Shown here: piece by piece, positions 1 to 64,000 of the stretch
How positions within the stretch are numbered: position 1 is the first letter of the stretch
How the letters are laid out: every line of letters starts with the position of its first letter
Virus record (IMG/VR): IMGVR_UViG_2630968933_000007
Location: 1-64,000 of that record
DNA length: 64,000 nucleotides
DNA from: a virus
Taxonomy: Duplodnaviria; Heunggongvirae; Uroviricota; Caudoviricetes
Reading direction: 5' to 3' (one strand)
Translations under genes and position numbers: made by a program
Notes under the pieces: generated by a model
What the model was told of the DNA's origin: nothing
Databases searched by the model: none
The model's input: the letters and a program-made list of their open reading frames with translations, nothing else

Positions 1-564
1 CACGACATAATGCAGGCCTTCACGCTTCATACGTGGGTCATAGTTGGCAAAGTACCAGGCATCTTTTCGCGTCGCCCACATGCTGAATTGCACCTGGGCC
101 ATGTAAGCTGATTTTATTGCCTCGAAACCACCGAGCCGGAATTTCATGAAATCCCGGGAGGTAAACGGACATTTCAGCTCAAGGCCTTTACCGTCACTGC
201 ATAAACCATCGGGAGAGCAGGCTGTACGCATACTTTCGTCACGATAGATGATCGGGGATTCAGTAACATTCACGCCGGAAGTAAACTCAAACAGAGCTCT
301 GGCGTCGTTCTCGTACTGTTTTCCCCATGCCAGGGCTTTGGCGTTAACTTCCGGGGCCACACCCGTGCAGACCTCAGCCAGCAGGGTGTGGAAGTAGGAC
401 ATTTTCATGTCAGGCCATTTCTTTCCTGAGCGGGGTTTTGCTATCACGTTGTGAACTTCTGAAGCGGTGATGACGCTGAGCCGTAATTTGTGCCACGCAT
501 CATCCCCCTGTTCGACAGCTCTCACGTCGATCCCTGTACGTTGCAGGATAATGTCCGGTGTCAT
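1..564 (-). CDS. exo: Lambda-type exonuclease (Red alpha), N-terminal 188 codons; gene runs off the window start
   Basis: Reverse complement of 541-564 reads ATG ACA CCG GAC ATT ATC CTG CAA (MTPDIILQ, lambda Exo N-terminus); ATG overlaps bet stop (ATGA). Confidence 0.9.
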
Positions 565-1346
565 GCTGCTACCTTCTGCTCTGTGACTTTCTGTTTCAGG
601 AATCCAAGAACCTTCACAGCTTCAGCCTGTGTTAGTTCTGAAGATGTGTAAATGTTGCGGCGAAAAATCTGGGAACAGAGCGGCAACAGGTCGTCATCCC
701 ACGTTTTTTCCATGGAAGTAAGAAGGGCGTTAATTTCCGACATGGTTTCTTCGTTAACCGGGGTGATGTCGCGTTCCGGCTGACGTTCTGTAGTATATGC
801 AGTATTTTCGACAATACGCTCGGCTTCATCCTTGTCATAGATGCCAGCAAATCCGAAGGCCAGGCGAGCACACTGAATCATGGCTTTGTGCCGTAACATC
901 CGTTTGGGATGCGACTGCCACGGTCCGGTGATTTCTCTGCCTTCGCGGGTTTTGAATGGTGCGCGGCGACATTCATCCATCCACTCGGTAACGCAGATCG
1001 GGTGATTGCGATCTTTGCGGTAAATCCGGCATGTACAGGACTCATTGTCCTGCTCAAAGTCCATGCCATCAAACTGCTGGTTTTCATTGATAATGCGGGA
1101 CCAGCCATCAACGCCAACCACCGGAACGATGCCGTTCTGCTTGTCAGGGAAGGCGTAAATTTCTTTCGTCCAGGGATTAAGGCCGTACTGGTTGGCGACG
1201 ATCAACAATGCGATAAATTGCGCATCGCTGGCATCACCTTTAAATGCCGTCTGGCGAAGAGTGGTGATTAGTTCCTGTGGGTCGACAGAATCCATGCCGA
1301 CACGTTCAGCCAGCTTCCCTGCCAGCGTTGCGAGTGCTGTACTCAT
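561..1346 (-). CDS. bet: Bet single-strand annealing recombinase (Red beta)
   Basis: 261-aa [24 protein letters not shown]... matches lambda Bet over full length as recalled. Confidence 0.95.
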
Positions 1347-1351
1347 CCGTT

Positions 1352-1648
1352 TTATACCTCTGAATCAATATTAATTTGGTGACGGGCGATGGTTTCAGCC
1401 ATGTAGCGGATGTGTTCTGCCATGCGTTCCTGAAAATCGACATCGTCATCAAATGCACGGGAAATAGCTTTTTTGCTGGCCCCGTGACGTTGCAGATTAT
1501 CGATGCATAGCGATTCAAACAGGTGTTGGGGCAGACCTTTTTCCAGGTCGTCTGCCAGCTCAGCTTCAGTTTCTTCACGGGCAATTTGCTGGTAGTGTCG
1601 TGCCCATGACTGCTCTTCAATGCGATCGGGGATAAGCCAGGCATTCAT
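1352..1648 (-). CDS. gam: Gam, RecBCD inhibitor (short 98-aa form)
   Basis: ORF ...[16 protein letters not shown]...[19 protein letters not shown] matches lambda Gam; start overlaps stop of upstream gene. Confidence 0.9.
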
Positions 1649-3594
1649 GATTTATCACCTCCGAAATTTTCAAGCCTGTTGGCAATCATGATGGCGATAT
1701 CAGGGATTGCTGGCGCTGTGGCTATACATGCGGGGTTGGCGCACAAACCATAGACGGCGGCAATCACGAGCTGTCTTTTCCAGTCGAGAGTTACTGGCTC
1801 AGAATTGGCGTCATCGCCGGACGTATCACTGCCTGGCTCGTTCTGAACAACGGTTTCGCCCTCCTGAGCGGCATCAACAGAGTTTTCCTGAATGATCTTC
1901 TCCTCAGTTTTTTTTTCCAGCTCCGGTTGCGCTACTGGCCCTGGCTGTTGCTCTTCTGACCCGTTTTGTTGCGTATCCGGGCTGTTTTGTCCCGCTTCTG
2001 GGGCAATTTGTTCCACTTTGGACTGATTCTGGTCCTCAGTGTCGCGAGTCTGGATCCCCTTCACCCACTTCGGATCAGCAGGGTTACTGATGCCTTCAAC
2101 GAATTCTCCACGCGAGGCAGCCAGTAATTTGTCGGCATCGACTGGATTTTTTGGGGGGATGTTTTCCCTGGCTTTATTGAGTTCCTCCCTCAGTTCCTGG
2201 TATTTCGTTTCTACAGATGAGACATTTTCCAGTGATTGCGTGTCCTCATTATGTTTAACTGGAATTTCTTCCACTGATTCAGGCGCTGCCTGTTCATTAG
2301 CCATTGTGTCCGATGCTTGTTGCTTTTCTTCATCGCCATGTTTTCCTTCTGCTGTTCCGCGCTGCGGCATCGGTGCTGATGAGCGACCGCAGGCAATTTC
2401 CACGATTTCCGGATCCGGGTTAGCGTGATCGGTTTCGGTCAACACTTTGTTGAGATATTCAGTCACGCGTGCCGGGATGGCCTCAATGCCGATTGGTGCT
2501 TCTTTCACGGAAGCCACCACAATGGCGCGGGAATAATCCAGCCCACCGGGCATGGCGATAAATTTGTCGCGAAAAACAGAAAAGGGCGGCTTATTCTCTG
2601 ACACGATTTCTTCAACGCGTTTTGCGTGTGCTGGGTGCAGGTTATAAATATCCACATCCATTGAACGGGCCAGAACGCCGGTGGCTACATCTCGTGCGAG
2701 TGATGTCTTATCATGTTTGAATCCTTCACCACGATCGGTAAGATTTCCGCCGCCAGCGTTAGCACCGGAAGGCGTACGGGTAATGCCTGAAACATAATTT
2801 CCGTTCTGCCATTCTTTTGTCAGCAGGCCCTGATCAAGGTAGTCAGTTTTCATCCAGGTGGAAATGAACTTGTCGAATTCAGCCGGGCTGATGCGATGAT
2901 TTGCAGAGTGGGGGAATGCTTTCCCTACAGATTCAGCCAGGCGACTAAGGTGATAGTTCGTCAGTTTATCCAGTTCATGATGTGCGGCGCGCACAGCAGT
3001 AAGCAGGCTCTGAAGGTAACTGTCCTCTGTGTCCATCTCCATACGGATCACGTTATTGCGTTGTTCTGGTGTGGCGTGATGCCGGTATTTTCCATCTTCA
3101 TCCTTGCTGAAGAAGAAGAGGTGAAGGAAGCGATGAGTAAGGCTCAGAGTGGCGACGGGAATTTCACACTCAGAACAGTCATCGTCGCTGTCCGGGGATT
3201 CGCTTTTCTCCACATCATCCGGAATAGTTCCGTCCGGGTCATCGTTGTCATCGCCAGCAGTTGTGGCATCTTCACCGTTGATGTTGTCATTGAAGGATAT
3301 AGCCATCATGGTGATGCCATCTTCCCCGCCTTTTTCATAGCGGTTGCAGAATTCAGTATCAAACACGCCTTCCGGTGGAAGGTCATTCACGACGGGGAAA
3401 TTTACGCGAACGGGTTTTTTGAAATCATCCTCGTCGTAGCCTGCATCGTCCATGGCTGCAATGCAGCGGGAAACTGCGACAGAAAGTTTTCTGGCCTCGG
3501 TCCAGAAAAAACCGCCTTTGATGCCAAGGCGTTTTCTGACTTTATCGTTTTTTGCTTCGCAGTGTAGTGCAAAAGTCTGTTTATCAGCGCTCAT
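1645..3594 (-). CDS. Hypothetical 649-aa early-left-operon protein, highly acidic segments, no recognised domain
   Basis: Long ORF translationally coupled to gam (ATGA overlap at 1645-1648); Asp/Glu-rich stretches ([30 protein letters not shown]). Confidence 0.65.
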
Positions 3595-3701
3595 TGTATT
3601 TAAACCTCTGGCTGGATTAGAATTAGCGGCCCTTTGTCTGATTTCTCCGAATACGGTGACGCAGGGAGAAATCCGGTAGCCTGCGCTGCCGGATTTTTAT
3701 T

Positions 3702-4088
3702 TCAGTGGAAGGTTGCCTGGTTTGCTGTTTTGTGAGTTGTTTTTCCCTTTTCGTGCTGGCATTCAGGGCAGTCGCACTCAGAATTTTCTCTTGCAAACTC
3801 AAGAGCCTGCGCCAGTGTATGGATTTGTTGTGCTCCAATGTTGCTTCTGACGACTTCACATGCAGCATGAATATATGGGCTTGGTGTTTTGCCATTTAAC
3901 CCACATAAAACAAAACGACTGTCCTTATATTCGTTATTTCCAACTTCTGTAAGTACTGAAAAAGAAAATACAAAGTCGATTTTGTATTCTTTGCATATTT
4001 TACTGATGCGTTCTGCAATTTCTTTGACTTCATTTATTGCATCAGGACTGGTTTCGGAAAATATTTCATTTTGCGCAAGTTCTTTCAT
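3702..4088 (-). CDS. Hypothetical protein, Cys-rich C-terminus (CDCPECQHEKGK)
   Basis: 128-aa ORF in pL operon orientation. Confidence 0.5.
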   Translation of the reverse strand: MKELAQNEIFSETSPDAINEVKEIAERISKICKEYKIDFVFSFSVLTEVGNNEYKDSRFVLCGLNGKTPSPYIHAACEVVRSNIGAQQIHTLAQALEFARENSECDCPECQHEKGKTTHKTANQATFH

Positions 4089-4171
4089 TTTTATTTTTCC
4101 GTGGTTGATAATTAATGCGGTTTTATTTCGGCTTGTCTGTTACAGATATGGAAGGTGTATTTTATTACTCG

Positions 4172-4411
4172 TCACAACGACGCTGCTTTTACGGGTAAGC
4201 CATCGCGCCCGATGAAAACTTTAATCATGCAGTCGGTAATGCATGTTTTTGTTGTGAAGTTACGAATATAGAGTTTTCTCTTTTCAATATTGTTTGCTGA
4301 AGCGATATATGTCCGACCTTCATGAAGAACATAATCGCCAGGCGTCACGCACTGACGTGGTATTTCATCAGTTCCGAAGTGATGAGCAATCATAATTATC
4401 TCCATTTTCAC
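4172..4411 (-). CDS. Hypothetical small protein
   Basis: 79-aa ORF in pL operon orientation. Confidence 0.45.
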
Positions 4412-4574
4412 AAATGAACTTTGTTGATGCGGTGCCTGGTACCTCCAGGTGACGTTAACCAGTTAACAACTAACGCCGGGTCAGGGGACGATGACTTTCC
4501 GTGACATCCTGTCGGTTTAACTGTTCCGCGTGCGCATAGCCGCATTCACCGCATCACAAAATTCACTTTAAAAA

Positions 4575-4610
4575 GGGCGGACATCAGCAATCGGCAAACC
4601 GATGTCCGCC
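4575..4610 (-). terminator. Intrinsic terminator (10-bp perfect stem ggcggacatc/gatgtccgcc, U-run on minus strand)
   Basis: Perfect inverted repeat, followed on the minus strand by cttttt. Confidence 0.55.
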
Positions 4611-4849
4611 AAGGGCTACACACAGCAATGTTGTTATTCACAACCGGAAGCGCACGGTCGAAGAAATCTAACGACAAGCCTTCAATGGGAAAGAGTCTTC
4701 GCCGTGCACTTTCGTGTTGTACCCTGGCTTTCAGGGGAATGTCTGTTCAGTAAACTGAGAGTGCCGGAACTCACCCGTGTCCGGCGCACGATCTCCACCT
4801 CACCCGTGGAGAACTCCTCAACTACAAACCCCGTAAGGAGAGTGAATTT

Positions 4850-5059
4850 ATGACACAAGAAGAAAAAGTGATGTTTCTGATGCGGCTGGCTGTCGATACC
4901 TACAACACACAATTCAGGGAGAAAGATATACCTCAAAAGGCAGTTCCTGCCGCGGTAGATAAGGGCGGTGCTATTGCCGTATTTTACGATGTATTTGAAT
5001 CATTTTTTGATGAAAAACTCGACGCTGTTAGCGACTTCGGAACATCGAGTAATAAATAA
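4850..5059 (+). CDS. Hypothetical small protein on opposite strand within the early-left region
   Basis: 69-aa ORF with strong SD (aaggagag) 7 nt upstream of ATG. Confidence 0.4.
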   Translation: MTQEEKVMFLMRLAVDTYNTQFREKDIPQKAVPAAVDKGGAIAVFYDVFESFFDEKLDAVSDFGTSSNK

Positions 5060-5408
5060 CGTTCATTACGGTTCTTAAACAACAATCAGTGGGCTTGATG
5101 TTGTTCTTTTCAAGCTCACTTGCCATCAATTCCATTATTCTTGCGCTTACACGAATTATTTGGTGGCTGTAAGCGACGCAACTGTCGCTGATATTGCTGT
5201 TTATTTCTATTACTTCATTTTCACCATTAGCATCAACTTCAGATGCGCTGTTTTCATTATCCTGTTTCAGTGCTTTTTCTGCCATCTGGATGCGTGTCAG
5301 CGTTGCGGAATTTGGGCTAAGTCGATAAACCTGTTTGGCATCTTCCAGAAGCAGGGCGATAATGTGCTTCAGTTCTGTTTCGTTCATAGTTAACTCCGGT
5401 AGTTGCAA
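5028..5408 (-). CDS. Hypothetical protein
   Basis: 126-aa ORF in pL operon. Confidence 0.45.
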   Translation of the reverse strand: MQLPELTMNETELKHIIALLLEDAKQVYRLSPNSATLTRIQMAEKALKQDNENSASEVDANGENEVIEINSNISDSCVAYSHQIIRVSARIMELMASELEKNNIKPTDCCLRTVMNVIYYSMFRSR

Positions 5409-5418
5409 TTTATTAATA

Positions 5419-6135
5419 TCAGGCGGTCAGCTCTTTAAGCTTCTGAACTGCTTTATTCATTTCATCCATACAGTCGATGAATTCGTCCAGTTTAAGCTGC
5501 ATTTTTCCGGCGGCCTGAAGAATTTCAAGTTTTAAGGGCGCAAGTTTTTTGTTGAATTCATCATCTTCCTGGCGTTTTTTCTCCGCAATTTCGGCGGCTT
5601 TCAGCAATTCTTCAGCCTGTTTTCTGAGTATTTCTGGTGAAGGTGAAACTGCTTTGAGGTTATTCACTTCAGGTTCCTGTTGTTGCAGAATTAATTTGTT
5701 GCATTCTCTGCGTGAGCGTTTCATTGCAGATTCGCACTTCTTGCAATAAATGGCTCTCCCGTCACGCTTGCTGGCATCTGAATAAAAATCATTGACTGAT
5801 TTTGTCTGCCCGCATCTGGTACATAATTTTGATTGAAGGTCCTTAATGATTGTGACGTTTCCTTCCCGCTTGGGATATCCATATTTTTTGTGGCGTAAAA
5901 AGGTTACTCCGTTACCAGAACCTTCTTTTCTGACCTTAAATACAATGATGCTTTCCCGTTTATCGATAAAATCGATGAGCTGGTTTCTCTCCTTTCCTGA
6001 CAGTTCGGCAAATGTCTTAACTTTTTTAGTAACCTCAGTAAGGCGAACGCCGTCAGGCATTTTTTCAACGAAGTTTTTAATCTCTGCAAGCGGACGCCAT
6101 AATTTTTGCGGCAAAACTGAAGGCGTGGTCATCAA
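5419..6135 (-). CDS. Hypothetical protein with CxxC...CxxC zinc-ribbon and C-terminal coiled coil
   Basis: 238-aa ORF; motifs CTRCGQ...CKKCE. Confidence 0.55.
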   Translation of the reverse strand: MMTTPSVLPQKLWRPLAEIKNFVEKMPDGVRLTEVTKKVKTFAELSGKERNQLIDFIDKRESIIVFKVRKEGSGNGVTFLRHKKYGYPKREGNVTIIKDLQSKLCTRCGQTKSVNDFYSDASKRDGRAIYCKKCESAMKRSRRECNKLILQQQEPEVNNLKAVSPSPEILRKQAEELLKAAEIAEKKRQEDDEFNKKLAPLKLEILQAAGKMQLKLDEFIDCMDEMNKAVQKLKELTA

Positions 6136-6519
6136 TCACCTCGCCGTCAGTTGTTTGGATTTCCGGTAGCCTGCCGCGTAAATGGCTACGTTTGGAAGAC
6201 ATACACCAGTTTCTGGTTGCTTATGTCCAAACTCATTCGCGTACACAATGGCCGCTCGCTCCAGATTGCGTCTGTATTCTTTCTGTTGCCAGATCACGTC
6301 CTGTGCCATGAACTTAATTGGCTTAGCGTCTTCTATGCGCTCAGGCGTTTCGTGAGTACCTTTAGCCTGAATCTGCGCTCTGCTTAGAGTAGGGCGGTGT
6401 AATACTTCTGAACTTATTGCTTCTTCGCGGGCCAGCACGCCGTTAGCTAATGCCTTTGCCTTTAAACGCTCACGACGACGAGAACGTGAATTGCCTTTGA
6501 ACTGAGTTCTGCGTGTCAT
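6136..6519 (-). CDS. N: Antitermination protein N-like (arginine-rich N-terminal motif)
   Basis: First ORF downstream of pL/OL; N-terminal RRTQFKGNSRSRRRERLKAKA resembles N-family ARM; boxB hairpin in leader. Confidence 0.55.
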   Translation of the reverse strand: MTRRTQFKGNSRSRRRERLKAKALANGVLAREEAISSEVLHRPTLSRAQIQAKGTHETPERIEDAKPIKFMAQDVIWQQKEYRRNLERAAIVYANEFGHKQPETGVCLPNVAIYAAGYRKSKQLTAR

Positions 6520-6684
6520 ATAGACCTCCTGATGAACTTTGGTGGTGTGGTAGGTGGGAGACCCATTTCGACCTGTTTCGGCCTACTTCAATTCGGCAAT
6601 AGTCCCGCAGGCCCCGCCGCTTTACGTGCGACATATTCCCGTCCATGAACCCTTCACCACACCCCAAAGTTCACTTTGGTTATT

Positions 6685-6699
6685 GCGCTTTGTCAGCGC
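6685..6699 (-). promoter_or_regulatory. nutL boxB-like hairpin (GCGCUGACAAAGCGC, P22-type)
   Basis: 5-bp stem with GACAA loop in the pL leader; similar hairpin in nutR position at 8868-8882. Confidence 0.5.
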
Positions 6700-6767
6700 C
6701 GTAGATTCATATTTGAATCGTTGTATATTCACCGCCCAGGTGAGTAGTGCGTCCTGCTGATGTGTTT

Positions 6768-6830
6768 AGTATCACCGCCAGTGGTATTTATGTCAACACC
6801 GCCAGAGATAATTTATCACCGCAGATGGTT
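6768..6830 (-). promoter_or_regulatory. OL1-OL2-OL3 operators and pL promoter (lambda-type)
   Basis: tatcaccgccagtggta (6770-6786), caacaccgccagagata (6794-6810), tatcaccgcagatggtt (6814-6830); minus-strand -35 TTGACA at 6791-6796 and -10 GATACT at 6768-6773. Confidence 0.85.
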
Positions 6831-6969
6831 ATCTGTATGTTTTTTATATGGATTTATTTTTTGCAGGGTTGAGTGGCTTGGGAGGTGATCGAGAGATCTG
6901 AATTGCGATGTTTAGTGAGTTGTATCTATTTATTTTTCAATAAATACATTTGGTTATGTGTCTTTAGGT

Positions 6970-6979
6970 GGGGGGGGGG
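6970..6979. repeat. Homopolymeric G10 tract
   Basis: Ten consecutive G between the cI-operon terminator and OL. Confidence 0.95.
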
Positions 6980-6993
6980 TGAGGCAAAGAAAA

Positions 6994-7011
6994 CCCGGCT
7001 CTGTGGCCGGG
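6994..7011 (-). terminator. Intrinsic terminator of the cI operon (cccggc/gccggg stem, U-run on minus strand)
   Basis: Hairpin immediately after stop of 7020..7781 gene, followed on the minus strand by ttttcttt. Confidence 0.55.
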
Positions 7012-7019
7012 AATAACAT

Positions 7020-7781
7020 TTAGGAATCAAGGTCAGGTAGCATGATTTTCTCAATCAACGTCAATGCCCTTTGGTCTCGTTCAGCAAAATATTTAGGAGC
7101 GTACTGAGGCAGCCACACTTCGTTGAAGTGTTGTTTGAAATCTGCAAGATATTCGTTTGGGTATAGACGTACCGGGAATGTCCGGCCATCTGGGTACTCA
7201 TGGTTATATGTTGGGAATGTCTTCGGCTCAACCCCCCGGTTGTCACGGAGCCATTGCGAGAAAACCCTACCCTCTGAAATATCAGGGACCATTTTTTCTG
7301 GCAGCGTATATCCGGCCTGTTCAAGTGGCGCAACCAAGTTAAACGTCAGTTCATTAAGCATAGAAAAGTGCGTATGAGGAACTCTGCCTCGGTTTGTCAT
7401 ATACCGCTTAAGGTGGATAGGGAGTTCGGCAGGCGCTCTTTCACCTGACATCCACTCACGCACCCATCTCGATACTTGCACTGCAAATTTTGGAGATAGC
7501 CACTGAGCTAAATTAATTGCGATGTCTGGATGAACCCAAGTCCCTTGATTCTCTGCTCTTCCGCCTTTAAATGATTGAATTAACTCCGATATGGGAATCC
7601 CCATATCGCGTGATAATTCATCAAAAAAATCTTGTGTTGTTTTTAGTCGTGTATAGTCAGCAAGTAGCTTCCCCGCAGACTTGCACATCGCGGTGGCATT
7701 GATGTATCCGTCTTTGGTGCGAAGATGGATGACTTCTCCATCAACTTCTCTAGCGATTAATGCAAGTTGAAACTGTGTCAT
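7020..7781 (-). CDS. KilA-N domain protein with C-terminal domain of unknown function, in the rexAB position downstream of cI
   Basis: 253-aa ORF starting 31 bp after cI stop, same strand; N-terminal ...GYINATAMCKSAGK... region resembles KilA-N. Confidence 0.75.
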   Translation of the reverse strand: MTQFQLALIAREVDGEVIHLRTKDGYINATAMCKSAGKLLADYTRLKTTQDFFDELSRDMGIPISELIQSFKGGRAENQGTWVHPDIAINLAQWLSPKFAVQVSRWVREWMSGERAPAELPIHLKRYMTNRGRVPHTHFSMLNELTFNLVAPLEQAGYTLPEKMVPDISEGRVFSQWLRDNRGVEPKTFPTYNHEYPDGRTFPVRLYPNEYLADFKQHFNEVWLPQYAPKYFAERDQRALTLIEKIMLPDLDS

Positions 7782-7812
7782 AAATCATCCTATTACGTGA
7801 AAAATAAAACAA

Positions 7813-8529
<717 letters not shown>

Positions 8530-8535
8530 TTAAAT

Positions 8536-8601
8536 CTATCACCGCAAGGGATAAATATCTAACACCGTGCGTGTTGACTATTTTACCTCTAGCGGTGATA
8601 A
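8536..8601. promoter_or_regulatory. OR3-OR2-OR1 operators with PRM/PR promoters
   Basis: tatcaccgcaagggata (8536-8552), taacaccgtgcgtgttg (8560-8576), tacctctagcggtgata (8584-8600); PR -35 TTGACT 8574-8579, -10 GATAAT 8596-8601. Confidence 0.9.
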
Positions 8602-8626
8602 TGGTTGCATGTACTAAGGAGGTTGT

Positions 8627-8827
8627 ATGGAACAACGCATAACCCTGAAAGATTATGCAATACGCTTTGGGCAAACCAAGACGGCTAAAGATCTCGGCGT
8701 ATATCAAAGCGCGATTAACAAGGCCATTCATGCAGGCCGAAAGATTTTTTTAACTATAAACGCTGATGGAAGCGTTTATGCGGAAGAAATAAAGCCCTTC
8801 CCAAGTAACAAAAAAACAACTGCATAA
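8627..8827 (+). CDS. cro: Cro repressor
   Basis: 66-aa [56 protein letters not shown] matches lambda Cro; SD taaggagg. Confidence 0.95.
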
Positions 8828-8836
8828 GTAACACCG

Positions 8837-8882
8837 CTCTTTTCACAATGGACATTCGTCCTACGTCGCTGACAAAGCGAGT
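8837..8882 (+). promoter_or_regulatory. nutR-like site (boxA-like cgctctttt, boxB hairpin tcgctgacaaagcga)
   Basis: boxA-like at 8837-8845, hairpin with GACAA loop at 8868-8882, between cro and cII. Confidence 0.5.
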
Positions 8883-8965
8883 CCCAAGATATCTGACCAA
8901 CTAAGGCCATATGCGTTTCCACGCATACCTTTCAACTAGCTATTCACTATTGGAAATCATAAGAA

Positions 8966-9262
8966 ATGACACAAACAAGTTACAGCAAACTATCCCAGCG
9001 TGACGTTGATCGCGCAGAAACAGATTTACTCATCAACCTGTCAGCTCTGACGCAAAGGGGACTGGCAAAGATGATTGGCTGCCATGAATCGAAGGTCAGT
9101 CGTACCGACTGGCGATACATCGCGGCGATTTTATGCGCGTTCCAGATGGCATCTGATATCAGTCCGATCAGCCGGGCTTTCCAGCATGCCATTAACGTTC
9201 ATGCAAATAAAAAACGTCCGGTTGGGGCCGGACGTTCTGAGCAAATCCTGATGAATATCTGA
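8966..9262 (+). CDS. cII: CII-like transcriptional activator
   Basis: 98-aa ORF in cII position; C-terminal ...ANKKRP...RSEQI.M resembles lambda CII. Confidence 0.65.
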   Translation: MTQTSYSKLSQRDVDRAETDLLINLSALTQRGLAKMIGCHESKVSRTDWRYIAAILCAFQMASDISPISRAFQHAINVHANKKRPVGAGRSEQILMNI

Positions 9263-9324
9263 TATTCAGGCAGGGCATGGAGCAATACACGGGAATAATT
9301 CTGCCACATCTGGAAGAATTTCGC

Positions 9325-9395
9325 CAGCAACAACACCAACCGCAGCAGCCTGAAGCCGATTGGGTTAACCCGGGAGATACCGGGACCGTCTGCGG
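9325..9395. repeat. Direct repeat copy A (~71 bp); partner copy B at 10086-10178
   Basis: agcaacaacaccaaccgcagcagcctgaagccgatt...gggttaacccgggagataccgggaccgtctgcgg repeated with few mismatches plus a 23-bp insertion in copy B. Confidence 0.9.
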
Positions 9396-9425
9396 TATGG
9401 AGTAAATCTTGTATGCGAGGGGACT

Positions 9426-10004
9426 ATGCGTAATTACGCAACAATTTCACCTCAGTTCTGGTTAGGCGATACAGGGCGAAAACTAAGGAAGTCTGGTCCG
9501 GAATGTATGGTAGTGGCGTTGTATATGATGACCTCGCCTCATTCCAATATGCTGGGCCTTTATTACCTGCCTGTTTTGTACATTGCTCACGAAACCGGAC
9601 TTGCTCCTGAAGGGGCTTCTAAGGGGCTTCAAATGGCTTGCGAGGCTGGTTTTTGCAGCTATGACCATGATTCTGAGGTTGTATGGGTGCATGAAATGGC
9701 AGCATGGCAGGTTGGTGAATCGCTGAAACCTGGCGATAACCGTTGTGCTGGGGTAAGAAATGAATATTCCGCGTTGCTGGAAAATCCTTTTTTATCATCC
9801 TTTTATGATAGATATAAGGATGATTTCCACCTGGATGTCAGACGTGAATCATGTCGGAAAATTGAAGCCCCTTCAGAGCCCCTTCAGAGCCCCTTTCAAG
9901 CCAAGAACAGGAACAGGAACAGGAACAGGAAAGGGATAAAACCCTTCTGGTCCATGGCGAAAAAATCGCCACGGACCCACAGGGGGATTTTTGTCCTGTT
10001 CTGA
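9426..10004 (+). CDS. Replication initiator, putative origin-binding N-terminal part (ORF terminates after iteron array)
   Basis: 192-aa ORF in O-gene position; 3' end contains the tandem repeats and encodes (NR)n. Confidence 0.5.
   Translation: MRNYATISPQFWLGDTGRKLRKSGPECMVVALYMMTSPHSNMLGLYYLPVLYIAHETGLAPEGASKGLQMACEAGFCSYDHDSEVVWVHEMAAWQVGESLKPGDNRCAGVRNEYSALLENPFLSSFYDRYKDDFHLDVRRESCRKIEAPSEPLQSPFQAKNRNRNRNRKGIKPFWSMAKKSPRTHRGIFVLF
9866..9934. repeat. Putative ori iterons: 11-bp unit agccccttcag x3 then hexamer gaacag x4
   Basis: Tandem repeats read directly at 9866-9900 and 9905-9928, inside the replication gene as in lambda O. Confidence 0.6.
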
Positions 10005-10057
10005 CTGAACGTCCAGGACCAGATGGCACGACACCGGAAGCAGATTCCGGGCGTTGT

Positions 10058-10519
10058 GTGCAGCAGGTGCTGATCGTCGAACCGGAGCAACAACGCCAAC
10101 CGCAGCAGCCTGAAGCCGATTCCGCGATGAGCGGGAAGCCGATTGGGTTAACCCGGGCGATGCCGGGACCGTCTGCGGGACGAGTTGATTATCCTGACGT
10201 GTTCGAACGGGTCTGGCGTGAATATCCGCATCGGGCAGGGTCAAACCCGAAGAAATCCGCGTTCAATGCCTGGAGGGCCAGATTACGCGAAGGGGTGTCA
10301 CCGGATGTCGTGCTGGATGGCGTGAGGCGTTACGCAAGATACCTGGAGGCTACCGGGAAAGCGGGAACTGAATTTGTTCAGCAGGCATCGACGTTTTTTG
10401 GCCCGAACAGGAATTTCGAAAATCCGTGGTCGCTGCCGAAGGTTGGCGCAGTCAGCCTGCGTTGCGTGAATCACATTTCTGAACCGGACACCGAAATTCC
10501 GCCGGGTTTCAGGGGGTAA
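10058..10519 (+). CDS. DnaT-like primosomal/replisome-organiser domain protein (reading frame open upstream to 9866)
   Basis: C-terminus ...ISEPDTEIPPGFRG resembles E. coli DnaT C-terminus (…SEPDSQIPPGFRG); listed start is GTG; frame has no stop back to 9866. Confidence 0.6.
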   Translation: MQQVLIVEPEQQRQPQQPEADSAMSGKPIGLTRAMPGPSAGRVDYPDVFERVWREYPHRAGSNPKKSAFNAWRARLREGVSPDVVLDGVRRYARYLEATGKAGTEFVQQASTFFGPNRNFENPWSLPKVGAVSLRCVNHISEPDTEIPPGFRG

Positions 10520-10525
10520 TCAGCC

Positions 10526-11266
10526 ATGAAAAACATTTCGACAGGAGGGATTCTTGAACGGGTGCGCCGTCTGGCACCACCGCACGTGGCAGCACCGTTC
10601 CGGACGACCGACGAATGGCGGGAATGGCAACTGGCTGAGGGCCGGAAGCGCAGCGAGGAAGTTAACCGCCAGAATCACCAGACGCGGGTTGAAAAAATCC
10701 TGAATCGTTCGGGCATCCAGCCGCTTCACAGGAAGTGCTCATTCGGGAACTACCGGGTGCAGAACGACGGTCAGCGCCATGCTCTGAGCCAGGCGAAATC
10801 CATTGTCGATGAATTGATGACCGGTTATACAAACTTCGTGTTCAGCGGGAATCCGGGAACCGGAAAAAATCATCTGGCGGCGGCTGTGGGTAATCGTCTG
10901 CTGAAGGCCGGTAAATCCGTGATAGTGGTCACCGTGGCGGATGTGATGAGCGCGTTACATGCCAGCTATGACGACGGACTGTCAGGGGAAAAATTTTTGC
11001 GTGAACTGTGCGAAGTGGACCTCCTGGTTCTTGACGAAATTGGCATCCAGCGTGAGACGAAAAACGAGCAGGTGGTACTGCACCAGATTGTTGACCGCCG
11101 GACGGCATCACTGCGCAGTGTCGGGATGCTGACAAACCTGAATCATGCCGCAATGAGCACGCTTCTTGGTGAGAGGATTATGGACCGGATGACCATGAAC
11201 GGTGGTCGTTGGGTGAATTTTAACTGGGAGAGCTGGCGGTCAAACGTTGGACGTCAGGGTATGTGA
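10526..11266 (+). CDS. DnaC-like helicase loader (IstB-type ATPase)
   Basis: Walker A GNPGTGKNHLAAA, Walker B DLLVLDEIG; follows DnaT-like gene. Confidence 0.85.
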   Translation: MKNISTGGILERVRRLAPPHVAAPFRTTDEWREWQLAEGRKRSEEVNRQNHQTRVEKILNRSGIQPLHRKCSFGNYRVQNDGQRHALSQAKSIVDELMTGYTNFVFSGNPGTGKNHLAAAVGNRLLKAGKSVIVVTVADVMSALHASYDDGLSGEKFLRELCEVDLLVLDEIGIQRETKNEQVVLHQIVDRRTASLRSVGMLTNLNHAAMSTLLGERIMDRMTMNGGRWVNFNWESWRSNVGRQGM

Positions 11267-11291
11267 GAATTTTTGACGAGGTAAATTTTCG

Positions 11292-12062
11292 ATGGAAACC
11301 GTATTGCATGCACTGAAAGCGATGGGAAAAGCCAATTCTGTTGAACTGGCGGCGCGGCTTGATATCAGCCGTGAAGAAGTTCTCAACGAACTGTGGGAGC
11401 TCAAAAAAAATGGCGTTGTTGATAAAACGGGTCACACCTGGTTTCTGGCTGTCGAAGGTGAAGCCGGGGTAACCGAAGAGCGGCCAGTAAAATCTGAAAC
11501 ACAGGATATGCTGACCGAAGAGGTCGCTCCAAAAGTTAGCGCTGACATGATGATTGAGTTTATCTCTCAGGAGGGGGCTAAAACCTGTGAAGAAATAGCG
11601 GGTAAGTTCGGAGTTACCACTCGCAAGGTTGCTTCCACGCTGGCGGTGGTAACCGCAACGGGGCGGCTGGCACGCGTTAATCAGAACGGTAAATTTCGTT
11701 ACTGCATGCCGGGCGATAATTTACCAGCAGAGCCGAAAGCCGCGCCGGTAACGGAAAATGATGGTAAGGCCTTTCCTCAGCCAGCAGGTGCTGCGTTACC
11801 AGTCCGGGAAGCCGCAACACAGGAAGAAATTAAAACAGAAACTGTGGCGGACATTGTGCAGTCGTTGCCATCGTTTACCGAAACGCAAGCAGATGAGCTG
11901 ATTTTTCCGTCCCTTCGCAGGGCAAACCTGGCGCTGCGCAGGGCGAAAAGTGATGTTCAGAAGTGGGAGCGAGTCTGCGCCGCGCTGCGGGAGCTGAATA
12001 AACACCGGGATATTTTCAGTTCGATTGCTGATATTCCGGTTCATTCACCGACAACAAAGTGA
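11292..12062 (+). CDS. Hypothetical phage protein with two winged-helix-like segments
   Basis: 256-aa ORF; HTH-like stretches. Confidence 0.55.
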
Positions 12063-12071
12063 TCTCCGGAG

Positions 12072-12509
12072 GTGCTTATGACAAGAGCATTTACACCAGA
12101 AGAGCGGGAAAAAATTAAGGGGCTGATCGTGGAGTTCGTACGCCTTAACGGACGAGGCACGATTCGGCAGTTATCGGATGAAATTGGTGTCAGTCATGCG
12201 TCTGTCGGTCGTTTATGCATGGAGCTGGCCGCCAGTGGTGATGTTTACAATTCCGGTTACGGAGTATTCCCGTCTGAACAGGCTCGTAAGGACTGGCAAA
12301 ATGCCCGCAAAAAACTCTCAAGGGCAAAGTCGAAGAAACCGGTTGTCGTTGATCCAGACCTTATCCGGGCATTACCAGATGGGGAAATACGGCGCTACGA
12401 CAGACGCTACAACACAATTTGTCGCGAGTGCCGTAACAGCGAAACGATGCAGCGTGTGCTGGCATTCTGGCGAGGGAGTGCAGAGGGATTGATGTTCTCC
12501 CCGTCGTGA
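12072..12509 (+). CDS. Hypothetical phage protein (HTH-like N-terminus)
   Basis: 145-aa ORF. Confidence 0.5.
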   Translation: MLMTRAFTPEEREKIKGLIVEFVRLNGRGTIRQLSDEIGVSHASVGRLCMELAASGDVYNSGYGVFPSEQARKDWQNARKKLSRAKSKKPVVVDPDLIRALPDGEIRRYDRRYNTICRECRNSETMQRVLAFWRGSAEGLMFSPS

Positions 12510-12541
12510 ATGACGGGGGCTTACGTGTTCAGAAAAGTGAT

Positions 12542-13216
12542 TCATATAGAGGCTGAATCTGATCTTTTTTGTTCACGTCTGGCTTCCACCATTGCAGGCA
12601 GAGTGAAGGCGTAGACTAAAAACATTTCGGTAAAACTCAGGATCTGGCTTGCCTCAATTGGTGTGAAAACTTCATCTGTATGAACTGCTTTATTGGCATC
12701 AATTCGTACAATATGAGCCCATTCCTTCATCTGTTCAGTGATCAGGCCTTTTTTGTAAATCATCTGAATACGTTGCGACAGCGATTCTTTTCCTGCTTCA
12801 TCGCCGAGCAGTTTTTTCGTGGAGATATCGAGGACTCTGCGACAAAGAATAACCACTGTGTCGTACCGCCTCCTCTGTAAATCCTCTTTTGCCTCAACAA
12901 AAGTACGGTCTGCAACCGGGGGCGTATATTCTGGTGCGGTAATTTTTTTGACCACAGGATAGATCTTGCGGAAACGGTACTGGCTATTTCCTGAAATCAG
13001 AATATCGAGGTCTTTTTTCTGGCTTTCCGCCATGGGACCGTGATAGTGGTCTGATGGGATTTCAACAATAGCAACACCTCCTCGATGACAACTTCTGCAT
13101 ACAAAAGCGACGTTAAAAAAAGGTGTTTTTTCAATTTGTTTTTCGGCAAATGCCTCAATAACAGCTCGCTCTTTTAAACAGTGCGGGCATGTGATATCAA
13201 AGGAGACTAAACCCAT
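12542..13216 (-). CDS. Zinc-ribbon protein with C-terminal DUF4145-like domain (start taken at MGLVSFDITCPHC)
   Basis: CPHC...CRSCH zinc ribbon; C-terminal ...CRRVLD...WAHIVRIDANKAVHTDEV...ILSFTEMFLVYAF pattern recalled as DUF4145-like; opposite strand to flanking operon. Confidence 0.6.
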   Translation of the reverse strand: MGLVSFDITCPHCLKERAVIEAFAEKQIEKTPFFNVAFVCRSCHRGGVAIVEIPSDHYHGPMAESQKKDLDILISGNSQYRFRKIYPVVKKITAPEYTPPVADRTFVEAKEDLQRRRYDTVVILCRRVLDISTKKLLGDEAGKESLSQRIQMIYKKGLITEQMKEWAHIVRIDANKAVHTDEVFTPIEASQILSFTEMFLVYAFTLPAMVEARREQKRSDSASI

Positions 13217-13460
13217 GGATATTCCTCGCGAAATTAAAGAAATTAACGAAATCATTGAGGTTACTGATCGCCCCGAGTTTACCCTCATGCGTCGTTATGA
13301 AACAGGAACCGACGAACAAAAATACATCATGGTTGCAGCATTGGCTGTGATGGCGATAGAAAGGGAGCGAAGGGAAAAGGACGTAATGGTTATTCCTGAG
13401 AGAAATGATTCACCGGATTTGAGATGGCAGGAGCCGGAGTGGGATGTGGTAATCCGGTGA
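13215..13460 (+). CDS. Hypothetical small protein (uncertain; start codon overlaps divergent start of 12542..13216)
   Basis: SD aggag 9 nt upstream of ATG 13215; 81 aa. Confidence 0.3.
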   Translation: MDIPREIKEINEIIEVTDRPEFTLMRRYETGTDEQKYIMVAALAVMAIERERREKDVMVIPERNDSPDLRWQEPEWDVVIR

Positions 13461-13514
13461 TTGATATTTCTCTGGGGTAAAGCGCCGCCAGAATGACGGC
13501 GCGGTAGTGGAGAG

Positions 13515-13823
13515 TTAAACGAAGCGGATCTGGAGTTTTTTCCCTGTAGCACGGGCGAATTTTTTCAGTGTGGCAAATGATGGGCCGCTTGTACCTGATG
13601 CAAGATTGCTTTCCATTCTGGTTATCGCAGTCGCTTTTGTTCCCATACGTTCAGCAACTTCAGCCTGGGTTAAGCCAGCTTCTTTTCGTGCTGCCAGCAT
13701 TTCATCAAGTAGTGCGAATTCATCGGCGATGGCGTCGTATTCTGCTTTTACTGCGGGGTTAGACAACATTTTTTCTACCATATCATCGTGTGTCATGGTA
13801 GGTGGGGTACGTTTACCAGTCAT
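13515..13823 (-). CDS. HTH (XRE-type) antitoxin, HigA-like
   Basis: 102-aa ORF with HTH ...GLTQAEVAERMGTKATAITRME...; overlaps upstream toxin gene by 11 bp. Confidence 0.75.
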   Translation of the reverse strand: MTGKRTPPTMTHDDMVEKMLSNPAVKAEYDAIADEFALLDEMLAARKEAGLTQAEVAERMGTKATAITRMESNLASGTSGPSFATLKKFARATGKKLQIRFV

Positions 13824-14142
13824 GCTTAACCTCCTTCATTCTGGTTTCAGCTTTTCTAAGCTCGGCAGGTGGAGTTTTTTGCGTTTTCTTTACAAAGCTA
13901 TGCAACATAATGATTCGCTTTCCTTTTAGCGTGCAGTAAAAAACACGCCCTATGCCTTCCGAGCCCTTAAGGCGGATTTCAAACAAACCGTCGCCAAATG
14001 CCTCTGTATGCGGGGAACCAAGATTAGCTCCGTAAATACGCATTTTCTCCGTGTACCGAATGTACCGGGCTTGTAAGGTCTCAGGAAGAGAAAGGATCTC
14101 AGCTTCAACCTCGTCACTGTAGTATTCGATAATGTAGTTCAT
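13813..14142 (-). CDS. RelE/ParE-superfamily toxin, Gp49/HigB-like
   Basis: MNYIIEYY...GDGLFEIRLKG..GIGRVFYCTLKGKRIIMLHSFVKKTQKTP fits Gp49-like toxin pattern; toxin-first operon order. Confidence 0.75.
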   Translation of the reverse strand: MNYIIEYYSDEVEAEILSLPETLQARYIRYTEKMRIYGANLGSPHTEAFGDGLFEIRLKGSEGIGRVFYCTLKGKRIIMLHSFVKKTQKTPPAELRKAETRMKEVKHDW

Positions 14143-14463
14143 GAGAGTAAACATAACAAATTTGTTATATACATTCAAGGTATGTTGACGACAACACATA
14201 TCCGGGATTATATTCTTCGCACGCCAGCAAAATCTGGCGTCGGGATTAGGAACCCCGGATATTCAACCGCGACAGACACACGCCGCGAGCGTGTTTTTTA
14301 TTGTCGTATGCACACGCACATCTGAATTATGGTGGGGCGTATGGGGCAGCCGAAAGGCTGGCCGGTTGGTTGATCCGGTAGTTCCTAACCCTGTACGTCT
14401 CGCCACCCGATGATTAGGAACCTGACGGTGGTGATAGTTTAGAAACCACTCGAGGGCGTCATT

Positions 14464-15135
14464 ATGACAACTCAAGTTTCTGTTGAAACACTCTCCACGA
14501 TTACTTACAAGCAGATCCCCGTTATCACTACTGAACTTTTGGCGCACCTTTACGGCACAGAAGCTATTCGTATTCGCCAGAATCACCACGAAAACAAAGG
14601 TCGTTTCATTGAGGAAAAACACTTCTTCAAACTTGAAGGTGAAACTTTACGTGAGTTCAAGCACAGAGTAGCTTTTAACTACTCTGTGAAAATTGCCCGT
14701 AACGTTCGCTCCCTCATCCTATGGACAGAACGCGGCGCAGCCCGTCATGCAAAAATGCTCGAAACCGATCGGGCGTGGGAAGTGTTCGAAAAACTGGAAG
14801 ACTGCTATTTCAGCCAGGGAAAAACAACACAAACCGAACAGCAGTCGCAGATTCAGCCACAATTCACAGCCGAGGAAATCATCCTCCTTTGCTACATGCA
14901 ACTCTGGATGGAAAAAGCCCGGGACCTTAGCAAGCAGCTGTACCCCATAATGAAAGAGCTGAACTCCTCATACACGAACAAGCTGTATGACATTGCGTTT
15001 GAGACTATCTACATGGTGAAGAAGAACAGAGACGCGCTACTAAGGGAGGTAACACGTCTCGACATGTCAAGTTCCGTTATCCAGCGGGCCATGCCAATGC
15101 TGAAAAGCCTGCGGGCAAGACAATTTGAATTCTGA
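14464..15135 (+). CDS. Antirepressor-like protein (N-terminal ORF6N/Rha-like, C-terminal domain shared with the ant gene at 57722..58351)
   Basis: 223-aa ORF; last ~95 codons ~95% identical to C-terminus of 57722..58351 ORF. Confidence 0.6.
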   Translation: MTTQVSVETLSTITYKQIPVITTELLAHLYGTEAIRIRQNHHENKGRFIEEKHFFKLEGETLREFKHRVAFNYSVKIARNVRSLILWTERGAARHAKMLETDRAWEVFEKLEDCYFSQGKTTQTEQQSQIQPQFTAEEIILLCYMQLWMEKARDLSKQLYPIMKELNSSYTNKLYDIAFETIYMVKKNRDALLREVTRLDMSSSVIQRAMPMLKSLRARQFEF

Positions 15136-15142
15136 AACTAAA

Positions 15143-15162
15143 GGAGCTTCGGCTCCTTTTTT
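15143..15162 (+). terminator. Intrinsic terminator (ggagc-ttcg-gctcc + T6)
   Basis: Hairpin with UUCG loop followed by tttttt. Confidence 0.65.
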
Positions 15163-15189
15163 GTTGGGAAAATCCAGTGAGAGGGAATA

Positions 15190-15600
15190 ATGAACCAGAC
15201 TATCTTCCTCCGAAGTAAGCAGCAGCAACAATTCGCCATTAACGCCATCCTTGCAACAACTCTCGATAAAGACAAACCCGTTACGATCCGCATCACCGAT
15301 TACAAGCGGAATCTCGATCAAAATGCCAAATTTCACGCGATGGTCGCTGATATCTCCCGACAGGTTCAGTGGTGCGGCAGATGGCTAAAACCAGAACAGT
15401 GGAAAGTTTTGTTAATCAGCGGTCATGCCGTGGCGACAAAACAGGAAGCTGATGTTTTGCCAGGTCTTGAAGGTGAATACGTCAATATCCGCGAAAGCAG
15501 TGCGCAAATGAGCGTGAAGCGTATGGCAAGCCTGATTGAGTACACAACTTCCTGGGCTGTGGATCAGGGTGTCAGATTTACCGACAGGAGGTATGAATGA
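15190..15600 (+). CDS. ninB: NinB (Orf-family recombination mediator)
   Basis: 136-aa ORF with ...SLDQN.K.....D.SRQV.W.GRWL... pattern matching lambda NinB. Confidence 0.8.
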
Positions 15601-15788
15601 GACGACAGCGACAAAGCATCACCGATATCGTCTGTGAAAACTGCAATTACCTTCCAACCAAACGCTCCCGAAATAAACCCAGGCCAGTCCCCAAAGAATC
15701 TGATGTTAAAACCTTCAACTATACGGCTCACCTGTGGGATATCCGGTGGCTAAGGCGTCGAGCAAGATTTAATTGTCACTCCGGATAG
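15597..15788 (+). CDS. ninE: NinE-like protein
   Basis: 63-aa [60 protein letters not shown] resembles lambda NinE as recalled. Confidence 0.6.
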
Positions 15789-15808
15789 CCTACTGCATGA
15801 GGAATAAG

Positions 15809-16102
15809 ATGATGACAAACCTACGCAAAGAAGCGCGCGGCAGAGAATGCCAGGTACGGATTTATGGCGTATGCAATGGCAACCCTGAAACTACAGTTCT
15901 GGCGCATTACCGAATGGCTGGAATTTGCGGAACGGGAACAAAGCCAGATGATCTGTTGGCTGCATGGGCCTGTAGTGACTGCCATAATGAAATCGATCGC
16001 CGTACTCGCATTCTCGACAACAACGACGCCAGACTTTACCACCTGGAAGGCGTGATCAGGACGCTGGCGATATTGCTGAAGGAGGGGAAGATTAAGTCAT
16101 GA
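15809..16102 (+). CDS. YbcO-like (DUF1364) putative zinc-binding nuclease
   Basis: ...LRKEARGRECQVRIYGVCNGNPETTVLAHYR..G.CGTGTKPDDLLAAWACSDCHNEIDRR matches DLP12 YbcO as recalled. Confidence 0.7.
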   Translation: MMTNLRKEARGRECQVRIYGVCNGNPETTVLAHYRMAGICGTGTKPDDLLAAWACSDCHNEIDRRTRILDNNDARLYHLEGVIRTLAILLKEGKIKS

Positions 16103-16461
16103 ATGAATATGAGTTTGTGCTTCCCTGGCCGCCGACGGTGAATACCTACTGGCGAAGACGGGGAAGCCAGTACTACATCAGCGATAAAGGCCAGAAATAC
16201 CGAAAAGACGTACAGCAAATCATCCGGCAACTCAGATTAGACATTTTCACTAAATCACGACTTCGCATCACAATTATTGCTGAACCACCAGATTCCCGCC
16301 GTCGCGACCTCGATAACATCCTGAAAGGTTTACTCGACTCTCTTATCCACGCCGGATTTGCGGAAGACGACGTGCAATTCGATGACATTCGCGTAATTCG
16401 CGGCGTGAAAGTGCCTGGCGGTAGAGTGGGGATAAAAATCACCGAACTGGAGAACATATGA
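16099..16461 (+). CDS. rusA: RusA Holliday-junction resolvase
   Basis: LPWPP..N.Y.....G......G..YR.......DRRRRDLDN..K...D.L..AGF..DD.Q pattern of RusA. Confidence 0.9.
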   Translation: MNEYEFVLPWPPTVNTYWRRRGSQYYISDKGQKYRKDVQQIIRQLRLDIFTKSRLRITIIAEPPDSRRRDLDNILKGLLDSLIHAGFAEDDVQFDDIRVIRGVKVPGGRVGIKITELENI

Positions 16462-16658
16462 ACGCCACAATTCAAACAATACCGGAATTGCTTATCCAGG
16501 CACGAGGCAATATGACTGAAGTTTCACGAAAACTGAACTGTAATCGTGCTACGGTCAGAAAATATGTCGGTGATAAAGAAGGCAAACGGCACGCCGTCGT
16601 CAACGGTGTCCTTATGGTTCATCGTGGATGGGATAAGGGGAAAGCTACTGATGCGTGA
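16458..16658 (+). CDS. ninH: NinH-like protein
   Basis: 66-aa ORF ...TIPELLIQARGNMTEVSRKLNCNRATVRKYVGDKEGKRHAVVNGVLMVHRGW resembles lambda NinH. Confidence 0.65.
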   Translation: MNATIQTIPELLIQARGNMTEVSRKLNCNRATVRKYVGDKEGKRHAVVNGVLMVHRGWDKGKATDA

Positions 16659-16893
16659 TATTCAGCAGGTGCCTGAACGCATGGCTTTATTCAGGTCGTC
16701 TGGAAAAGCGCATGAGCAGCGTAATAGCGGAGTTCATGGCGAAGAGTATATGAACAGATTATTCGAATGCTATATGAGACTGAAGCACGGAGATCGCTAT
16801 GACCTGACACGTGATGCTGACGGTTTCTACTGCCGTGAAGTTGTGAAACGAATGTTTGAAGTGTGGTGTCATTGTAAAGGATGGGGGCTGTGA
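16651..16893 (+). CDS. Hypothetical protein (start overlaps ninH stop; stop overlaps next start as TGATG)
   Basis: 80-aa ORF from ATG 16651 (MRDIQQVPER...). Confidence 0.4.
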   Translation: MRDIQQVPERMALFRSSGKAHEQRNSGVHGEEYMNRLFECYMRLKHGDRYDLTRDADGFYCREVVKRMFEVWCHCKGWGL

Positions 16894-17507
16894 TGCGGCT
16901 AACCCCAGTATTCGGCATGGTTAACTTTATTAATGATGCTCATTTCCGCCGCATATGGAGGCATCCGAAGAAAATCATTAACTCTCGTCAGAAAGCATGG
17001 GTTCACTACATGCTACAGGTATGGGGAAATGTTAACGCTGGTGATGATTCTCCTTGTGGTGCAATTAACGTTATTGGGCGACTGATGATTCGCAGTCAGT
17101 GGAGCGATGACAAAGCTAAGCAGATTGAGTCTGTTGTCATGCGTCTGTATGAAGAAGACGGACTACGTGGAGATGAACTCCATCAGAAAGCCCGAGAACT
17201 GGTCATCCCTCAGTCATCGGCAGGTAATATCATTGCTCTCGCCAAAGAATCCGATGATGCTGCTTTCGTTGAACGTGTGATGGTTGAGACCTTTCATCGT
17301 GAAAGCCCTGTCCGTGATGTAGCTATTAGGCGATATTGCAATCGCGACAGCACGCAAGATATCGCCAGGATGATTTCTCAGATAACAGGAGTTGATATTC
17401 AGTATTGCCGGAGGCGGGTCGTGTGGTGCGAGAGGGTCCTTGATTCAGAAATGTTTTATGCAATGAAGCGAGAATTGGAGAAAGAACTTCTAGTGATTGC
17501 TGGATGA
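16893..17507 (+). CDS. Putative late-gene antiterminator Q-like protein (assignment by position)
   Basis: 204-aa ORF immediately upstream of late promoter/terminator region; no sequence-level family match claimed. Confidence 0.4.
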   Translation: MRLTPVFGMVNFINDAHFRRIWRHPKKIINSRQKAWVHYMLQVWGNVNAGDDSPCGAINVIGRLMIRSQWSDDKAKQIESVVMRLYEEDGLRGDELHQKARELVIPQSSAGNIIALAKESDDAAFVERVMVETFHRESPVRDVAIRRYCNRDSTQDIARMISQITGVDIQYCRRRVVWCERVLDSEMFYAMKRELEKELLVIAG

Positions 17508-17531
17508 TGCAAAATATTTTTTGTAAATGCG

Positions 17532-17560
17532 TTGCTTTCGAGAAATGAAAGTAGTATGTT
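17532..17560 (+). promoter_or_regulatory. Putative late promoter pR' (-35 ttgctt, 17-bp spacer, -10 tatgtt)
   Basis: Promoter-like hexamers ~110 nt upstream of tR'-like terminator. Confidence 0.3.
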
Positions 17561-17668
17561 TTGTGTATGCTCGGAGCAAAAGCGCACTGAGAAGCGAAAG
17601 AGAAATCCTGATTTACCTCGGTCGTCGATAATATTTAGGATCGGCATACTGGCTAGATTAGGTAAAGG

Positions 17669-17695
17669 CCTCGGCAGAAATGTCGGGGCTTTTTG
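17669..17695 (+). terminator. tR'-like intrinsic terminator
   Basis: 7-bp stem (cctcggc/gtcgggg with G-U pairs) + cttttt; followed by sequence matching lambda late leader (gcacaacaggtaagagcattga). Confidence 0.55.
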
Positions 17696-18040
17696 TTTGC
17701 ACAACAGGTAAGAGCATTGAACCCGCAGACCTCGTGGAATTGGTGAAAGGTGTGCGCAGTGCTCTTATCGTTGTGGTGAAGCTCAATGGCGAGCTAGCAG
17801 ACAGGCGACTGTGAAAATACTAGTCATGTAGCGGATCGCCGCGCGTATTGTAATCGGCAGCGCACCGATGGGAGCTGGTTCGATTCCGGCCGCCACAATC
17901 CAAACTGAGCCGTAGCCTCTGGGTGTCCTGAATTCATCAGTGATAGTTACGCTGCGGCCTTCTACATACGATTTTTGTGAAAAGCGGGTGGCAAGAGGCT
18001 GCGAAATTTTTAAATACCTCACAATTCCACAGCTTGATGA

Positions 18041-18235
18041 TTGTCTGGCTGCCGGAGAATTTGTTAAAAATTGCATCGCGTGGTGAATCCCCCTCAGCGG
18101 CGGGGCATCTGGCAAAGTGTATGATCCAGCGAACATGCAAATTCAGTAGCCAGGCTGAATTTACCGGGAGGCACCTGGCACCATGCGACAGACAGAAATT
18201 AGGCTATACTTCAGCCCCTCTCCGGAGGGGCTTTT
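18041..18235 (+). ncRNA. Candidate small RNA unit 1 (promoter-like ttgtct-N17-ttaaaa to UCCG-loop terminator)
   Basis: No ORF; promoter-like hexamers 18041-18069; 8-bp stem agcccctc/gaggggct with tccg loop at 18213-18232 + T-run. Confidence 0.3.
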
Positions 18236-18426
18236 CTGTGCAGGATGTGTCACAGTTTCCTGAATTCTGAGTACTGTCCTGTTACTCAGGGTGCTATATT
18301 TTCTGACGTGATGAAAGTCTGCCGGAAGGCGGAACGTATCGGAAATGACCCAGTAGAGAAAACGTTGACTCAGATACCGGTGCTGAGTTACCGGGAAACC
18401 GGCATCACATGACCGCTATCCTTCCA

Positions 18427-18449
18427 GGCTCGCTCCGGCGGGCCTTTTT
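18427..18449 (+). terminator. Intrinsic terminator (ggctcgc-tccg-gcgggcc + T5) of a middle small unit
   Basis: 7-bp stem incl. one G-U, UCCG loop, ttttt. Confidence 0.5.
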
Positions 18450-18509
18450 ACTGCAGAAAACAGTTTTCCCGTAAAATGCCACGTTACTCACAATTCAGGC
18501 TGGCGATTA

Positions 18510-18720
18510 TTGTCTGGCCAGCGGGAAGTTTGTTAAAAAAATATGGCATGGTGAATCCCCCTGTGCGGAGGGGCATATCAGCGACAGGTGTTTGGTCACA
18601 CCCCTTATCCTTTCTGGTGCGGGTTCAGGTGCTGATACTGAACTCACCGGGAGGCACCCTGCACCATGCATGAACGGTACATAGCGCTACTCTCCAGCCC
18701 CTCTCCGGAGGGGCTTTCTT
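18510..18720 (+). ncRNA. Candidate small RNA unit 2 (paralogue of unit 1)
   Basis: Same promoter architecture 18510-18538, conserved blocks (tggtgaatccccct, accgggaggcacc), same terminator hairpin 18696-18715. Confidence 0.3.
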
Positions 18721-18957
18721 GTTGGATAAAAAAAAGCCCGCGCCGGGAAGCGCGGGTGGCAAGGAATAAACAACAAAACGTGAAGTGATCAATTTTCAGC
18801 TGGCGAATAATACCTGATAGTAATCACTCTGCGCAACTGTATGGTCTTTTTCGTATTGCGGGCTGTAGTCATCCTCCTGTTTCTGAACCCTTGTCCATGA
18901 CTGACGTCAGCCCGCACCTTATCTTGATTGCATACACTATCCCTGCCGGGAGGAATA

Positions 18958-20931
18958 ATGGCATTTAAACACTATGACGTGGTCAGGGCATCATCGCCGT
19001 CAGACCTCGCAGGAAAACTGACGCAAAAACTGAAGGAAGGCTGGCAACCCTATGGTAGTCCGATTATCTCAAACGCGGGTTATGGTGCTGAATTTATCCA
19101 GGCTATAGTCGCTGAAGGGGATATGACCTCTCCGGTAGTTTCACCGGGGGGAGATGGTACCCGGACTGTTGTTGTTGAACCAGAATATTACTTTGTCATT
19201 GCGCTGGCCGGACAGTCAAACGGCATGGCGTATGGTGAAGGCCTGCCGCTGCCGGAGACATATGACCGTCCGGACCCGCGTATTAAACAGCTGGCGCGTC
19301 GCAGTACGGTGACACCGGGTGGTGCGGCCTGTGCATATAACGACATCATTCCGGCGGACCACTGCCTGCATGATGTGCAGGATTTGAGCCGTTTTTCTCA
19401 TCCGAAAGCCAGCGCAGAGCAGTATGGGTGTGTCGGACAGGGATTGCATATTGCCAAAAAGCTGTTGCCCTTTATGCCGGAAAATGCGGGTATTTTGTTA
19501 GTGCCGTGCTGTCGTGGTGGGTCTGCGTTTACAGCCGGTGCTGACGGAACGTTCAGTGAAAGTTCAGGAGCGTCGGATAAATCTGAACGATGGGGCGTTG
19601 ATAAGCCGTTGTATAAAGACCTGCTGACACGCACTCAGGCCGCGCTGAAGGCAAACCCCAAAAACATACTGCTTTGTGTTGTCTGGATGCAGGGCGAGTT
19701 TGATTTAAAACAGGGAGCGTACGCCAGTCAGCCCGCCATGTTTGATGCCATGGTGGAAAAATACCGTTCTGACCTGGCGGGAGTATCCGGTCAGTGCGCT
19801 GGTGCTTCTCCTTCTCTGGTGCCCTGGATTTGTGGTGACACGACGTACTACTGGAAGGAGACGTATTCAGCGCAATACGATGCCGTCTATGGCGCATACA
19901 AAACCAAAGCCGGTAAAAATATCTTCTTTGTGCCGTTTATGATGGATGACAATGGTCAGAAAGTCGGGACCAATGAACCGTCAGAAGACCCGGATATTCC
20001 GGCTATCGGGTATTATGGTTCCGGTGGACGAACGGATGCGAAGAGCTGGACAACATCCGATCGTAAAACCCACTTTGGTTCATGGGCGCGTCGCGGAATT
20101 ATTTCCGACCGTCTGGCAACAGCCATTCTTCTGCATGTGGGCAGAGTGGCAGATTTTGTTTCCGGGAAAGTGACAAAAGCCGCGGTTTCTTCAGGCGGAG
20201 GCGTATCGCAACCAGCACAGGAGAGTGGCGATACTCAGCCTGAATCCGTTGTCCCGACAAAGATACAGTCAGTGCTGGCTTATGATGCGAATGCGGAAAA
20301 TGCCGATCTGGCTTCGCAGGGCTGGACGCTGACAGATGTCAAAAACACGCTGGTCAGTGACAGTGGTTCAGGTAAAAAAGCCCTTCGTCTTGAAAAACCA
20401 GAAAATGGTCTTGCACAGAAAAAGACCTGGAAAGTATCGCACGCAATTGATGCCGGTAAGGGGAAGGAGCTGTTCGATAACGGCGGTGAAATCACGCTGC
20501 GCTTTAAAATCCCCGATGATGTATCTCTCAATGCTTCTGCAAATCAATATTCTGCGGGTATTTACTGGCGCGGTAGTGGATGGCCGGGAGCGGAATCAGA
20601 GGAGGGTTATATTGCGGCCTTCTATCTGCAGACTGATAAAACAAACATCAATGTGATGTATCATGCAAACACCACATCACAGCGGCTTGGTAGTTATGGT
20701 CCGTTCGATCACGACTGGCACACGCTGACTTTCCGCTTCCCGGGTGGTGGCTCGCTGAACGTCACGCCGGTGCTTGATAATGCAGCAGGAAAACCGTTTA
20801 CGCTGACCAGATGGACGAATGCAGCCTTTGAGGCCAACGCGCTGGCAATTACGGATATTACCGGAAATGCGGCAACTTACCCTGTGCTGATTGAAAGTCT
20901 TACTGTTGGTGTGAATGCCGTAGCAGCATAA
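18958..20931 (+). CDS. nanS: Prophage sialate O-acetylesterase NanS-p-like (DUF1737 N-terminus + SGNH hydrolase)
   Basis: N-terminal MAFKHYDVVRASSPSDLAGKL...; SGNH block ALAGQSNGMAYG; position downstream of Q as in Stx phages. Confidence 0.8.
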   Translation: MAFKHYDVVRASSPSDLAGKLTQKLKEGWQPYGSPIISNAGYGAEFIQAIVAEGDMTSPVVSPGGDGTRTVVVEPEYYFVIALAGQSNGMAYGEGLPLPETYDRPDPRIKQLARRSTVTPGGAACAYNDIIPADHCLHDVQDLSRFSHPKASAEQYGCVGQGLHIAKKLLPFMPENAGILLVPCCRGGSAFTAGADGTFSESSGASDKSERWGVDKPLYKDLLTRTQAALKANPKNILLCVVWMQGEFDLKQGAYASQPAMFDAMVEKYRSDLAGVSGQCAGASPSLVPWICGDTTYYWKETYSAQYDAVYGAYKTKAGKNIFFVPFMMDDNGQKVGTNEPSEDPDIPAIGYYGSGGRTDAKSWTTSDRKTHFGSWARRGIISDRLATAILLHVGRVADFVSGKVTKAAVSSGGGVSQPAQESGDTQPESVVPTKIQSVLAYDANAENADLASQGWTLTDVKNTLVSDSGSGKKALRLEKPENGLAQKKTWKVSHAIDAGKGKELFDNGGEITLRFKIPDDVSLNASANQYSAGIYWRGSGWPGAESEEGYIAAFYLQTDKTNINVMYHANTTSQRLGSYGPFDHDWHTLTFRFPGGGSLNVTPVLDNAAGKPFTLTRWTNAAFEANALAITDITGNAATYPVLIESLTVGVNAVAA

Positions 20932-21071
20932 CAGACGAAAAAAACCGCCAGCAACAGGAATGGAGACTGGCGGAGGTAATCCCAATGGAGAATCTAACGA
21001 AAGGATGCTTTCGACATCAATCATTTCTAAATGAAAACAGTTCTCATTGTCAACAGTAACGGTAATAAACC

Positions 21072-21266
21072 ATGACATTCATCAACCAGTTAATGCTGTA
21101 CTTCTGTACGGTGGTCTGTGTGTTGTATCTGCTTTCGGGTGGATACAGGGCAGTACGCGACTTCTGGCGCAGACAGATTGACAAAAGGGCCGCTGAGAAA
21201 ATCAGCGCCACTCAGTCAGCCGGAGCAAAAACAGAAGCCCCACTCATTCCGGAACAACCTTCTTAA
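21072..21266 (+). CDS. Hypothetical small membrane protein
   Basis: 64-aa ORF with N-terminal hydrophobic segment. Confidence 0.4.
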   Translation: MTFINQLMLYFCTVVCVLYLLSGGYRAVRDFWRRQIDKRAAEKISATQSAGAKTEAPLIPEQPS

Positions 21267-21291
21267 TAACCCCTTTCAACGAGAAAATCTC

Positions 21292-21582
21292 ATGACAGAT
21301 ATAAAACAACTGGTCACTGCTGAGGCAGTGAAGGAAGTCATTCGCTCTGAAGAAGTCAGAAGCGTCCTGAAACAAAAACTCCGCCAGAATCTGGAAGAGC
21401 GTCTTGATGCAGAAGTGGATTCAATTCTGGATGAATTGCTTGGTGCACAGCCGGAACCATCCCCGGAACTGCTTCCGGAACCACAGGCGGAAGATGTCAC
21501 CACGGAAAATGGTGATATTCAGCCGGAGTCACCGGTGACGGATATGACAGACACACAACCCGAACCGGGCACAATGCTGTAA
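21292..21582 (+). CDS. Hypothetical acidic protein
   Basis: 97-aa ORF. Confidence 0.4.
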   Translation: MTDIKQLVTAEAVKEVIRSEEVRSVLKQKLRQNLEERLDAEVDSILDELLGAQPEPSPELLPEPQAEDVTTENGDIQPESPVTDMTDTQPEPGTML

Positions 21583-21592
21583 CGGCGGGGCA

Positions 21593-21624
21593 GGGCCATC
21601 AGTAAAACACTGATGGCCTTTTTT
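21593..21624 (+). terminator. Intrinsic terminator (ggccatcag...ctgatggcc + T6)
   Basis: 9-bp perfect stem followed by tttttt, just upstream of holin gene. Confidence 0.65.
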
Positions 21625-21658
21625 ATTTCCGGTAGCACAGGTCTGTCGGGGCGGGGAT

Positions 21659-21874
21659 ATGTATCAGATGGAAAAAATATCAACGGGCATAGCCTATGGT
21701 ACTTCTGCGGGCAGTGCGGGTTACTGGTTTCTACAGTGGTTGGATCAGGTTACTCCGTCACAGTGGGCTGCTATCGGGGTTTTGGGGAGCCTGTGTCTGG
21801 GGTTCCTGACATACCTGACGAATCTGTATTTCAAGATTAAAGAAGACCGGCGCAAAGCTGCGCGGGGAGAGTAA
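21659..21874 (+). CDS. S: Pinholin S21-type holin/antiholin (dual start MYQM)
   Basis: ...[64 protein letters not shown] matches phage 21 S. Confidence 0.85.
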
Positions 21875-21878
21875 GCTG

Positions 21879-22412
21879 ATGAGCAGGAAACTCCACTATG
21901 GTTTATCGGTAGCCGTTCTGGCGCTGATTGCGGCAGGTGCTTCTGCGCCTGAAATCCTCGACCAGTTTCTTGACGAAAAAGAAGGTAACCACACCACGGC
22001 ATACCGTGATGGTGCGGGGATCTGGACCATCTGCCGTGGTGCCATCATGGTGGATGGCAAACCTGTCGTCCCGGGCATGAAGTTGTCGAAGGAAAAATGC
22101 GCTCAGGTTAATGCCATTGAGCGTGATAAGGCGCTGGCATGGGTGGAGAAAAACATCAGATTGCCACTGACTGAACCGCAGAAAGCGGGCATCGCGTCAT
22201 TCTGTCCGTACAACATCGGGCCTTCTAAGTGCTTCCCGTCAACGTTTTACCGGAAACTGAACGCCGGAGACCGGAAAGGTGCATGTGCTGAAATCCGCCG
22301 ATGGATATATGACGGTGGCAGAGACTGCCGTATTCGTTCAAACAACTGTTACGGTCAAGTATCCCGTCGTGACCAGGAGAGCGCGCTGGCGTGCTGGGGA
22401 ATTGACAGATAA
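21879..22412 (+). CDS. R: SAR endolysin (lysozyme with N-terminal signal-anchor-release segment)
   Basis: N-terminal hydrophobic LSVAVLALIAAGASA then lysozyme-like body; follows holin. Confidence 0.8.
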   Translation: MSRKLHYGLSVAVLALIAAGASAPEILDQFLDEKEGNHTTAYRDGAGIWTICRGAIMVDGKPVVPGMKLSKEKCAQVNAIERDKALAWVEKNIRLPLTEPQKAGIASFCPYNIGPSKCFPSTFYRKLNAGDRKGACAEIRRWIYDGGRDCRIRSNNCYGQVSRRDQESALACWGIDR

Positions 22413-22568
22413 GCAGAATATTTTGCTGAAAAATGCGGTTTGCTCACACGGACGGATAACACGAAATCCTGCGAACTGACAAAAACTAAGTGAATAAAAG
22501 TAAAAACCCCGTTTGTTGGCTGCAAGCGGGGTTTTGTGTTTCTGACCTTGAGTAAGGCAAGGGAGAAC

Positions 22569-22751
22569 ATGGCGAAGTATAAACGAATTCTGTTGAGGTT
22601 GACTATGAAAAATGGCCTTGAACTGAAAGCGCCTGTAACTGATGACATCAGCAGAGCACTGGCTTTTGCCATTAAGTGGGTGGCGGTCGGTGTTGCTGTG
22701 TCCCCGATGCTGTATGGGCTGGCAAAACTGGTCATTGCGTTGAAATCGTGA
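22569..22751 (+). CDS. Hypothetical small membrane protein
   Basis: 60 aa, SD gggaga, C-terminal TM segment. Confidence 0.4.
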   Translation: MAKYKRILLRLTMKNGLELKAPVTDDISRALAFAIKWVAVGVAVSPMLYGLAKLVIALKS

Positions 22752-22765
22752 AGGGAGGATTAAGC

Positions 22766-22897
22766 ATGTCAGACAAACTCATAACGCTGGCGAAGATCCT
22801 CTGTGTAATTGTCGGCATTTCATTTTCACTAATGCTGGTTGCCATTTTCTTTTCCACCGCCTGGCGAGTCCTGACGTTATCGGGACTGGTGGGGTGA
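22766..22897 (+). CDS. Hypothetical small hydrophobic protein
   Basis: 43 aa, SD agggagg, single TM segment. Confidence 0.35.
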   Translation: MSDKLITLAKILCVIVGISFSLMLVAIFFSTAWRVLTLSGLVG

Positions 22898-22904
22898 AAG
22901 AGAG

Positions 22905-23346
22905 ATGAGCCGTGTTCTGTGTGTGGTGATTATTGTCCTGGCGGGTGGCTCATTACCGCGATAACGCCATCACCTACAAAGCGCAGCGCGATAAAAAAGC
23001 CAGAGAGCTGGAGCTGGCAAACGCCACCATTACTGATATGCAGGTGCGCCAGCGCGATGTTGCTGCGCTCGATGCAAAATACTCGAGGGAATTAGCCGAT
23101 GCGAGAGCTGAAAATGAAACTCTGCGTGCTGATGTTGCTGCTGGTCGTAAGCGCCTGCGGATCAACGCCACCTGCTCCGGTACCGTGCGTGAAGCCACCG
23201 GCACCTCCGGCATGGATAATGCAACCGGCCCCCGACTGGCAGACACCGCTGAACGGGATTATTTCACCCTCAGAGAGCGGTTGATGATGATGCAGAAGCA
23301 GCTGGAAGGGGCACAGGAATATATCCGCACTCAGTGCCTGAAATAA
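22905..23346 (+). pseudogene. Rz: Rz i-spanin, apparently frameshifted in the N-terminal transmembrane region
   Basis: ATG 22905 frame gives [19 protein letters not shown] then stop at 22962; body ...[20 protein letters not shown]... continues in +1 frame from 22933. Confidence 0.6.
23099..23284 (+). CDS. Rz1: Rz1 o-spanin lipoprotein (embedded in Rz, +1 frame)
   Basis: [20 protein letters not shown] lipobox, Pro-rich ...[30 protein letters not shown]. Confidence 0.8.
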
Positions 23347-23647
23347 GTTTTGCTGATGCGCCGTATCGTCGCAGTATTCCCGCATTAACAGAGACCTCAG
23401 CCAGACACTGGACCTCCTGCGCGAGTGTGTGGGGATAATCAAAAACGATGCACACCGGGCTTTCCACGTTTTCAGGTAACGTGAGCGTTTTCCCGCATGG
23501 CCGCCTGTCCGGTGCGGTGGTGGGAGAAACCGGATAAAACAACCATATTGTGTAAATATCAATCAAACAAGACGCTGCTGTGTGAATTCTGAAAAATCAC
23601 AGCGGTCATTATGCGTCAGTTTTTAACAGAGGACGTCAGAAAGTGAC

Positions 23648-24499
23648 ATGGCAAAGCTGGACTGGAAAAAACTGGAGCAGGCATTCCGACGCGAACATGC
23701 CAGAACTGGCATAAAACTTCAGGACTGGTGTCGACAGAACAATATCTGCTATGGCACGGCTCGTCGGTACATAAAACTGCGCAAAAACTCCCCCAAAAAT
23801 ACAGAGGAAAGTGCGCAGAAAAATGCGCAAAAAAGTGCGCAAATTGACACTCAAAAAAGCGCACAAAAAAATGCGCATGGAGCTGATGACGAGTCCAGTA
23901 ATGACGAGTCTTACGGCGATGATGGCAGTGATGAAAAATGCGCAAAAAACTGCGCAAATTCGGCAGAAACGAAACGCAACAGCAGATCGGGCAATCCTCA
24001 CCCCGTTGCCCGGTTTAGCGACCGTAACACCCACGCCGTGAGACACCGTGGATATGCGAAGTATCTTGAGGCAGATAACCTCATGGATGATGCGTCCGAT
24101 ATGGTGCTGTTCGATGAACTGGTGTTCACCCGTGCCCGCGCACTTTCAGTAACAGGAACACTGAAAAAAATGTTCGCCGACCTGAAAGAGGCGGCTGACG
24201 TGGAAACCCGTGTTGCCCTGTACGACAAAATACTTAAAGCCGAACAGGCTCTTGACCGGAATATTGCCCGTATCGAGTCAATTGAACGCTCATTGCTGAC
24301 GCTGGACGTTCTGGCGGAAACAGCACCAAAACTTCGTGCTGACCGGGAAAGAATCAACGCCGCCAGAGATAAACTCAGAGCGGAAACCGATATTCTGACC
24401 AGCCAGCGCCGGGGGGTTATTACGCCAGTCAGTGACATCGTGTCATCGCTGCATGAAATGAGTAATTCGGGGAGACTGGATGACATTCCGGAAGAATGA
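23648..24499 (+). CDS. Terminase small subunit (putative)
   Basis: HTH-like N-terminus, position directly upstream of terminase large subunit; internal repeat array. Confidence 0.6.
   Translation: MAKLDWKKLEQAFRREHARTGIKLQDWCRQNNICYGTARRYIKLRKNSPKNTEESAQKNAQKSAQIDTQKSAQKNAHGADDESSNDESYGDDGSDEKCAKNCANSAETKRNSRSGNPHPVARFSDRNTHAVRHRGYAKYLEADNLMDDASDMVLFDELVFTRARALSVTGTLKKMFADLKEAADVETRVALYDKILKAEQALDRNIARIESIERSLLTLDVLAETAPKLRADRERINAARDKLRAETDILTSQRRGVITPVSDIVSSLHEMSNSGRLDDIPEE
23778..23960 (+). repeat. Array of ~8 TGCGCA + A-tract repeats inside the terS gene (candidate pac/terminase recognition site)
   Basis: ctgcgcaaaaa, gtgcgcagaaaaa, tgcgcaaaaaa, gtgcgcaaatt, agcgcacaaaaaaa, tgcgcatgg, atgcgcaaaaaa, ctgcgcaaatt. 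Confidence 0.6.
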
Positions 24500-26186
24500 A
24501 CCGCGATGTGATGAACCGTCAGAAATGACCGGGACCGAACAACGTCTGTTCATCATGACTAAACTGAGCAATCCCTGGTGGCGCCTCAATCATCTCTACA
24601 AAATACAGAACGAAAAAGGTGAACTGGTCACCTTCAGAATGCGACCGGCGCAACGTCAGTTGTTTCGTAACATGCATAATAAAAACATTATCCTGAAAGC
24701 GCGCCAGCTGGGATTTTCCACAGCCATTGATATTTATCTTCTCGACCAGGCATTATTCATTCCGCATCTCAAATGCGGGATTGTCGCTCAGGATAAACAG
24801 GCTGCCAGTGAAATTTTCCGCACCAAAATTGCTGTACCGTTTGATCATCTTCCTGACTGGCTGAGAGCCTCATTCACCATCGTTGAACGTCGTAGCGGAG
24901 CCAGCGGTGGCTATATCCTGTTTGGTCACGGCTCGAGTATCCAGGTGGCAACCTCATTCCGTTCAGGTACGGTGCAGCGCCTGCATATCTCAGAGCACGG
25001 CAAAATTTGCGCAAAATATCCGGCTAAGGCGAAAGAACTGCGAACCGGTACACTTAATGCCGTCTCTGATGAGTGCATTATCTTTGATGAATCCACTGCT
25101 GAAGGTGTGGGTGGCGATTTTTACGAGATGAGTAACCGGGCACAGGAAATCACTGCATCAGGGCTGGCGCTGACGCCACAGGATTATAAATTCCATTTTT
25201 ACGCCTGGTGGCAGGATCTCAAATACAGCGCCAGAGTGCCGGAAAGCGGACTTAAGCTGTCACGGGAAAAAACAGCGTATTTTTCTGCGGTTGAAAAAGC
25301 AATGAACATCACGCTTACCGATGAGCAGAAACACTGGTACATCTGCAAGGAAACTGAACAGCGTGAGGAAATGAAGCAGGAATTTCCCTCAACGCCACAG
25401 GAGGCGTTTCTGACGTCAGGACGACGGGTGTTCAGTGCGGAAAGCACGCTGCAGGCAGAGTCATTCTGTTCGCCACCGCTGATTGTTTATGACATTGAAC
25501 CGGTTACAGGAACGAAGACCAAAGCGCAGTCTCTGCGTGACGGGAATAAAGCCGAACAGCACCGGACGCTGATGAATTATCTGCTGGTCTGGGAGCTGCC
25601 GGATCCGGATGAAGAGTATGTATGCGGAGCGGATACCGCTGAGGGGCTGGAGCACGGAGACCGCTCATCGCTGGATATCATCAGATGCAGTAATGGTGAG
25701 CAGGTGGCTCACTGGTTTGGTCATCTCGATGCGGAGCTTTTCGCTCATCTCATTGCGCAGGTCTGCCGTATGTACAACAATGCGTTTGTGGGGCCGGAGC
25801 GTAACAATCACGGACATGCCGTTATCCTGAAACTCAGGGAACTCTATCCGACGCGTTATATCTACAACGAACAGCACCTTGACCAGGCATATGACGACGA
25901 TACGCCCCGTCTTGGCTGGCTGACAACCCGCCAGAGTAAACCGGTCCTGACAGAGGGAATGAAAACGCTGCTGAATAACGGCCTGTCGGGGATCCGCTGG
26001 TCGGGCACATTATCAGAAATGAACACCTACGTTTATGACGCGAAAGGCTCCATGAATGCACAGGAAGGCTGTTTTGATGATCAGCTTATGAGCTACATGA
26101 TTGCCCAGGAGATGCGCGCCAGAATGCCGGTGAGGGTAAAACAGAAAACGGATAAACGCAGAACCACACACTGGATGGCTCACTGA
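24480..26186 (+). CDS. Terminase large subunit
   Basis: 568-aa ORF with ATPase and nuclease-like regions; follows terS. Confidence 0.85.
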   Translation: MTFRKNEPRCDEPSEMTGTEQRLFIMTKLSNPWWRLNHLYKIQNEKGELVTFRMRPAQRQLFRNMHNKNIILKARQLGFSTAIDIYLLDQALFIPHLKCGIVAQDKQAASEIFRTKIAVPFDHLPDWLRASFTIVERRSGASGGYILFGHGSSIQVATSFRSGTVQRLHISEHGKICAKYPAKAKELRTGTLNAVSDECIIFDESTAEGVGGDFYEMSNRAQEITASGLALTPQDYKFHFYAWWQDLKYSARVPESGLKLSREKTAYFSAVEKAMNITLTDEQKHWYICKETEQREEMKQEFPSTPQEAFLTSGRRVFSAESTLQAESFCSPPLIVYDIEPVTGTKTKAQSLRDGNKAEQHRTLMNYLLVWELPDPDEEYVCGADTAEGLEHGDRSSLDIIRCSNGEQVAHWFGHLDAELFAHLIAQVCRMYNNAFVGPERNNHGHAVILKLRELYPTRYIYNEQHLDQAYDDDTPRLGWLTTRQSKPVLTEGMKTLLNNGLSGIRWSGTLSEMNTYVYDAKGSMNAQEGCFDDQLMSYMIAQEMRARMPVRVKQKTDKRRTTHWMAH

Positions 26187-28330
26187 TGAAAAATGAAACT
26201 AATACCATGGCGACGAAAAACGACAACGGAGCCACGCCGCGTTTTTCTCAGCGCCAGTTACAGGCGCTTTGTTCTGATATTGACAGTCAGCCTAAATGGC
26301 GCGATGCCGCAAACAAGGCCTGTGCGTATTACGATGGTGACCAGTTGCCACCGGAAGTTCTCCAGGTGTTGAAAGATCGCGGTCAGCCGATGACCATCCA
26401 TAACCTCATCGCGCCTACCGTTGATGGTGTTCTGGGTATGGAGGCCAAAACGCGGACTGATCTGTTGGTGATATCAGATGATCCTGATGATGAAACAGAA
26501 AAACTGGCTGAAGCTATTAATGCTGAATTTGCCGATGCTTGCCGCCTTGGAAATATGAATAAAGCCCGTTCTGATGCCTATGCGGAACAAATCAAAGCGG
26601 GGCTCAGCTGGGTGGAGGTCAGACGGAACAGCGATCCGTTCGGGCCTGAGTTTAAGGTGTCTACTGTCAGCCGGAATGAAGTGTTCTGGGACTGGCTCAG
26701 CCGGGAGGCTGATTTAAGTGACTGCCGCTGGCTGATGCGCCGCCGCTGGATGGATACCGATGAGGCAAAAGCCACATTTCCGGGAATGGCTCAGGTTATC
26801 GATTATGCCATTGATGACTGGCGTGGTTTTGTCGATACCACGGTTACTGAAGGCCAGCCCAGTCCGTTGATGAGTGCATGGGAAGAGTATCAGTCATGGG
26901 ATCGACAGCAGAACGAATGGCTTCAGCGTGAACGCCGTCGTGTGCTGCTTCAGGTGGTTTATTACCGTACATTCGAGCGTCTTCCGGTGATTGAACTCAG
27001 TAATGGACGGGTGGTGGCCTTTGATAAAAATAATCTGATGCATGCGGTGGCTGTGGCATCCGGGCGGGTGCAGGTGAGAGTCGGGCGGGTAAGTCGTATT
27101 CGTGAAGCCTGGTTTGTGGGACCGCACTTTATTGTGGATCGCCCCTGTAGTGCGCCGCAGGGGATGTTCCCGCTGGTTCCCTTCTGGGGATACCGGAAGG
27201 ATAAAACCGGGGAGCCTTACGGGCTGATTTCCCGGGCCATTCCGGCACAGGATGAGGTGAATTTTCGTCGTATAAAACTGACGTGGTTGCTTCAGGCCAA
27301 ACGCGTGATTATGGACGAGGATGCCACCCAGTTGTCAGACAACGAGCTGATGGAGCAGATCGAGCGTCCGGATGGCATTATTAAACTGAATCCGGCCCGA
27401 AAAAATCAGAAAAGCGTTGCTGATGTTTTCCGGGTTGAACAGGATTTTCAGGTTGCCAGCCAGCAGTTTCAGGTCATGCAGGAGTCGGAAAAACTTATCC
27501 AGGACACGATGGGGGTTTATTCCGCATTTCTCGGGCAGGATTCAAATGCATCGTCCGGTGTGGCGATCAGCAACCTGGTGGAGCAGGGAGCCACAACCCT
27601 TGCCGAAATCAACGATAACTACCAGTTTGCCTGCCAGCAGGTGGGAAGGCTGTTGCTCGCTTATCTTCTTGATGACCTGAAAAAGCGGCGCAATCATGCG
27701 GTGGTGATTAATCGCGATGATCGTCAGCGTCGCCAGACCATTGTCCTCAATGCTGAAGGTGATAATGGTGAACTGACCAATGATATTTCAAGGTTAAATA
27801 CACATATTGCGCTGGCTCCTGTTCAGCAGACACCGGCGTTTAAGGCACAGCTTGCACAGAGAATGTCAGAGGTTATTCAGGGGCTGCCGCCTCAGGTGCA
27901 GGCTGTTGTGCTCGATCTGTGGGTTAATCTTCTGGATGTGCCGCAGAAACAGGAATTTGTCGAACGTATTCGTGCGGCGCTGGGGACGCCAAAATCACCG
28001 GATGAGATGACTCCGGAAGAGCAGGAAGCGGCAGCACAACAGCAGGCGCTGGAGCAACAGCAGGCAGAACTTCAGATGCGCGAAATGACAGGCCGGGTGG
28101 CTAAACTGGAAGCAGAAGCTGCCAGGGCACGCGCGGCTGCGCAACGGGATAATGCTGGCGCACAACGGGATGTCGCCGCGGCACAGGGACAGCGTTATGT
28201 GGATGCGCTTAACCAGGCACATACGGCAGAAATCATTACCGGCATACAGAATATGGAACAGGAGCAGGAAGTTCTTCAGCAACAGATGCTGCATACACTA
28301 CAACAGCGGATGCATGAAATGCCGCTCTGA
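26186..28330 (+). CDS. Portal protein (714 aa)
   Basis: Large ORF coupled to terL stop (ATGA), coiled-coil Gln/Ala-rich C-terminus. Confidence 0.8.
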   Translation: MKNETNTMATKNDNGATPRFSQRQLQALCSDIDSQPKWRDAANKACAYYDGDQLPPEVLQVLKDRGQPMTIHNLIAPTVDGVLGMEAKTRTDLLVISDDPDDETEKLAEAINAEFADACRLGNMNKARSDAYAEQIKAGLSWVEVRRNSDPFGPEFKVSTVSRNEVFWDWLSREADLSDCRWLMRRRWMDTDEAKATFPGMAQVIDYAIDDWRGFVDTTVTEGQPSPLMSAWEEYQSWDRQQNEWLQRERRRVLLQVVYYRTFERLPVIELSNGRVVAFDKNNLMHAVAVASGRVQVRVGRVSRIREAWFVGPHFIVDRPCSAPQGMFPLVPFWGYRKDKTGEPYGLISRAIPAQDEVNFRRIKLTWLLQAKRVIMDEDATQLSDNELMEQIERPDGIIKLNPARKNQKSVADVFRVEQDFQVASQQFQVMQESEKLIQDTMGVYSAFLGQDSNASSGVAISNLVEQGATTLAEINDNYQFACQQVGRLLLAYLLDDLKKRRNHAVVINRDDRQRRQTIVLNAEGDNGELTNDISRLNTHIALAPVQQTPAFKAQLAQRMSEVIQGLPPQVQAVVLDLWVNLLDVPQKQEFVERIRAALGTPKSPDEMTPEEQEAAAQQQALEQQQAELQMREMTGRVAKLEAEAARARAAAQRDNAGAQRDVAAAQGQRYVDALNQAHTAEIITGIQNMEQEQEVLQQQMLHTLQQRMHEMPL

Positions 28331-28348
28331 AAATCCTGAACTTAACGG

Positions 28349-28374
28349 AACCCCGTCATCGTACGGGGTTTTTT
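28349..28374 (+). terminator. Intrinsic terminator (ccccgt...acgggg + T6)
   Basis: Hairpin followed by tttttt after portal gene. Confidence 0.6.
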
Positions 28375-28487
28375 GTTTCCGGAGATAAGCGTTCCGGGAG
28401 CGGTGCGCTTATTCGCGGGGGCAGCGATAAGCCTTATTTACTCAACCATTCGGATCTGTCCGATAAACAGACCATGCGGAGTTATTT

Positions 28488-39901: not shown

Positions 39902-41166
39902 CAAAAAAACCGTGGCGCGCAGGAAAGGATTTATCTGCGGTTGTGGAAAATATGGAGATAGGGACAGGACAACGTGGCGATGGTCGTCATGCTTTTGTAA
40001 CCCGTGAAGAACTGGTCGGTCTGAAGCTGGCCCGTCGCCGGACTTCAGGTGGTGCCGCATATGCCCTTAATCCGGGGATTGAGATGGACAGCTCTGTAAT
40101 GGTCGTTGATTTCCCATCGAAACCTCAGAATTTTAAGGCGACAGGGGGATTTGGCTCGGTACTGCTTGAATGGGATATGCCGAATTATCGCGGTCATTCA
40201 CTGACTGAAATCTGGCGGGGTACGGAGGATGACCTTTCGGATGCGGTGCTGGTTGCCACGACGCCGGGGCAGGTTTACGGTGATCCGGTTGATCCGGGCT
40301 GGTCGGGATTCTACTGGATACGCTTTGTTAATGCAGCGGGAGTGAAAGGGCCATGGAACGCGGTAAAAGGCACTCCCGCACAAACCCAGATAAGCGTTCA
40401 GGCCATTATTGACCAGATCAAGGAGGAGGCTGCAAAGTCACCGGTGGTGGAAGAGCTGCGTAAGGAAATAAAGAATGCTCAGGGGCAGGCAGTAAAGGAC
40501 GCGGCAATCGAGACGACGGAAGTTGTGGGTAATCTCAGGGAAGAAACACTGAAAACTATCGGTGGTATTGATACCCGTGTTACGGGGATGAATAAGTCAA
40601 CCAGTGAAGAGCTTAATAAGGTAAATGAGCGCATCACTAAGGTGGATAAAGAAGGCGGTGAAGCTTTCCTGGCCATGTGGTCAAAAAAGACCGGCGTTGA
40701 GGGAATTACTGCGGGGATCGGAATTGTTGCAGGAAAAGATGGTGAAGGGAAGCCGGTAAGCCAGGTTGCAATTTCGGCATCGCAGTTGTTTGTCTTTGAC
40801 CCGAACAACCCGGATAACACAGCCTATCCCTTTGCGGTGTCAGGTGGAAAAGTTGTTATTCCCAAAGCGATGATTTATGACGCGGTGATTGAAACACTGG
40901 TGTCGCGGAAGGTTGTGGCAGATGAAGTAAAAGCCGGGGCAAGTATCACGTCGCCTGTTATCCGTAGTGCTGTTATTCAGAACGGGAACTTTCAGGTTGA
41001 TTCTCAGGGTAACCTGAATATTGGTGGCCTTTTTAGTGTTACGTCGCAGGGGCAACTGACAATTCGTTACTCTAATCAGAATGTTGGGCTGGTGATCCGC
41101 AATGATAAAATTGAAGTTTATGACCAGAACGGACGCCTGGCTGTTCGCATAGGCAGGTTAAGCTGA
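39898..41166 (+). CDS. Putative tail fibre/host-specificity protein
   Basis: 422-aa ORF; FN3-like segment ...PSKPQNFKATGGFGSVLLEWD... Confidence 0.5.
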   Translation: MTKKPWRAGKDLSAVVENMEIGTGQRGDGRHAFVTREELVGLKLARRRTSGGAAYALNPGIEMDSSVMVVDFPSKPQNFKATGGFGSVLLEWDMPNYRGHSLTEIWRGTEDDLSDAVLVATTPGQVYGDPVDPGWSGFYWIRFVNAAGVKGPWNAVKGTPAQTQISVQAIIDQIKEEAAKSPVVEELRKEIKNAQGQAVKDAAIETTEVVGNLREETLKTIGGIDTRVTGMNKSTSEELNKVNERITKVDKEGGEAFLAMWSKKTGVEGITAGIGIVAGKDGEGKPVSQVAISASQLFVFDPNNPDNTAYPFAVSGGKVVIPKAMIYDAVIETLVSRKVVADEVKAGASITSPVIRSAVIQNGNFQVDSQGNLNIGGLFSVTSQGQLTIRYSNQNVGLVIRNDKIEVYDQNGRLAVRIGRLS

Positions 41167-41180
41167 TCCGGAGGCTGACA

Positions 41181-41462
41181 TTGGCAGAATATGGTTTTGC
41201 AATATACAACAGAAACAATGTTAATGTTACGGGCGTGCTTACTCCCATATTTTTCCTGGACAGGTTTACGGCGGAGTCGGGATCAAAAACGTATACGAAT
41301 AAACCAGAAGGGAAAACATTGCAGGCAGTCTGTTCATTATTTCCGTGGAATAATGTATTTAAGGACCGGAAAGTACCGAAGATAACCATTAATGGCAATA
41401 CGGTGACGTGGTCGAATCTTGAGCAGGGGATGGGGTCATATATTTATACATTCTGGGGGTGA
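41181..41462 (+). CDS. Hypothetical protein
   Basis: 93-aa ORF. Confidence 0.4.
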   Translation: MAEYGFAIYNRNNVNVTGVLTPIFFLDRFTAESGSKTYTNKPEGKTLQAVCSLFPWNNVFKDRKVPKITINGNTVTWSNLEQGMGSYIYTFWG

Positions 41463-42085
41463 GTTGTATGTATGGTTTAAGCATTACGAAACCAGATGGC
41501 AGCTTGTGGATAAGCCCGGGGTTTACGCCTCAGTGTCTGATCAATAAGGGAACTATTCCGGCGACTGAGAAGGCTTTTTTTAAAACATCAATCCCGTCAG
41601 GAAAAAGTTGTTTTTTCTTTATCAGAACAGAGAAAAAGGCCGATGTCATGTACACACATGAACAGATTGATGGATATCATGCCTTAAGGCTTCATCAAAT
41701 TGTCAGGGGAACGAATCCTGGTGTTACGACTGTTTATGCTTTTGCGAATATGGTTACTCAACCTTCTGAGTATGGTATTGCCATGTATAACCCGTCGGGT
41801 GAGATGATTTACCATGGCGAAATGATGCTGCTTGACGCGAAGTTAATACCTGTTGATATCAAATTTGAAAAAGATCTCGGATATCCATGTGCAATTATGC
41901 CTGCACTGGTTGGGTATTATAACTGGCAGCGTACACCTTATGACCGACCGATTTACACCACATCAACGGGGGCTACAGGAAATAAAATATATTCCTGTGA
42001 GCATTATTCCGGTCGTGCAACATGGGATATTCGGAAGCCGTATATAGATAAAGTGCTGGTCATTAATTCATCAATATATGACTGA
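41459..42085 (+). CDS. Hypothetical protein
   Basis: 208-aa ORF. Confidence 0.45.
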   Translation: MSCMYGLSITKPDGSLWISPGFTPQCLINKGTIPATEKAFFKTSIPSGKSCFFFIRTEKKADVMYTHEQIDGYHALRLHQIVRGTNPGVTTVYAFANMVTQPSEYGIAMYNPSGEMIYHGEMMLLDAKLIPVDIKFEKDLGYPCAIMPALVGYYNWQRTPYDRPIYTTSTGATGNKIYSCEHYSGRATWDIRKPYIDKVLVINSSIYD

Positions 42086-42171
42086 TATGCCTGTCAGTAT
42101 GAATATTAAGTAATAAAACTAAATTCATCTTAGATAATACGGGGTTATTTTATTATAGGAAAAGTCTAAAA

Positions 42172-42906
42172 ATGAAACATGCCAGAATTATTTTTGCGTG
42201 CACAACTTTTGTGATGAGTTTTGTAGCAGCCCCTGCCTGTGCAGCACAAGGTGACAGTACAGTTTCTTTCGGATACGCTCATCTTCAGCTCTCTGGACTG
42301 AACAATTTTGTTAAGGATTTAAGTCTTTATAATCTTGATACTTTTAACCGTTTTACAAACAGACACTACTTCAATTCAGGCGAATATGCAGATGCTTCTG
42401 TCCGGGGGCATGATGGCAAAGGCAAATCTCCTCAGGGGATGAGCATCAGGTATCGTTATGAGATAACGGATGAGATTGGTGTTATAACATCTTTTACATG
42501 GGCGCGTTCTATGACTAATGCGCAGGCATTTATTGATATTAACCCAGGAGATGAATCCAGAGAGGTTAAAAATCCGGCAGCTTCAGCGAGAACTGATATC
42601 AGGGCTAATTACTGGAGTCTACTATCCGGTCCTTCGTGGCGGTTTAACGAATACCTCAGTGTGTATGCAATGGCTGGTATGGGGGTTGAAAAAGTCACCA
42701 CTGACTTGAAAATTAACGACAATCTTAATCATGGTGCCGGTAGTTTTTCTGAAAGCAAGAGTACTAAAAAAACAGCACTTGCATGGGCTGCTGGTGCACA
42801 ATTTAACCTGAATGAAAGTGTTGCTATGGATGTCGCGTATGAAAGCTCCGGATCCGGTGACTGGCGCACGAGTGGGGTTATTGTAGGCATTGGCCTGAAA
42901 TTCTGA
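42172..42906 (+). CDS. lom: Lom/Ail/PagC-family outer-membrane protein
   Basis: Signal peptide; C-terminal ...ESSGSGDWRTSGVIVGIGLKF matches Lom; AT-rich upstream. Confidence 0.8.
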   Translation: MKHARIIFACTTFVMSFVAAPACAAQGDSTVSFGYAHLQLSGLNNFVKDLSLYNLDTFNRFTNRHYFNSGEYADASVRGHDGKGKSPQGMSIRYRYEITDEIGVITSFTWARSMTNAQAFIDINPGDESREVKNPAASARTDIRANYWSLLSGPSWRFNEYLSVYAMAGMGVEKVTTDLKINDNLNHGAGSFSESKSTKKTALAWAAGAQFNLNESVAMDVAYESSGSGDWRTSGVIVGIGLKF

Positions 42907-42928
42907 GTAATACCCGACAACATGTCAT

Positions 42929-42953
42929 AACCCGCTGTGATGGCGGGTTTTTT
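42929..42953 (+). terminator. Intrinsic terminator after lom
   Basis: cccgc...gcggg stem + tttttt. Confidence 0.65.
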
Positions 42954-43136
42954 GTTGCCCGTGCAGGGCAAAAATCGTAGATTATGCGCGGGTGCCTTTC
43001 GGCTGATGGCTGGAAGGTGAACCTGAAGGCCTGATGTGGAAAGGCCCCGAGTCAACTTTAACGTTAACCCGAGGCCCTGACACTTCTTTCCTTGAAAGTA
43101 GAAGGTTAGCGCCTCTCCACTCAGGAGGCAAGCGCT

Positions 43137-43275
43137 ATGTCGCAAAAATCGCTTATCACCGTCACAATTTGCATGACGGTAATCTTCACCATCTGGATGT
43201 TACACGGTTCGCTGTGTGAGTTCCGGCTGAATTTGTGGGGAGCGGAGTTTGCGGCGTTCTTACAGTGTAAGCAGT
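43137..43275 (+). CDS. hok: Hok/Gef-family type I toxin (45 aa), below the ORF-track size cutoff
   Basis: MSQKSLITVTICMTVIFTIWMLHGSLCEFRLNLWGAEFAAFLQCKQ: TM segment then SLCE.R...G.E.AAF pattern; SD aggagg; downstream GAAA-loop hairpin 43282-43303. Confidence 0.7.
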
Positions 43276-43333
43276 AGGAAAACCGCGACGGGGACGAAAG
43301 TCCCCGTCAACTGGTTGCTGAGGTTCAGCCGAT

Positions 43334-43735
43334 ATGGCACCCGTTTCAGGTGAGAGAATGGACGACAAAATTCTCCGGTATATGCAGCGTGTTGTGAGAA
43401 ATTCCCGCAACCCTGAATTTATGAATGAAGTTAAAGACGCCTGCCTTAAAAAGCAGGCGTTTTGCTTTGAAGCGCCGGATGGTTTTCTGGTGCTGCGTTC
43501 TGTGCTCAGTGACGATGGTATCCCTTATGTTCTGGTGTTACTGGGCGTGTGTACGGGGAGTAAGAGTGTTGAGCGTTATCTGCCGGAGGTGAAGACATTA
43601 ACCCGCCTGGCTGGCGGACGCTGGGCCGAATTTCATACGGCAAGACGAGGATTTATCCGGCTGGGAAAACGTCTGGGCTTTGAGCGAATGCCGGATGATG
43701 AGGATGGCTTCATGGTGTTCAGGATAGCAGTCTGA
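43334..43735 (+). CDS. Hypothetical protein
   Basis: 133-aa ORF. Confidence 0.5.
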   Translation: MAPVSGERMDDKILRYMQRVVRNSRNPEFMNEVKDACLKKQAFCFEAPDGFLVLRSVLSDDGIPYVLVLLGVCTGSKSVERYLPEVKTLTRLAGGRWAEFHTARRGFIRLGKRLGFERMPDDEDGFMVFRIAV

Positions 43736-43828
43736 CTGCCACTGTATTCATCATCGAGCGTAAACCCACATTGCAATTCACATTCTGACCCTGCTCCGGC
43801 AGGGTTTTTTGTTATCTGAGGAGCCATT

Positions 43829-44485
43829 ATGGGCGGAAGTAAAGGTGGTGGTGATACCAAAGTAAAACCAACAGCAGCGCAAATAGCACAGGAAGAGGTG
43901 GCCTGGAAAGGGTGGCAGGATTACAAAAATATTCTCCGTCCGGCAGAAGATAACTTCATGAAAAAGGTCGATGACCTTAACAGTGAGCAGCAGTACGAAA
44001 ATATCGCAGGCACAACAAATCTTGGGTATCAGAAACAGTTTGGTGAAGCGCGAAGGGAGCTGGCGGGTAATCTTGCTCAGTCCGGCGTTGACCCATCCAG
44101 TGGTCGTTTTAATGCAGTAATGGATGCAAATCAAAGCGACCAGGTGATCGGGCAGATTGACACGACCACACGGGGGCAGGTATCGCAGGCAGATAAATAT
44201 ATTGCCGGGCTACAGGATGTTGCGGCTCTCGGTTCCGGTCAGAAGGCAGATGCGTTACAGAGTTTTAACTCCCTGGCTGACAGCAGTCTGGCAAAAGCCA
44301 AATCGGACGCACAGGCTGCGTTTACGAAACAGCAGGGGCGAGCCTCTCTTGTTGGCGCTGGTCTGGGTGCGGTTGGTGCATATGCGATGCATAAGGCTGG
44401 CGGTAGCGGAGGAAGTGGCGGTGCTAAAACACCTGGCACCGGCGCTAATGCCATTCAGCATCAGGCTCAGAACTGGAGACTGTGA
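43829..44485 (+). CDS. Hypothetical virion/internal protein
   Basis: 218-aa ORF, Gly-rich C-terminus. Confidence 0.45.
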   Translation: MGGSKGGGDTKVKPTAAQIAQEEVAWKGWQDYKNILRPAEDNFMKKVDDLNSEQQYENIAGTTNLGYQKQFGEARRELAGNLAQSGVDPSSGRFNAVMDANQSDQVIGQIDTTTRGQVSQADKYIAGLQDVAALGSGQKADALQSFNSLADSSLAKAKSDAQAAFTKQQGRASLVGAGLGAVGAYAMHKAGGSGGSGGAKTPGTGANAIQHQAQNWRL

Positions 44486-44934
44486 TTATGGAGTACGGTA
44501 AATACGAAACTCTCGCAAGGGCTGGTTATTCAGGAGCAGCCCGCCCACAGGGTGACTGGCAGACGTCAGCAGCGCTGACACGCCAACAATACGACGACTG
44601 GCGAACCAGATATTTGCCCCGCGTGGCAAGGCTGGCTGACCTTGGCGAGAACAACAGCCTGATGAATGCGCAGCTTGCCCGGGTGGGCGGCCTTGCCACT
44701 TCCAGTCTCCGTACAGCGCAGATGGCGCAGGATAACCAGATGGCACGATATGGCGTTAACCGACCTGATAATCCCAACAGTAATACGCTGGGGTTACGTA
44801 ATGCCCTGGCAATTGCTGGCGCGAAAAATGGTATCCGTGAAGCAGAGCAGGATCGTCAGATGAACATACTGACGGGGGCTTCTGCACCTGCAAGACAGCA
44901 ACTGAGTGTTGGCGGACAACTGGTGTCAGCTTAA
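44482..44934 (+). CDS. Hypothetical virion/internal protein
   Basis: 150-aa ORF, coupled. Confidence 0.45.
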   Translation: MIMEYGKYETLARAGYSGAARPQGDWQTSAALTRQQYDDWRTRYLPRVARLADLGENNSLMNAQLARVGGLATSSLRTAQMAQDNQMARYGVNRPDNPNSNTLGLRNALAIAGAKNGIREAEQDRQMNILTGASAPARQQLSVGGQLVSA

Positions 44935-44943
44935 GGAGGAAAT

Positions 44944-45195
44944 ATGGGATACGGTTTACTGGATATTGCGAATCAGTCACGGCGTGAGGCATTACAGGGA
45001 ATAAGTGACGCCGACAGGCGACGTGAAGAAATTGAGGCTGCTAACAAGCAGATGGCGGCGCAACAGAAAGCGCAGAACAAGCAGAATATCGGTACGGGCA
45101 TTGGTACGGGGGCGGCTATGGGCGCTGCCGTTGGTGGTCTCCCCGGTGCGGCTATTGGTGCTGTCATAGGTGGTCTTGCTGGCTCGTTGTTTTAA
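44944..45195 (+). CDS. Hypothetical small protein with Gly-rich membrane-like C-terminus
   Basis: 83-aa ORF. Confidence 0.45.
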   Translation: MGYGLLDIANQSRREALQGISDADRRREEIEAANKQMAAQQKAQNKQNIGTGIGTGAAMGAAVGGLPGAAIGAVIGGLAGSLF

Positions 45196-45205
45196 GGAGT
45201 GGTGA

Positions 45206-46471
45206 ATGAGCGGATTTGCACAGGGGTTACTTGCCGGATTCAGCACGGTTGACCAGGCAATGACCCGTCGTAAGGAGCTTGGTTTGCGAGAAGCACAGCT
45301 TGCTCAGCAACAGAAAAATAACGAGCGAGATTTTGAGTTTGCGCAGTCGCAGTTTGAACATAATAAAAACGTTGATCAGCGTGACTTTGATTACAAAGCC
45401 AAAGTTGATGACCGTGATTATGCGCTTAAAGAACGTGAATTTAACGCCAACCAGAATTACCGGAATGCGTCGCTGGGTATGGAGCAGCAGCGACTCCGGA
45501 TGCAGAAATACAACCAGCGACGGCTTGAGTATAACGATATGCTGGCGCGCGATCAGCCTGTGATGGCGGCGCTTGGAAAGGCTGTGGATGCTGGCGAGCG
45601 GGATGCAGCAATGCGTCTTTACGGCCAGTTGTCAGAGGGTAATCCGCTGAGGCTGATGGCGAATGATGGCTATGTAGCGAAAGCGGGTCAGGCCGTGAAC
45701 AACCTGCAAAAAATCTTTGATGACAAGCCGGACAGGGCGATCGCTTCACTCAATACCCCGGAAAGTCTTGATGCGCTTTCTGGTGTGTTTGCCCCGGAAC
45801 TGCAACAGCGTATTGGCATGCCCGATTCAACCGGGAAAAAGACGATAAAAGAGGCCAGGATTGGCAGTATCGTACCGGCGCAGCAGGAAGGGTACGTACT
45901 TATTGGCCTTGATCTCACATACAGCGATGGCTCCACCGCGCATAAACCTGTAACAGAATACGGCAGTGCACATCCTGATGATCAAACCGTGCTGGCGGTG
46001 CCTGTTGATAAGGCTGTTGAGCTTGTCAGGGATCGCAGTAAATTCGCGGAAATTTCGAAAAATTTCGGCTATTTCACGCCGAAGCAGCAGGGACTTTCTC
46101 TGGCGAAACTTCAGGAAGGAGCCAGCAGTGTAGCGGCGGAAGCGATCAAGAACGGCGGGAATGCTCAGGCGGCGGTGGATGAGTATTACGCTGCAACTGG
46201 TTCACCGCAACATCAGCAGAAAATTCAGCAGCAAAAAATTCAACAAGGGATTACCAGTTGGGCGGGTGATGATCCGGATAAGCAGGCATTCGCCAGAGAA
46301 GTTGCTTCCCGTCAGCCAGAAATGCTGGAGCCTCAGAATCAGAAATTGCTGGAGAACGGGTATGCGAATTTTCTCCGTATTCAAAAGGCCAGGGGGGAAC
46401 AGGCCAGAGATGATAGTGCGGCCTCTGCATCTGAGTTTATCCGTGGTCTGAAACAGAATTACGCGCAGTAA
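45206..46471 (+). CDS. Hypothetical virion/internal protein
   Basis: 421-aa ORF. Confidence 0.5.
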   Translation: MSGFAQGLLAGFSTVDQAMTRRKELGLREAQLAQQQKNNERDFEFAQSQFEHNKNVDQRDFDYKAKVDDRDYALKEREFNANQNYRNASLGMEQQRLRMQKYNQRRLEYNDMLARDQPVMAALGKAVDAGERDAAMRLYGQLSEGNPLRLMANDGYVAKAGQAVNNLQKIFDDKPDRAIASLNTPESLDALSGVFAPELQQRIGMPDSTGKKTIKEARIGSIVPAQQEGYVLIGLDLTYSDGSTAHKPVTEYGSAHPDDQTVLAVPVDKAVELVRDRSKFAEISKNFGYFTPKQQGLSLAKLQEGASSVAAEAIKNGGNAQAAVDEYYAATGSPQHQQKIQQQKIQQGITSWAGDDPDKQAFAREVASRQPEMLEPQNQKLLENGYANFLRIQKARGEQARDDSAASASEFIRGLKQNYAQ

Positions 46472-46539
46472 TTCACCATTCCCGTTAATACTATTTCCTG
46501 ATACCCGGTCATTGTGCCGGGTTTTTTTATGGAGTCTGT

Positions 46540-49500
46540 ATGGCTTATTCCGATGAACAGCGCCCTGAAGCGCAATTTGGCAACCAGAACCGCAACAGCC
46601 TGAACATTCAGCAGCCGGGCGAGACTGACCGCTATGATGCGTTTTTCTCCGATCCCAATCGCTGGAAGGACAACAGCACGTCGTTCAGCCTGGGCGATGT
46701 ATTGCCAACTATGGGGAAAGGTGTCGCCCAGTCCGTCCGGGGGGCAGGGGAAATGGCCCGTGGACTCGGTGATGCGATGATTCAGAGCCCGGTAAAAACA
46801 GGGGCGCGTATTTTAAATGAGTTCAGCCGTATGGGGCTGCCGGGAGTCGCAACTGTTCAGGATATTTTTGTCGGTGGCAGCAAGGGGGCGGATGAGGTCA
46901 TCGACACTCTGCCTGATGGAAAAAATGCGGTTACTGATATTGTCGGTAAAGGTCTGAAGGTCACAGGCAAGGCAGTCAGTGGCGGCGCTAAAGCCTCGGA
47001 TGAATGGCTGACTGGCAAGATGTCGCCGGGGGCGCTGCGGGCGCTGAATACACCGATGACTGAAGGATATGATGATTCTGCGGTCTGGGTGGCGAAGGGC
47101 GTAAACCTGATTGGTGCCCTTGTACCTGATATGGTTGCAGGCGGTGTGACTAAAAAGCTGGGTGAAGTCACTCTGCGAAAAATGCTGACCGCCGGGCTGG
47201 AGAAAAAATACATTGCGGCAGGGATGCAGCCGGAAAGAGCTACCGCACTGGCAGCAGAAGCTGTCGATAAAAAAATGCCGGATTTATTCCAGGCAGGCCT
47301 GATCACCCATTCCTCAGCCAGCGCACAGGGGCAGAGTGCAATGGCAGCAGCAGACTCTGTTCTTAACGCGGATTACTCTGAGCTGGCGAAGTCCCCGAAA
47401 TTTCAGCAGATGTTTTTGTCAATTGATGCAGATCCGCAGCACGCACAGCTTACTGATCGCCAGAAAATGGATCTGGCAAAAGAGCGTGTTGCCGATGAGG
47501 TGCGCGCGCAGCTGGCAACAGATCCTGAATTGCTGGCTGTGAATGCCATGGCGGCAAAACTGGGCGATGCTCAGTTGCTTAATCTGGCGATGCGGGGCAC
47601 GGCGAAGACCGTTAAAAGCGGCATTGTCAGAAATGCCACGGAACAGGGGACGATTAATGCGGCGCAGGGTGGCTATTCACGCTATCAGGAAAACACGGCA
47701 TTGCGTGAGACTGCCGGAATGGATGTATCACCATGGGAGGGGGTAGCTGACGCAACGATCGAAGGAGCCGCTCTTGGTGCAGCGATGGGCGCACCGTTCG
47801 GTGCGGTTGCCGGATATCGTGGAAAACGTCAGGCCGCAGAAGAAACCGCCATGCGTGAGGCTGAAGTCGTACAGCAGGGTGAAGCAGCCCCGCAACCCGA
47901 ACCGGCTGATCCGGTGGCACAGCATCGCGAATCCATGCAGGGCATGAATCGCGAGCAACTTCTGGAACAGTATGCTGATGCGGATATGGCACATGAGGGA
48001 GACACGTCTGCCGTTCATCGCCGGGAAGCCGCCAGCCAGCTGTTGAATGAACTGGATGAACAGGCGAAGCGACAGGCGGTAATGGATGAGCTGAAGGCGA
48101 AGCCGCGCCCTGAACTGCTTGAGGAATACCGAAAACTCAGCCTGAAGGAAGGGCGTACTGATACTGAAGAGCAGCAGTTACAGGCTATCCGTGATGTGCT
48201 TCGCCCTCAGCAGGAGGCCAGACCGGAGGCACAGCCACAGCCGGAAAATGCGGATGATGGCGACGGGAGTATTTACCCGACGGTGCGGTTCCGCGATCCG
48301 GATGAAGTTCGTATTGAAATTAACGGGAGTGGTGCGTCCAGACCAGCAGAACGCATTGAAAAGGTGCGTCCGGACAACCGTTATTTCACGGATGAAAAAA
48401 GTGCTCTGGGGAGCGACGTTTTCCGCAATGCCAGCGCCACCGGCCTGAAACCGTCCGTAGTAAAGAAAGGCGAGAATCAGTATGCCGTTGAAATGGATAA
48501 TCCTGCGTTCTCTGAAGATGTGGCAACGGAGACCATTAACACCCTGGCTGACGGAGAGCGTATTGCTGATGCTGAACCGATGGAGCAGCCCGCGTTCATG
48601 CGTGACCCGCGATTCCGTGGTTTCACGGGGGATGATACAGAAGTGCAGGCCCGCCTTGCCCGTGGCAACGCGCCGACGGCAGAGGAGCTTGTACGTTCAC
48701 AGATGGCTGAAGGTGATGCCGGTCCGACAGCACAGGAGTTAACTGAGCGTCCACGCCTTCCCGCTCCCGGTGATATTCATCCCGGACAGGGATATCCGTT
48801 ACCAGGAGAAGTGGCGCGTACGCCGGATGAAAATCAGGCCGGACGTGGTGGTCGTTTTACCACAACCGGTGAGGTGAAGGGCCAGAGTTTCCAGAAAGGA
48901 CGTGCGCAGGCACCGGAAAATGCCGCTGGTCGCCGGGGGGAAATACTGGAGGGCGAACCGGTTCGTCGTGGTCTGCCGTCACCGGATGAGCAGAACGCCA
49001 CAGCACCAGTGCGTGAAGGACTTCCTGCACCTGAAAGTCAGCGTGGGGTTGATATGCCACAGCCTGAATCACTCCCTCGTATGGTTCGTGACTCCCTTCC
49101 GGAACTGGCACAGCAGGCAGAAGCACGCAGACAGACCGGGGATAATCGCCAGACCATAACCGATGTTCCGGATACTGAGGTGCCGATGCCGGTAGATAAA
49201 CCGAGCACTCACCAGCAGGCGCGTGGTGCGAAAATTGAAGACTTTGGTGAAGAAATTAAGGGCGCGGCAAAACACCGTTATGCACAGCTTGCCGAAACAC
49301 TGGGTAAAACGCTGGAAGACAGGGATTATTTCACGCAGCCGCTGAGCAAAGTGTTCCCGAAACCGGACTATGCAAAACTGGCGAACGAAGGGGCCGACGC
49401 TGACACACTGGCAATGATAGCGCTGTATCGTAGCGATATTCCGGCGAAGACGAAACACAATACGGCTGGCTGGGGGGAGAGCGTAAAAAAAGTACGACAC

Positions 49501-52500
49501 AGTGTATCGGAAATGCTGAACGGAACGGTCAGCGCGAAACGCCTCGCAGAATGGATGGAAGGCAGAATGCCCTCCCGTTACGCGGATACCTGGCAACTGT
49601 TACGCACTCTGCCACCCTCACAGATGGACAAGGCTTCTGCTTATCGGGTGGTATCGGGTGTGTATCAGGCGGCAGGAGGGAAGCGTTACGATCCGCCACA
49701 GAAACTTTATTCACTGCGCAATAAGGACAATAAGGGGACTAACCTCTTTTTCTCGGAAAGCAGGGATGAATTACTGACAAAGGCGAAAGTCTGGTTTGCA
49801 GAGCTGGAGGAAAAGTCACAGGCGAAAGGAGATGAAAAAACGGCACCGTCACCGGATGACAAAATCAGCTTTGACGTTTACCGGAATACCCGTAGTGGCG
49901 ATATTTTTATCGCTTACGGCAAAAACAAAATGCGGGTGAGAGGTGGTTTTAAGTCAGCCAGTGATGCGCGTAAGTACATTGATTCACATCGTGATGAGCT
50001 TGTTCGTCATGTGAAGGAGATGCGGGAGATTTCGCGTGAGGAGCAGCGTAACGCCACCAACCGCGATCGTACCGGACCAGAACGCCGCAAGGGGGATGTT
50101 TCGCCGGAGCAGTTCAGTGATGCGTTTGGTTTTCGTGGTGTGCAGTTTGGTAATTATGTGGAAGGTCCGCGTCGTCAGGCTGATTTGAACCGGGCTTATG
50201 ACTCGCTGCATGACCTGGCTGATGTGCTGAACGTGCCGACAAAAGCGCTTTCTCTGAACGGTCGTCTTGGGCTTGCTTTTGGTGCCCGTGGTAAGGGTAA
50301 GGCGGCGGCACACTATGAGCCGGGTGAGGTGGCAATCAACCTGACAAAAGGTAACGGACCGGGTGCGCTGGCCCACGAATGGTTCCATTCACTGGATAAT
50401 TATTTTGGTCGTTATGATGTTTCCACTGACGGGAAGATCACGTCAGGTGGCGACTATATGACGGAAGCACAGCGTGCCGGGCGCGTATTTAAAGACGGCA
50501 GATATGTTGATGCGGAATATCCGGTACGTCAGGAGGTTTACGACGCGTTTAAAGGCGTGATGAAAGCGATCAACAGCAGTGACATGCCGCGTCGTTCAGC
50601 GCTTCTCGATGAGGTGCGCTCAAAACCGTACTGGTCAACGGATGTTGAAATGGCGGCGCGTGCCTTTGAGCGTTATGTTCAGGATAAAGCGCGTACGGCT
50701 GGCGTGGAGAATGATTATCTGGTCAATATCCGTAAGGCACCTGAGCACAACACAGATAACACCTGGGCTTATCCGACGAATGCGGAACTGGATGGCGGTA
50801 TTCGTGATGCATTCGATCACCTGTTCAGTACGCTGAAAACCCGTAAGACGGACAAGGGCGTTGCGTTTTATTCCCGTAAGGGCGTGACCCGCACACCTGA
50901 AGGCAATCTCATTTCGGATGTTAACCGCAGTGCGGAAGCCAAAGGCAGCCCGGTCCCGCAGGTTGAAGCGGTTGCCCGTGGCGTGATGAGTGGCATTAAG
51001 GACAGTGACCTGAAGGTCCGCGTGGTGAAGTCACAGAAAGAGGCTGAAGCACTGGCGGGTGAATCATTCGACGGTTACGGCAAGGTGCACGCGTTCTATC
51101 GTCCGGATAAACGTGAAATTGTCCTGGTGGCGGATAACATCCCTGACGGGCGGACCGTACGCGAGAAGTTGCGTCACGAGATTATCCACCATGCCATGGA
51201 GCATGTTGTCACGCCAGCGGAATATCAGACGATCATCAAAACCGTGCTGAAAACCCGCGACAGTGATAACGCCACCATCCGTGAAGCCTGGCGTAAGGTT
51301 GATGCGTCCTATGGTAAGGAATCACCGGAAGTGCAGGCGGGTGAATTTCTGGCACATATGGCGGAGAAACAGCCGAATAAATTCGTGGCGGCATGGGAGC
51401 GTGTTGTTGCCCTGGTCAAAGGGGTACTGCGTCGCACGGGGTTACTGAAGCCGACAGAACTGAACGATATCAGACTTGTTCGCGAGACCATCCGTACGTT
51501 AGGCCAGCGTGTGCGGGAAGGTTACACGCCGCGTGAGGATGGCGCTGGCGCATCGTCTCAGTACTCCCGTAGCGGTAAGCCTGATCCGTTCAAAGTGCCG
51601 GAAGGTGAGGGCGAGCGTTATCGTGATGACCTTGCCAGAATGATGAAGTCGTTACGTTCTGGTGCAATGACTGCAAACATCGGGCGTACGCCGCCGGTAT
51701 TGCGCCACCTTGGCGCACCAGATTTGCCGCTGGTTATCTCCCGCGACACTGTGCGGAAGGCTACCAATGGCGTGAAACATGTGGTGCCAATGGATGTTAT
51801 CGAGAGACTTCCGGAACTGATGCACGATCCGGATGCAATTTACCGTTCCGCGACAGAAAGAAATGCGGTTGTGATGCTGCTTGATGCCATGGATAAAAAT
51901 GGTGATCCGGTCGTCTCGGCAGTGCATATGAAGGCGACAGATAAACGTCTGGAAATTAACAAGGTGGCATCTGTTTACGGTACGGAAAACGGGAAAAAGC
52001 TGAAAAGTATGGAAATGGCTGGATTAACGCTTTACCGGAAGGAGAAATTAAGCCGCGATAACCCTCAGTACAGTGGGCTCCAATTGCCCAAAGAGGAGCG
52101 TTCTTATCGCGGCTCTGTAGATAAAATACTCTATCCTGAAGATATTCGCAAGGGGCCGTATTACTCCCGTACCAGCAGTCTGACACCGGAAGAGACAATT
52201 GCATCGCGTTTTGTGCGCCAGATGCAGGATAAATTCCAGGTGCTGAAAGCTGTTCAGGAGAATATCCGTAAAACTGGCGGAAAAATAGACGACAGTAACA
52301 ACGCTTATATGGCGGAAGAACTCTTCCACGGGAAGGCGGAAAACGACCTGAACGTGATGAAGGAGCGCTACGTTCAGCCACTGGCTAAATTACTGGCGGA
52401 CTACAAAATTGCGCAGGCCGATCTGGATGAGTACCTCTACGCCCGTCACGCGCCGGAACGTAACGCGCATATTGCGAAAATCAACCCGAAAATGCCGGAC

Positions 52501-54906
52501 GGCGGTTCGGGGATGACCAACGCGGAAGCGGCGGAAATCATGCAGCGTGTGCGTAACAGTGGCAAACAGGCACAGTATGACCGTCTGGCAGGGATTGTTG
52601 ACGATATGCTGGCCCGTCGCCGTGAGCTTATCCGTGAGGCCGGACTGGAAGAGAGCGGTGTGGTGGATGCCTGGCAGAACGCCTACCGTTACTACGTTCC
52701 CCTGAAAGGTCAGGATGTTGACGGTGTGGTGTCACTGCCCCGTACAGGTAAGGGCTTCACCATCGGCGGACGTGAAAGCAGGCAGGCCATGGGGCGTGCA
52801 TCCCGCGCACAGTCTCCTTCCACTCAGGCGATACAGGATTTGAGCGAATCGCTGATCCGCCATCGCAAAAACGAAGTGGGTAACGCCTTCCTGAAACTGG
52901 TGCAGGATAATCCCGATAAGGATTACTGGCAGGTATTCACTGATGACAAACCGGACACCATGCGGGCGATTGCAGAGCGTGTTGATCCGGAAACCGGCGA
53001 AACCCGTCGCGAAGTTGTTGAACGTCCGGTGCCTATGGCAATGATGGCGGATCGCTACTTCACCACCAAAAAGGACGGCAAAACTTACTACATTAAACTT
53101 CATGATCCGCGCCTGATGCGTGCGATGAAGAACATGGGGCCGGAAACCAGTAACGCCGTAATCCGTACGCTGGGGAAAGTTAACCGTTTCCTGGCAACGG
53201 TGAACACGTCGTATAACCCGGAATTTCTGGTCAGTAACTTCATCCGTGACGTGCAGACGGCGGTGATGAACCTGAAGGCGGAGCAGGGAAGGAGCGACGG
53301 TAAACTGAAAGGGCTGGATAACTTATCCGCCCTGGCTGTAGTCAAAGACAGCCGTTCTGCAATGTCAGCCGTGTACGCCAGTCTGCGTGGCAAAACCCTC
53401 ACGGGCAAAGGCGCACAGTGGCAGAAAGTGTGGAAAGAGTTTGTTGAGGACGGAGGTAAAACCGGCTGGTTTAACATGGGTGACCTTGAAGGCCAGAAGA
53501 AGGAAATGGATCGCCTTGTATCGCTGGCGAAGGGAGGATGGAAAGGCCAGAGTATCGGTGCATGGCATTCGTTCCTGAACCTGGTCGAGGATGCCAACGG
53601 CGCGGTTGAAAACGCTCTGCGTCTTTCTGCCTATAAACACGCCCGTGATGCCGGTTTGTCACGCCAGCAGGCGGCATCTCTTGCCAAAAACATGACGGTG
53701 AACTTTAACCGTCGTGGTGAGCAGGGAGCGCTGATGAACTCGCTGTATATGTTTGCCAACGCCAGCATTCAGGGGACCGCAAACCTGGTGAGAACGCTCG
53801 GACATCTTAATGGCGACGGGCCGTTACCGGAGCGCCTTCGCTGGAAGAATCTCAATGTACCGCAGAAAATCGCGCTTGCAGCTGTGGGAGCGGGTTATCT
53901 GCTTGGCTCGCTTAACCGCAGTGTTGCGGGGGAGGATGATGACGGGGTTAACTGGTACGACAAGGTGCCGTATCATGTGAAAGAGCGTAACCTCGTCATT
54001 ATGAAATCGATGTTCGGGGGCAGGGCCGGAGAGTACTGGAGTATTCCTCTGCCTTACGGGTACAACGTTTTCTTCCTGCTCGGGCATACCTCTGAAGGTG
54101 TGGCTGCTGGTGACCTGACGGCGTCCCGTGCTGCCGGTAATGTTGTCGGTGGTATCCTGGGGGCATTCAGCCCGATTGGCAGTGAGACGTCGGAAACGCT
54201 GTCCGGGGCATTGCTGAAAAATGCAGCACCGACAATTCTGCGTCCGTTTGCGAATCTTGCCATGAACGAAAACTTCATGGGGGCGCAGATTTACCAGGAG
54301 AACATGCCGTTTGGTACACCAAAACCTGACAGCCAGCTGGGAAGACGTTCAACGCCAGAAGCGTACAAGGCGTTTGCATCCTGGCTGAATGCGTTCTCAG
54401 GTGGCAGCCAGTATCGTCCCGGCGCGGTGGATATCACACCGGAATCGCTGAAATTCTGGATTGACTATATCTCCGGAGGGACAGGGCGCTTCATTTCCAA
54501 AACCACAGATGCGGCGGTGAAATCGCTGAACGGTATTGATATACCGGAGCAGCAGGTGCCCTTCCTGGGGAAAATTTCGGGTGAGGTGATGCCGTATGCA
54601 GACCAGCAGAAGATGTACGACCGGATGACAGAGGTTGCGCAGTATCACGCAGAGCTGAAGAGTCTGACCGGTGCAGAAAGAACGGCGTTCATTGACGAGA
54701 ACAACGGAAAATTGTTGATGAACGGGCTTATGCAGGATACCCGGAAGAGACTGAAGGATTTGCGCAAACAGCGCGATGCCATTTATGCCGACAGTTCTCT
54801 CAGTCTGGCGCAGCAGGCGGCGATGGTGAAATCGGTAGAGCGGGATATGAAGGTTGCCGTGGATCGCTTTAACCGCGAGTACAACAAAAAAGTGGGAGTG
54901 GATTAA
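46540..54906 (+). CDS. Giant 2788-aa protein (putative virion-associated/ejection protein) with HExxH motif
   Basis: Single uninterrupted ORF; HEWFH at residues 1279-1283 (nt 50374-50388); terminator 46513-46537 upstream. Confidence 0.7.
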   Translation: MAYSDEQRPEAQFGNQNRNSLNIQQPGETDRYDAFFSDPNRWKDNSTSFSLGDVLPTMGKGVAQSVRGAGEMARGLGDAMIQSPVKTGARILNEFSRMGLPGVATVQDIFVGGSKGADEVIDTLPDGKNAVTDIVGKGLKVTGKAVSGGAKASDEWLTGKMSPGALRALNTPMTEGYDDSAVWVAKGVNLIGALVPDMVAGGVTKKLGEVTLRKMLTAGLEKKYIAAGMQPERATALAAEAVDKKMPDLFQAGLITHSSASAQGQSAMAAADSVLNADYSELAKSPKFQQMFLSIDADPQHAQLTDRQKMDLAKERVADEVRAQLATDPELLAVNAMAAKLGDAQLLNLAMRGTAKTVKSGIVRNATEQGTINAAQGGYSRYQENTALRETAGMDVSPWEGVADATIEGAALGAAMGAPFGAVAGYRGKRQAAEETAMREAEVVQQGEAAPQPEPADPVAQHRESMQGMNREQLLEQYADADMAHEGDTSAVHRREAASQLLNELDEQAKRQAVMDELKAKPRPELLEEYRKLSLKEGRTDTEEQQLQAIRDVLRPQQEARPEAQPQPENADDGDGSIYPTVRFRDPDEVRIEINGSGASRPAERIEKVRPDNRYFTDEKSALGSDVFRNASATGLKPSVVKKGENQYAVEMDNPAFSEDVATETINTLADGERIADAEPMEQPAFMRDPRFRGFTGDDTEVQARLARGNAPTAEELVRSQMAEGDAGPTAQELTERPRLPAPGDIHPGQGYPLPGEVARTPDENQAGRGGRFTTTGEVKGQSFQKGRAQAPENAAGRRGEILEGEPVRRGLPSPDEQNATAPVREGLPAPESQRGVDMPQPESLPRMVRDSLPELAQQAEARRQTGDNRQTITDVPDTEVPMPVDKPSTHQQARGAKIEDFGEEIKGAAKHRYAQLAETLGKTLEDRDYFTQPLSKVFPKPDYAKLANEGADADTLAMIALYRSDIPAKTKHNTAGWGESVKKVRHSVSEMLNGTVSAKRLAEWMEGRMPSRYADTWQLLRTLPPSQMDKASAYRVVSGVYQAAGGKRYDPPQKLYSLRNKDNKGTNLFFSESRDELLTKAKVWFAELEEKSQAKGDEKTAPSPDDKISFDVYRNTRSGDIFIAYGKNKMRVRGGFKSASDARKYIDSHRDELVRHVKEMREISREEQRNATNRDRTGPERRKGDVSPEQFSDAFGFRGVQFGNYVEGPRRQADLNRAYDSLHDLADVLNVPTKALSLNGRLGLAFGARGKGKAAAHYEPGEVAINLTKGNGPGALAHEWFHSLDNYFGRYDVSTDGKITSGGDYMTEAQRAGRVFKDGRYVDAEYPVRQEVYDAFKGVMKAINSSDMPRRSALLDEVRSKPYWSTDVEMAARAFERYVQDKARTAGVENDYLVNIRKAPEHNTDNTWAYPTNAELDGGIRDAFDHLFSTLKTRKTDKGVAFYSRKGVTRTPEGNLISDVNRSAEAKGSPVPQVEAVARGVMSGIKDSDLKVRVVKSQKEAEALAGESFDGYGKVHAFYRPDKREIVLVADNIPDGRTVREKLRHEIIHHAMEHVVTPAEYQTIIKTVLKTRDSDNATIREAWRKVDASYGKESPEVQAGEFLAHMAEKQPNKFVAAWERVVALVKGVLRRTGLLKPTELNDIRLVRETIRTLGQRVREGYTPREDGAGASSQYSRSGKPDPFKVPEGEGERYRDDLARMMKSLRSGAMTANIGRTPPVLRHLGAPDLPLVISRDTVRKATNGVKHVVPMDVIERLPELMHDPDAIYRSATERNAVVMLLDAMDKNGDPVVSAVHMKATDKRLEINKVASVYGTENGKKLKSMEMAGLTLYRKEKLSRDNPQYSGLQLPKEERSYRGSVDKILYPEDIRKGPYYSRTSSLTPEETIASRFVRQMQDKFQVLKAVQENIRKTGGKIDDSNNAYMAEELFHGKAENDLNVMKERYVQPLAKLLADYKIAQADLDEYLYARHAPERNAHIAKINPKMPDGGSGMTNAEAAEIMQRVRNSGKQAQYDRLAGIVDDMLARRRELIREAGLEESGVVDAWQNAYRYYVPLKGQDVDGVVSLPRTGKGFTIGGRESRQAMGRASRAQSPSTQAIQDLSESLIRHRKNEVGNAFLKLVQDNPDKDYWQVFTDDKPDTMRAIAERVDPETGETRREVVERPVPMAMMADRYFTTKKDGKTYYIKLHDPRLMRAMKNMGPETSNAVIRTLGKVNRFLATVNTSYNPEFLVSNFIRDVQTAVMNLKAEQGRSDGKLKGLDNLSALAVVKDSRSAMSAVYASLRGKTLTGKGAQWQKVWKEFVEDGGKTGWFNMGDLEGQKKEMDRLVSLAKGGWKGQSIGAWHSFLNLVEDANGAVENALRLSAYKHARDAGLSRQQAASLAKNMTVNFNRRGEQGALMNSLYMFANASIQGTANLVRTLGHLNGDGPLPERLRWKNLNVPQKIALAAVGAGYLLGSLNRSVAGEDDDGVNWYDKVPYHVKERNLVIMKSMFGGRAGEYWSIPLPYGYNVFFLLGHTSEGVAAGDLTASRAAGNVVGGILGAFSPIGSETSETLSGALLKNAAPTILRPFANLAMNENFMGAQIYQENMPFGTPKPDSQLGRRSTPEAYKAFASWLNAFSGGSQYRPGAVDITPESLKFWIDYISGGTGRFISKTTDAAVKSLNGIDIPEQQVPFLGKISGEVMPYADQQKMYDRMTEVAQYHAELKSLTGAERTAFIDENNGKLLMNGLMQDTRKRLKDLRKQRDAIYADSSLSLAQQAAMVKSVERDMKVAVDRFNREYNKKVGVD

Positions 54907-55056
54907 CAGAAATGGCCCCGTACGGAAGTGCGGGGCTGATTAAGAAATAAACACACATTAACCTGTAATAACCGGAGCTATTAACATATAGTCAGAAAGA
55001 GTATTTCATGTGAGACAGAGAGCCGATTTATGTTTAATGAAGAAAAAGTTGCGTAA

Positions 55057-55581
55057 ATGGCAGCGTATTTGCTGAAAAAACATGGCGGATCTATGCGTTT
55101 CATTAAGCTGATGTATCTCTCTGACCGCAAAGCAATGGAGTTGTATGGTTTTCCCATTAGTGGTGATCATTATTTCTCTATGAACAAAGGACCCGTTTTA
55201 TCGCAGACATATTCTTTGGTTAAGGATGGAAGTGAAAACGAGTACAGTCCGTGGGAATCATGGATATCTGATGTAGCGGATCATAAGGTTGAAATGTGGC
55301 GTACATTTTCTTCTGTTGATGAGCTGGGGGAGTTATCGCCCGCAGAAATAGAGTCAATGGACATAATTTTTGGTCAATATGGAGGTTGGGATGCGTTCAG
55401 GCTTTGTGATGAAACTCACAGAATTTGCGGTGAGTGGCGCGATCCGCATGGTTCATCAATTCCAATCAGCCTTAAGGATATATTTATTGCTCTTGGAAAG
55501 TCGCCAGAAGCAGCAACAGTAATGGCGAATAGCATTTATGCGCAAAATAATCTTGATATATTATTAAGTGATCTGAGGTAG
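55057..55581 (+). CDS. Panacea-domain (DUF4065, SocA-like) protein
   Basis: 174-aa ORF ...FIKLMYLSDRKAMELYGFPISGDHYFSMNKGPV... pattern; in-frame MFNEEKVA-stop directly upstream. Confidence 0.55.
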   Translation: MAAYLLKKHGGSMRFIKLMYLSDRKAMELYGFPISGDHYFSMNKGPVLSQTYSLVKDGSENEYSPWESWISDVADHKVEMWRTFSSVDELGELSPAEIESMDIIFGQYGGWDAFRLCDETHRICGEWRDPHGSSIPISLKDIFIALGKSPEAATVMANSIYAQNNLDILLSDLR

Positions 55582-55669
55582 TCGGGATGATGTTCAGCCC
55601 TTATTTGTATTTACCGGGGAGGGAAGATGTTTAATTCCGATTCCCCGGCTCCACAGGCCTAACCTAACT

Positions 55670-56314
55670 TTATGTAACAGTCCATGCAGGGCTGAAATCT
55701 GCCTGCTGAAATAACTCCGTTAGCCCGCTAATCTGCTTTAACCTCAGAACTTCATCCTGGTCCATCCCCAGTTCTGTTCCGATACGTTCATCAGTCCAGC
55801 CAAGACGTGAAAGATCTCTGACAATATCAGACATTGAGGTTATCTGGTGTTTCCCCCTGGCTCTGTTATGTCGGATAGTCGCGGCAATACGTGAGGTTTG
55901 TCCCTTTCGGTCTGGATTAATACAGGTTACTGGTAGCCAGCCTTTCAGGCGTTTTCCAGTAACTGTTCTTCTACCTAGTAACTGCCTATGAAAACCATCC
56001 ACCACCAGGTAATGGCTTGTTTCTTCCGAAACAACAATTGGTTGAGTAAAACCGTCTTTTTCCAGAGATTGTTTCAGTAATTTTTTTTCGCTTGGGGCCA
56101 TGACATTGGGATTATAATCGTTAGCGACAATTTCATCCGCTTTTACCCACAGCACACAGTCCACTGGTTCTTGAGCAAAGGGGCTGATCTCATGGAGTAC
56201 GCAGCGGAGATGGTTCAGGGCCTGTATGGTTTTCTCTTCAGATTGTTCCTGACTGAAGTACTGTCGAATCATCTTGCTCAGCACCTCCACCTCTGGTGTC
56301 ACAGAATTCCCCAT
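55670..56314 (-). CDS. ibrB: IbrB-like ParB/Srx-type nuclease-domain protein
   Basis: 214-aa ORF with ParB-like motif region ...QPIVVSEETSHYLVVDGFHRQ...; overlaps ibrA-like gene by 16 bp. Confidence 0.65.
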   Translation of the reverse strand: MGNSVTPEVEVLSKMIRQYFSQEQSEEKTIQALNHLRCVLHEISPFAQEPVDCVLWVKADEIVANDYNPNVMAPSEKKLLKQSLEKDGFTQPIVVSEETSHYLVVDGFHRQLLGRRTVTGKRLKGWLPVTCINPDRKGQTSRIAATIRHNRARGKHQITSMSDIVRDLSRLGWTDERIGTELGMDQDEVLRLKQISGLTELFQQADFSPAWTVT

Positions 56315-57525
56315 TCCTTCCTCCTTTCATTCATACGCTGCAGGTAACGTTCATAGTGCCGGGGTTTGTTGGGGCTGAAGGAGAGCGTTCGGCACCAGAA
56401 ATCATTCTTTATGAGAGTCTTACAAATACGTCGCCAGGAGGGAACATCCCGGCAGCCCAGATCATTTTCCTGTTCATCCGGGATATCATCCGGGAATCCC
56501 CGGTTCTGATACCAGCGCAGGTAAACTGCTATCTTGTTGCGGTAGTGTTCAGCCGTTCTTTCCGGCATTACGTCCAGCAGGAAGAACGCATAGCTGCGCC
56601 AGGTATGATGGGATGGTTTTGACATCCGTTTACGCAGGGCAAAATAGGCCCCGCTTTCATTGGCATAAAGAGCCCCACTGGCAGCACCAGATACTCGTTC
56701 ACACATCCGTGCCCAAGTTTCTGGCTCCAGAACATGATAAAGCCATAGTCCCTTACGCTGTTCCGGGCCAAAAGGCTCACAGACACGCATATTACGTAGA
56801 GGAATGCCTGCGCGGTACATCAAATCATACAGAGGATTGTAGATTGCACAGGTTTTAGCGTTATATACCCAGATATCGTTGGTTTTCCAGTCATACAGCG
56901 GATACATGGTGTAGTAAAAACCTTCAGGTGACGCCGTGGTCCAGGGTTTATCATCTGCATATCTCAGTTTTCGTTGGGAAACCAGTCCCATAAATCTGTT
57001 AAGAGATTCATCCGCGCGGACTCCAGTCAGTATTGCCACGCTACATTGGTTACTTGCGAACCAGGAAGAAAAAGCCGGGACAAATTCTTCAAAAGTCATG
57101 GCGTAGCGGTAAAAGGGGAAATACGCCATATCAGTAATAGCATCTTCCGGTGGCTGTCGAACCCACTCTACACCGGGCTCCCAGCATATCCACTCAGGCT
57201 GAAACTGCGAGACACCATTTACTGTCGTCAGGGGAAGTGCAACCCAGTAAAAGGTATCTGTTACATCTTGGTACATCATCCGCATCTTCTGTATATGATC
57301 AATGGTGCATTGATACTGGGCTTCCCAGTCAATGAACAATACAGAAAAACGACGTTTCTTCCTGTAGGCCACTTCGGCTACAAGATGGAAAAGTACAGTG
57401 GAATCTTTACCGCCAGAAAAAGATAAACATACAGAAGAGAATGTTTCAAACAACCATTCAATGCGGTGAATGGCTGCTGACAAAACATCTTCTCCAGTTC
57501 TGATTTTTGTTATAGTTACCGGCAT
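56299..57525 (-). CDS. ibrA: IbrA-like PAPS-reductase-family (PP-loop ATP pyrophosphatase-like) protein
   Basis: 408-aa ORF with PP-loop-like SFSGGKDS motif near N-terminus. Confidence 0.65.
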   Translation of the reverse strand: MPVTITKIRTGEDVLSAAIHRIEWLFETFSSVCLSFSGGKDSTVLFHLVAEVAYRKKRRFSVLFIDWEAQYQCTIDHIQKMRMMYQDVTDTFYWVALPLTTVNGVSQFQPEWICWEPGVEWVRQPPEDAITDMAYFPFYRYAMTFEEFVPAFSSWFASNQCSVAILTGVRADESLNRFMGLVSQRKLRYADDKPWTTASPEGFYYTMYPLYDWKTNDIWVYNAKTCAIYNPLYDLMYRAGIPLRNMRVCEPFGPEQRKGLWLYHVLEPETWARMCERVSGAASGALYANESGAYFALRKRMSKPSHHTWRSYAFFLLDVMPERTAEHYRNKIAVYLRWYQNRGFPDDIPDEQENDLGCRDVPSWRRICKTLIKNDFWCRTLSFSPNKPRHYERYLQRMNERRKEWGIL

Positions 57526-57693
57526 ACAATCTGATAAAAATAGCGAGGGTTTGCATTTTACCTAGTAACGTTATGTAACTATTTTTTTGAATAAAGGCAA
57601 TGAGATAATGATAAAAAATGTTTATCTAATGTACTGAGCTCTTCTCTTTATTGTATTAACTCTTCGATTTCAGCGGCGTTGTCGTTCAGGTAT

Positions 57694-57714
57694 AAAAAAA
57701 GGAGCCGAAGCTCC
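57694..57714 (-). terminator. Intrinsic terminator after ant (same hairpin as 15143-15162, inverted)
   Basis: ggagc-ttcg-gctcc + T7 on minus strand. Confidence 0.65.
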
Positions 57715-57721
57715 TTTGGTA

Positions 57722-58351
57722 TCAGAATTCAAATTGTCTTGCCCGCAGGCTTTTCAGCATTGGTCTGGCCCGCTGAACTACGAAACTCGACTGGTCAAGC
57801 CGTGCCGCCTCTCTCAGTAGCACATCTCTGTTCTTCGTCACCATGTAGATAGTCTCAAACGCAATGTCATACAGCTTGTTCGTGTATGAGGAGTTCAGCT
57901 CTTTCATTATGGGGTACAGCTGCTTGCTAAGGTCCTGGGCTTTTTCCATCCAGAGCTGCATGTAGCAAAGGAGGATGATTTCCTCGGCTGTGAATTGCGG
58001 CTGTGGTTCTGCTTGTACTGGCTGAATGTTGCGAAGTTTCTTTTCGCACTCGATGAAGTAGCGGCGGATCTGGCGACCTTTTTCGTTACGTTCAACCATC
58101 GCAAGCTCTTTGGCTGTGTCGAGGGTGAGGTGGTAATCCTTGCGGCGGCGGCCTGGAGTTTTCGCCAAATTTGGCGAAAATAGAATGTAGTCTAAATTTT
58201 CTACGAATCCATACTCGTTTAGCCTGGCCCGTATCCAGTTAGAAAAATCTTTACCTACCTCTAAAAATCCATGCAAATCACGCGCGTTCACCAGAAGCGT
58301 AGGTTCATTTGAGATTGTACCTTCAAACACAGGGATGAGTTGAGTGGTCAT
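57722..58351 (-). CDS. Antirepressor, AntA-like N-terminal domain + C-terminal domain shared with 14464..15135
   Basis: Start MTTQLIPVFEGT with SD aggagg; ...DFSNWIRARLNEYGFVENLDYILF... AntA-like. Confidence 0.7.
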   Translation of the reverse strand: MTTQLIPVFEGTISNEPTLLVNARDLHGFLEVGKDFSNWIRARLNEYGFVENLDYILFSPNLAKTPGRRRKDYHLTLDTAKELAMVERNEKGRQIRRYFIECEKKLRNIQPVQAEPQPQFTAEEIILLCYMQLWMEKAQDLSKQLYPIMKELNSSYTNKLYDIAFETIYMVTKNRDVLLREAARLDQSSFVVQRARPMLKSLRARQFEF

Positions 58352-58600
58352 GATGACCTCCTTTGGCTTTTTTCGAGAAATGCCACCACAAGATGTGGTG
58401 CCGGGAGGCTCGAAACGGCCCAAAAGATACCGCGGACTTATTCCCCTTGCGGGTGTTGTATTCGTCGCCCTCCCGACATTGATCGGGGATGTGACCGCAC
58501 ACTGTGCTATCACTGAATAACAGGCATAAAAAATCCAACACTGACGGGGTTGGTTTAATCCGCTTTTGGGAGGTTTTCGAGGCCTCGGCGCGGAGTATAG

Positions 58601-58885
58601 TCAGTATTGGACGCAGTCGTCAACCATCGCAAGCTCTTTGGCTGTGTCGAGGGTGAGGTGGTATTCCTTGCGGTTGTGACCGCCTCTACCTTTTGCTTCC
58701 CGAATTTGGGAAGCAATCATATAGTCCTGATTTTCAACGAAACCATATTCAGCAATACGTTCTGTTATCCACGATGCAAAGCGTTTACCAACCCCAAGGA
58801 AAGCGTGTAGATTGCGAGCATTGCATAGAAGGGCTGCTTGGTTTGAGATAGAACCGTTGAATACGGGGATGAGTTGACTGGTCAT
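58601..58885 (-). pseudogene. Truncated second AntA-like copy (N-terminal 94 codons only)
   Basis: MTSQLIPVFNGSIS... with identical SD; homologous to 58086-58351 but ends prematurely. Confidence 0.5.
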
Positions 58886-59300
58886 GATGACCTCCTTATT
58901 TGTTTAGTTTATAACCGCCAGTTAGTAGCTGGCGGTCGGGTGTCAACTGAGCCAAATAAGAAGCTCTGGGCATATTCCCCTTGCGGGTGTTGTATTACGC
59001 CTCTCCACCCGACCTTTGTACGGATGTAACTATGCCAAATTGCAGGCATAAAAAAGCCGCAAAGCTATCGGGTGCGGAGACCGCTTATTTGTTCAGTGCG
59101 ATCAGTATGCGATAGCTCTGGCGGATTTGTCAAATCGTGCAGTAACATCCTTTTCTTCCTTGCCATTTCTCAATGATGACAAAGGGTGGATTCGGATTGG
59201 TATTGGGACAAAAGTGAGACACACAAAGCTTTGCATCGGCTTACAAAGCTTTGCATGTTTTTCAATGTTGGGACGTGTGAGCGCAGAAATGACGGGCTAT

Positions 59301-64000: not shown

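What the first reader, a model, noticed from the sequence alone, without database searches (positions are those of the whole stretch)
6970..6979. G10 homopolymer between the cI-operon terminator and OL/pL
A ten-G run sits in the 190-bp region separating the end of the cI/KilA-N transcript from the pL operators. Tracts of this length are prone to slipped-strand mispairing and could alter spacing of regulatory elements or termination efficiency; they are also a common site of sequencing error.
Basis: seen in the sequence. Interest (0 to 1): 0.22.

Follow-up and report, generated by a model that had tools for sequence, protein, structure and literature searches.

The report
Variable G-run beside lambda immunity terminator
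The ten-G run is real and sits just past the terminator of the repressor operon of a lambda-immunity prophage; it is an ordinary slippage-prone homopolymer whose length varies (6 to 10) among otherwise identical relatives, and nothing suggests that it regulates anything.

Summary
G10 lies at 6970-6979 and is the only G/C run of 8 or more in the window. The window is an E. coli prophage in ynfG, 933W/PhiR5_2-like, with lambda immunity. On the minus strand the order is cI, a KilA-N gene, the Timm terminator (hairpin 7011-6994, U-tract 6993-6986), the tract read as C10, a 139-bp spacer, then OL3-OL1/pL and N.

The tract lies in the only poorly conserved patch of an otherwise nearly invariant Timm-OL spacer; lambda has G5 followed by CGATC at this spot. 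Relatives identical over about 330 bp apart from at most one SNP carry G6, G7, G9 or G10. A second lineage with different cargo carries G6, G7, G8 and G10. The interrupted form G5CG was 7 nt in 11 of 11 contigs. Of 180 complete E. coli genomes with this region, one other has G10.

So this is a hypermutable run that is probably close to neutral. It lies outside any conserved ORF, promoter or RNA structure and beyond the transcript release point. A minimal lambda-derived Timm without the tract was judged a strong terminator. I could not test whether G10 here is real or a base-calling error. Interest is low.

The parts
6970..6979 (+). G10 homopolymer (C10 on the transcribed minus strand); the finding itself
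   Evidence: Read directly. It is the only G/C run of 8 or more in the window. Its length varies from 6 to 10 in relatives.
6962..6979 (.). Short hypervariable patch of the Timm-OL spacer that contains the tract (here CTTTAGGT followed by G10; lambda has TTTGGGGGCGATC)
   Evidence: Per-column conservation over 32 distinct spacer sequences from 64 contigs: majority-base frequency is 0.4-0.8 here, against about 1.0 in the flanking blocks. There are 21 different versions of the patch among 123 matches.
6994..7011 (-). Hairpin of the intrinsic terminator Timm (CCCGGC-CACAGA-GCCGGG) that ends the cI/KilA-N transcript
   Evidence: Terminator scan. Predicted fold of -12 kcal/mol, z = -2.2. It aligns with the terminator annotated Timm in mEp234 (EF120460) and with lambda.
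6986..6993 (-). U-tract of Timm (TTTTCTTT); RNA release is expected here, 6-7 nt before the C-run
   Evidence: The position of release (7-9 nt after the hairpin) is taken from established knowledge as stated in PMC3993855.
7020..7781 (-). KilA-N domain gene, the last gene of the cI operon, in the position of lambda rexA/rexB
   Evidence: Pfam PF04383, E = 8e-27. RefSeq annotates the identical region in E. coli G1/2 as a KilA-N domain-containing protein.
7813..8526 (-). cI repressor (237 aa)
   Evidence: Pfam HTH_3 plus Peptidase_S24. Annotated as cI in PhiR5_2.
6770..6830 (.). Operators OL1 (6770-6786), OL2 (6794-6810) and OL3 (6814-6830), identical to lambda's
   Evidence: Alignment with lambda J02459 and mEp234, in which these operators are annotated.
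6768..6796 (-). pL promoter (TTGACA, 17 nt, GATACT). The start site is about 6761, so the tract lies at about -209 to -218.
   Evidence: Promoter scan. The start site is placed by analogy with the mEp234 annotation.
6136..6519 (-). Antiterminator N gene, the first gene of the pL operon
   Evidence: Pfam N_peptide, E = 2e-15. Annotated as N in PhiR5_2.

Best explanation
The tract is a slippage-prone G:C homopolymer with no dedicated function. It lies in the one unconstrained patch of the conserved spacer between the terminator of the repressor operon (Timm) and the left operators of a lambda-immunity prophage. The likely history (inferred) is as follows. The ancestral patch was a short interrupted G-rich sequence: lambda has GGGGGCGATC and many relatives have GGGGGCG. 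A C-to-G change turned GGGGGCG into an uninterrupted G7. Replication slippage then spread the length between 6 and 10. The window carries the long extreme. Shown here: the position, the homology to lambda Timm and OL, the length polymorphism among near-identical relatives, the constant length of the interrupted form, and the absence of any conserved ORF, promoter or RNA motif over the tract. Inferred: that the variation is selectively near-neutral and that slippage is the mechanism.
For: (1) Lambda and mEp234 align through the whole interval. The tract replaces lambda's TTTGGGGGCGATC between the invariant blocks TTGGTTATGTGT and GTGAGGCAAAGAAAACCCGG. (2) Over 6684-7015, the prophages of E. coli G1/2 (G7), PhiR5_2 (G7), L132 (G6) and L127 (G9) differ from the window only in tract length plus at most one SNP. 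In the lineage with a DUF1828 gene next to Timm, O104:H4 (G7), L123 (G8) and S1-CAM-02-A (G10) likewise differ in the tract plus one SNP. (3) Census of the CTTTAGGT-type patch in viral and metagenome contigs plus fetched records: G6 in 6, G7 in 9, G8 in 2, G9 in 1 and G10 in 1 (the window). The interrupted G5CG form is 7 nt in 11 of 11 contigs, and one contig has G4CG. Non-homopolymer versions are constant within their modules, for example TCTTGGGTGAGGGGGATC in 12 contigs and lambda's version in 11. (4) A 90-nt probe found the region in 180 of 5,426 complete E. coli genomes. One has G10. Twenty-five have G7, among them some 15-20 assemblies that are labelled O104:H4 or are O104:H4 outbreak or reference isolates. 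Several hits are 86 nt long, as expected for G6. The listed hits include none with the identity expected for G8 or G9. (5) The patch is the least conserved part of the spacer. (6) The predicted terminator hairpin is unchanged between G7 and G10, and the C-run is unpaired in both folds. (7) A synthetic, slightly modified lambda Timm that ends at the U-tract, with no downstream tract, was judged 'likely a powerful terminator' on the basis of plasmid retention (PMC3640518). (8) No Rfam family matches 6100-8900. The only ORF across the tract (6873-7016, +) changes frame and end among relatives.
Against: No functional measurement exists for this phage. The tract lies within the roughly 18 bp of downstream duplex that RNA polymerase holds while it sits on the U-tract (10.1101/453969). 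Downstream base composition is known to influence termination at imperfect U-tracts such as this one (PMC3993855), so a small effect on read-through cannot be excluded. The patch is G-rich in every version seen, which may hint at weak constraint on composition. Some of the length variation in public assemblies may itself be sequencing error.
Confidence: 0.72

Rival explanations
1. The value 10 is a sequencing or assembly artefact. On this view the true tract in this prophage is G7, as in the sister prophages at the same chromosomal site, and the extra three G are a homopolymer miscall.
For: The closest relatives all read G7. These are the prophages in ynfG of E. coli G1/2, G6/7 and G8, which have a 100% identical host flank and no other difference in 411 bp, together with ML35 and PhiR5_2. 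G10 is rare, seen in 1 of 180 complete genomes. Long G-runs are a known weak point of several sequencing platforms (general knowledge).
Against: An error of +3 is large. The window shows no sign of widespread homopolymer error. Between 1910 and 14263 the tract is the only indel against G1/2. In the portal and terminase region, where RefSeq marks G1/2 genes as frameshifted, most of the indels are bases that G1/2 lacks. Only a handful of clean homopolymer differences separate the window from PhiR5_2 over about 57 kb. Long alleles (G8, G9, G10) occur in four other independent assemblies.
Confidence: 0.2
2. The tract is a contingency (phase- or rheostat-variable) element. On this view its length tunes how much of the pRM/pRE transcript escapes Timm and runs into OL, pL and N. 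Alternatively it alters the geometry of the upstream region of pL, and so sets the stability of lysogeny in subpopulations.
For: The length really is polymorphic among near-identical prophages. The tract lies 14 nt from the hairpin and within the polymerase's downstream DNA footprint at the termination site. GC-rich downstream DNA disfavours termination at imperfect U-tracts (PMC3993855). A UP element near OL that acts on pL and pRM is known in lambda (PMC3708714).
Against: Lengthening from 7 to 10 adds G:C pairs only at about +14 to +16 from the release site, far from the melting fork. The AT-rich block next to OL3 (6830-6860) is more than 100 bp away. At an OL-OR distance of about 1.8 kb, 3 bp should not matter for looping (inference). 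The patch is the least conserved part of the spacer, and many relatives have no homopolymer there. A minimal lambda-derived Timm without the tract was judged a strong terminator. The lengths form a spread around 6-7, not two discrete states.
Confidence: 0.06
3. The tract switches the reading frame of a small protein gene, the 47-codon ORF at 6873-7016 on the + strand, whose product contains GGG encoded by the run.
For: The ORF exists. G7 and G10 keep the same frame, whereas G6, G8 and G9 change it.
Against: No promoter-like site faces this way. The ORF runs antisense through the terminator and starts with GTG. Across 32 versions of the spacer its start, frame, length and end are not conserved. 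Neither RefSeq nor the PhiR5_2 record annotates it.
Confidence: 0.01

Closest known systems
Phage lambda Timm-OL spacer (lambda about 35,652-35,824: the terminator of the cI-rexA-rexB transcript and the region upstream of pL)
   Same: Homologous DNA, about 90% identical over the spacer. OL1-3 are identical and the terminator stem and U-tract are the same. It occupies the same place in the operon and runs in the same direction. A G-run sits at the same spot in lambda (GGGGG at about 35,782-35,786, computed).
   Different: Lambda's run is G5 followed by CGATC (a Dam/PvuI site). Here it is an uninterrupted G10 and the GATC is gone. The gene before the terminator is a KilA-N gene instead of rexB. 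The hairpin loop differs (CACAGA against CTCAGC on the minus strand).
Wild lambda-immunity phages mEp234, HK106, HK542, HK244, HK544, CL707 and mEp332 (GenBank EF120455-EF120461, immunity regions annotated with Timm)
   Same: The architecture is the same: N, nutL, pL/OL1-3, spacer, Timm, variable cargo, cI. The spacer is 87-93% identical.
   Different: They carry other versions of the patch (for example TTTGGGGCGAAC in mEp234) and other cargo genes (hicAB in mEp234). None of those aligned has a long homopolymer.
Simple-sequence contingency loci (phase-variable poly-G/poly-C tracts in genes or promoters of Neisseria, Haemophilus, Campylobacter and Bordetella; general knowledge)
   Same: A G:C mononucleotide run of 7 or more whose length differs among very close relatives.
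   Different: Those tracts lie inside a reading frame or between promoter elements, so a length change switches expression. This one lies in neither, and no on/off states are visible.
Homopolymer length errors of sequencing platforms
   Same: A long G-run whose length disagrees with the closest relatives by a few bases.
   Different: Several independent assemblies show long alleles, and the window is otherwise clean of homopolymer indels. Reads are not available, so this stays open.

Membership tests
Lambda-type immunity region (imm-lambda) | Three 17-bp CI/Cro operators at pL with lambda's sequences and spacing | tested here: met
   OL1, OL2 and OL3 at 6770-6786, 6794-6810 and 6814-6830 are invariant in the alignment with lambda and mEp234, where they are annotated.
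Lambda-type immunity region (imm-lambda) | A cI repressor with an HTH domain and an S24 self-cleavage domain, transcribed divergently from cro and in the same direction as pL and N | tested here: met
   The ORF at 7813-8526 (-) has HTH_3 plus Peptidase_S24, and N at 6136-6519 (-) matches N_peptide. cro lies at 8627-8827 (+).
Timm intrinsic terminator | A GC-rich hairpin followed directly by a U-rich tract, placed after the last gene of the cI operon and before OL | tested here: met
   A 6-bp all-GC stem with a 6-nt loop, followed by TTTTCTTT, lies 8 nt after the KilA-N stop codon.
Timm intrinsic terminator | Sequence homology to the terminator of lambda and of wild imm-lambda phages | tested here: met
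   GTGAGGCAAAGAAAACCCGGC...GCCGGG is invariant in the alignment with lambda and mEp234. It is annotated 'Timm' in EF120460.
Timm intrinsic terminator | It actually terminates pRM/pRE transcripts | not testable with these tools
   This needs 3'-end mapping or reporter fusions. For a lambda-derived synthetic Timm there is indirect evidence from plasmid retention (PMC3640518).
Contingency locus (phase-variable simple-sequence repeat) | A hypermutable repeat tract whose length differs among close relatives | tested here: met
   G6, G7, G9 and G10 occur in sequences otherwise identical over about 330 bp, and G7, G8 and G10 in a second lineage. Census.
Contingency locus (phase-variable simple-sequence repeat) | The tract lies inside a coding frame or between core promoter elements, so that a length change switches a gene on or off | tested here: not met
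   No conserved ORF crosses it. No promoter-like site lies within 170 bp. It lies beyond the terminator's U-tract.
Contingency locus (phase-variable simple-sequence repeat) | Heritable, reversible phenotypic states linked to tract length | not testable with these tools
   This needs experiments on lysogens.
Sequencing artefact | Read-level length distribution centred on a value different from the assembly | not testable with these tools
   No reads are available. Indirect checks show no general homopolymer-error signature in the window.

The most novel reading that the evidence does not exclude
The G:C run just past Timm could act as a mutable rheostat. Longer runs would stiffen the downstream duplex held by RNA polymerase at the imperfect U-tract and lower termination efficiency. 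Some lysogens would then leak pRM/pRE transcription across OL and into N, which would give heritable subpopulations with different prophage stability.
Probability: 0.04. Interest if true: 0.45.

Novelty: already known. Interest (0 to 1): 0.08.

Why it matters
It matters little. The result is useful mainly as housekeeping. It shows that the tract is a real, polymorphic homopolymer in a well-characterised lambda regulatory spacer. It flags the base count as something to confirm from reads before using it for typing or SNP/indel phylogeny. It also shows that the tract should not be read as a regulatory element. Only if tract length measurably changed read-through of Timm would it become a modest new example of a mutable terminator in a prophage switch.

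Tried and rejected
1. RNA families: an Rfam scan of 6100-8900 at E up to 1 found nothing.
2. IHF sites: a scan for the consensus WATCAANNNNTTR with up to 1 mismatch over 6800-7020 found none.
3. Small ORF across the tract (6873-7016, +): it is not conserved in frame or length across 32 spacer versions, so I rejected it.
4. Bidirectional terminator: on the + strand the hairpin is followed by AATAACATTT, with no T-run, so I rejected it.
5. G-quadruplex: a single G-run cannot form an intramolecular quadruplex, and no set of four runs lies nearby (read), so I rejected it.
6. RNA pairing: in the predicted folds the C-run is unpaired, and the fold is the same for G7 and G10.
7. GTDB species-representative genomes: the specific patch pattern gave 0 hits.
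8. Artefact test by indel spectrum against G1/2 and PhiR5_2: informative but not decisive. G1/2 itself looks error-prone, and PhiR5_2 is too divergent in places.
9. Literature: Degnan et al. 2007, Cui et al. 2013 and Michalowski & Little 2013 are not held. The exact coordinates of the OL-proximal UP element and IHF site therefore could not be checked. Only its existence near OL is cited (PMC3708714). A search for PhiR5_2 found no relevant paper.

Full report
**Observation.** The + strand reads gtctttaggt-GGGGGGGGGG-tgaggcaaag, with the ten G at exactly 6970-6979. No other run of 8 or more G or C occurs on either strand of the window. The next longest is a G7 at 33841-33847. By composition the run is only mildly unusual: 12 of 100 dinucleotide-preserving shuffles contain a G10.

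**Context.** The window is part of an E. coli chromosome that carries a lambdoid prophage.
- Bases 1-59313 are 95-99.7% identical to Escherichia phage PhiR5_2 (PV340546), apart from three short unaligned gaps. PhiR5_2's gene set is annotated largely by similarity to 933W and CP-933V prophage genes.
- Bases 59314-64000 are ynfG/ynfF/ynfE, 100% identical to E. coli G1/2, G6/7 and G8. Those strains carry a 99.5% identical prophage at the same site.
- Around the finding, the minus strand encodes cI (7813-8526; HTH_3 plus Peptidase_S24), a KilA-N domain gene (7020-7781) and N (6136-6519).
- OL1, OL2 and OL3 (6770-6786, 6794-6810, 6814-6830) are identical to lambda's. pL is TTGACA-17-GATACT at 6796-6768.
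- Eight nucleotides after the KilA-N stop codon lies a six-pair all-GC hairpin (7011-6994, -12 kcal/mol), followed by TTTTCTTT. It aligns base for base with the terminator annotated 'Timm' in phage mEp234 and with lambda's.

On the transcribed strand the tract is C10. It starts 14 nt after the hairpin and 6 nt after the U-tract. It lies 139 bp before OL3, at about -209 to -218 relative to the pL start.

**Homology of the spot.** Lambda, mEp234, PhiR5_2 and the window align through the whole spacer. The tract lies between two invariant blocks, TTGGTTATGTGT and GTGAGGCAAAGAAAACCCGG. Lambda has TTTGGGGGCGATC there, and mEp234 has TTTGGGGCGAAC. A pattern scan of viral contigs with those two blocks as anchors returned 119 contigs and 21 different fillings, all G-rich and 12-18 nt long. 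I computed column conservation over 32 distinct spacer sequences from 64 contigs that have lambda's OL3. Positions 6962-6979 are the least conserved part of the interval (majority frequency 0.4-0.8), while most of the rest is invariant or nearly so.

**Length polymorphism.** I restricted the analysis to the window's version of the patch (CTTTAGGT, then Gn, then TGAGG). Viral and metagenome contigs plus fetched records give the counts below.

| Form | Contigs |
|---|---|
| G6 | 6 |
| G7 | 9 |
| G8 | 2 |
| G9 | 1 |
| G10 | 1 (the window) |
| G5CG (interrupted, 7 nt) | 11 |
| G4CG (interrupted) | 1 |

- Complete E. coli genomes add one more G10 (strain S1-CAM-02-A). A 90-nt probe found the region in 180 of 5,426 genomes. 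One has G10. Twenty-five have G7, including some 15-20 assemblies that are labelled O104:H4 or are O104:H4 outbreak or reference isolates. Several hits are 86 nt long, as expected for G6. The listed hits include none with the identity expected for G8 or G9.
- The comparison over 6684-7015 carries the most weight. G1/2 (G7), L132 (G6), L127 (G9) and PhiR5_2 (G7) differ from the window in nothing but the tract, plus one SNP in two of them.
- In a second lineage a DUF1828 gene replaces KilA-N next to Timm. There O104:H4 (G7), L123 (G8) and S1-CAM-02-A (G10) again differ only in the tract, plus one SNP.
- Non-homopolymer versions of the patch are constant within their modules.

This is the behaviour expected of replication slippage in an uninterrupted run. 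The data also suggest a simple origin: GGGGGCG changed to GGGGGGG by one substitution, and the length then drifted. That step is inferred.

**Does it do anything?** I found nothing to suggest so.
- No Rfam family matches the region.
- The predicted terminator hairpin is the same with G7 and G10, and the C-run stays unpaired.
- No promoter-like site lies near the tract, and there is no IHF consensus.
- The only ORF across it (6873-7016, +) is not conserved in frame or length among relatives.
- Intrinsic termination releases RNA within the 7-9-nt U-tract (PMC3993855), so the tract is normally not transcribed from pRM or pRE.
- The tract does fall inside the roughly 18 bp of downstream duplex held by the polymerase (10.1101/453969). 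AT-rich downstream DNA helps termination at imperfect U-tracts, so a G:C run could weaken Timm slightly. Going from G7 to G10, however, only changes positions at about +14 to +16, far from the fork.
- A synthetic, slightly modified lambda Timm that ends at the U-tract was judged 'likely a powerful terminator' on the basis of plasmid retention (PMC3640518).
- A UP element near OL that acts on pL and, through CI looping, on pRM is known in lambda (PMC3708714). The AT-rich block next to OL3 is 6830-6860, more than 100 bp from the tract. I could not read the primary papers to check exact coordinates.

**Real or artefact?** I could not decide this. The sister prophages at the same site read G7, and G10 is rare. 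On the other hand, a +3 miscall is large. Long alleles occur in four other independent assemblies. The window is otherwise clean: the tract is the only indel against G1/2 between 1910 and 14263. In the portal and terminase region, where RefSeq marks G1/2 genes as frameshifted, most of the indels are bases that G1/2 lacks. I put the artefact reading at about 0.2.

**Verdict.** The suggested regulatory consequences are unsupported and structurally unlikely. This is an ordinary hypermutable homopolymer in a known lambda spacer. Interest is low.

Noticed in passing
window 9426-10519 (duplication at about 9866): The lambda-O-like replication initiator is intact in PhiR5_2 (360 aa). In the window it is split into two ORFs (9426-10004 and 10058-10519) by an 11-bp tandem duplication, AGCCCCTTCAG. 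The same state occurs in E. coli G1/2, where RefSeq marks the gene 'frameshifted'. The prophage may be unable to replicate.
   Followed up: partly
window 6994-7020, and loci L004-L142: Timm is a mosaic junction. In 141 contigs that share the Timm-OL spacer, at least 29 unrelated sequences begin immediately on the promoter-proximal side of the hairpin. They include rexB in lambda, the KilA-N gene here, a DUF1828 gene in O104:H4 and hicAB in mEp234. The cI-to-Timm slot therefore behaves as a cargo exchange site.
   Followed up: partly
L135 and L039 (metagenome and IMG/VR contigs) against window 6684-6830: Contigs with quite different operator and pL sequences, which suggests different immunity, still share the Timm-proximal spacer and the G-run patch. 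The spacer is therefore exchanged between phages that appear to be heteroimmune.
   Followed up: no
L137 (E. coli S1-CAM-02-A), equivalent to window 6782: The only other G10 carrier also has a T-to-C change inside OL1, at position 13 of the 17-bp operator. Whether this affects CI binding is unknown.
   Followed up: no
window about 35921; also 37405-37412, 19146 and 38101: There is a second 11-bp tandem duplication (TTCAATGGTCA) relative to PhiR5_2. A few other clean homopolymer length differences were also seen: T8 against T5 at 37410, G6 against G7 at 19146, and G4 against G5 at 38101.
   Followed up: no
window 59314-64000: This stretch is host chromosome (ynfG remnant, ynfF, ynfE). The prophage is inserted in ynfG, as in E. 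coli G1/2, G6/7 and G8. The window begins inside the phage recombination genes, so the integrase end is not included.
   Followed up: yes
window 5419-6135 (-): A 238-aa ORF directly downstream of N has no Pfam match. It is annotated 'hypothetical protein' in PhiR5_2 and in RefSeq genomes.
   Followed up: no

Follow-up and report, generated by a model that had tools for sequence, protein, structure and literature searches.

A putative divergent BstA-family gene with a KilA-N domain in the rexAB position of a lambda-type immunity region

RESULTS

A single-gene cassette replaces rexA and rexB downstream of a lambda-type cI gene

We analyzed a 64,000-nucleotide stretch of DNA (positions 1 to 64,000 of the IMG/VR record IMGVR_UViG_2630968933_000007, a virus of the Caudoviricetes), here referred to as the window. 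It contains a lambda-type immunity region in which cI is followed, on the same strand, by a single ORF encoding a protein of 253 amino acids (aa), which we call bstA-like (Table 1). The ATG start of this ORF is at 7781 and the stop codon of cI occupies 7813-7815, leaving the gap of 31 bp that a preliminary description, made from the letters alone, had also reported.

Table 1. Features of the cI-bstA locus in the window
Feature	Position	Strand	Evidence
bstA-like gene (KilA-N + BstA_C), 253 aa	7020..7781	-	ORF list; PHROG 6287; purifying selection
KilA-N DNA-binding domain, aa 13-112	7446..7745	-	Pfam PF04383; AF2; Foldseek
Predicted BstA_C domain, aa ~120-247	7041..7424	-	PADLOC, BLASTP, PF26567, AF2
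cI-bstA spacer, 31 bp, with RBS AGGA (7788-7791)	7782..7812	-	Sequence
Intrinsic terminator closing the cI-bstA unit	6986..7011	-	Terminator scan; alignment; lambda homology resumes
Lambda-type cI, 237 aa, upstream gene of the putative operon	7813..8526	-	Lambda cI identity; Pfam HTH_3 + Peptidase_S24
OR/PRM/PR region, putative source of the lysogenic cI-bstA transcript	8527..8626	.	Within lambda-identical block
OL/PL region, downstream of the terminator	6746..6993	-	Identity to lambda block holding OL1-3

Comparison with the lambda genome (NC_001416) bore out the earlier reading of cI and the OL/OR operators as lambda sequence. The window cI is 99.2% identical to lambda cI at the amino acid level. 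Window positions 7812-8841 correspond to lambda 37226-38255 with 96.8% DNA identity, a block that covers lambda OR1-3, and window positions 6746-7011 correspond to lambda 35567-35824 with 89.5% DNA identity, where the lambda block holds OL1-3. The lambda genes rexB and rexA are located at 35825-37114, inside the interval 35825-37225 that lies between the two blocks. Since the homology to lambda stops at the cI stop codon and resumes at the terminator, the 800-bp cassette at 7012-7811 replaces rexA and rexB, whose absence behind cI had been proposed before. No homology to lambda was detected within 7012-7811, and no Rex family was found among the Pfam, PHROG, and PADLOC matches.

The terminator (7011..6994, minus strand) consists of CCCGGC-CACAGA-GCCGGG followed by TTTTCTTT, that is, a stem of 6 G-C pairs, a loop of 6 nucleotides, and a T-rich tail, and it begins 8 bp past the stop codon of the ORF. 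Alignment with the terminators of lambda, Escherichia coli O178:H19, and E. coli DY612 identified it as the equivalent of the lambda terminator after rexB. In a scan of 6400-8900 it was the only terminator-like site on the minus strand, which agrees with the statement in the preliminary description that the first intrinsic terminator (6994-7011) comes only after the ORF. Scanning the same interval for promoter-like sites on the minus strand returned none except PL at 6796..6768, and none in or near the spacer. On the plus strand, the promoter scan also gave a PR-like promoter, at 8574-8602; this consensus-based scan had no match to PRM.

Just downstream of the terminator, the window has a run of ten G's at 6970-6979 (C10 on the minus strand), at a place where lambda, O178:H19, and DY612 have mixed sequence. 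This run could be a slippage-prone tract or a sequencing artifact.

The bstA-like gene is widely distributed and under strong purifying selection

The product of 7020-7781 has 100% identical counterparts in Escherichia phage PhiR5_2, where it is labeled "hypothetical protein," and in E. coli ML35, where it is the "KilA-N domain-containing protein" WP_000191544.1. The PhiR5_2 record is a complete phage genome, and its stated host is E. coli K-12 MG1655. We found related copies with an intact ORF in 139 of 5,426 complete E. coli genomes and 2,748 homologues of the 253-aa protein in the protein database. About 60% aa identity is kept in Vibrio, Shewanella, Rhizobium, Paraburkholderia, Neisseria, and Lysobacter, i.e., across alpha-, beta-, and gamma-proteobacteria. 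In RefSeq and GenBank, the homologues are labeled only "KilA-N domain-containing," "DNA-binding protein," or "hypothetical." The dN/dS ratio of the gene was 0.009 against the 96%-identical allele of DY612 and 0.03 against the 78%-identical allele that is common in E. coli. The bstA-like gene is therefore real and under strong purifying selection.

In E. coli H6 (locus L012, 3561-4322) and H5, a 96%-identical gene is annotated as two 113-aa ORFs, one KilA-N and one "hypothetical"; the split ORFs of H6 are probably a frameshifted pseudogene or an assembly error. Larger proteins also occur among the collected sequences P0249, P0241, P0248, and P0253: one representative of 1,230 aa ends in a whole KilA-N + BstA_C unit (aa 976-1216), and several of 600 to 900 aa carry 3 to 5 tandem KilA-N repeats.

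The protein joins a KilA-N domain to a predicted BstA_C domain

An AF2 model of the protein displayed two well-folded domains joined by a linker of lower confidence at about aa 111-120. The first of them, modeled with a pLDDT above 90, is the KilA-N domain that had been suspected in the N-terminal ~110 aa: Pfam PF04383 matches aa 13-112 with E=8.2e-27. In a Foldseek search of the PDB, this part matched the APSES-type DNA-binding domains of Mbp1, PCG2, and Bqt4. These proteins and phage KilA-N proteins have the fold and the Pfam family in common with aa 13-112 but lack BstA_C, and they are regulators or of unknown role, not defense proteins. The N-terminal 116 aa match PHROG 129, annotated as "transcriptional regulator," with E=8e-24.

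The C-terminal ~140 aa, in which the preliminary description had recognized nothing, turned out to correspond to BstA_C (PF26567), the C-terminal domain of the abortive-infection protein BstA, as indicated by PADLOC, BLASTP, and the precomputed Pfam annotations of homologues. PHROG 6287, "BstA abortive infection system, replication inhibitor," covers aa 1-252 with E=1.8e-82; this PHROG also includes BstA-BTP1, the BstA of the Salmonella prophage BTP1. With the PADLOC BstA model, the match extends over aa 120-237 (E=2.5e-20) and covers only 42% of the length. BLASTP aligned aa 133-251 with aa 171-302 of BstA-BTP1 at 29% identity (E=5e-15), which involves the C-terminal half only. All close homologues carry precomputed PF04383 and PF26567 annotations, and all relatives of BstA-BTP1 carry PF26567 alone; PF26567 is named BstA_C, and the UniRef wording is "BstA-like C-terminal domain." The BstA_C call is built on these precomputed PF26567 annotations together with PADLOC, PHROG, BLASTP, and hhalign, the Pfam library that we searched directly being one without PF26567. 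Using hhalign, we compared 36 members of the KilA-N + BstA_C clade with 36 relatives of BstA-BTP1 and obtained a probability of 97.8% (E=1.2e-12) over 225 columns that include both domains. Thirteen residues are invariant in the 72 sequences of both clades: R126, N130, P135, E144, D167, S169, G171, W177, H194, Y207, P208, F215, and Y231. On the basis of these sequence comparisons, we regard the 253-aa protein as a divergent member of the BstA family.

AF2 modeled aa 115-253 from the 72-sequence alignment with a pLDDT of 94 and a pTM of 0.86, as a helical domain with a beta-hairpin. We found no solved structural relative of aa 115-253; a sequence-profile search of the PDB gave nothing below E=0.07, and a structure search of BFVD with the C-terminal domain gave nothing below E=0.1. 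NCBIfam had no match for the 253-aa protein. The antirepressor domains ANT, KilA-C, and P22_AR_C had no Pfam match to the whole protein or to aa 115-253 at E values up to 10, and antirepressor entries in BFVD were not significant (E>0.6, probability <0.3). We therefore rejected an antirepressor identity. The preliminary description had named a confident structural match of the C-terminal domain to such a function as a result that would speak against a defense role, and none was found.

The cassette recurs behind other repressors

A cassette that is ~96% identical in DNA follows other repressors in E. coli DY612, whose repressor is 43% identical to the window cI, and in E. coli H6, whose XRE-type repressor has no significant similarity to it. 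In the Proteus phage vB_BPM-V3, a cI with 62% identity to that of the window is followed by a homologue with 79.7% identity. The bstA-like gene is downstream of the repressor and on the same strand in all four loci. Comparison with DY612 and H6 delimits the mobile unit as ~26 nucleotides (nt) upstream of the gene, the ORF, and the terminator. Both strains have a relic of a lambda-type cI 3' end upstream of the cassette (in H6 at L012 ~3493-3530, for example CAGTGGCCAGATGATACGTTTGGGTGA; in DY612 at L013 ~3470-3500), and the adjacent repressor is unrelated. The relic suggests that the cassette was captured, flanks included, from a lambda-type immunity region.

E. coli O178:H19 2012C-4431, which is included in Table S1 of Owen et al. 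(PMC8585504), has a prophage with lambda immunity in which a classical BstA stands behind a cI that is 99.6% identical to that of the window. The slot and the homology breakpoints, the cI stop codon and the common terminator, are identical to those of the window, and for this reason we consider the cI 3' end and the terminator to be the anchors for cargo exchange. Known cargoes of the slot comprise rexAB, HicAB (in mEp234 and HK106), classical BstA, the window gene, and unrelated ORFs (in HK544, HK542, HK244, mEp332, and CL707). The phages with HicAB or unrelated ORFs have the same conserved flanks, i.e., the cI 3' end and the terminator/OL, around an exchangeable cargo; the window ORF is absent from mEp234, HK106, HK544, HK542, HK244, mEp332, and CL707.

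The association of KilA-N + BstA_C genes with repressors is not obligatory. The commonest E. coli allele, present in 117 genomes, is a stand-alone gene in the opposite orientation in the nin-like region and not behind a repressor. A Shewanella copy has no phage neighbors, and some homologues are found in non-phage chromosomal contexts. In Rhizobium rhizogenes (L008) and Limnobaculum (L009), the homologues directly follow the primase gene of AlpA-primase elements. These primases are of the Prim-Pol/AAA_25 or the Zn_Ribbon_Prim/Toprim type, and the elements resemble small integrative or satellite-like ones, with an integrase gene seen in the Rhizobium locus only.

Search for a self-immunity element

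BstA-BTP1 is neutralized for its resident phage by a 63-bp DNA element, aba, that comprises 29 bp upstream of the gene and the gene's first 34 bp (PMC8585504). Elements of this kind are allele specific, and the aba of BTP1 is the only one mapped (PMC8585504). Neither the BTP1 aba sequence nor its CCCGCC repeats occur in the window locus, which also has no terminal direct repeats of the BTP1 type. The repeats around the start codon are either short and at chance level or explained by the encoded peptide. When the upstream regions of four alleles were aligned, they had only the RBS in common and no other conserved DNA. Upstream of the gene, ~26 nt co-migrate with it, which the RBS alone would explain. 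A direct repeat of GAGAAGT at 7732-7750 was rejected as a DNA element: it encodes the repeated E-V/G-E-V of a beta-hairpin, which the proteins of other alleles also have. By analogy with BTP1, an aba element would be expected in the 31-bp spacer and the gene's first ~34 nt.

Other accessory genes in the window

The minus-strand ORF at 5419-6135 (238 aa) abuts the N-like gene (6136-6519) and belongs to PHROG 2539 (E=8.5e-130), a group of unknown function. A zinc-ribbon-like segment in the middle of its product weakly matches endonuclease VII, HNH, and Lar-like families; neither PADLOC nor NCBIfam gave a match. In the nin-like region, 12542-13288 (minus strand) encodes, in the opposite orientation, a DUF4145 protein (Pfam E=4.9e-9; not matched by PADLOC), beside which a HigB/HigA pair is annotated in PhiR5_2 (L001, 2660-3188). 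The DUF4145 gene and the HigBA toxin-antitoxin pair may form a second accessory-gene cluster of the same phage. Finally, the product of 14464-15135 (plus strand) combines ORF6N and P22_AR_C, is of the antirepressor type, and weakly matches PDC-S05, a PADLOC candidate. This phage thus carries an antirepressor-like gene separately.

DISCUSSION

According to Owen et al. 2021 (PMC8585504), the abortive-infection system BstA consists of a single protein encoded by prophages. Lysogens express the protein at a high level, and it co-localizes with phage DNA, prevents phage DNA replication, and protects against P22, ES18, 9NA, lambda, phi80, P1, and T7 (PMC8585504). Homologues that share only ~40% identity all defend, against lambda among others, and each has its cognate aba (PMC8585504). 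The bstA gene typically follows the repressor gene in the interval from cI to N, and Owen et al. noted that this is the rexAB slot of lambda (PMC8585504).

The window gene resembles bstA of BTP1 (Salmonella prophage BTP1, st313-td) in being a single gene of PHROG 6287 that immediately follows the repressor gene on the same strand, between cI and N, and ends at an intrinsic terminator. The two proteins differ in length, 253 aa compared with the 307 aa of BstA-BTP1, the window clade being ~50 aa shorter. They also differ in that KilA-N is detectable by Pfam in the window protein, whereas BstA-BTP1 has no Pfam match (with the library lacking PF26567). Against BstA-BTP1 and the O178:H19 protein, which is of the BstA-Ec type and 301 aa long, the window protein shows only 22 to 29% identity. 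The O178:H19 protein has 42% identity with BstA-BTP1 but, across the C-terminal 128 aa, only 22% with the window protein. Lambda RexA/RexB occupy the same slot; they are co-transcribed with cI and act in abortive infection from the lysogen, as the window gene would. Rex, however, consists of two genes and works through a membrane-channel mechanism, whereas the window has one gene for a protein with a DNA-binding domain and no sequence relationship to Rex.

Homology to the BstA family and synteny both support the earlier suggestion that the ORF is a candidate single-gene abortive-infection factor. We consider it likely that the bstA-like ORF is a prophage defense gene with a BstA-like abortive-infection mechanism. 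Points against this reading are the low identity to known BstA proteins, visible to BLASTP in the C-terminal half only, the 42% coverage by the PADLOC model, the absence of a recognizable aba-like element, and the location of the commonest E. coli allele and of some other homologues away from repressors or phage genes. In the lysogen, cI and the gene would most likely share a transcript initiated at PRM and, during establishment, at PRE; we infer this expression because only 31 bp separate the two genes, no terminator intervenes, and lambda sets a precedent with PRM-cI-rex. The transcript would end at the lambda-type terminator at 7011-6994, and the protein would be constitutively present. DNA binding would fall to its KilA-N domain. 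If it acts as BstA-BTP1 does, the protein would target the replicating DNA of a superinfecting phage, where the BstA_C domain would stop replication, and the infected cell would die without releasing progeny. The resident phage would escape via a cognate aba element at the 5' end of the locus. For PhiR5_2 itself there are two options: either it escapes its own bstA-like protein or it is no target of that protein.

A defense protein could also work unlike BstA-BTP1. The KilA-N domain might recognize another DNA target or trigger, BstA_C might be a small-molecule or nucleotide sensor, and perhaps no aba would be needed. We judge such a departure from the BstA-BTP1 scheme to be unlikely.

Another reading takes the product for a KilA-N-type DNA-binding regulator, or an antirepressor-like protein, that regulates its own phage or modulates host genes and has no exclusion role. 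Many phage regulators contain KilA-N domains, the PHROG 129 match to the N-terminal 116 aa points the same way, and existing annotations go no further than "DNA-binding protein" or "KilA-N domain-containing protein." The C-terminal domain nevertheless argues against a regulator, as it is assigned to BstA_C and not to the Ant/KilA-C type, which gave neither a Pfam match nor a significant BFVD entry. In addition, it would be self-defeating to express an antirepressor from the same transcript as the repressor, and the phage already has an antirepressor-type gene at 14464-15135. A regulator without an exclusion role thus seems quite improbable. That the gene is an inert passenger or a decaying relic between recombination-prone flanks, as the split ORFs of E. 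coli H6 and H5 and the position in a known mosaic hotspot might suggest, is very improbable given dN/dS values of 0.009 to 0.03, the intact ORF in 139 of 5,426 complete E. coli genomes, and the ~60% identity across proteobacterial classes.

The reading as a BstA-like defense gene is conceptually nothing new: BstA is a published family, and its authors have already documented the link to the rexAB slot. The last rows of Table S1 of Owen et al. list C-terminal-only matches in Hafnia, Thiolapillus, Psychrobacter, and Geminocystis (PMC8585504), and in our tblastn searches the KilA-N + BstA_C clade likewise appears as matches to the C-terminal region. In the literature, we found no report of an experimental test of this clade and no paper on PhiR5_2, on "BstA-like" proteins, or citing PF26567. 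The new part is modest and consists of what the sequences indicate to be a divergent, poorly annotated branch of the family, with a canonical KilA-N domain, a length ~50 aa shorter, and 22 to 29% identity.

The clade is widespread, occurring in E. coli and in many alpha-, beta-, and gamma-proteobacteria, and the value of the finding is in annotation and tractability. As the PADLOC BstA model matches only 42% of the length of the protein, censuses of defense systems may miss the clade. A BstA relative on a coliphage with lambda immunity that grows on K-12 would be a convenient system for studying how BstA_C stops replication and how self-immunity is achieved.

Follow-up and report, generated by a model that had tools for sequence, protein, structure and literature searches.

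A candidate replication origin inside the initiator gene of an Eru4-type phage module, and an extra 11-bp unit that frameshifts the gene in a probiotic Escherichia coli prophage

In phage lambda the initiator protein O binds the origin through its N-terminal domain and recruits the helicase loader through its C-terminal part, the two being joined by a flexible linker, and its origin, ori-lambda, lies inside the O gene itself, which follows cII, as repeats (four 19-bp iterons in one cluster) together with an A+T-rich region near the domain boundary. Similarly, the initiator G38P of Bacillus phage SPP1 binds repeated boxes (oriL) inside its own gene. Classical iterons are 17-22 bp long, and in iteron plasmids initiators commonly repress their own genes by binding at their iterons. 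According to Fagerlund et al. (2022; PMC8951638), the replication proteins of the Eru phages are wholly uncharacterised.

In this article, I describe the replication module found in a window of 64,000 nucleotides (the whole stretch of DNA that was analysed, positions 1 to 64,000 of IMG/VR record IMGVR_UViG_2630968933_000007), which is a lambdoid, Stx-phage-like prophage in the probiotic strain E. coli G1/2. The gene order is cI / cro / cII / small ORF / initiator / DnaC-like ATPase / DUF1627, a module typed as Eru4 (PMC8951638), and across the small ORF, initiator and loader it is 97-99% identical in DNA, and identical in order, to that of Shigella phage 75/02 Stx (NC_029120), from which it differs by one additional 11-bp unit and by the loss of 90 bp from the small ORF. 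Compared with that representative, the module of the window sits with lambda-type cI/cro immunity genes and in a probiotic strain. The Eru1-3 modules (Llarena et al., 2021) were considered as a match and proved to be different modules. The reading that I regard as very probable is that this Eru4 initiator gene carries origin arrays within its coding sequence and has been frameshifted by an extra array unit as part of the decay of the prophage. The genes and frames concerned are the following.

9277-9405, plus strand: small ORF of 42 aa (phrog_2751), which has 72 aa in the phages and is shortened here by an in-frame deletion of 90 bp
9426-10519, plus strand: whole initiator pseudogene of Eru4 type, broken by a +11-bp frameshift
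9426-10004, plus strand: ORF1, 192 aa
9426-9884, plus strand: native-frame N-terminal part (N-domain of ~145 aa and the first array-2 codons)
9885-10004, plus strand: out-of-frame tail of ORF1, QSPFQAKNRNRNRNRKG...VLF and a stop, from the ORF1 translation against the intact protein
9866-10519, plus strand: native frame of linker and C-terminal domain, with no stop in the translation
10058-10519, plus strand: ORF2, GTG start, 153 aa
9877-9887, no strand: extra 11-bp unit, the cause of the frameshift (assignment to 9866-9876 is equally possible)
10460-10516, plus strand: C-terminal tail RCVNHISEPDTEIPPGFRG, common with the host DnaT C-terminus
10526-11266, plus strand: DnaC/IstB-like helicase-loader ATPase (Pfam IstB_IS21, E 6.9e-20; Bac_DnaA ATPase, E 6.7e-08)

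Judging from homologues, ORF1 and ORF2 are the halves of one initiator gene of ~360 aa, as a sequence-only reading of this DNA had proposed: a single product of 358-362 aa spans both ORFs in four sequenced phages (PhiR5_2, 75/02 Stx, phiSTEC1589-Stx1c and POCJ13) and in most of the 29 IMG/VR contigs, more distant homologues likewise consist of one protein each, 284-340 aa long, and RefSeq annotates 9426-10519 of E. coli G1/2 as a single CDS ('DNA-binding protein'), pseudo and 'frameshifted', a flag that the gene carries in all three sister strains (G1/2, G6/7 and G8). Homologues arranged as two separate genes were looked for, and those of isolated phages are all unsplit. An apparent natural split in phages Fraca, CharmingMan and NK-7 was rejected; each of them has one gene, whose start is briefly overlapped by the second feature. 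The RefSeq annotation of POCJ13 uses the same frame with a later start. Also, the frame of ORF2 was said to be open back to 9866, and it does translate without a stop from there, its upstream limit being a TGA at 9863-9865. Alignment with the four phages shows that the window differs by exactly one additional unit, since the unit AGCCCCTTCAG is present in three copies as compared with two in every isolated phage checked, and as 11 is not divisible by three the reading frame shifts. The suggestion that loss of one unit would restore the frame was exactly right, as intact alleles are one unit shorter and deletion of 9877-9887 in silico yields one ORF of 1083 nt (360 aa) that is identical to the PhiR5_2 protein at 357 of 360 residues. 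A G-AAA-AAA-T sequence (9959-9966) lies in the overlap of the frames, and -1 slippage there may yield a little full-length protein.

The intact homologue aligns with the whole of phrog_1701, the family named 'DnaD-like helicase loader' (1-323 of 323, E 6.5e-152); ORF1 covers positions 1-169 and ORF2 positions 186-323, so that the window agrees with this family in similarity and synteny and departs from it in having two frames (192 and 153 aa) in place of a single one of ~360 aa. Two families named 'replication initiation protein', phrog_3729 and phrog_270, also match ORF2, and the native C-terminal frame matches phrog_18526. Pfam returned no family for the two ORFs (E<=0.1) or the intact homologue (E<=1). 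The N-domain of ~145 aa, which is 45-64% identical in homologues from many phyla, is predicted to be a winged helix, from an AlphaFold2 model (pLDDT 70, H-beta-H-H-hairpin topology) whose top Foldseek matches are MarR/BusR-type winged-helix regulators with weak scores (E ~0.01, TM 0.3-0.4). At the DNA level the C-domain and linker are ~82% identical to E. coli prophage genes that carry the annotation 'phage replisome organizer', from which, in the Tritos and Rac types, the initiator differs by an unrelated N-domain and different repeats. The second ORF had been described as DnaT-like, a label that fits the 20-residue C-terminal tail and not the rest of the protein: E. coli DnaT has RD(I/V)N..SEPD..IP.GFRG in common with it and only about the last 20 residues match, the NCBIfam DnaT model aligns to residues 337-360 only (15.6 bits against a cut-off of 201), and a sequence-profile search of the PDB aligned only the tail, to the DnaT C-terminal domain (6aep and 2ru8, E 0.15-0.39). 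The tail is retained across differing C-domains, and because it is shared, some phage records label the gene 'primosomal protein I'; on these comparisons the initiator is not a DnaT homologue overall. It can instead be regarded as a functional analogue of lambda O, which it resembles in layout, in internal repeats, here with a low-G+C stretch as a candidate unwinding region, and in its position after cII, and from which it differs in lacking a match to Pfam Phage_rep_O even at E<=1. Furthermore, its presumed partner, labelled DnaC-like loader in phage annotations, is unlike lambda P in being a DnaC/IstB-type ATPase.

The repeats inside the gene, and the features that lie among them, are as follows.

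9609-9630, no strand: array 1, two tandem 11-bp units, GAAGGGGCTTC / TAAGGGGCTTC
9760-9839, no strand: lowest G+C (0.32) of the stretch 9200-10600 in the composition profile, a candidate unwinding region
9864-9902, no strand: array 2, inverted with respect to array 1, with three tandem 11-bp units (two in intact relatives)
9905-9931, plus strand: GAACAG hexamer tract, 4.5 copies, encoding the (EQ)n linker natively and NRNR in the shifted frame

Both repeats that the first reading had placed inside the gene, the 11-bp array and the GAACAG array, are there, the former recovered by Tandem Repeats Finder at 9866-9895 (2.7 copies, 100% match) and as repeat family D4 (copies at 9866, 9877 and 9888, of which the last is 80% identical). 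Array 1, inside ORF1 and in the opposite orientation (inverted repeat I1), had been overlooked; it encodes EGASKGL at the beginning of predicted helix 61-73. The 11-bp motif has palindromic arms, GAAG-GGG-CTTC, and the two arrays are ~255 bp apart, with array 2 at the domain boundary, the low-G+C stretch just 5' of array 2, and a small palindrome (9794-9824, inverted repeat I10) within that stretch. Unlike those of lambda with its single cluster, the candidate iterons are 11-bp units in two clusters of two, one of them in codons of the DNA-binding domain. The GAACAG copies range from 2 to 7 among close relatives, in frame every time (whole units: 4 in G1/2, 5 in G8 and 6 in G6/7), and most family members have an SQ(E/D)Q repeat after array 2. 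Within the 64 kb of the window the 11-mer core, with one mismatch or fewer, occurs only at 9609, 9620 and 9864; shuffled controls give a mean of 1.1 core matches and 5 of 100 reach three, so that the count in the window alone is weak and its significance comes from comparative data.

Those comparative data come from 34 distant loci that span Enterobacterales, Betaproteobacteria, Acidobacteriota, Pirellulaceae, Binatia and others. The core motif GAAGGGGCTTC recurs at the same two gene positions in homologues from several bacterial phyla, at site 1 (gene nt ~184/195) in 28 of the 34 loci and at site 2 (gene nt ~439-462), in either orientation, in 29 of them, which corresponds to a density of 23/kb at site 1 and 9/kb at site 2 as compared with 0.09/kb in the flanks; it is also found in phages of Acinetobacter, Ralstonia and E. 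coli, where some copies are degenerate. Codon use at site 1 shows that the motif is under strong synonymous-codon constraint, with GAA in 18/19, GGG in 30/33, GCT in 18/24 and CTT in 18/21 cases, when in the rest of the same N-domains these account for 43%, 20%, 10% and 10% of the codons of the respective amino acids. At site 2 the motif is on the minus strand in 17 loci and on the plus strand in 10, and the encoded peptide follows the orientation (EAPSEPL versus EGASKGL) as the DNA motif is retained. The idea that the array represents ori iterons therefore gains indirect support, from the cross-phylum motif, the synonymous constraint and the orientation flips, and stops short of proof; with two and three units phased at 11 bp and conservation at the level of DNA, there is good comparative evidence that the arrays are iterons inside the gene, in the manner of lambda O and its origin. 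They are few (2+2) and short for iterons, at 11 bp. What appears to be new here is the motif at two fixed positions, its synonymous constraint and the flip of orientation at the second site; the proposed origin is absent from the Eru4 description in PMC8951638, searches of the literature on Stx2/O104 phages and iterons found nothing, and the motif sequence itself gave unrelated primer-type matches only.

The alternative that survives best, and which I nevertheless consider unlikely, is that the 11-mers are not iterons at all and have been kept as a peptide motif, as an mRNA stem between the arrays, or as operators for autoregulation. Site 1 does encode invariant residues (E62, G63, A64, G67 and L68), and because of this part of its conservation is at the protein level, an objection that the codon test answers only statistically; a peptide motif would, however, leave the constraint on synonymous positions without a role and would not expect the site 2 peptide to vary with orientation when the DNA motif stays. 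The arrays of the window family, 88% complementary over 26 nt, could form an RNA duplex, but both arrays have the same orientation in 10 loci, where no stem is possible, and array-array pairing was rejected as a general explanation. Operators would be in keeping with the autorepression common among initiators that bind their own iterons, but the 11-mers would then still be binding sites of the initiator and compatible with function as an origin.

Returning to the iteron reading, the upstream part of the module bears on how the N-domain and its arrays may have been acquired, through a direct repeat with two copies.

9326-9395, no strand: upstream copy (~71 bp; D1, D2), inside the small ORF 9277-9405
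10086-10178, no strand: internal copy, in the initiator linker, with 23 extra bp

The repeat of ~71 bp with a 23-bp internal insertion was correctly described from the sequence alone: 9326-9361 is 97% identical to 10086-10121 and 9347-9395 is 92% identical to 10130-10178, the two offsets differing by 23 bp. Most relatives have two copies of the upstream repeat 90 bp apart; the window and a few lineages have one. It is plausible from these sequences that the N-domain/ori cassette was exchanged by recombination at this repeat, as had been suggested. The linker segment with the internal copy is also present in Tritos and Rac-type 'replisome organizer' genes despite their unrelated N-domain, which fits modular exchange. 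The same observation led to rejection of the view that the internal repeat of ~93 bp is an insertion specific to Eru4.

Now considering the extra unit itself, the three-unit allele is confined to three Symbioflor-2 strains, G1/2, G6/7 and G8, that of G1/2 being a 100% match to the window. Three units are present in 3 of the 78-81 complete E. coli genomes that carry the allele, the others having two as judged by match lengths, and an exact-pattern scan of IMG/VR found the two-unit junction in 29 contigs and the three-unit junction in 0. Truncated products of 192 and 194 aa are recorded in independent 2014 drafts (KGM69400.1 and KGM78782.1) and recur in Logan read assemblies. Unit gains have broken the gene independently at least two further times, at site 2 in P0004 (a Klebsiella-type allele, from 2 to 3 units) and at site 1 in L055 (from 2 to 3 units), and other broken alleles have unrelated homopolymer indels. 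The same prophage also has frameshift annotations on its terminase, portal and capsid genes and an IS1 in the tail region. The many 'frameshifted' calls in the G1/2 assembly may partly be long-read errors, of which the 11-bp duplication, being in the 2014 drafts, is not one. The frameshift is ordinary prophage decay, already flagged by RefSeq, and the broken initiator would be one of several lesions of the prophage rather than a regulatory device. A literature search on Symbioflor prophages found nothing relevant among the papers listed.

Even if the 11-mers are binding sites and the origin lies in the gene, it is quite improbable that the change of unit number acts as a reversible off-switch or yields a fragment that interferes with related phages, and each of these proposals taken on its own is less probable still. 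That copy number sets the integrity of the initiator, as the sequence-only reading had put it, is mechanically true, and yet the data give no sign of a switch in use. The arrays would make a slippage-driven, reversible ON/OFF contingency locus for prophage replication in that any gain or loss of a unit necessarily shifts the frame, at least three unit gains are independent (the window lineage, P0004 and L055) and the adjoining hexamer tract varies even among sister strains; to this extent they resemble the tetranucleotide contingency genes of Haemophilus and Neisseria, where the number of a non-triplet repeat switches the frame. However, arrays of two units imply a low rate of slippage, the OFF allele is confined to a single clonal group (3 of ~80 genomes and none of 29 viral contigs), three units stay constant in three sister strains despite the change in hexamers, the same prophage has further inactivating lesions, and the homopolymer indels of other alleles are the pattern of random decay. 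Unlike contingency genes, then, the array has only 2-3 units, an OFF allele that is rare and clonal and no known mixed populations, and its repeat appears to serve DNA binding, the frameshift being a side effect.

Hardly more credible is a functional split, in which the N-terminal fragment still serves as a protein that binds the origin and, for example, excludes or represses related phages with the same origin, with or without a separate C-domain. ORF1 does retain its promoter context, an SD-like sequence (GAGGGG ahead of its ATG) and the entire N-domain, and PHROGs contains an N-only cluster (phrog_25210) and a C-only one (phrog_18526), but such clusters are expected from pseudogenes and partial genes at contig ends. 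Against the split, no isolated phage has a split homologue, the tail after the shift is nonsense sequence, the allele is limited to one lineage, and ORF2 begins with a GTG (10058) that lies 54 nt past the ORF1 stop, with no SD-like sequence ahead of it and no in-frame start upstream. Finally, an error of assembly or sequencing in a gene that is really intact is the least credible explanation of all for the extra unit, since, for all the phage genes called 'frameshifted' in the same assembly, the unit is common to three separately assembled complete genomes that differ in hexamer number, an 11-bp tandem duplication is atypical as a platform error, and the exact truncated products are also in the 2014 drafts and Logan assemblies.

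The favoured reading of a frameshifted, origin-bearing initiator gene can be put together as follows. The normal product is a protein of ~360 aa in which the N-domain is joined by an (EQ)n, proline/glutamine-rich linker to a C-domain with the DnaT-like tail, the latter presumably recruiting the adjacent DnaC-like loader. The units of array 1 would lie in codons of the predicted recognition helix, and arrays 1 and 2 would be the initiator's own binding sites, in which case the origin would be located inside the initiator gene, as ori-lambda is inside O. In the lineage of G1/2, G6/7 and G8, array 2 gained a tandem copy of one unit, for which replication slippage or unequal exchange is the simplest explanation. 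The sites recur once per helical turn (11 bp), so that a change in their number breaks the frame. Translation of the shifted frame stops at 10004 after a nonsense tail of 40 residues, and the C-domain is left without a usable start of its own; with its initiator frameshifted, the prophage most likely cannot initiate its own replication.

These observations explain why the prophage of G1/2, G6/7 and G8 should be unable to replicate, which is reassuring for a probiotic strain with a prophage of Stx-phage-like type. They also provide a prediction of the origin for the Eru4 module of Stx1 phages, consisting of two 11-bp arrays, a low-G+C spacer and the hexamer tract, and one that extends to an initiator family outside Pfam that is spread over several bacterial phyla. 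Furthermore, they illustrate what phased binding sites would cost when they are carried within coding sequence, as the gain or loss of a site is also a frameshift, a cost to which several independent broken alleles bear witness.

The lambdoid immunity and replication module of this Escherichia coli G1/2 prophage, which also contains a DUF1627 gene, occupies 7.8-12 kb of the window.

Features of the immunity and replication module (window coordinates)
7813-8526, minus strand: lambda-type cI
8627-8827: cro
8966-9262: CII-family gene
9277-9405: ORF of 42 aa
9426-10004 and 10058-10519: replication-initiator halves, ORF1 (192 aa) and ORF2 (153 aa)
10526-11266: DnaC/IstB-like ATPase

The sequence-only reading had proposed that ORF1 and ORF2 are parts of one initiator that the loss of a single 11-bp unit would fuse, and the comparison with intact homologues that it suggested bears this out. 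In four sequenced phages carrying the same region at 97-99% identity (PhiR5_2, Shigella phages 75/02 Stx and POCJ13, and phiSTEC1589-Stx1c), one gene covers both ORFs and gives a product of 358-362 aa counted from the shared ATG; aligned with these phages the window differs by exactly one 11-bp unit (three copies versus two), the other differences being whole hexamers, which keep the frame, and a 90-bp segment of the small upstream ORF. Deleting 9877-9887 in silico yields a 360-aa ORF identical to the PhiR5_2 protein at 357/360 positions, and more distant homologues, from Klebsiella, Raoultella, Citrobacter, Salmonella and phages of Acinetobacter, Ralstonia and E. coli, are likewise single proteins (284-340 aa), so the two ORFs are halves of one gene, split by an uncompensated +11-bp tandem duplication. 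This frameshift part of the finding is ordinary: it concerns one strain lineage, and RefSeq already annotates a single 'frameshifted' pseudogene in strains G1/2, G6/7 and G8.

Every repeat element that had been read from the sequence was recovered at its position. The 11-bp unit AGCCCCTTCAG occupies 9866-9895 (2.7 copies, 100% match) with a degenerate third copy reaching 9902, and the ORF2 frame is open upstream as far as 9866. Two features had gone unreported, namely a first array at 9609-9630, where two units of this motif stand in inverted orientation, and, between the arrays, the G+C minimum of the profiled stretch (0.32, at 9760-9839). The hexamer GAACAG follows in 4.5 copies at 9905-9931, with 4, 5 and 6 whole units in sister strains G1/2, G8 and G6/7, and since close relatives have anything from 2 to 7 copies, always in frame, and the number differs even among these sisters, it is a fast-changing microsatellite coding for an (EQ)n linker. 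The ~71-bp direct repeat was also found (9326-9395, repeated at 10086-10178 with 23 added bases). In most relatives a 72-aa ORF (phrog_2751) contains two upstream copies spaced 90 bp apart, in addition to the internal one; an in-frame 90-bp deletion has removed one of the upstream pair from the window and from a few further lineages. The linker segment that contains the internal copy occurs as well in 'replisome organizer' genes of Tritos and of the Rac type, which have an unrelated N-domain, and many of the ~2,800 E. coli genomes giving any match share the C-terminal module (about 10038 onward) at ~82% identity. This distribution fits a modular swap of the N-domain/origin cassette by way of homology in the linker, as had been suggested.

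Three units occur only in G1/2, G6/7 and G8, all of them constituents of the probiotic Symbioflor 2, among 78-81 complete E. coli genomes with this allele; the three-unit junction was found in none of the IMG/VR contigs and the two-unit junction in 29. Both the extra unit and the 90-bp deletion are common to the sister strains, which differ in hexamer number, and the three-unit allele is a single clonal mutation and an uncommon state. The simplest reading of the split gene is prophage decay. In RefSeq, the G1/2 prophage has frameshifted terminase, portal, hypothetical and N4-gp56-type capsid genes (24301-30513, 41275-43483, 44400-45046), an IS1A at 41662-42359 amid truncated tail-region genes, and more frameshifted genes from 47101 onward; these lesions are either heavy decay or, in part, long-read errors. 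An assembly artefact at the split itself is very unlikely, given that three sister strains share it and that the very same truncated products (192 and 194 aa) turn up in draft assemblies from 2014 and in Logan read assemblies. The G1/2 chromosome (NZ_CP060083.1; source recorded as faeces of a healthy individual, Germany) matches 9263-10530 at 100%.

Unit gains recur elsewhere in the family. The Klebsiella-type allele P0004 has gained a third unit at the second site; in an Eru4-type locus (IMGVR_UViG_2740892231_000013) an independent event added a third unit (AAGGGGCTTCT) to the first array at gene nt 184, cutting the product at 103 aa; and in a Pirellulaceae locus (L038) there are three units and the product ends at 174 aa. 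Because the array starts 12 nt later in several intact genes with three units at the second site, these appear to record past gains compensated by one extra base. The recurrence indicates that phased 11-bp sites inside coding sequence make the gene fragile. In other broken alleles the lesions are homopolymer indels; nine Klebsiella-type proteins (P0016, P0017, P0019, P0021, P0022, P0037, P0038, P0050, P0110), some from complete genomes, are recurrent 246-259-aa products that lose the normal frame right after '...GHGSATP', where there is a poly-C tract (CCACCCCCCCAG), and their recurrence points either to another frameshift hot spot in the linker or to homopolymer sequencing error. A maintained switch, in which the array would be kept to toggle the gene, is not favoured, as the pattern of broken alleles is what sporadic mutation would give.

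Around the module, Rac-like recE, bet, gam and kil genes lie in the left arm (1-4400), and a RelE/ParE toxin paired with an HTH antitoxin follows downstream at 13515-14142. A strong minus-strand, intrinsic-terminator-like hairpin (11-bp stem, then a T-run) at 9211-9238, within the 3'-terminal part of the cII-like gene, sits where the antisense oop RNA of lambda terminates, and for that reason likely marks an oop-like RNA.

The initiator protein has no Pfam model. Its intact form falls in phrog_1701, and its C-terminal half also matches phrog_3729 and phrog_270, each named 'replication initiation protein'. The replication module is of the Eru4 type of Stx phages, represented by Shigella phage 75/02 Stx, and the paper defining that type notes that nothing is known of how such modules replicate (PMC8951638). 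An AlphaFold2 model of the N-domain (pLDDT 70, >90 at residues 51-70) has winged-helix topology, its best fold matches being weak ones to MarR/BusR-type regulators. The earlier label 'DnaT-like' holds for the C-terminal tail RD.N..SEPD..IP.GFRG and for nothing else; in alignment A4 this tail (10460-10516) matches the host DnaT C-terminus and is retained where C-domains are otherwise unrelated; it may be a short motif through which the initiator docks with a host or loader protein.

Scanning one genome per species gave 36 loci encoding the N-domain at 45-64% identity, from Enterobacterales, Betaproteobacteria, Acidobacteriota, Pirellulaceae, Elusimicrobia, Binatia and others. The 11-mer GAAGGGGCTTC (<=1 mismatch) recurs at gene nt ~184/195 in 28/34 loci and at ~439-462 in 29/34, a density of 23/kb and 9/kb at the two sites versus 0.09/kb in 169 kb of flanks. 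At the first site, 19 non-enteric genes use GAA (18/19), GGG (30/33), GCT (18/24) and CTT (18/21), codons that elsewhere in the same domains make up 43%, 20%, 10% and 10% of their amino acid's codons. The second site is in minus orientation in 17 loci and plus in 10, and the encoded peptide follows (EAPSEPL versus EGASKGL) while the DNA motif is unchanged. Viable phages carry it too, at both sites in Acinetobacter (G+C 0.42) and E. coli phages, and at the second in a Ralstonia phage (G+C 0.65). This comparative evidence argues strongly that the motif acts in cis as a DNA site. Because the two arrays point the same way in 10 loci, pairing in an mRNA stem cannot account for the motif generally. 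On the most economical reading, the 11-mers, of which the window's main array had been described as looking like origin iterons, would be the initiator's own candidate binding sites, with the predicted origin inside the gene as in lambda. The first site lies within the stretch encoding predicted helix 61-73, which is the recognition helix in the modelled winged-helix fold. A GARCAR-type hexamer tract, usually read as (EQ)n, follows the second site in most of the family; in L038 and a Binatia MAG (L039; L038 is also a MAG) it is retained as DNA, (CAGGAA)n or (CAGGAG)n, in another reading frame (GTGT... or AGAG...), the L039 product running on to 335 aa, and these may be pseudogenes or genuine alternative frames. 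Acinetobacter phage YMC/09/02/B1251 has an additional motif-unit pair just upstream of the initiator gene (locus 1763-1784); its RefSeq CDS starts at locus 2068, probably too late because an open frame with the conserved N-domain begins at about 1801. What is modestly new, then, is a comparative case, drawn from sequence, for putative conserved intragenic iterons in an uncharacterised and widely distributed initiator family.

Follow-up and report, generated by a model that had tools for sequence, protein, structure and literature searches.

RAZR, the ring-activated zinc-finger RNase, is the PD-T7-4 system of E. coli UMB1727, described in Nature in 2026 (PMC13017515; PDB 9y9c). RAZR assembles into higher-order oligomers around ring-forming phage proteins (portal, Erf-like), cleaves RNA, and aborts infection. 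Its residues R146 and H154 are experimentally essential, RPB9-type ribbons are the class also cited for its zinc ribbon, and its sensor half is its most variable part, with the whole characterization dating only from 2026 and covering two closely related proteins (PMC13017515). Proteins of the GP49-type HigB class are RNases that are encoded in reverse operons and autorepressed by HigA (PMC5906591). The C4/IsrK antisense mechanism is known from c4 of P1/P7 and from IsrK of Gifsy-1 (PMC4825925; PMC12197685).

We analyzed a locus in which a candidate RNase, a toxin-antitoxin (TA) pair, and an RNA module lie side by side, each component being of a kind already known. It is located in a stretch of viral DNA of 64,000 nucleotides, which we call the window, and forms a hot spot for variable cargo in a lambdoid, P22-portal-type E. 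coli prophage. We consider it probable that two independent opposite-strand cassettes, one for a RAZR-like RNase and the other for a HigBA-type TA pair, flank a conserved gene, orf81, and that the repeats of the motif GATTAGGAACC beside them are pairing elements of an IsrK/C4 module. The genes are as follows.

12542-13216, minus strand: RAZR-like gene, 224 aa, protein beginning MGLVSFDITCPHC (ORF call)
13215-13460, plus strand: orf81, conserved rightward gene, 81 aa (phrog_8371, E 6.8e-56; RefSeq hypothetical protein WP_001624507)
13515-13823, minus strand: HigA-like XRE-HTH antitoxin, 102 aa (Pfam HTH_3, E 3.7e-11; phrog_1373; best solved relative, HigA of 6AF3)
13813-14142, minus strand: Gp49-type HigB-like RelE-fold toxin, 109 aa (Pfam Gp49, E 4.6e-27, 94.3 bits)
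14464-15135, plus strand: antirepressor, ORF6N + P22_AR_C (ORF6N, E 8.5e-20; P22_AR_C, E 2.4e-7; phrog_377 anti-repressor Ant, E 1e-83)

An earlier, sequence-only reading had placed three minus-strand genes between the replication genes and ninB, and this placement was confirmed: the three ORFs were found, RefSeq has the same three CDS in E. coli G1/2 (99.5% identity to this DNA), and the region is bordered by DnaC-like, DUF1627, and DUF977 genes on one side and by ninB on the other. The reported 11-nt overlap of the toxin and antitoxin ORFs is present, and the accessory, variable character ascribed to the region was borne out by cargo differences among related loci. The three genes do not form one uninterrupted block, however, as orf81, which had been overlooked on the plus strand, sits between them, its ATG overlapping that of the DUF4145 gene (CCATGG). 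The carrier prophage itself encodes a P22-like portal and RecT.

Judged from the gene content of related loci, orf81 separates two independently assorting cargo slots. Among 66 antirepressor loci, all cargo was absent from 46 and everything was present in 8, while 3 carried only this TA pair, 2 just the toxin or the antitoxin of this pair, and 2 the RNase together with a different TA type. The second slot was filled by other TA types in some loci, and orf81 was found both with and without a RAZR-like gene in related phages. RNase homologues of about 50% identity were lone opposite-strand genes, next to int/xis or where the lysis and terminase genes meet; they were found at three prophage positions, with no TA pair nearby and no conserved partner. 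The proposal of a single three-gene functional island was thus not upheld, since the cassettes assort independently. We also considered orf81 as a general partner or antidote of the RNase and rejected it, since distant homologues of the RNase occur without orf81 and orf81 also occurs without the RNase.

For the pair, a toxin-first order had been called, with a toxin of the Gp49/RelE fold and an antitoxin of the XRE-HTH type, and these calls were supported. In addition to its Pfam match, the toxin (AF2 pLDDT, 86) was matched by Foldseek to pneumococcal HigB (6AF4; TM 0.74, E 2e-6), then to M. tuberculosis HigB1 (7NBU) and RelE, with 2KHE and 1WMI among the matches, and a sequence search matched it to HigB of 6AF3 (E 7e-5). 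Both partners therefore match one solved complex, S. pneumoniae HigBA 6AF3. Homologues of the toxin number more than 2,300, with a size of about 109 aa. The arrangement is that of the GP49-type HigBA pairs (6AF3/6AF4, A. baumannii HigBA2 [PMC5906591], and HigB1 7NBU): a toxin-first order, overlapping genes, a Gp49/RelE fold, an XRE-HTH antitoxin, and a palindrome at the promoter. The prophage toxin is only about 20% identical to the solved GP49-type toxins, though, and the pair differs from the known ones in sitting at a lambdoid prophage slot with interchangeable occupants and in its probably leaderless mRNA; in contrast to the M. tuberculosis TAC system, it has no chaperone. By analogy, the toxin would be an RNase of the Gp49/HigB kind, either ribosome-dependent or general, and the pair may act in addiction or in abortive infection. 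The start codon of the toxin is ATA in close relatives, suggesting decay of the TA pair in some lineages. The following elements lie around the two TA genes.

14150-14178, minus strand: candidate TA promoter TTGAAT-N17-TATGTT with a TGn extended -10 (promoter scan)
14153-14168, unstranded: perfect 16-bp palindrome ATAACAAATTTGTTAT with the conserved core ATAAC-N6-GTTAT, overlapping the -10 of the TA promoter
13482-13502, minus strand: GC-rich hairpin just past the antitoxin stop, with a tail of merely UUU (MFE -19.1 kcal/mol, z -4.3)

The spacing and hexamers of the TA promoter are kept in divergent TA loci. The toxin ATG lies 7 nt past the -10 and no Shine-Dalgarno sequence precedes it, from which the mRNA is probably leaderless. 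The palindrome was present in every TA-bearing locus examined, including at 73% toxin identity and in two loci, L002 and L024, where the pair is not beside IsrK/C4. We therefore take ATAACAAATTTGTTAT as a candidate HigA operator, likelier than GATTAGGAACC, at which the TA pair is probably autorepressed. The hairpin received no call in the terminator scan and, from its predicted fold, is a candidate weak terminator or transcript stabilizer.

These elements raise the alternative, which we find plausible but doubtful, that the two cassettes are coupled by transcription only: the RNase gene would lack its own promoter and depend on read-through from the autoregulated promoter of the TA pair, which would then set the RNase dose although the proteins act separately. 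A crude scan found no sigma-70-like promoter upstream of the RAZR-like gene across 13200-13560 on the minus strand, the short-tailed hairpin would be a poor stop by the terminator scan, and each of the 10 RNase-bearing related loci has a minus-strand TA cassette, of one type or another, upstream of the RNase gene. However, those 10 loci are closely related and the promoter scan is crude, the 298-nt gap between the cassettes holds that same stable hairpin, and distant RNase homologues are expressed from other contexts without a TA pair.

Profile searches supported DUF4145/HEPN on 12542-13216 as they did Gp49 on the toxin. The N-terminal zinc ribbon and the C-terminal DUF4145/HEPN domain that had been recognized in the RNase are both present, with C10, C13, C40, and C43 of the ribbon and R171 and H179 of the Rx7H motif invariant in an alignment of 37 homologues. 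The protein runs from the Cys4 ribbon through a variable insert (about 54-84) and a linker to DUF4145/HEPN with R171-x7-H179. In its AF2 model, the ribbon region consists of four beta strands and the catalytic loop 172-179 (pLDDT <50) is the sole low-confidence stretch; the N-terminal part of the profile gave a weak match to RPB9-type ribbons (E 0.24).

For the comparison with RAZR, its 219-aa sequence was rebuilt from two overlapping matches, since a word-indexed search with a RAZR fragment gave only partial or N-terminally short entries; the result agrees with every residue number in PMC13017515. R171/H179 aligned with RAZR R146/H154 in three independent alignments, and hhalign against RAZR gave a probability of 78.5% and an E of 1.7e-5. 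The two proteins have in common a Cys4 zinc ribbon, a P-rich linker, and a C-terminal DUF4145/HEPN domain with R-x7-H; they are alike in length (224 versus 219 aa), each is a single gene, and in both a variable sensor half is joined to a conserved HEPN half (1.7 to 2.6 versus 0.9 bits of entropy in the prophage family). On the other hand, their identity is about 24% over 141 aa in the HEPN half, the zinc-ribbon domains are not alignable (C-x2-C-x26-C-x2-C in the prophage protein versus x29 in RAZR), an extra segment of about 30 residues (54-84) is absent from RAZR, and the gene, unlike that of RAZR, is in a prophage with its own P22-like portal and RecT. Given the unalignable ribbons and the extra insert, ring-templated activation is an extrapolation. 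The PADLOC model for PD-T7-4 matched the protein weakly (15.5 bits, E 2e-3, profile positions 64-158 of 211, or 45%) and matched 17/37 of its relatives, with a best E of 2.8e-7. Searching the solved structures with the single protein sequence found nothing; a family profile was needed for a match to 9y9c, at E 0.16, which falls short of RAZR at library scale, and 9y9c was not among the matches listed in two fold searches. Gifsy-1 HepS, solved with the tail tip protein J of lambda (PDB 9OIK) and an example of the other HEPN sensors in prophages that respond to phage structural proteins, belongs to another HEPN family with another sensor and resembles the protein only in the structure of the HEPN core. 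We regard the protein as a distant RAZR relative and as a single-gene candidate for an abortive-infection RNase.

By analogy with RAZR, the protein would be made in the lysogen and would be harmless alone, until a superinfecting phage supplies a ring-forming protein that its variable zinc-ribbon end detects; oligomerization would then let the HEPN domains (R171, H179) cleave RNA non-specifically and the infection would be aborted. An improbable alternative is that the DUF4145 protein has no defense role and instead serves the phage, by binding nucleic acids or by regulation, or that it is an inert remnant. It has in its favor the label "DNA binding protein" of the PHROG family of the protein, phrog_1305, although that label rests on no test, as well as the weak PD-T7-4 score and the rarity of the gene, which is present in just 37/5,426 complete E. 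coli genomes. Against it, the Cys4 and RxDxNx3H residues are strictly kept across the 37 diverse homologues, the family is large (207 clusters at E 1e-30 or better), the gene has a moron-like opposite-strand placement at several prophage hot spots, and the sensor half is variable while the catalytic half is conserved, all of these being hallmarks of an active enzyme driven by conflict.

The DNA between the TA pair and the antirepressor gene contains the GATTAGGAACC repeats, which had been read as three copies of an autoregulatory operator of the HTH protein. Two of them are exact direct copies on the plus strand, at 14244 and 14412, but the inverted one at 14381-14391 is only 10/11 complementary and its register is shifted by one base. 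The genome-wide count of the motif is ordinary, as 23/100 shuffled sequences contain two or more matches when one mismatch is allowed; it is because they co-vary between related loci, and not because of their number, that the copies exceed chance. The copies lie inside plus-strand Rfam isrK/C4 matches and co-vary as RNA pairing elements, and the operator reading is not supported. The predicted elements are listed below.

14185-14214, plus strand: promoter-like TTGACG-N18-TATATT for the IsrK/C4/ant transcript (10/12 match), back to back with the TA promoter
14221-14299, plus strand: IsrK-like sRNA, the a1b1 leader of the C4 module (Rfam isrK, 68.9 bits; gathering 50)
14325-14410, plus strand: C4-type antisense RNA (Rfam C4, 67.5 bits; gathering 45)
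14412-14448, plus strand: target on the ant leader, with b2 (GATTAGGAACC) at 14412-14422 and a2 (AACCA) at 14444-14448

In the IsrK-like sRNA, b1 (GATTAGGAACC, 14244-14254) is in a hairpin loop, a1 (TCAACC) is at 14263-14268, and the terminator scan called an intrinsic terminator at 14278-14300; the c4-a1b1 model scored 44.2 bits on this leader, just under its gathering threshold of 46.7, and 46.9 in PhiR5_2. The C4 RNA folds stably (MFE -43.5, z -4.0) and leaves a' and b' unpaired, a' being the loop TTGGTTGAT at 14366-14374 and b' the single strand GTTCCTAA at 14381-14388, which is the inverted copy noticed earlier. The order b to a in the target versus a' to b' in C4 agrees with antiparallel pairing, and the ant Shine-Dalgarno sequence (GAGGG, 14452-14456) lies just 3' of a2. 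A tRNA-like reading of 14340-14400 was ruled out, as a tRNA search found none.

Predicting duplexes over the whole length of C4 and its flanks yielded only long pairings that were not informative, and explicit element matching across loci was used instead. In a MAFFT alignment, the b elements, which differ by one base in length, were out of register between pairing partners. In 37 distinct loci, seven b' and six a' variants were found, each matched at fixed distances by b1/b2 or a1/a2 elements of exact complementarity, and the mean match lengths with the elements of the own locus were 7.1 and 7.2 nt, versus 4.7 and 4.1 nt across classes. The GATTAGGAACC-type elements shifted together with a1, a', and a2 even in loci without the TA pair. 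In the window, a2 matches a' over just 5 nt, and the two belong to different specificity classes. From the co-variation, we assign the GATTAGGAACC copies to an IsrK/C4 antisense-RNA module on the plus strand, in which they are the pairing elements b1, b', and b2. As in P1/P7 immI (c4-icd-ant) and Gifsy-1 isrK-orf45-anrP, a promoter, an a1b1/IsrK leader with its terminator, a C4-like RNA, an a2b2 target, and an antirepressor follow one another, and loop-to-loop complementarity sets specificity classes. Unlike in those systems, no icd- or orf45-like frame ending at the ant start (ATGA) was seen by eye in the window, and the antirepressor is of the ORF6N/P22_AR_C type. By analogy, the module would gate translation of the downstream antirepressor.

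It is very improbable, then, that the locus is one co-functional, lysogen-expressed exclusion island in which the HTH protein autoregulates through three GATTAGGAACC operators: the three genes do have a common orientation and occur together in 8 near-identical loci, and the motif copies exist, but these copies change in concert with a1, a', and a2, a 98 to 99% identical antitoxin adjoins three distinct motif variants (L012, L019, and L023), the TA pairs of L002 (no GATTAGGAACC copy by motif search) and L024 retain the other palindrome without an IsrK/C4 neighbor, and RNase homologues stand alone elsewhere.

A broader proposal, which we put forward tentatively and hold to be rather unlikely, is that the 224-aa protein represents a separate prophage-borne RAZR-like branch whose ribbon and insert read other phage assemblies while self-triggering is avoided, and that the slots flanking orf81 are a general defense-cargo hot spot of Stx-type phages. 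With a P22-type portal and RecT of its own, the carrier phage would need to avoid self-triggering on induction. If the branch is indeed separate, candidate safeguards are a sensor that does not recognize the phage's own portal and silencing of the RNase gene by the early rightward transcript, which runs antisense through it and also through orf81. The portal ring in the carrier phage thus raises a testable self/non-self question for ring-sensing immunity, and the divergent clade of 207 clusters, as prophage cargo, is probably missed by standard defense finders. Assigning the repeats beside the TA pair to the neighboring antirepressor switch removes a tempting mis-annotation, and the many mix-and-match C4 specificity classes in E. 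coli prophages have a bearing on cross-induction and heteroimmunity of co-resident Stx-type phages.

The window is a lambdoid prophage of E. coli, and the region studied was 99.5% identical to the E. coli G1/2 prophage, ~95% identical to Escherichia phage PhiR5_2, and ~91.5% identical to the Shigella Stx phages 75/02 and POCJ13 over the first 79% of the 2.4-kb query. Its gene content includes RecT and a RecE-like exonuclease, a KilA-N protein, a LexA-type repressor followed by Cro and CII (per the G1/2 annotation), a split O-like gene with a DnaC-like loader, and DUF1627 and DUF977 proteins, with P22-type portal and capsid genes further along. The KilA-N domain gene lies directly downstream of the repressor gene and a SASA-family esterase (NanS-p-like) elsewhere (7020-7781, minus strand, and 18928-20931, plus strand), the esterase being in the same place as in Stx phages. 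The O-like replication gene (9426-10519), labelled "frameshifted" in G1/2, is broken into two ORFs (9426-10004 and 10058-10519), and the tandem repeats just 5′ of the break, AGCCCCTTCAG x2.7 (9866-9895) and GAACAG x4.5 (9905-9931), may serve as origin iterons or mark a site of slippage. Rfam STnc100 and sRNA-Xcc1 each occur in two copies (18048-18241 and 18517-18726, plus strand; 58392-58477 and 58926-59014, minus strand), all exceeding gathering scores, and phage 75/02 has an sRNA-Xcc1 copy 5′ of its antirepressor gene (L002 7797-7880). No tRNA genes were found across the whole window.

Between the DUF977 and ninB genes, three minus-strand ORFs were recovered at exactly the coordinates proposed by the sequence-only reading, with toxin and antitoxin overlapping by 11 nt, together with a RefSeq-annotated plus-strand gene, orf81, which that reading had overlooked:

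12072-12509, plus strand: DUF977 gene, left of the region described
12542-13216, minus strand: DUF4145 gene (putative RNase gene), 224 aa
13215-13460, plus strand: orf81, 81 aa, matching phrog_8371 (E 6.8e-56)
13515-13823, minus strand: XRE-HTH HigA-like antitoxin gene
13813-14142, minus strand: Gp49/HigB-like toxin gene
14464-15135, plus strand: antirepressor gene ant (ORF6N/P22_AR_C), downstream of IsrK/C4
15190-15600, plus strand: ninB, right of the region described

RefSeq labels the three minus-strand CDS "DUF4145 domain-containing protein," "helix-turn-helix domain-containing protein," and "type II toxin-antitoxin system RelE/ParE family toxin." The ATGs of orf81 and the DUF4145 gene overlap in a CCATGG palindrome (13214-13219), and the Shine-Dalgarno sequence of each sits within the other gene. 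Rightward early transcription would pass antisense across the entire RNase gene and the toxin-antitoxin (TA) pair.

The idea that these three genes form a single island was not supported. Homologues of the RNase at ~50% identity were lone genes on the opposite strand, lying between the lysis cassette and terminase in Pantoea and Citrobacter and beside int/xis in Enterobacter, and neither a TA pair nor another conserved neighbor was found near them. We gathered 80 loci via the neighboring antirepressor gene and used the 66 with sufficient upstream sequence for cargo counts. No cargo was present in 46 of the 66, and the full set in 8; this TA pair occurred alone in 3, its toxin only or antitoxin only was retained in 2 more, and the RNase accompanied a different TA type in another 2. 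Across related loci, at least four cassette types occupied the slot that separates orf81 from the antirepressor module: the Gp49/XRE pair, as in the window; a HigB/HigA pair of the classical type (L026); a RelE-like toxin paired with a NadS-like antitoxin (L057 and L025); and a pair of 95 and 122 aa (L030). The slot between DUF977 and orf81 was variable as well, with unrelated genes there in related phages. The lone homologues and variable slot contents thus argue for two slots with two cassettes; the region flanking orf81 marks a two-slot cargo hot spot, and the context says that the RNase does not need the TA pair. The alternative cargo in these slots lies at L026 1579-2192, L057 1470-2217, L025 1159-2222, and L030 393-1062 and 1504-2152. 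Because no sigma-70-like promoter was found 5′ of the RNase gene and the hairpin 3′ of the antitoxin gene has only a UUU tail, the RNase gene may, in this lineage, be transcribed by read-through that starts at the TA promoter.

The motif GATTAGGAACC, which had been put forward as the TA operator, is present as described (exact at 14244 and 14412, inverted with 10/11 matches at 14381-14391). However, its copies lie inside an IsrK/C4-antirepressor module of an already known kind, with the same layout as P1/P7 immI and Gifsy-1 isrK-orf45-anrP:

14185-14214, plus strand: promoter-like site TTGACG-N18-TATATT, 5′ of the isrK/C4 matches
14208-14261, plus strand: c4-a1b1 (Rfam, 44.2 bits, gathering 46.7)
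14221-14299, plus strand: isrK (Rfam, 68.9 bits, gathering 50)
14244-14254, plus strand: b1, loop of the second IsrK hairpin in the predicted fold
14263-14268, plus strand: a1 (TCAACC), second element set
14278-14300, plus strand: intrinsic terminator, end of the IsrK-like RNA
14325-14410, plus strand: C4 antisense RNA (Rfam, 67.5 bits, gathering 45)
14366-14374, plus strand: a′ loop TTGGTTGAT, second element set
14381-14388, plus strand: b′ GTTCCTAA, the inverted copy, single-stranded stretch of C4 in the predicted fold
14412-14422, plus strand: b2, just 3′ of C4
14442-14449, plus strand: a2, adjoining the ant Shine-Dalgarno sequence, second element set

In the modeled folds, the motif copies are positioned as expected of pairing elements. 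Among 37 distinct related loci, we found seven b′ and six a′ variants, and for every variant the partners were exactly complementary at fixed distances (b1 ~79 nt upstream, b2 22 nt downstream, a1 ~64 nt upstream, and a2 ~50 nt downstream). Mean b match lengths were 7.1 and 7.2 nt within the own locus versus 4.7 and 4.1 nt against other classes; most plainly, all three copies in PhiR5_2 are GATTAGCACC/GTGCTAA, unlike the window's version. The same antitoxin (98-99% identical) adjoins three different b variants (L012, L019, and L023). Together with the Rfam matches, the folds, the covarying elements, and the absence of the TA pair from most motif-bearing loci, this indicates that the copies serve the antirepressor switch in RNA-RNA recognition; a role as TA operator was not supported.

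In the window, a1 and the a′ loop match each other, and a2 is GAAACCA, the partner type of the a′ TTGGTTTC of E. coli G1/2. With a2 of the G1/2 type and a1/a′ of another, a′/a2 pairing spans only 5 nt, whereas the 36 remaining loci pair over 6-8 nt. Judged by these element types, the module seems to have arisen by recombination on a fine scale, and the short pairing might weaken antirepressor control.

A better candidate for the TA operator is the perfect palindrome ATAACAAATTTGTTAT (14153-14168). Homology between the window and phages carrying the TA pair away from IsrK/C4 (75/02 and L024) stops near 14202, and the palindrome falls within the 60 nt common to all three, inside a conserved promoter, TTGAAT-N17-TATGTT, with a TGn extension. 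Its outer half-sites, ATAAC-N6-GTTAT, are retained in TA loci with toxins only 73% identical. The toxin ATG lies 7 nt past the -10 element without a Shine-Dalgarno sequence, suggesting a leaderless TA mRNA. The TA and IsrK promoters have their -35 regions back to back.

The sequence-only reading had annotated the proteins correctly. Pfam matches were to Gp49 (toxin, E 4.6e-27), HTH_3 (antitoxin), and DUF4145 (E 3.9e-9), and the four cysteines of the zinc ribbon were invariant. The TA pair is an ordinary GP49-type HigBA member. The best solved relative of each protein was the corresponding chain of pneumococcal HigBA (6AF3), and the toxin model (pLDDT 86) superposed on pneumococcal HigB (TM 0.74), M. 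tuberculosis HigB1, RelE, and V. cholerae HigB2. HigB toxins of this type are RNases encoded in toxin-first operons, with HigA as repressor and HigB as corepressor (PMC5906591). More than 2,300 toxin relatives across Proteobacteria, typically 109-111 aa long and 65-79% identical, fix the toxin start at 14142. The start codon, ATG in the window (14140-14142), is ATA in PhiR5_2 (L001 ~5841-5843), L012, and L023, where the annotated toxin is shorter; the toxin thus seems to have been inactivated in these close relatives.

The DUF4145 protein belongs to a large family, with 207 cluster representatives at E <= 1e-30 among 1.84 billion searched, nearly all 200-235 aa and matching end to end, and its gene is rare in E. 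coli (37/5,426 complete genomes). Across 37 aligned homologues, the most distant of them 37% identical, C10, C13, C40, C43, R171, D173, N175, and H179 were invariant. The AlphaFold2 model (pLDDT 90.1) was confident apart from the catalytic loop (residues 172-179). PADLOC matched the protein weakly to PD-T7-4, renamed RAZR in a 2026 Nature paper. In RAZR, a Cys4 zinc ribbon forms the N-terminal part and a DUF4145/HEPN domain, with the essential residues R146 and H154, the C-terminal part; by itself nontoxic, RAZR becomes active on polymerizing around rings of phage portal or Erf-like protein and then cleaves single-stranded RNA, and the zinc-ribbon domain, its most variable part, determines specificity (PMC13017515). 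The family profile aligned with the RAZR chain of PDB 9y9c over the linker and HEPN domain (E 0.16), placing R171/H179 on R146/H154. We pieced RAZR (219 aa) together from two fragments in the databases, and the result was consistent with every residue number in the paper; BLASTP of the window protein against it gave 24% identity over 141 residues, and profile-profile comparison a probability of 78.5% (E 1.7e-5). In the window family too, the N-terminal half is far more variable than the HEPN half (column entropy, 1.7-2.6 versus 0.9 bits). However, the zinc-ribbon domains could not be aligned, and the window protein has ~30 additional residues (54-84) between ribbon and linker. Many database entries of the true RAZR family, P0085, P0086, P0092, and P0175 among the hits, are 146-168 aa and start no earlier than the second CxxC knuckle; this reflects either widespread miscalling of start codons or the existence of a shorter form that lacks half the zinc ribbon.

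We read the protein as RAZR-like but of a separate clade, sharing the fold, architecture, and catalytic motif of RAZR; it would be a distant clade of the kind of RNase described in 2026. Ring-templated activation and an anti-phage role would probably be shared as well. If the protein is a ring-sensing RNase, the point of greatest interest is its tolerance by a phage that makes a portal ring itself.

Follow-up and report, generated by a model that had tools for sequence, protein, structure and literature searches.

Why should the late region of a prophage lie between two inverted copies of the same sequence, and does the arrangement serve to turn over what lies between them? The question arises from a stretch of 64,000 nucleotides (positions 1 to 64,000 of IMG/VR record IMGVR_UViG_2630968933_000007, here called the window), which holds a 933W-like prophage, lacking stx and inserted in ynfG. 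A preliminary description, made from the sequence alone, reported an inverted pair of about 310 bp (14853-15165 and 57690-58000), about 95% identical, and proposed that recombination between the copies would invert some 42.5 kb. I will argue that the repeat is very probably an ordinary by-product of gene orientation and of cassette sharing through modular exchange, rather than an inversion switch.

The pair itself is real. Its arms, compared base by base, occupy 14854-15162 (plus strand) and 57695-58003 (minus strand), each 309 nt long and ungapped, and agree at 285 of the 309 positions, so that the identity is 92.2% and not the figure first given. They consist, as had been claimed, of gene 3' ends plus terminators: arm 1 takes in the final 93 codons of an ORF6N-type ant gene, with its stop codon and intrinsic terminator, and arm 2 the corresponding parts of an AntA-type ant gene. 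The similarity ends sharply at both borders. A repeat search of the whole window against itself finds no other inverted pair of 40 nt or more, and on binomial grounds a match of 309 nt at 92% cannot have arisen by chance in 64 kb. Nor is it an assembly artefact of the window, since complete E. coli genomes and the sequenced phage PhiR5_2 have the same pair of arms.

The arms are separated by the 42,532 nt that a crossover would invert (15163-57694), and this segment does contain the late region. It carries ninB, ninE, rusA, ninH, a 204-aa gene in the position of Q, two STnc100 RNAs and a gene for a nanS-like esterase, together with the genes for lysis, terminase, capsid and tail, a gene encoding a polyvalent protein of 2,788 aa and a SocA/Panacea gene. 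The genes ibrB and ibrA fall within the bracket as well.

The two genes that own the arms stand one at each end of the late region and converge, and for that reason the tail they share appears as an inverted repeat. Their coordinates are those of the preliminary description. Gene 1 (14464-15135, plus strand, 223 aa), situated between a higBA-like pair and ninB, encodes an ORF6N domain (residues 12-98; 71.3 bits, against a Pfam gathering cut-off of 27.8) followed by P22_AR_C (residues 129-194). Gene 2 (57722-58351, minus strand, 209 aa), which adjoins ibrA/ibrB and the right prophage end (attR), starts with the ATG at 58351, preceded by a AAAGGAGG ribosome-binding site, and encodes AntA (residues 21-89; 93.6 bits, cut-off 27) followed by P22_AR_C (residues 118-180). 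The P22_AR_C matches score 31.2 and 33.4 bits in the two proteins (cut-off 22.4), and both products have full-length matches to phrog_377 ("anti-repressor Ant"). It had been said that the genes share only a C-terminal domain, and this is borne out: the C-terminal domains are identical at 85 of 97 residues, and the N-terminal domains, ORF6N versus AntA, are unrelated. The names ORF6N and AntA were well chosen; the accompanying label "Rha-like" finds no support, there being no match to Phage_pRha. A simple inverted duplication was considered and rejected, since the N-terminal halves, leaders and flanks are unrelated.

By their likeness to P22 Ant and Phi24B Ant, the two products are putative antirepressors. 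Structure has little to add. Searched against solved structures, neither protein sequence gave a match below E = 0.7. An AlphaFold model of the cassette domain predicts a compact three-helix bundle (pLDDT 82), for which Foldseek returned generic helical bundles only, none at E <= 0.001, and no functional lead.

The terminators follow the stop codons directly and share the same hairpin, an 8-bp stem with a TTCG loop (15140-15159 on the plus strand, 57717-57698 on the minus strand), leading into a T run. That of gene 1 (15140-15166, plus strand) reads AAAGGAGC-TTCG-GCTCCTTT and then the T run; its hairpin and first T's, to 15162, are inside arm 1. That of gene 2 (57691-57717, minus strand) likewise has its hairpin and first T's, down to 57695, inside arm 2.

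Upstream of the arms the two loci go separate ways. Gene 1 is preceded on the plus strand by a promoter-like site (14185-14214), an isrK-family sRNA with its own terminator (14221-14299; 68.9 bits, gathering score 50) and an element of the C4 antisense-RNA family (14325-14410; 67.5 bits, gathering score 45), the last of these 54 nt upstream of the start codon. Gene 2 has instead, 40 nt upstream of its start codon, an element of the sRNA-Xcc1 family on the minus strand (58392-58477; 73.4 bits, gathering score 53), with a promoter-like site at 58623-58594. Beyond it is a third ant-type module, a 94-aa ORF (58601-58885, minus strand) whose sole domain is AntA, P22_AR_C being absent, and upstream of this ORF stands a second sRNA-Xcc1 element (58926-59014, minus strand; 69.1 bits) with a promoter-like site at 59133-59104. 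This ORF and gene 2 have in common a 54-nt direct repeat, 98% identical (58092-58145 and 58620-58673). The sRNA-Xcc1 family belongs to no clan in Rfam.

Each ant gene thus appears to form an independent module, running from promoter-like site through C4- or Xcc1-family RNA and ant to terminator, probably of the same kind as P1 immI and Gifsy-1 isrK-anrP. In computed pairings between the loops of the Xcc1-like RNAs and the downstream ribosome-binding regions, the observed energy was reached by 4 of 300 and by 0 of 300 shuffled targets. For the C4-like RNA and the leader of gene 1, the computed energy of the full-length duplex is no better than that of shuffles (155 of 300). Control of translation by these upstream RNAs is best called putative.

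The mismatches between the arms are far from evenly spread. There are 2 in the 160 nt of 14860-15019, which include the longest exact run (98 nt, 14922-15019), 19 in the 74 nt of 15020-15093, and 2 in the 69 nt of 15094-15162. The central patch (15020-15093, plus strand) therefore holds 19 of the 24 mismatches, and with them 9 amino-acid changes between the two copies. Synonymous divergence along the cassette runs 0.063, 0.514 and 0, that is, pS of 0.51 (with pN of 0.17) in the patch and of 0.06 and 0 in the nearly identical flanks. Read from the sequences, such patchiness indicates recombination or gene conversion.

The same conclusion is suggested by the relatives of this prophage. The 309-nt cassette is found with the same borders in dozens of related phages, joined to varied N-terminal domains, leaders and neighbours. 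At 80 loci in IMG/VR it is attached to several alleles of ORF6N or to AntA, with differing leaders and neighbours, and Bro-N is a further N-terminal partner (L136). The central patch has two alleles, each of which occurs at both loci in other phages. Conversion-type mosaics are seen in both senses: a ninB-linked copy with the type-2 patch occurs in L163, a scaffold of 295 kb, and in L167, a Logan contig, and 24 long contigs have AntA-linked copies with the type-1 patch. Where one prophage has two copies, their identity is 69.6%, 91%, 92.2%, 96.1% or 97.4%, and every pair is convergent. Domain shuffling, which the preliminary description had invoked, is the right term for all this, yet it has long been known for this protein network.

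From these observations the following explanation may be assembled. The repeat is a common 3' cassette, made up of about 93 codons of P22_AR_C (the predicted three-helix bundle) and a Rho-independent terminator, and owned by two paralogous genes of the antirepressor type ("Bro network") within one prophage. The cassette is a unit of exchange, its copies trading sequence by homologous or homeologous recombination, gene conversion included. Crossing-over within it is probably possible at low frequency, presumably through RecA or through the Bet/Gam, NinB and RusA of the phage itself, but inverted products do not persist in finished genomes. Genes for Bet (of the RecT family), Gam, NinB and RusA are all present in the window. 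The prophage cI has an S24 peptidase domain, so the prophage should also be RecA-inducible.

If the segment does invert, then each ant gene should sometimes be found beside the other's neighbour. The parental junctions were found in 52 and 18 of 5,426 complete E. coli genomes, and recombinant junctions of either type in none of them. The junction of ORF6N-ant with ibrA, the one type run against the phage collection, is absent from the phage records, and inverted orientation was not seen in any of the long contigs examined. The reciprocal junction, in which AntA-ant is followed by the cassette and ninB, occurs neither in IMG/VR nor in 185,579 species-representative genomes, nor in the 24 long contigs that encode the predicted reciprocal protein; together with the complete E. 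coli genomes, these are the sets in which it was sought, the large metagenome collection lying outside them. The proposed inversion of about 42.5 kb is physically plausible, given the precedent of lambda Red (PMC2327257), but is represented in no finished E. coli genome. As for inversion isomers, one of the two expected junctions is seen, in contigs only.

These contigs deserve attention as a counterpoint to a purely passive by-product. ORF6N-ant, the cassette and ibrA are joined in 11 contigs from 11 assemblies, all draft or metagenome (L003/L084, L118, L119, L164, L165, L166 and L168-L172), which are assumed to be short-read. L118, L165 and L166 derive from metagenome samples (OIDD01, ERZ28598591 and ERZ28629028, respectively). 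The contigs range from an IMG/VR contig represented by 1,116 nt (L003/L084) through one of 4.7 kb (L165) to the 9.8 kb of L118, where 3.3 kb of the replication side is followed by the cassette and then by 6.8 kb running from ibrA to tail genes, in inverted order, and to the 16.8 kb of L164, which comes from an isolate draft (GCA_025140135.1). Given these contigs, the repeat may be more than a passive by-product. The ORF6N allele shared by the first three to be found was considered as a possible mark of a distinct lineage and rejected as such, being simply the common allele (419 index blocks, against 1 for the allele of the window).

There is about an even chance that the contigs are chimeras of short-read assembly, formed at a repeat longer than the k-mer, with no rearranged molecule behind them at appreciable frequency. 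In favour of this stand the confinement of the junction to draft and metagenome contigs and the absence of the reciprocal junction from the sets searched. Many of the contigs measure only 1.2-3 kb, two have MEGAHIT k119 names, and one has a coverage of 2.4x. Parental alleles are identical without interruption over as many as 131 nt (allele-B copies against type-2 copies; the corresponding figures are 98 nt in the window and 127 nt in an IMG/VR pair), which exceeds k = 119. Assemblies do break in this repeat, since a protein search with the 93-aa module matches almost only "partial" proteins at contig ends. Furthermore, phages that combine the allele-B ORF6N with a type-2 AntA copy are common, and are in the parental arrangement in contigs of 4.9-5.4 Mb from three assemblies. 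What chimeras explain poorly is that L164, L118 and L165 extend far into unique sequence on both sides, which is unusual for a branching repeat node, and that only one junction is seen where both types would be expected equally, bearing in mind the range of the reciprocal search.

Nearly as good a case can be made that the contigs are real and the repeat an active natural substrate of recombination, some E. coli carrying stably rearranged prophages. The crossover might then involve the two arms, or else the cassettes of two different prophages; I regard both the general reading and these two routes as quite possible, though short of an even bet. In its favour, the switch in L164-L172 falls inside the 131-nt exact tract (14902-15032), where a crossover would be most likely, and exact runs of 98-131 nt provide uninterrupted identity sufficient for RecA or Red. 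In its flanks L164 agrees with parental lysogens at 99.9% identity, and lambda Red is known to invert segments between diverged inverted repeats (PMC2327257). Set against this are the missing AntA-ant / ninB junction, the lack of any finished genome or phage record with ORF6N-ant joined to ibrA, the nature of the contigs (several of 1.2-1.6 kb or low coverage), the ability of an exact repeat of this length to give chimeric joins, the frequency of "partial" database proteins with this domain, and the case of L118, whose switch would have to fall in the last 24-37 nt of the cassette. The stronger proposition, that the contigs record natural inversion isomers of 933W-like prophages in gut E. coli, with the late block rewired, strikes me as improbable.

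It is likewise unlikely that selection has kept the C-terminal domains alike, because they form hetero-oligomers or bind the same repressor or partner, and that the DNA repeat reflects concerted evolution. The 41 residues invariant among 17 diverse sequences of the module would fit such constraint, as would the modelled bundle, if it serves as a protein-interaction module; the near identity of the outer cassette at synonymous sites has also been counted on this side. However, in other prophages with both genes the identity of the copies is as low as 69.6% (L022/L075), the variable patch differs at the protein level between the copies of the window, and the third module does without P22_AR_C altogether. 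Programmed site-specific inversion, giving phase variation of the late region, is rejected as scarcely credible: only the geometry of inverted arms around a functional block speaks for it, whereas no invertase or resolvase is annotated in the close relatives PhiR5_2 and the DETEC-S792 prophage, no invertase was found among the window proteins scanned against Pfam (not every small ORF being among them), the arms are 309 nt of coding sequence and not short crossover sites, their identity varies from 70% to 97% across prophages, and all finished genomes show one orientation.

Modular exchange of a shared cassette, then, is the reading that I prefer, and it makes this locus a clear and well-bounded case of lambdoid phages swapping domains of regulatory proteins. 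The exchanged unit is a domain-plus-terminator cassette with fixed borders, a DNA-level trace across dozens of phages and visible conversion patches. There is a practical side: short-read assemblies of 933W/Stx-type prophages break, or are joined wrongly, at this repeat, and contigs that end or switch at the cassette should be treated with caution. If the recombinant junction were real, it would provide an intra-prophage route to the inactivation or rewiring of prophages in a family that carries Shiga toxin genes. In true isomers, the nin-Q-lysis-virion block would lose its connection to pR and come to lie downstream of the AntA modules, next to attP. Leftward transcription (pL/int side) could reach Q and the late genes only after excision and circularisation, and late expression would be coupled to excision, or else the prophages would be locked in a non-inducible state.

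How does the arrangement compare with known systems? The invertible segments of the Gin/Cin/Pin type (for example, that of e14; PMC4272514) resemble it in that inverted repeats bracket a segment in a prophage. Those systems have a dedicated serine invertase acting at short sites to switch tail-fibre ends, and both orientations are present in clonal cultures (PMC4272514); none of these features (serine invertase, short sites, coexisting orientations) is seen here. Lambda Red is an experimental precedent for a lambdoid phage with Bet and Gam inverting the segment between diverged inverted repeats. With inverted repeats of 800 bp at 4% divergence, Martinsohn, Radman & Petit (2008; PMC2327257) obtained 1e-3 inversions per growth cycle, and at 22% divergence 9e-5, and their work also backs such exchange as a builder of mosaics. 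Their repeats of about 800 bp flanked a small pL segment, whereas the present arms, at 309 nt and 8% divergence, have 42.5 kb between them.

The Stx phage Phi24B has an antirepressor gene, ant, whose product resembles P22 Ant in its C-terminal part (Fogg et al. 2011; PMC3064807). It belongs to the rightward early operon and precedes the late promoter region, a position comparable to that of gene 1. When it was deleted, the activity of pR' after induction was about 27-56% of that in the wild type (PMC3064807). The paper mentions neither a second copy nor an inverted repeat. In Gifsy-1 an anti-repressor-like gene that is translationally silent is transcribed from the isrK promoter, and IsrK activates it (PMC4825925). 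The isrK- and C4-family RNAs directly upstream of gene 1 recall P1 immI (c4 antisense RNA-icd-ant) and Gifsy-1 isrK-orf45-anrP (PMC4825925). The AntA genes of the window are likewise preceded by same-strand structured RNAs, here of the sRNA-Xcc1 family. In the present case the pairing of RNA and target is computed only and, for gene 1, no better than chance.

Finally, ORF6N, AntA, Bro-N and P22_AR_C are all named members of the "Bro network" (Iyer, Koonin & Aravind 2002, Genome Biol 3:research0012, as cited in PMC10111431). The likeness to this Bro / KilA-N / Ant network is plain, P22_AR_C being combined with ORF6N and AntA in the window and with Bro-N in relatives. What the present case adds is a cassette of 309 nt defined at the level of DNA, with fixed borders that take in the terminator, present twice and inverted within one prophage, and bearing signs of conversion between its copies.

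Whole-window self-comparison finds a sole inverted repeat 40 nt or longer, consisting of two 309-nt arms (14854-15162 and 57695-58003) spaced 42,532 nt apart. The preliminary description gave the right coordinates for this repeat but set its identity at about 95%, which is too high: ungapped alignment gives 285/309 (92.2%), with a sharp loss of similarity at both borders. The mismatches are clustered (2 in 14860-15019, 19 in 15020-15093, and 2 in 15094-15162), and the arms match without interruption over at most 98 nt. Each arm consists of the last 93 codons, stop, and terminator of an ant-type gene, the first in ORF 14464-15135 (+; gene 1) and the second in ORF 57722-58351 (-; gene 2), and is closed by an identical hairpin, AAAGGAGC-TTCG-GCTCCTTT, with a T run behind it. 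I will refer to this unit as the cassette. The inverted repeat is a by-product of two convergent genes with a common, exchangeable 3' cassette and not an inversion device.

The protein of gene 1 combines the domains ORF6N and P22_AR_C, and that of gene 2 AntA and P22_AR_C (Pfam, all above curated cut-offs). The whole length of each matches PHROG 377 ("anti-repressor Ant"), and BLASTP aligns them with each other in their last 97 residues only (85/97 identical). On these results, the contrast drawn earlier between ORF6N and AntA N-termini is correct, while the term "Rha-like" finds no support, no Phage_pRha match having been found. When modelled by AlphaFold from a 17-sequence alignment, the last 104 residues are predicted to form a three-helix bundle (helices 17-46, 52-77, and 85-102; mean pLDDT 82), and the patch variable between the arms would make up the end of helix 2, the following loop, and the start of helix 3. 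Solved structures, searched by sequence and by fold, yielded no significant match to the Ant proteins or their C-terminal domain. There is also a third ant-type module, a 94-aa AntA-only ORF (58601-58885, -) without P22_AR_C, which has a 54-nt direct repeat in common with gene 2 (58092-58145 and 58620-58673, 98% identical).

The cassettes reside in a lambdoid prophage of the 933W type (short-tailed Stx phage), in which neither stx genes nor tRNAs were found. Its left part encodes Bet (RecT family), Gam, an exonuclease VIII-like protein, cI with an S24 peptidase domain, Cro, and a DnaC-like protein, and the replication-gene region contains a 49-nt direct repeat (9347-9395 and 10130-10178, +; 92% identical, 783 nt apart). 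Downstream of gene 1 lie genes for NinB, RusA, a nanS-like esterase, an N4-gp56-type capsid protein, a collagen-repeat tail fibre (32885-34669, with Gly-X-Y repeats at 33626-34527, +; family D1, Pfam Collagen), and, at the end of the virion block, a 2,788-aa "large polyvalent protein" (46540-54906, +; domains LPD5, LPD1, MuF_C, and LPD38). The STnc100 sRNA family is represented by two tandem copies (18048-18241 and 18517-18726, +; 139 and 130 bits) between a 204-aa gene in the Q position, with no Pfam match, and the esterase gene; this is where Stx phages carry their stx genes. Between the virion genes and gene 2 (55057-57525) are minus-strand genes for PAPS-reductase/DUF3440 and ParB-like proteins, neighbours of gene 2 that are annotated in related records as IbrA and IbrB, and a plus-strand SocA/Panacea-domain gene, interrupted by an insertion sequence in several relatives.

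The window is collinear with Escherichia phage PhiR5_2 (PV340546; recorded host K-12 MG1655), in which both ant genes are present in the same arrangement. Among public contigs, only GCA_000768405.1 JPKH01000024.1 carries the exact protein of gene 1, and it is probably where the window comes from. On its right, the prophage abuts minus-strand genes: the N-terminal remnant (37 aa; 59301-59414) of a gene for a 4Fe-4S protein and two paralogous molybdopterin oxidoreductase genes (808 and 807 aa; 59425-61851 and 61909-63990), about 72% identical in DNA (repeat families D2-D6). In the gene names of the K-12 map, this arrangement is consistent with a prophage inserted into ynfG, downstream of ynfE and ynfF.

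All three ant-type genes have a structured RNA of a known Rfam family upstream on the same strand. Gene 1 is preceded by an isrK-family RNA (14221-14299, +) and, directly upstream, a C4 antisense-family RNA (14325-14410, +); gene 2 is directly preceded by an sRNA-Xcc1-family RNA (58392-58477, -), and a second lies upstream of the AntA-only ORF (58926-59014, -). All four score well over the Rfam gathering scores, and a promoter-like site lies ahead of each. By computation, the loops of both Xcc1-like RNAs pair with the downstream Shine-Dalgarno regions better than with shuffled targets, while the C4-like RNA of gene 1 does no better than with shuffled ones. Directly upstream of the isrK-like RNA is a HigB/HigA-like toxin-antitoxin pair (Gp49 and HTH; 13515-14199, -). 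The RNA-ant modules resemble the layout of P1 immI, a structured RNA and then an ant gene, and that of Gifsy-1 isrK-orf45-anrP. In the latter, an anti-repressor-like gene is transcribed from the isrK promoter, is silent at the level of translation, and is activated by IsrK (PMC4825925). In the Stx phage Phi24B, the ant gene of the early rightward operon accelerates derepression, and its deletion lowers post-induction pR' activity to about 27-56% of wild type (PMC3064807).

The case for the cassette as a unit of exchange comes from 80 IMG/VR loci encoding it, sorted by flanking sequence. Its borders are identical at all classified loci, while its upstream partners are several ORF6N alleles (75-100% identical to that of the window) or AntA alleles. 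An isolate contig (L136) has it fused to Bro-N. Leaders are exchanged as well, some ORF6N genes having one of the Xcc1 type (L047, L048; H66-H78). The central patch (15020-15093) has alternative alleles, each found at both loci. Two ninB-linked copies (L163, a 295-kb scaffold, and L167) combine an AntA-type patch with their own terminator-proximal bases, and AntA-linked copies in 24 long contigs have an ORF6N-type patch; these are clear conversion-type mosaics. Since synonymous divergence between the window's copies is 0.063 in the 5' part, 0.514 in the centre, and 0 in the 3' part, the patchiness reflects a history of recombination rather than differing constraint. The DNA repeat as such shows no sign of conservation, the identity between copies within one prophage being 69.6% (L022/L075), 91% (PhiR5_2), 92.2% (window), 96.1% (DETEC-S792), and 97.4% (L028/L038). 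A metagenome prophage (L173; ERZ28565786 scaffold_188) shows another mosaic joint at the cassette border, its AntA-ant cassette followed not by ibrA/ibrB but by exo-xis-type genes (zf-DksA/TraR, DUF4752, Ead/Ea22, and DUF551).

The claim that recombination between the arms would invert 42.5 kb is mechanistically plausible, but finished genomes do not bear it out. Crossover predicts two junctions, R1 (ORF6N-ant/cassette/ibrA) and R2 (AntA-ant/cassette/ninB). Neither was found in 5,426 complete E. coli genomes, where best coverage was 62% for R1 and 74% for R2, the latter from parental ORF6N-ninB junctions with the same Xcc1-type leader; the parental junctions were covered in full in 52 and 18 genomes. 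Searching complete genomes and 50,697 phage records with an actual contig of the R1 type likewise found no R1. Exact-protein look-ups with AntA-type Ant, NinB, IbrA, the common ORF6N allele, and the predicted R2 protein (longest 24 or 25 contigs each) gave parental context in all ten contigs listed per protein, and no inverted one. Among them, contigs of 4.9-5.4 Mb from three assemblies have both copies, convergent. The annotations of two close relatives, both fully annotated prophages, contain no invertase.

Inversion would leave the ant reading frames intact, with hybrid tails, and would take the ninB-Q-lysis-virion block out of the pR operon and place it downstream of the AntA modules by attR/attP. 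Q in an inverted prophage would lack its early promoter. Once the prophage had excised and circularised, transcription running leftward through int could in principle extend to Q. Inversion isomers would be defective or at least altered, which fits their absence from finished genomes.

One loose end worth attention is the R1 junction in draft assemblies. An anchored pattern scan of IMG/VR found R1 once, the parental junctions 24 and 4 times, and R2 not at all; the same scan of a metagenome collection found R1 in two contigs. Altogether, the cassette connects the replication region and ORF6N-ant with ibrA/ibrB in eleven contigs from draft or metagenome assemblies: L164 (GCA_025140135.1 ABIDSY010000069.1), L118 (OIDD01001488.1), L119, L165, L166, L168-L172, and L003/L084. 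L118 (9.8 kb), from the metagenome scan, runs from 3.3 kb of replication region through the cassette into 6.8 kb in inverted order, which takes in ibrA, ibrB, and the Panacea gene and reaches the end of the gene for the polyvalent protein. The exact hybrid protein P0050, the common ORF6N allele with the AntA-type patch, is carried by ten contigs, two linked to ninB and eight to ibrA (L169 with only 19 nt downstream). One of the ibrA-linked contigs, 16.8 kb long and from the isolate draft GCA_025140135.1, has flanks 99.9% identical to those of parental lysogens and ends in an insertion sequence 2.3 kb past the cassette.

Whether at least some of these contigs are real molecules is about evenly balanced. 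Eleven independent assemblies share the junction, three of the contigs are long, one assembly is from an isolate, and the crossover position is sensible, the switch in the ibrA-linked P0050 contigs falling within a 131-nt tract identical in both parental alleles. Furthermore, lambda Red inverts DNA flanked by inverted repeats, with a frequency per growth cycle of 7e-3 at 0% divergence, 1e-3 at 4%, and 9e-5 at 22% (PMC2327257), and the prophage encodes Bet, Gam, NinB, and RusA. Assembly artefact could account for the same contigs, however: all come from draft or metagenome assemblies, assumed to be short-read, several have a length near 1.2 kb or low coverage, the exact shared tract exceeds common k-mer sizes, contig ends truncate many database proteins with this domain, and L118 requires a switch in the last 24-37 nt of the cassette. 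The reciprocal R2 is also missing from IMG/VR, species-representative genomes, and the complete E. coli genomes, though two prophages in opposite orientations could also recombine to give R1 without R2 if the other product were lost.

The shuffling of ORF6N, AntA, Bro-N, and P22_AR_C domains has been known since 2002 (Iyer, Koonin & Aravind, as related in PMC10111431), and homeologous exchange was shown in 2008 to be a source of lambdoid mosaicism (PMC2327257). The 309-nt inverted repeat is a well-resolved instance of both.

Follow-up and report, generated by a model that had tools for sequence, protein, structure and literature searches.

A probable hok/sok-type toxin–antitoxin cassette beside lom in a 933W-like prophage, and the predicted anatomy of its regulatory RNAs

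The lom-adjacent locus and its limits

The window analysed here, one strand of 64,000 nucleotides from a stx-negative 933W-like (Sepvirinae) prophage, carries between lom and the distal virion genes a compact segment of ~390 bp (42955–43342) that very probably represents a complete hok/sok-type type I toxin–antitoxin cassette, present there as a moron. On its left lies lom (42172–42906; Pfam Ail_Lom, E=2.6e-33), followed by a terminator hairpin with a T-run (AACCCGCTGTGATGGCGGGTT, 42929–42953, plus strand) that was located by a terminator scan and directly after which the cassette starts. Its right-hand neighbour is a homolog of 933W L0129 (PHROG 610; 43358–43735, plus strand), for which ATG 43358 is the probable true start rather than the annotated ATG 43334, a codon sited inside the fbi element at the 3′ end of the cassette. 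PHROG 610 profile positions 1–124 align with residues 9–133 of the reading frame beginning at 43334, and the first 9 nt of this frame form part of the mobile cassette. The position proposed in an earlier note on this DNA, between lom and the downstream virion genes, thus agrees with a cassette that fills the interval from the lom terminator to the next virion gene.

The limits of the cassette are echoed in its distribution. Homology among genomic contexts begins at the hok promoter and stops directly past the GGCACCC motif of fbi, delimiting a unit of ~373 bp. Among 5426 complete E. coli genomes, 1750 (about a third) contain this unit at 75–100% identity, as do 198 phage records. One and the same 373-bp unit, with identical ends, occurs in four contexts, namely adjacent to lom (Sepvirinae), following ogr (P2-like prophages), in a lambdoid tail-fibre region, and in an island, and up to nine copies reside in a single genome. 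All 933W-like (Shiga-toxin-type) prophages carry the lom-adjacent version, which has reached fixation in some 185 Sepvirinae records and, in 933W/Sp5-type Stx phages, is co-oriented with late transcription. When one genome per species was scanned with the protein, only Salmonella was found, together with two records, a Planococcaceae MAG and a Vagococcus, that probably reflect enterobacterial contamination, and data on covariation across genera are therefore thin. PADLOC gave no hits.

The Hok peptide

The toxin gene proper is a plus-strand reading frame running from ATG 43137 to a TAG stop at 43275–43277 (coding sequence 43137–43277), whose 46 sense codons specify the peptide MSQKSLITVTICMTVIFTIWMLHGSLCEFRLNLWGAEFAAFLQCKQ; a tblastn search of the window identified this single Hok frame. 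The earlier note had described a frame of 45 codons at 43137–43275 with a strong Shine–Dalgarno (SD) sequence, and here the frame proved real but the count was one short of the 46 residues in the peptide it quoted, whereas the SD was confirmed as AGGAGG at 43123–43128, 8 nt 5′ of the ATG. Its assignment to the Hok/Gef family was likewise upheld by alignment, the match to Pfam PF01848 (HOK_GEF) scoring 33.2 bits against a gathering cutoff of 22 (E=4e-08, profile positions 6–42 of 42). PHROG 251 is matched over its full length (85.8 bits, E=2.8e-24), and an NCBIfam HokA-like match has E=9e-10. All seven residues conserved in over 80% of Hok peptides are present, with M1, C12, T14, L26, C27, E28 and E37 of the window peptide corresponding to M1, C16, T18, L30, C31, E32 and E41 of the Hok logo, and at 46 aa the peptide falls within the ~45–55 aa typical of a Hok, the other hallmarks being these residues and a hydrophobic helix at the N terminus.

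Across 46 cassette variants the frame is never broken (one variant has 45 codons), dN/dS ranges from 0.10 to 0.67 with dS exceeding 1 at the highest, and on this comparison the peptide is under purifying selection, also in variants devoid of the mok-like frame discussed below. These features bear on the notion that there is no toxin here at all, only a chance small frame in a structured lom 3′ UTR or in an intergenic regulatory RNA. With just 46 codons and two highly structured strands the region might invite such a reading, but a fortuitous frame would hardly combine the three profile scores above, the full set of signature residues and purifying selection with a cassette that recurs without lom in P2-like and other contexts, and we consider this explanation to have next to no probability.

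The same peptide is represented in a recent Hok catalogue as 72_1589 (RefSeq WP_000078907.1), a member of the highly abundant cluster 72, where it sits adjacent to lom in Sepvirinae phages just as in the window. According to this preprint (Escalera-Maurer et al. 2026, bioRxiv 10.1101/2025.08.07.668861), 72_1589 was cloned as plasmid LRP157 under arabinose induction, and of 45 Hok homologs assayed 42 were toxic. The three non-toxic homologs named in its text and Table S2 are 19_179, 60_1482 and 69_1540, so that 72_1589 is absent from the exceptions in this overexpression assay. The inducible-expression experiment suggested in the earlier note has in effect been performed by others on an identical peptide, with an outcome that, as reported there, favours toxicity. 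By its sequence, the small gene is a real and intact Hok-family membrane toxin.

The hok mRNA and its predicted closed form

A hok promoter is predicted immediately past the lom terminator (plus strand, 42955–42983), comprising a −35 element TTGCCC (42955–42960), a 17-nt spacer and a −10 element TAGATT (42978–42983), with transcription predicted to start at G 42990. This assignment we infer from invariance, since the TTGCC and TAnAnT positions do not vary among cassettes from the four genomic contexts. A simple promoter scan of the window reported neither this promoter nor that of the antisense RNA, the former being missed because only 8 of its 12 bases fit the consensus.

From this start the core of the full-length hok mRNA would extend over 353 nt (42990–43342, plus strand), from the 5′ tac element to the 3′ fbi element, and the true 3′ end probably lies a few nucleotides past 43342. 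The minimum free energy (MFE) fold of a putative 361-nt transcript is closed end-to-end, with z=-5.5 relative to dinucleotide shuffles. When this fold is projected onto the 46 variants, 91.7% of the cells are paired, compared with 37–45% in slid controls, and 15 pairs are changed on both sides, a number reached by none of 500 shuffles. Rfam family RF01794 (sok/hok-leader) aligns along 42990–43148 of the plus strand (model positions 1–157) with a score of 35.6 bits (E=9.1e-06) that is below the gathering score of 59; judged from this alignment, the leader is homologous to RF01794 but divergent.

The closure itself involves tac (42990–43006, plus strand), made up of GGGUGCC (42990–42996) and UCGGCUGA (42999–43006), and fbi (43325–43342, plus strand), made up of UCAGCCGA (43325–43332) and GGCACCC (43336–43342), the latter forming the right end of the cassette. 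The two are joined by 7+8 bp in the full-length MFE fold, and over the 46 variants the mean probability of tac–fbi pairing in full-length RNAs is 0.99. Helix 1 is 99.4% paired and helix 2 88.7%, the latter with G-C/G-U changes on its 3′ side. With a mean pairwise identity of 98.5%, tac is the most conserved segment of the cassette. Since tac, fbi and the internal ucb element are almost invariant, the case for their pairing is built on their conservation together with G-C/G-U changes that leave the pairs compatible, and compensatory substitutions play no part in it.

Compensation is evident in the 3′ stem-loop GACGGGGAC-GAAA-GUCCCCGUC (43287–43308, plus strand), which is 100% paired in the variants (helix 15, 46 of 46) and includes four pairs with compensatory changes, one appearing as A-U in 26 and G-C in 19 variants, another as A-U in 21, C-G in 19 and G-C in 5. 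The same stem, as the GAAA-loop hairpin GACGGGGAC-GAAA-GTCCCCGTC, was also called on the minus strand (43309–43286). The GAAA-loop stem reported in the earlier note is therefore genuine, but it lies 5 nt to the right of the interval given there (43282–43303). Its interpretation as the structured 3′ end expected of a hok mRNA has gained from these compensatory changes and from its resemblance to the protective stem-loop of processed hok mRNA; by analogy it is likely to be the protective 3′ end of the processed (active) form. Past fbi, no clear intrinsic terminator was found in the window, where the corresponding hairpin is weak, and in two relatives (L007 and L010) a hairpin followed by a U-rich stretch could plausibly end the transcript at this point.

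The conformational switch and the hok Shine–Dalgarno sequence

The central part of the leader holds the elements with which tac might pair once fbi has been removed. Guided by the Rfam consensus alignment and the fold, the ucb/Sok-target hairpin was placed at 43036–43077 (plus strand), where GGCCCCG (43043–43049) pairs with CGAGGCC (43070–43076), its core pairs (helix 5) forming in 45–46 of the 46 variants. Contained in the latter strand is GAGG (43071–43074), homologous to the mok SD of plasmid R1 and with no start codon after it; the roles of ucb, mok SD and 3′ stem-loop in R1 are those described in PMC9841398. Further downstream is a dcb-like box, AGAAGGUUAGCGCCUC (43100–43115, plus strand), which in truncated RNA pairs with GAGGC-CUGAC-CUUCU (43071–43087) and whose 3′ part runs on into the anti-SD motif CCUCUCC. 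This dcb pairing corresponds to the consensus helix of transcript positions 84–96 with 119–130 given by RNAalifold, paired in 45–46 of 46 variants, and is also found in the MFE fold of the truncated RNA. Finally, a local hairpin spanning 43107–43136 pairs the hok SD (43123–43128, plus strand) with CCUCU(CC) and so sequesters it.

Folding of full-length and 3′-truncated RNAs reveals an exchange of partners among these elements. Truncated RNA refolds in its MFE to tac–ucb and GAGG–dcb pairing, in agreement with the RNAalifold consensus, and across the 46 variants the probability of tac–ucb pairing is 0.00 in full-length versus 0.62 in truncated RNAs. The effect on the ribosome-binding site is consistent in direction but small. 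For the window, the probability that the hok SD is unpaired goes from 0.01 (full-length RNA) to 0.09 (truncated RNA); the corresponding family means are 0.01 and 0.10, and the rise is seen in 46 of 46 variants. The idea that 3′ truncation alone frees the SD, making the switch independent of Mok, was therefore kept only as part of the tentative proposal given further below. The comparison demonstrates conservation and covariation of the RNA elements; the tac–fbi closure and the switch between full-length and truncated forms are predicted features.

A Sok-like antisense RNA

The minus strand of the leader encodes a predicted Sok-like antisense RNA of ~58 nt (43039–43096), whose ends are likewise predicted. 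It begins with an unpaired 5′ tail of 18 nt, followed by a GC-rich hairpin of 16 bp and then CCUUUC as the 3′ tail, and its folding energy is -31.4 kcal/mol (z=-6.2). This architecture is common to 30 of 30 distinct family variants, whose stems are compensated in a clade-specific manner and whose 5′ tails vary. The target of this tail (43079–43097) is the least conserved segment of the cassette, at 70% identity. The predicted promoter (minus strand, 43103–43131) has a −35 element TTGCCT (43131→43126), a 17-nt spacer and a −10 element TAACCT (43108→43103). Its hexamers and spacing (TTGCCT-N17-TAACCT) are the same as those of 933W sokW (L003), a promoter in which mutation of the −10 element removed antitoxin activity (Takada 2021, PMC8621323). 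TAACCT and the TTG of the −35 element are invariant in all 46 variants, and the simple scan overlooked this promoter because only 7 of 12 bases fit the consensus. Promoter identity, the invariant −10 element and the conserved fold together make a strong sequence case for a Sok gene, the expression of which is likewise predicted. The search of the minus strand of 42960–43140 recommended in the earlier note thus produced a predicted Sok-like gene with a sokW-identical promoter. Of the mok and sok elements that it expected in the ~170 bp upstream of hok, a Sok-like antisense gene is indeed predicted there, along with tac, ucb and dcb in ~150 nt, but mok is not conserved.

With all elements described, the possibility may be weighed that the locus is a silenced or decaying hok relic, passively carried and never expressed, like the chromosomal hok loci of E. 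coli K-12 inactivated by insertion sequences or mutation. Such a relic would account for an unconserved Mok, a hok SD predicted to be largely paired, two promoters weak by consensus and the want of an evident terminator, and in 933W/Sp5 a functional hokW-sokW is already present elsewhere. Decay is nevertheless difficult to reconcile with regulatory elements that are all intact and better conserved than the synonymous sites of the coding sequence (as with tac, set against dS above 1), with an unbroken frame whose dN/dS stays below 1, or with compensatory changes keeping the 3′ hairpin and the Sok stem paired. Nor would a relic be expected to occur in four or more types of mobile-element context, having spread among them and become fixed in the ~185 Sepvirinae records, or to encode a peptide reported as toxic in the preprint cited above (bioRxiv 10.1101/2025.08.07.668861). 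We regard it as improbable, and retain the intact hok/sok cassette as the preferred reading.

Is there a Mok?

In plasmid R1 the translation of an overlapping leader frame, mok, opens the hok SD, and the window does contain a mok-like frame of 61 codons (43034–43219, plus strand) that overlaps the start of hok in the register (-1) that mok has in R1. That this is a genuine Mok leader, its translation required for hok expression in a canonical three-gene hok/mok/sok locus, would fit several observations. The frame spans both the hok SD and start, GAAGG is found 4 nt 5′ of its ATG, the ATG at −103 is a configuration common to six other variants, and in neither predicted conformer is the hok SD released from sequestration, a state of affairs under which R1 depends on Mok. 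The family, however, does not maintain the frame. An ATG-, GTG- or TTG-initiated leader frame crossing the hok start exists in only 16 of the 46 variants and uses three different starts (−103 in 7, −130 in 6, and TTG −46 in 3), indels of 1–2 nt shift it freely, and in an E. coli copy (G1/2) 99.8% identical to the cassette of the window a 1-bp indel, a C after 43098 that the window lacks, has eliminated the ATG-initiated frame. In relative L010 a TGA directly follows the conserved ATG. Moreover, the mok-like ATG is buried in the tac–ucb stem of the predicted active conformer, the mok-SD homolog GAGG is not followed by a start codon, and purifying selection on Hok persists in variants that do not have such a frame. 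The mok-like frame has no match in Pfam, NCBIfam or PHROG and, being sporadic in the family, is probably fortuitous.

A conserved Mok was accordingly rejected after analysis of reading frames in 4, then 10, then 46 variants, and a role for the window's own frame as a true Mok leader appears unlikely, if less so than decay of the locus. In terms of the R1 paradigm the cassette is, by sequence comparison, one without a conserved Mok, and since an R1-type leader is not conserved, hok translation here is probably not coupled to that of Mok.

Relation to known hok/sok systems

The likeness to R1 hok/mok/sok encompasses the Hok toxin, the tac/fbi closure, the ucb/mok-SD hairpin, the dcb box and the sequestered hok SD, as well as a protective 3′ stem-loop followed by a removable tail of ~35–40 nt and an antisense RNA of ~60 nt (here predicted) with a single-stranded 5′ tail, one long hairpin and a promoter inside the leader. 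The differences are equally clear, in that the window peptide is 34% identical over 32 aa and has 46 residues rather than the 52 of R1, the carrier is a prophage and not a plasmid, mok is not conserved, and the Rfam match remains below its gathering threshold.

A nearer comparison is hokW-sokW of 933W and Sakai prophage 5 (Sp5), the one phage-borne hok/sok for which a role has been demonstrated: induction leads to the loss of Sok, and lysis and release are accelerated by Hok (Takada et al. 2021, PMC8621323). It too is a type I hok/sok in a Sepvirinae Stx phage, with an identical sok promoter and a similar mRNA 5′ end (GGGTGC...). However, HokW is a 51-aa Gef/HokD-like peptide 36% identical to the window Hok, and its gene is located near attR, on the opposite strand and with an annotated mokW. 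On the 933W map hokW occupies 58460–58734 and the lom-adjacent locus about 45430–45857. Records labelled ‘MokW-like’ had suggested that the present locus might be hokW-sokW itself, a candidate discarded because the primers and leader of Takada 2021 are unmatched in the window and hokW of 933W lies near attR on the other strand; a 25-mer of the hokW leader has no match with up to three mismatches anywhere in the window. 933W and Sp5 possess both hokW-sokW and the lom-adjacent locus; the window is without hokW-sokW.

Among named Hok proteins the closest is HokA of E. coli K-12, with 45% identity over 40 aa and a shared W-M-x-x-x-S-L-C-E ... E-x-A-A-F-L-x-C-K pattern. Its equivalog model NF007290 gives 38.4 bits compared with a cutoff of 89, HokA is longer by 4 aa and has another genomic context, and on these grounds the window peptide is not a HokA equivalog.

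Annotation of the locus

The locus is already known and in this respect ordinary, being named in RefSeq, PHROGs and several phage records, with its peptide in a published catalogue that includes a toxicity assay. RefSeq lists the identical protein (WP_000078907.1) as ‘Hok/Gef family protein’, and in phage records it appears as ‘prophage host toxic membrane protein’ (P13374 ORF72) or ‘MokW-like host killing’ (PHROG 251). RefSeq genomes and some phage records have the hok frame annotated; those of 933W (AF125520), VT2-Sakai (AP000363) and the LC6454xx/LC6160xx series do not. As these Stx reference records leave the lom-adjacent toxin unannotated, work on hokW-sokW of Sp5 kept a second hok/sok module in its background. 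Our search of the literature found no functional study of the lom-adjacent locus in its native context. Catalogue, RefSeq, PHROG and phage records cover the coding sequence only, and the catalogue, by its own text, explicitly left out Mok, Sok and mRNA structure (bioRxiv 10.1101/2025.08.07.668861); the RNA anatomy of the cassette is described in the present analysis.

A proposed mechanism and its implications

Homology with R1 hok/sok suggests how the cassette may operate, although we infer the transcript ends and 3′ processing by analogy. A constitutive promoter would give rise to a hok mRNA of ~355 nt in which the 5′ tac (GGGUGCC..UCGGCUGA) pairs with the 3′ fbi (UCAGCCGA..GGCACCC) and CCUCUCC buries the hok SD, leaving the RNA inert and stable. 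Slow shortening from the 3′ end as far as the GACGGGGAC hairpin would then strip away fbi, allowing tac to switch to ucb (43036–43048), upon which the freed GAGGCCCUGAC segment could pair with the dcb box, loosening the hok SD hairpin and exposing the Sok target. As long as Sok is made, the short-lived antisense RNA of ~58 nt transcribed on the minus strand from TTGCCT-N17-TAACCT would bind this target through its single-stranded 5′ tail, and the processed mRNA would be blocked or destroyed. Once Sok synthesis ends, be it by loss of the prophage, host shut-off, or convergent late transcription sweeping the cassette after induction, the 46-aa Hok would be produced, insert into the inner membrane and depolarise the cell. 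The most likely biological role, by analogy with hokW-sokW, is help in late lysis or prophage addiction.

A more far-reaching proposal is offered tentatively, as one whose chances we place well short of even. In the widespread cluster-72 cassette, hok/sok may by nature work without Mok, the old mok SD (GAGG, 43071–43074) having been kept only as an element of the RNA switch that pairs with the dcb/anti-SD box after 3′ trimming and thereby loosens the hok SD. The hypervariable Sok 5′ tails of 18–20 nt might render the antidotes of co-resident copies mutually orthogonal, and the lom-adjacent second hok/sok found in every 933W/Sp5-type Stx phage could add to the residual induction-dependent lysis of Sp5 from which hokW-sokW is missing.

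For this cassette, the analysis sets out with coordinates a regulatory RNA anatomy that the catalogue paper did not attempt. An otherwise fully conserved hok/sok switch that lacks a conserved Mok frame, as found here by comparison of variants, is a small and testable departure from the R1 paradigm.

Identity of the hok reading frame

The hok frame lying between lom and the L0129 homolog (plus strand, ATG 43137 to TAG 43275–43277) comprises 46 sense codons, one more than the earlier note had counted, and encodes the peptide MSQKSLITVTICMTVIFTIWMLHGSLCEFRLNLWGAEFAAFLQCKQ; the strong Shine-Dalgarno (SD) sequence described there was found ahead of the ATG (AGGAGG, 43123–43128). Its proposed Hok/Gef membership was borne out by Pfam (HOK_GEF, PF01848; 33.2 bits, cutoff 22, E = 4e-08), and PHROG 251 ('MokW-like host killing', moron category) matched the peptide end to end (E = 2.8e-24). 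All seven positions conserved at >80% in a logo based on 1264 Hok peptides (M1, C16, T18, L30, C31, E32, E41) are present. The closest named relative is HokA (45% identity, compared with 36% for HokW of 933W and 34% for Hok of plasmid R1), and the score of 38.4 bits lies far under the cutoff of 89 of the NCBIfam HokA equivalog. No second Hok ORF came up when the 64-kb window was searched by tblastn with nine Hok proteins.

This locus is not new. A 441-bp query spanning the ORF has matches in 198 phage records and in 1553–1750 of 5426 complete E. coli genomes, and 325 IMG/VR stretches encode a relative. The identical protein WP_000078907.1, encoded in an E. coli G1/2 prophage that is 99.8% identical, is named 'Hok/Gef family protein' in RefSeq, while the product is called 'MokW-like host killing' in phage Lyz12581Vzw and 'prophage host toxic membrane protein' in O104:H4 phage P13374. 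The peptide is also the exact entry 72_1589, in a high-abundance cluster, of Escalera-Maurer et al. (bioRxiv 10.1101/2025.08.07.668861). Those authors cloned it (LRP157) and included it among 45 Hok homologs whose toxicity was assayed under arabinose induction; 42 proved toxic, and the three that did not were other sequences.

Relation to hokW-sokW

In the hokW-sokW system studied in 933W and Sakai prophage 5 (Sp5; Takada et al. 2021, PMC8621323), the encoded peptide is Gef-like and 51 aa long. Identity of the window locus with hokW-sokW was ruled out, as the hokW leader sequence is absent from the window and hokW lies elsewhere in 933W (58460–58734, near attR, on the strand opposite to the lom-adjacent locus). 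The two being distinct, 933W and Sp5 hold two hok loci each, and the window prophage carries the lom-adjacent one alone. This second hok/sok of the reference Stx2 phages is unannotated in the older records, falling in a 430-bp gap from lom to L0129 in 933W (AF125520, ~45430–45857) and in the gap 44468–44898 of VT2-Sakai/Sp5 (AP000363, identical ORF at 44701); the ORF also lacks annotation in many LC-series Stx2a phages. Takada et al. 2021 (PMC8621323) make no mention of the lom-adjacent locus. Since Sp5 carries both, its published hokW-sokW deletion still had a Hok toxin locus.

Structure of the hok mRNA

A plus-strand hok promoter is predicted with -35 TTGCCC (42955–60), a 17-nt spacer and -10 TAGATT (42978–83, invariant at the TAnAnT positions), placing the mRNA +1 at G 42990; both this and the sok promoter fell under the threshold of a consensus promoter scan. 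For the 361-nt RNA that starts at 42990, the predicted folding energy is -155.2 kcal/mol (z = -5.5). In the predicted full-length fold, GGGUGCC (42990–96) pairs with GGCACCC (43336–42) and UCGGCUGA (42999–43006) with UCAGCCGA (43325–32), two helices that close the entire RNA and correspond in this model to the interaction of the 5′ tac and 3′ fbi elements of hok mRNAs (element roles as summarised in PMC9841398). Internally, the ucb box GGCCCCG (43043–49) pairs with CGAGGCC (43070–76), whose GAGG the Rfam model aligns with the mok SD of R1, and a local hairpin sequesters the hok SD against CCUCUCC. Cutting the 3′ tail back to the hairpin GACGGGGAC-GAAA-GTCCCCGTC flips the predicted structure, so that tac pairs with 43036–43048 and GAGGC-CUGAC-CUUCU (43071–87) with the dcb box AGAAG-GUUAG-GCCUC (43100–15). 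This GAAA-loop hairpin past the stop exists as the earlier note had claimed, at 43287–43308 rather than 43282–43303; apart from this shift and the codon count, the note describes the locus correctly. Terminator-like hairpins on both strands (43437–43476; GCCTGC..GCAGGC, then a T-rich run), ~100 nt beyond the cassette and within the L0129-like CDS, could be the end point of hok read-through transcripts.

Comparison of 75 cassette cores (46 distinct) placed 91.7% of 5363 cells of the full-length structure in standard pairs, versus 37–45% with partners slid by 1–3 columns, and 15 pairs changed on both sides, a number reached by none of 500 shuffles. Pairing is complete (100%) in the 3′ hairpin, where four pairs show compensatory change (A-U 26 / G-C 19; A-U 21 / C-G 19 / G-C 5). 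The tac-fbi helices (99.4% and 88.7% paired) vary solely by G-C/G-U on the 3′ side, and this near-invariance means that they are backed by conservation, without true covariation. RNAalifold on the 46 variants independently yielded the open, truncated-form structure. Partition functions over the same variants gave a tac-fbi probability of 0.99 at full length and a tac-ucb probability of 0.00 in full-length and 0.62 in truncated RNAs; the probability of an unpaired hok SD rose from 0.01 to 0.10 upon truncation, an increase seen in 46/46 variants, yet still low.

Sok and the question of Mok

Upstream of hok, where mok and sok elements had been expected, a Sok-like minus-strand promoter and antisense RNA are predicted, and the Mok frame proved not to be conserved. 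The promoter (TTGCCT 43131→43126, 17-nt spacer, TAACCT 43108→43103) has exactly the hexamers and spacing of 933W sokW, whose antitoxin activity is abolished by -10 mutation (Takada et al. 2021, PMC8621323). All 46 variants keep TAACCT and the -35 TTG unchanged; conservation of AGGTTAGCGCCTC could equally be due to its dcb role in the mRNA instead of to the sok promoter. From the predicted sok promoter, a minus-strand RNA (~43096 to ~43039) would fold (-31.4 kcal/mol, z = -6.2) into a 16-bp hairpin preceded by a single-stranded tail of 18 nt and followed by a CCUUUC tail, an architecture common to 30/30 distinct family versions, with stems compensated clade by clade. The target of the single-stranded tail (43079–43097, columns 92–112 of cassette alignment A4) is the least conserved cassette segment (70% mean pairwise identity, minimum 35%), in contrast to 98.5% at tac, as expected where the tail sets antisense specificity. 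Such variability may insulate co-resident copies from one another's antitoxins.

A mok-like ORF of 61 codons (43034–43219, plus strand) occupies the R1 mok frame, and is broken by a 1-bp indel in the 99.8%-identical G1/2 copy. No ORF crosses the hok start in 933W or Lyz12581Vzw, and the lambdoid-prophage locus L010 has TGA directly after the conserved ATG. A crossing frame occurs in 16/46 variants (ATG -103 in 7, ATG -130 in 6, TTG -46 in 3) and in none of the other 30, yet the hok ORF is intact in all 46 (dN/dS 0.10–0.67), so that Mok does not count among the conserved components. For the conserved GAUGUGG, tac pairing and the opposite-strand Sok terminator are the better explanation.

A mobile cassette

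The hok/sok genes form a mobile cassette. When distant copies (75–83% identity) are aligned by blastn, the match always covers 11–383 of the query 42960–43345, i.e. window 42970–43342, with the same limits in phages P88, P884B11 and 520873 as in distant E. coli copies; in alignment A2, homology starts at the -35 (ATTGCC) and stops directly past GGCACCC. Its setting varies: in Sepvirinae (loci L001, L002, L004, L005) lom and the L0129 homolog flank it, in P2-like prophages (L006–L009) it follows ogr at the prophage end, in a lambdoid prophage (L010) it separates tail-tip from tail-fibre genes, and one copy (L011) lies in the remnant of an island. Up to nine copies occur in some genomes. A one-genome-per-species scan found it in Salmonella only, plus two probably contaminated assemblies; these Firmicutes-labelled assemblies (Planococcaceae MAG UBA3378 and Vagococcus sp. 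WN89Y) carry cassettes of E. coli/Salmonella P2-like type, most likely as enterobacterial contamination. Between E. coli SJ3 (L005) and the 933W type (L004/L018), both UTRs are near-identical, the hok CDS differs at dS ~1.2–1.5 and the peptides are 54% identical, which suggests a mosaic in which recombination swapped the toxin-coding core while the conserved regulatory arms on either side stayed in place. The RefSeq start of the L0129 homolog (ATG 43334) falls inside fbi, and its PHROG 610 alignment begins at residue 9, so that translation probably begins at ATG 43358, without cassette overlap; the first eight codons look like an annotation artefact caused by the cassette.

Prophage context

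The window is a Sepvirinae prophage that looks stx-negative: no stx or tRNA genes were noticed at the usual Stx-phage site, and no tRNA genes are present in the window. The site of hokW-sokW in 933W, after the 2788-aa L0134-like ORF (46540–54906), holds other genes (55057–58513), namely a SocA/Panacea-domain antitoxin-like ORF (55057–55581), an unassigned 214-aa minus-strand ORF (55670–56314), a PAPS-reductase/DUF3440 protein (56299–57525) and an AntA antirepressor (57722–58513); together they may form a further TA or defence module. Two minus-strand sRNA-Xcc1 matches (58392–58477 and 58926–59014; 73.4 and 69.1 bits) are directly followed by host ynfE/ynfF-like molybdopterin oxidoreductase genes (59425–63990), and the prophage-host junction probably lies at ~59.1–59.4 kb. 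In the early region, an isrK match (68.9 bits) adjoins a C4 antisense RNA match (67.5 bits) at 14221–14410, the P1/P7-type c4-ant immunity arrangement. A nanS-p-like sialate O-acetylesterase gene (18928–20931) follows two tandem STnc100 sRNA copies (18048–18241 and 18517–18726; 138.7 and 129.9 bits).

Mechanism and role

The earlier interpretation of the hok locus is supported, mok excepted. Under the favoured, R1-type scheme, full-length hok mRNA would be closed and inert until slow trimming of its 3′ end allowed refolding, whereupon it would either be silenced via Sok or yield Hok and membrane damage, with hok translation probably having no need of Mok. The cassette points the same way as the late operon (plus strand, terminase and portal through lom), so that Q-antiterminated late transcription should traverse the cassette and run into the sok promoter. 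Such read-through would fit a contribution to lysis after induction, by analogy with hokW; addiction or phage exclusion are possible alternative roles.
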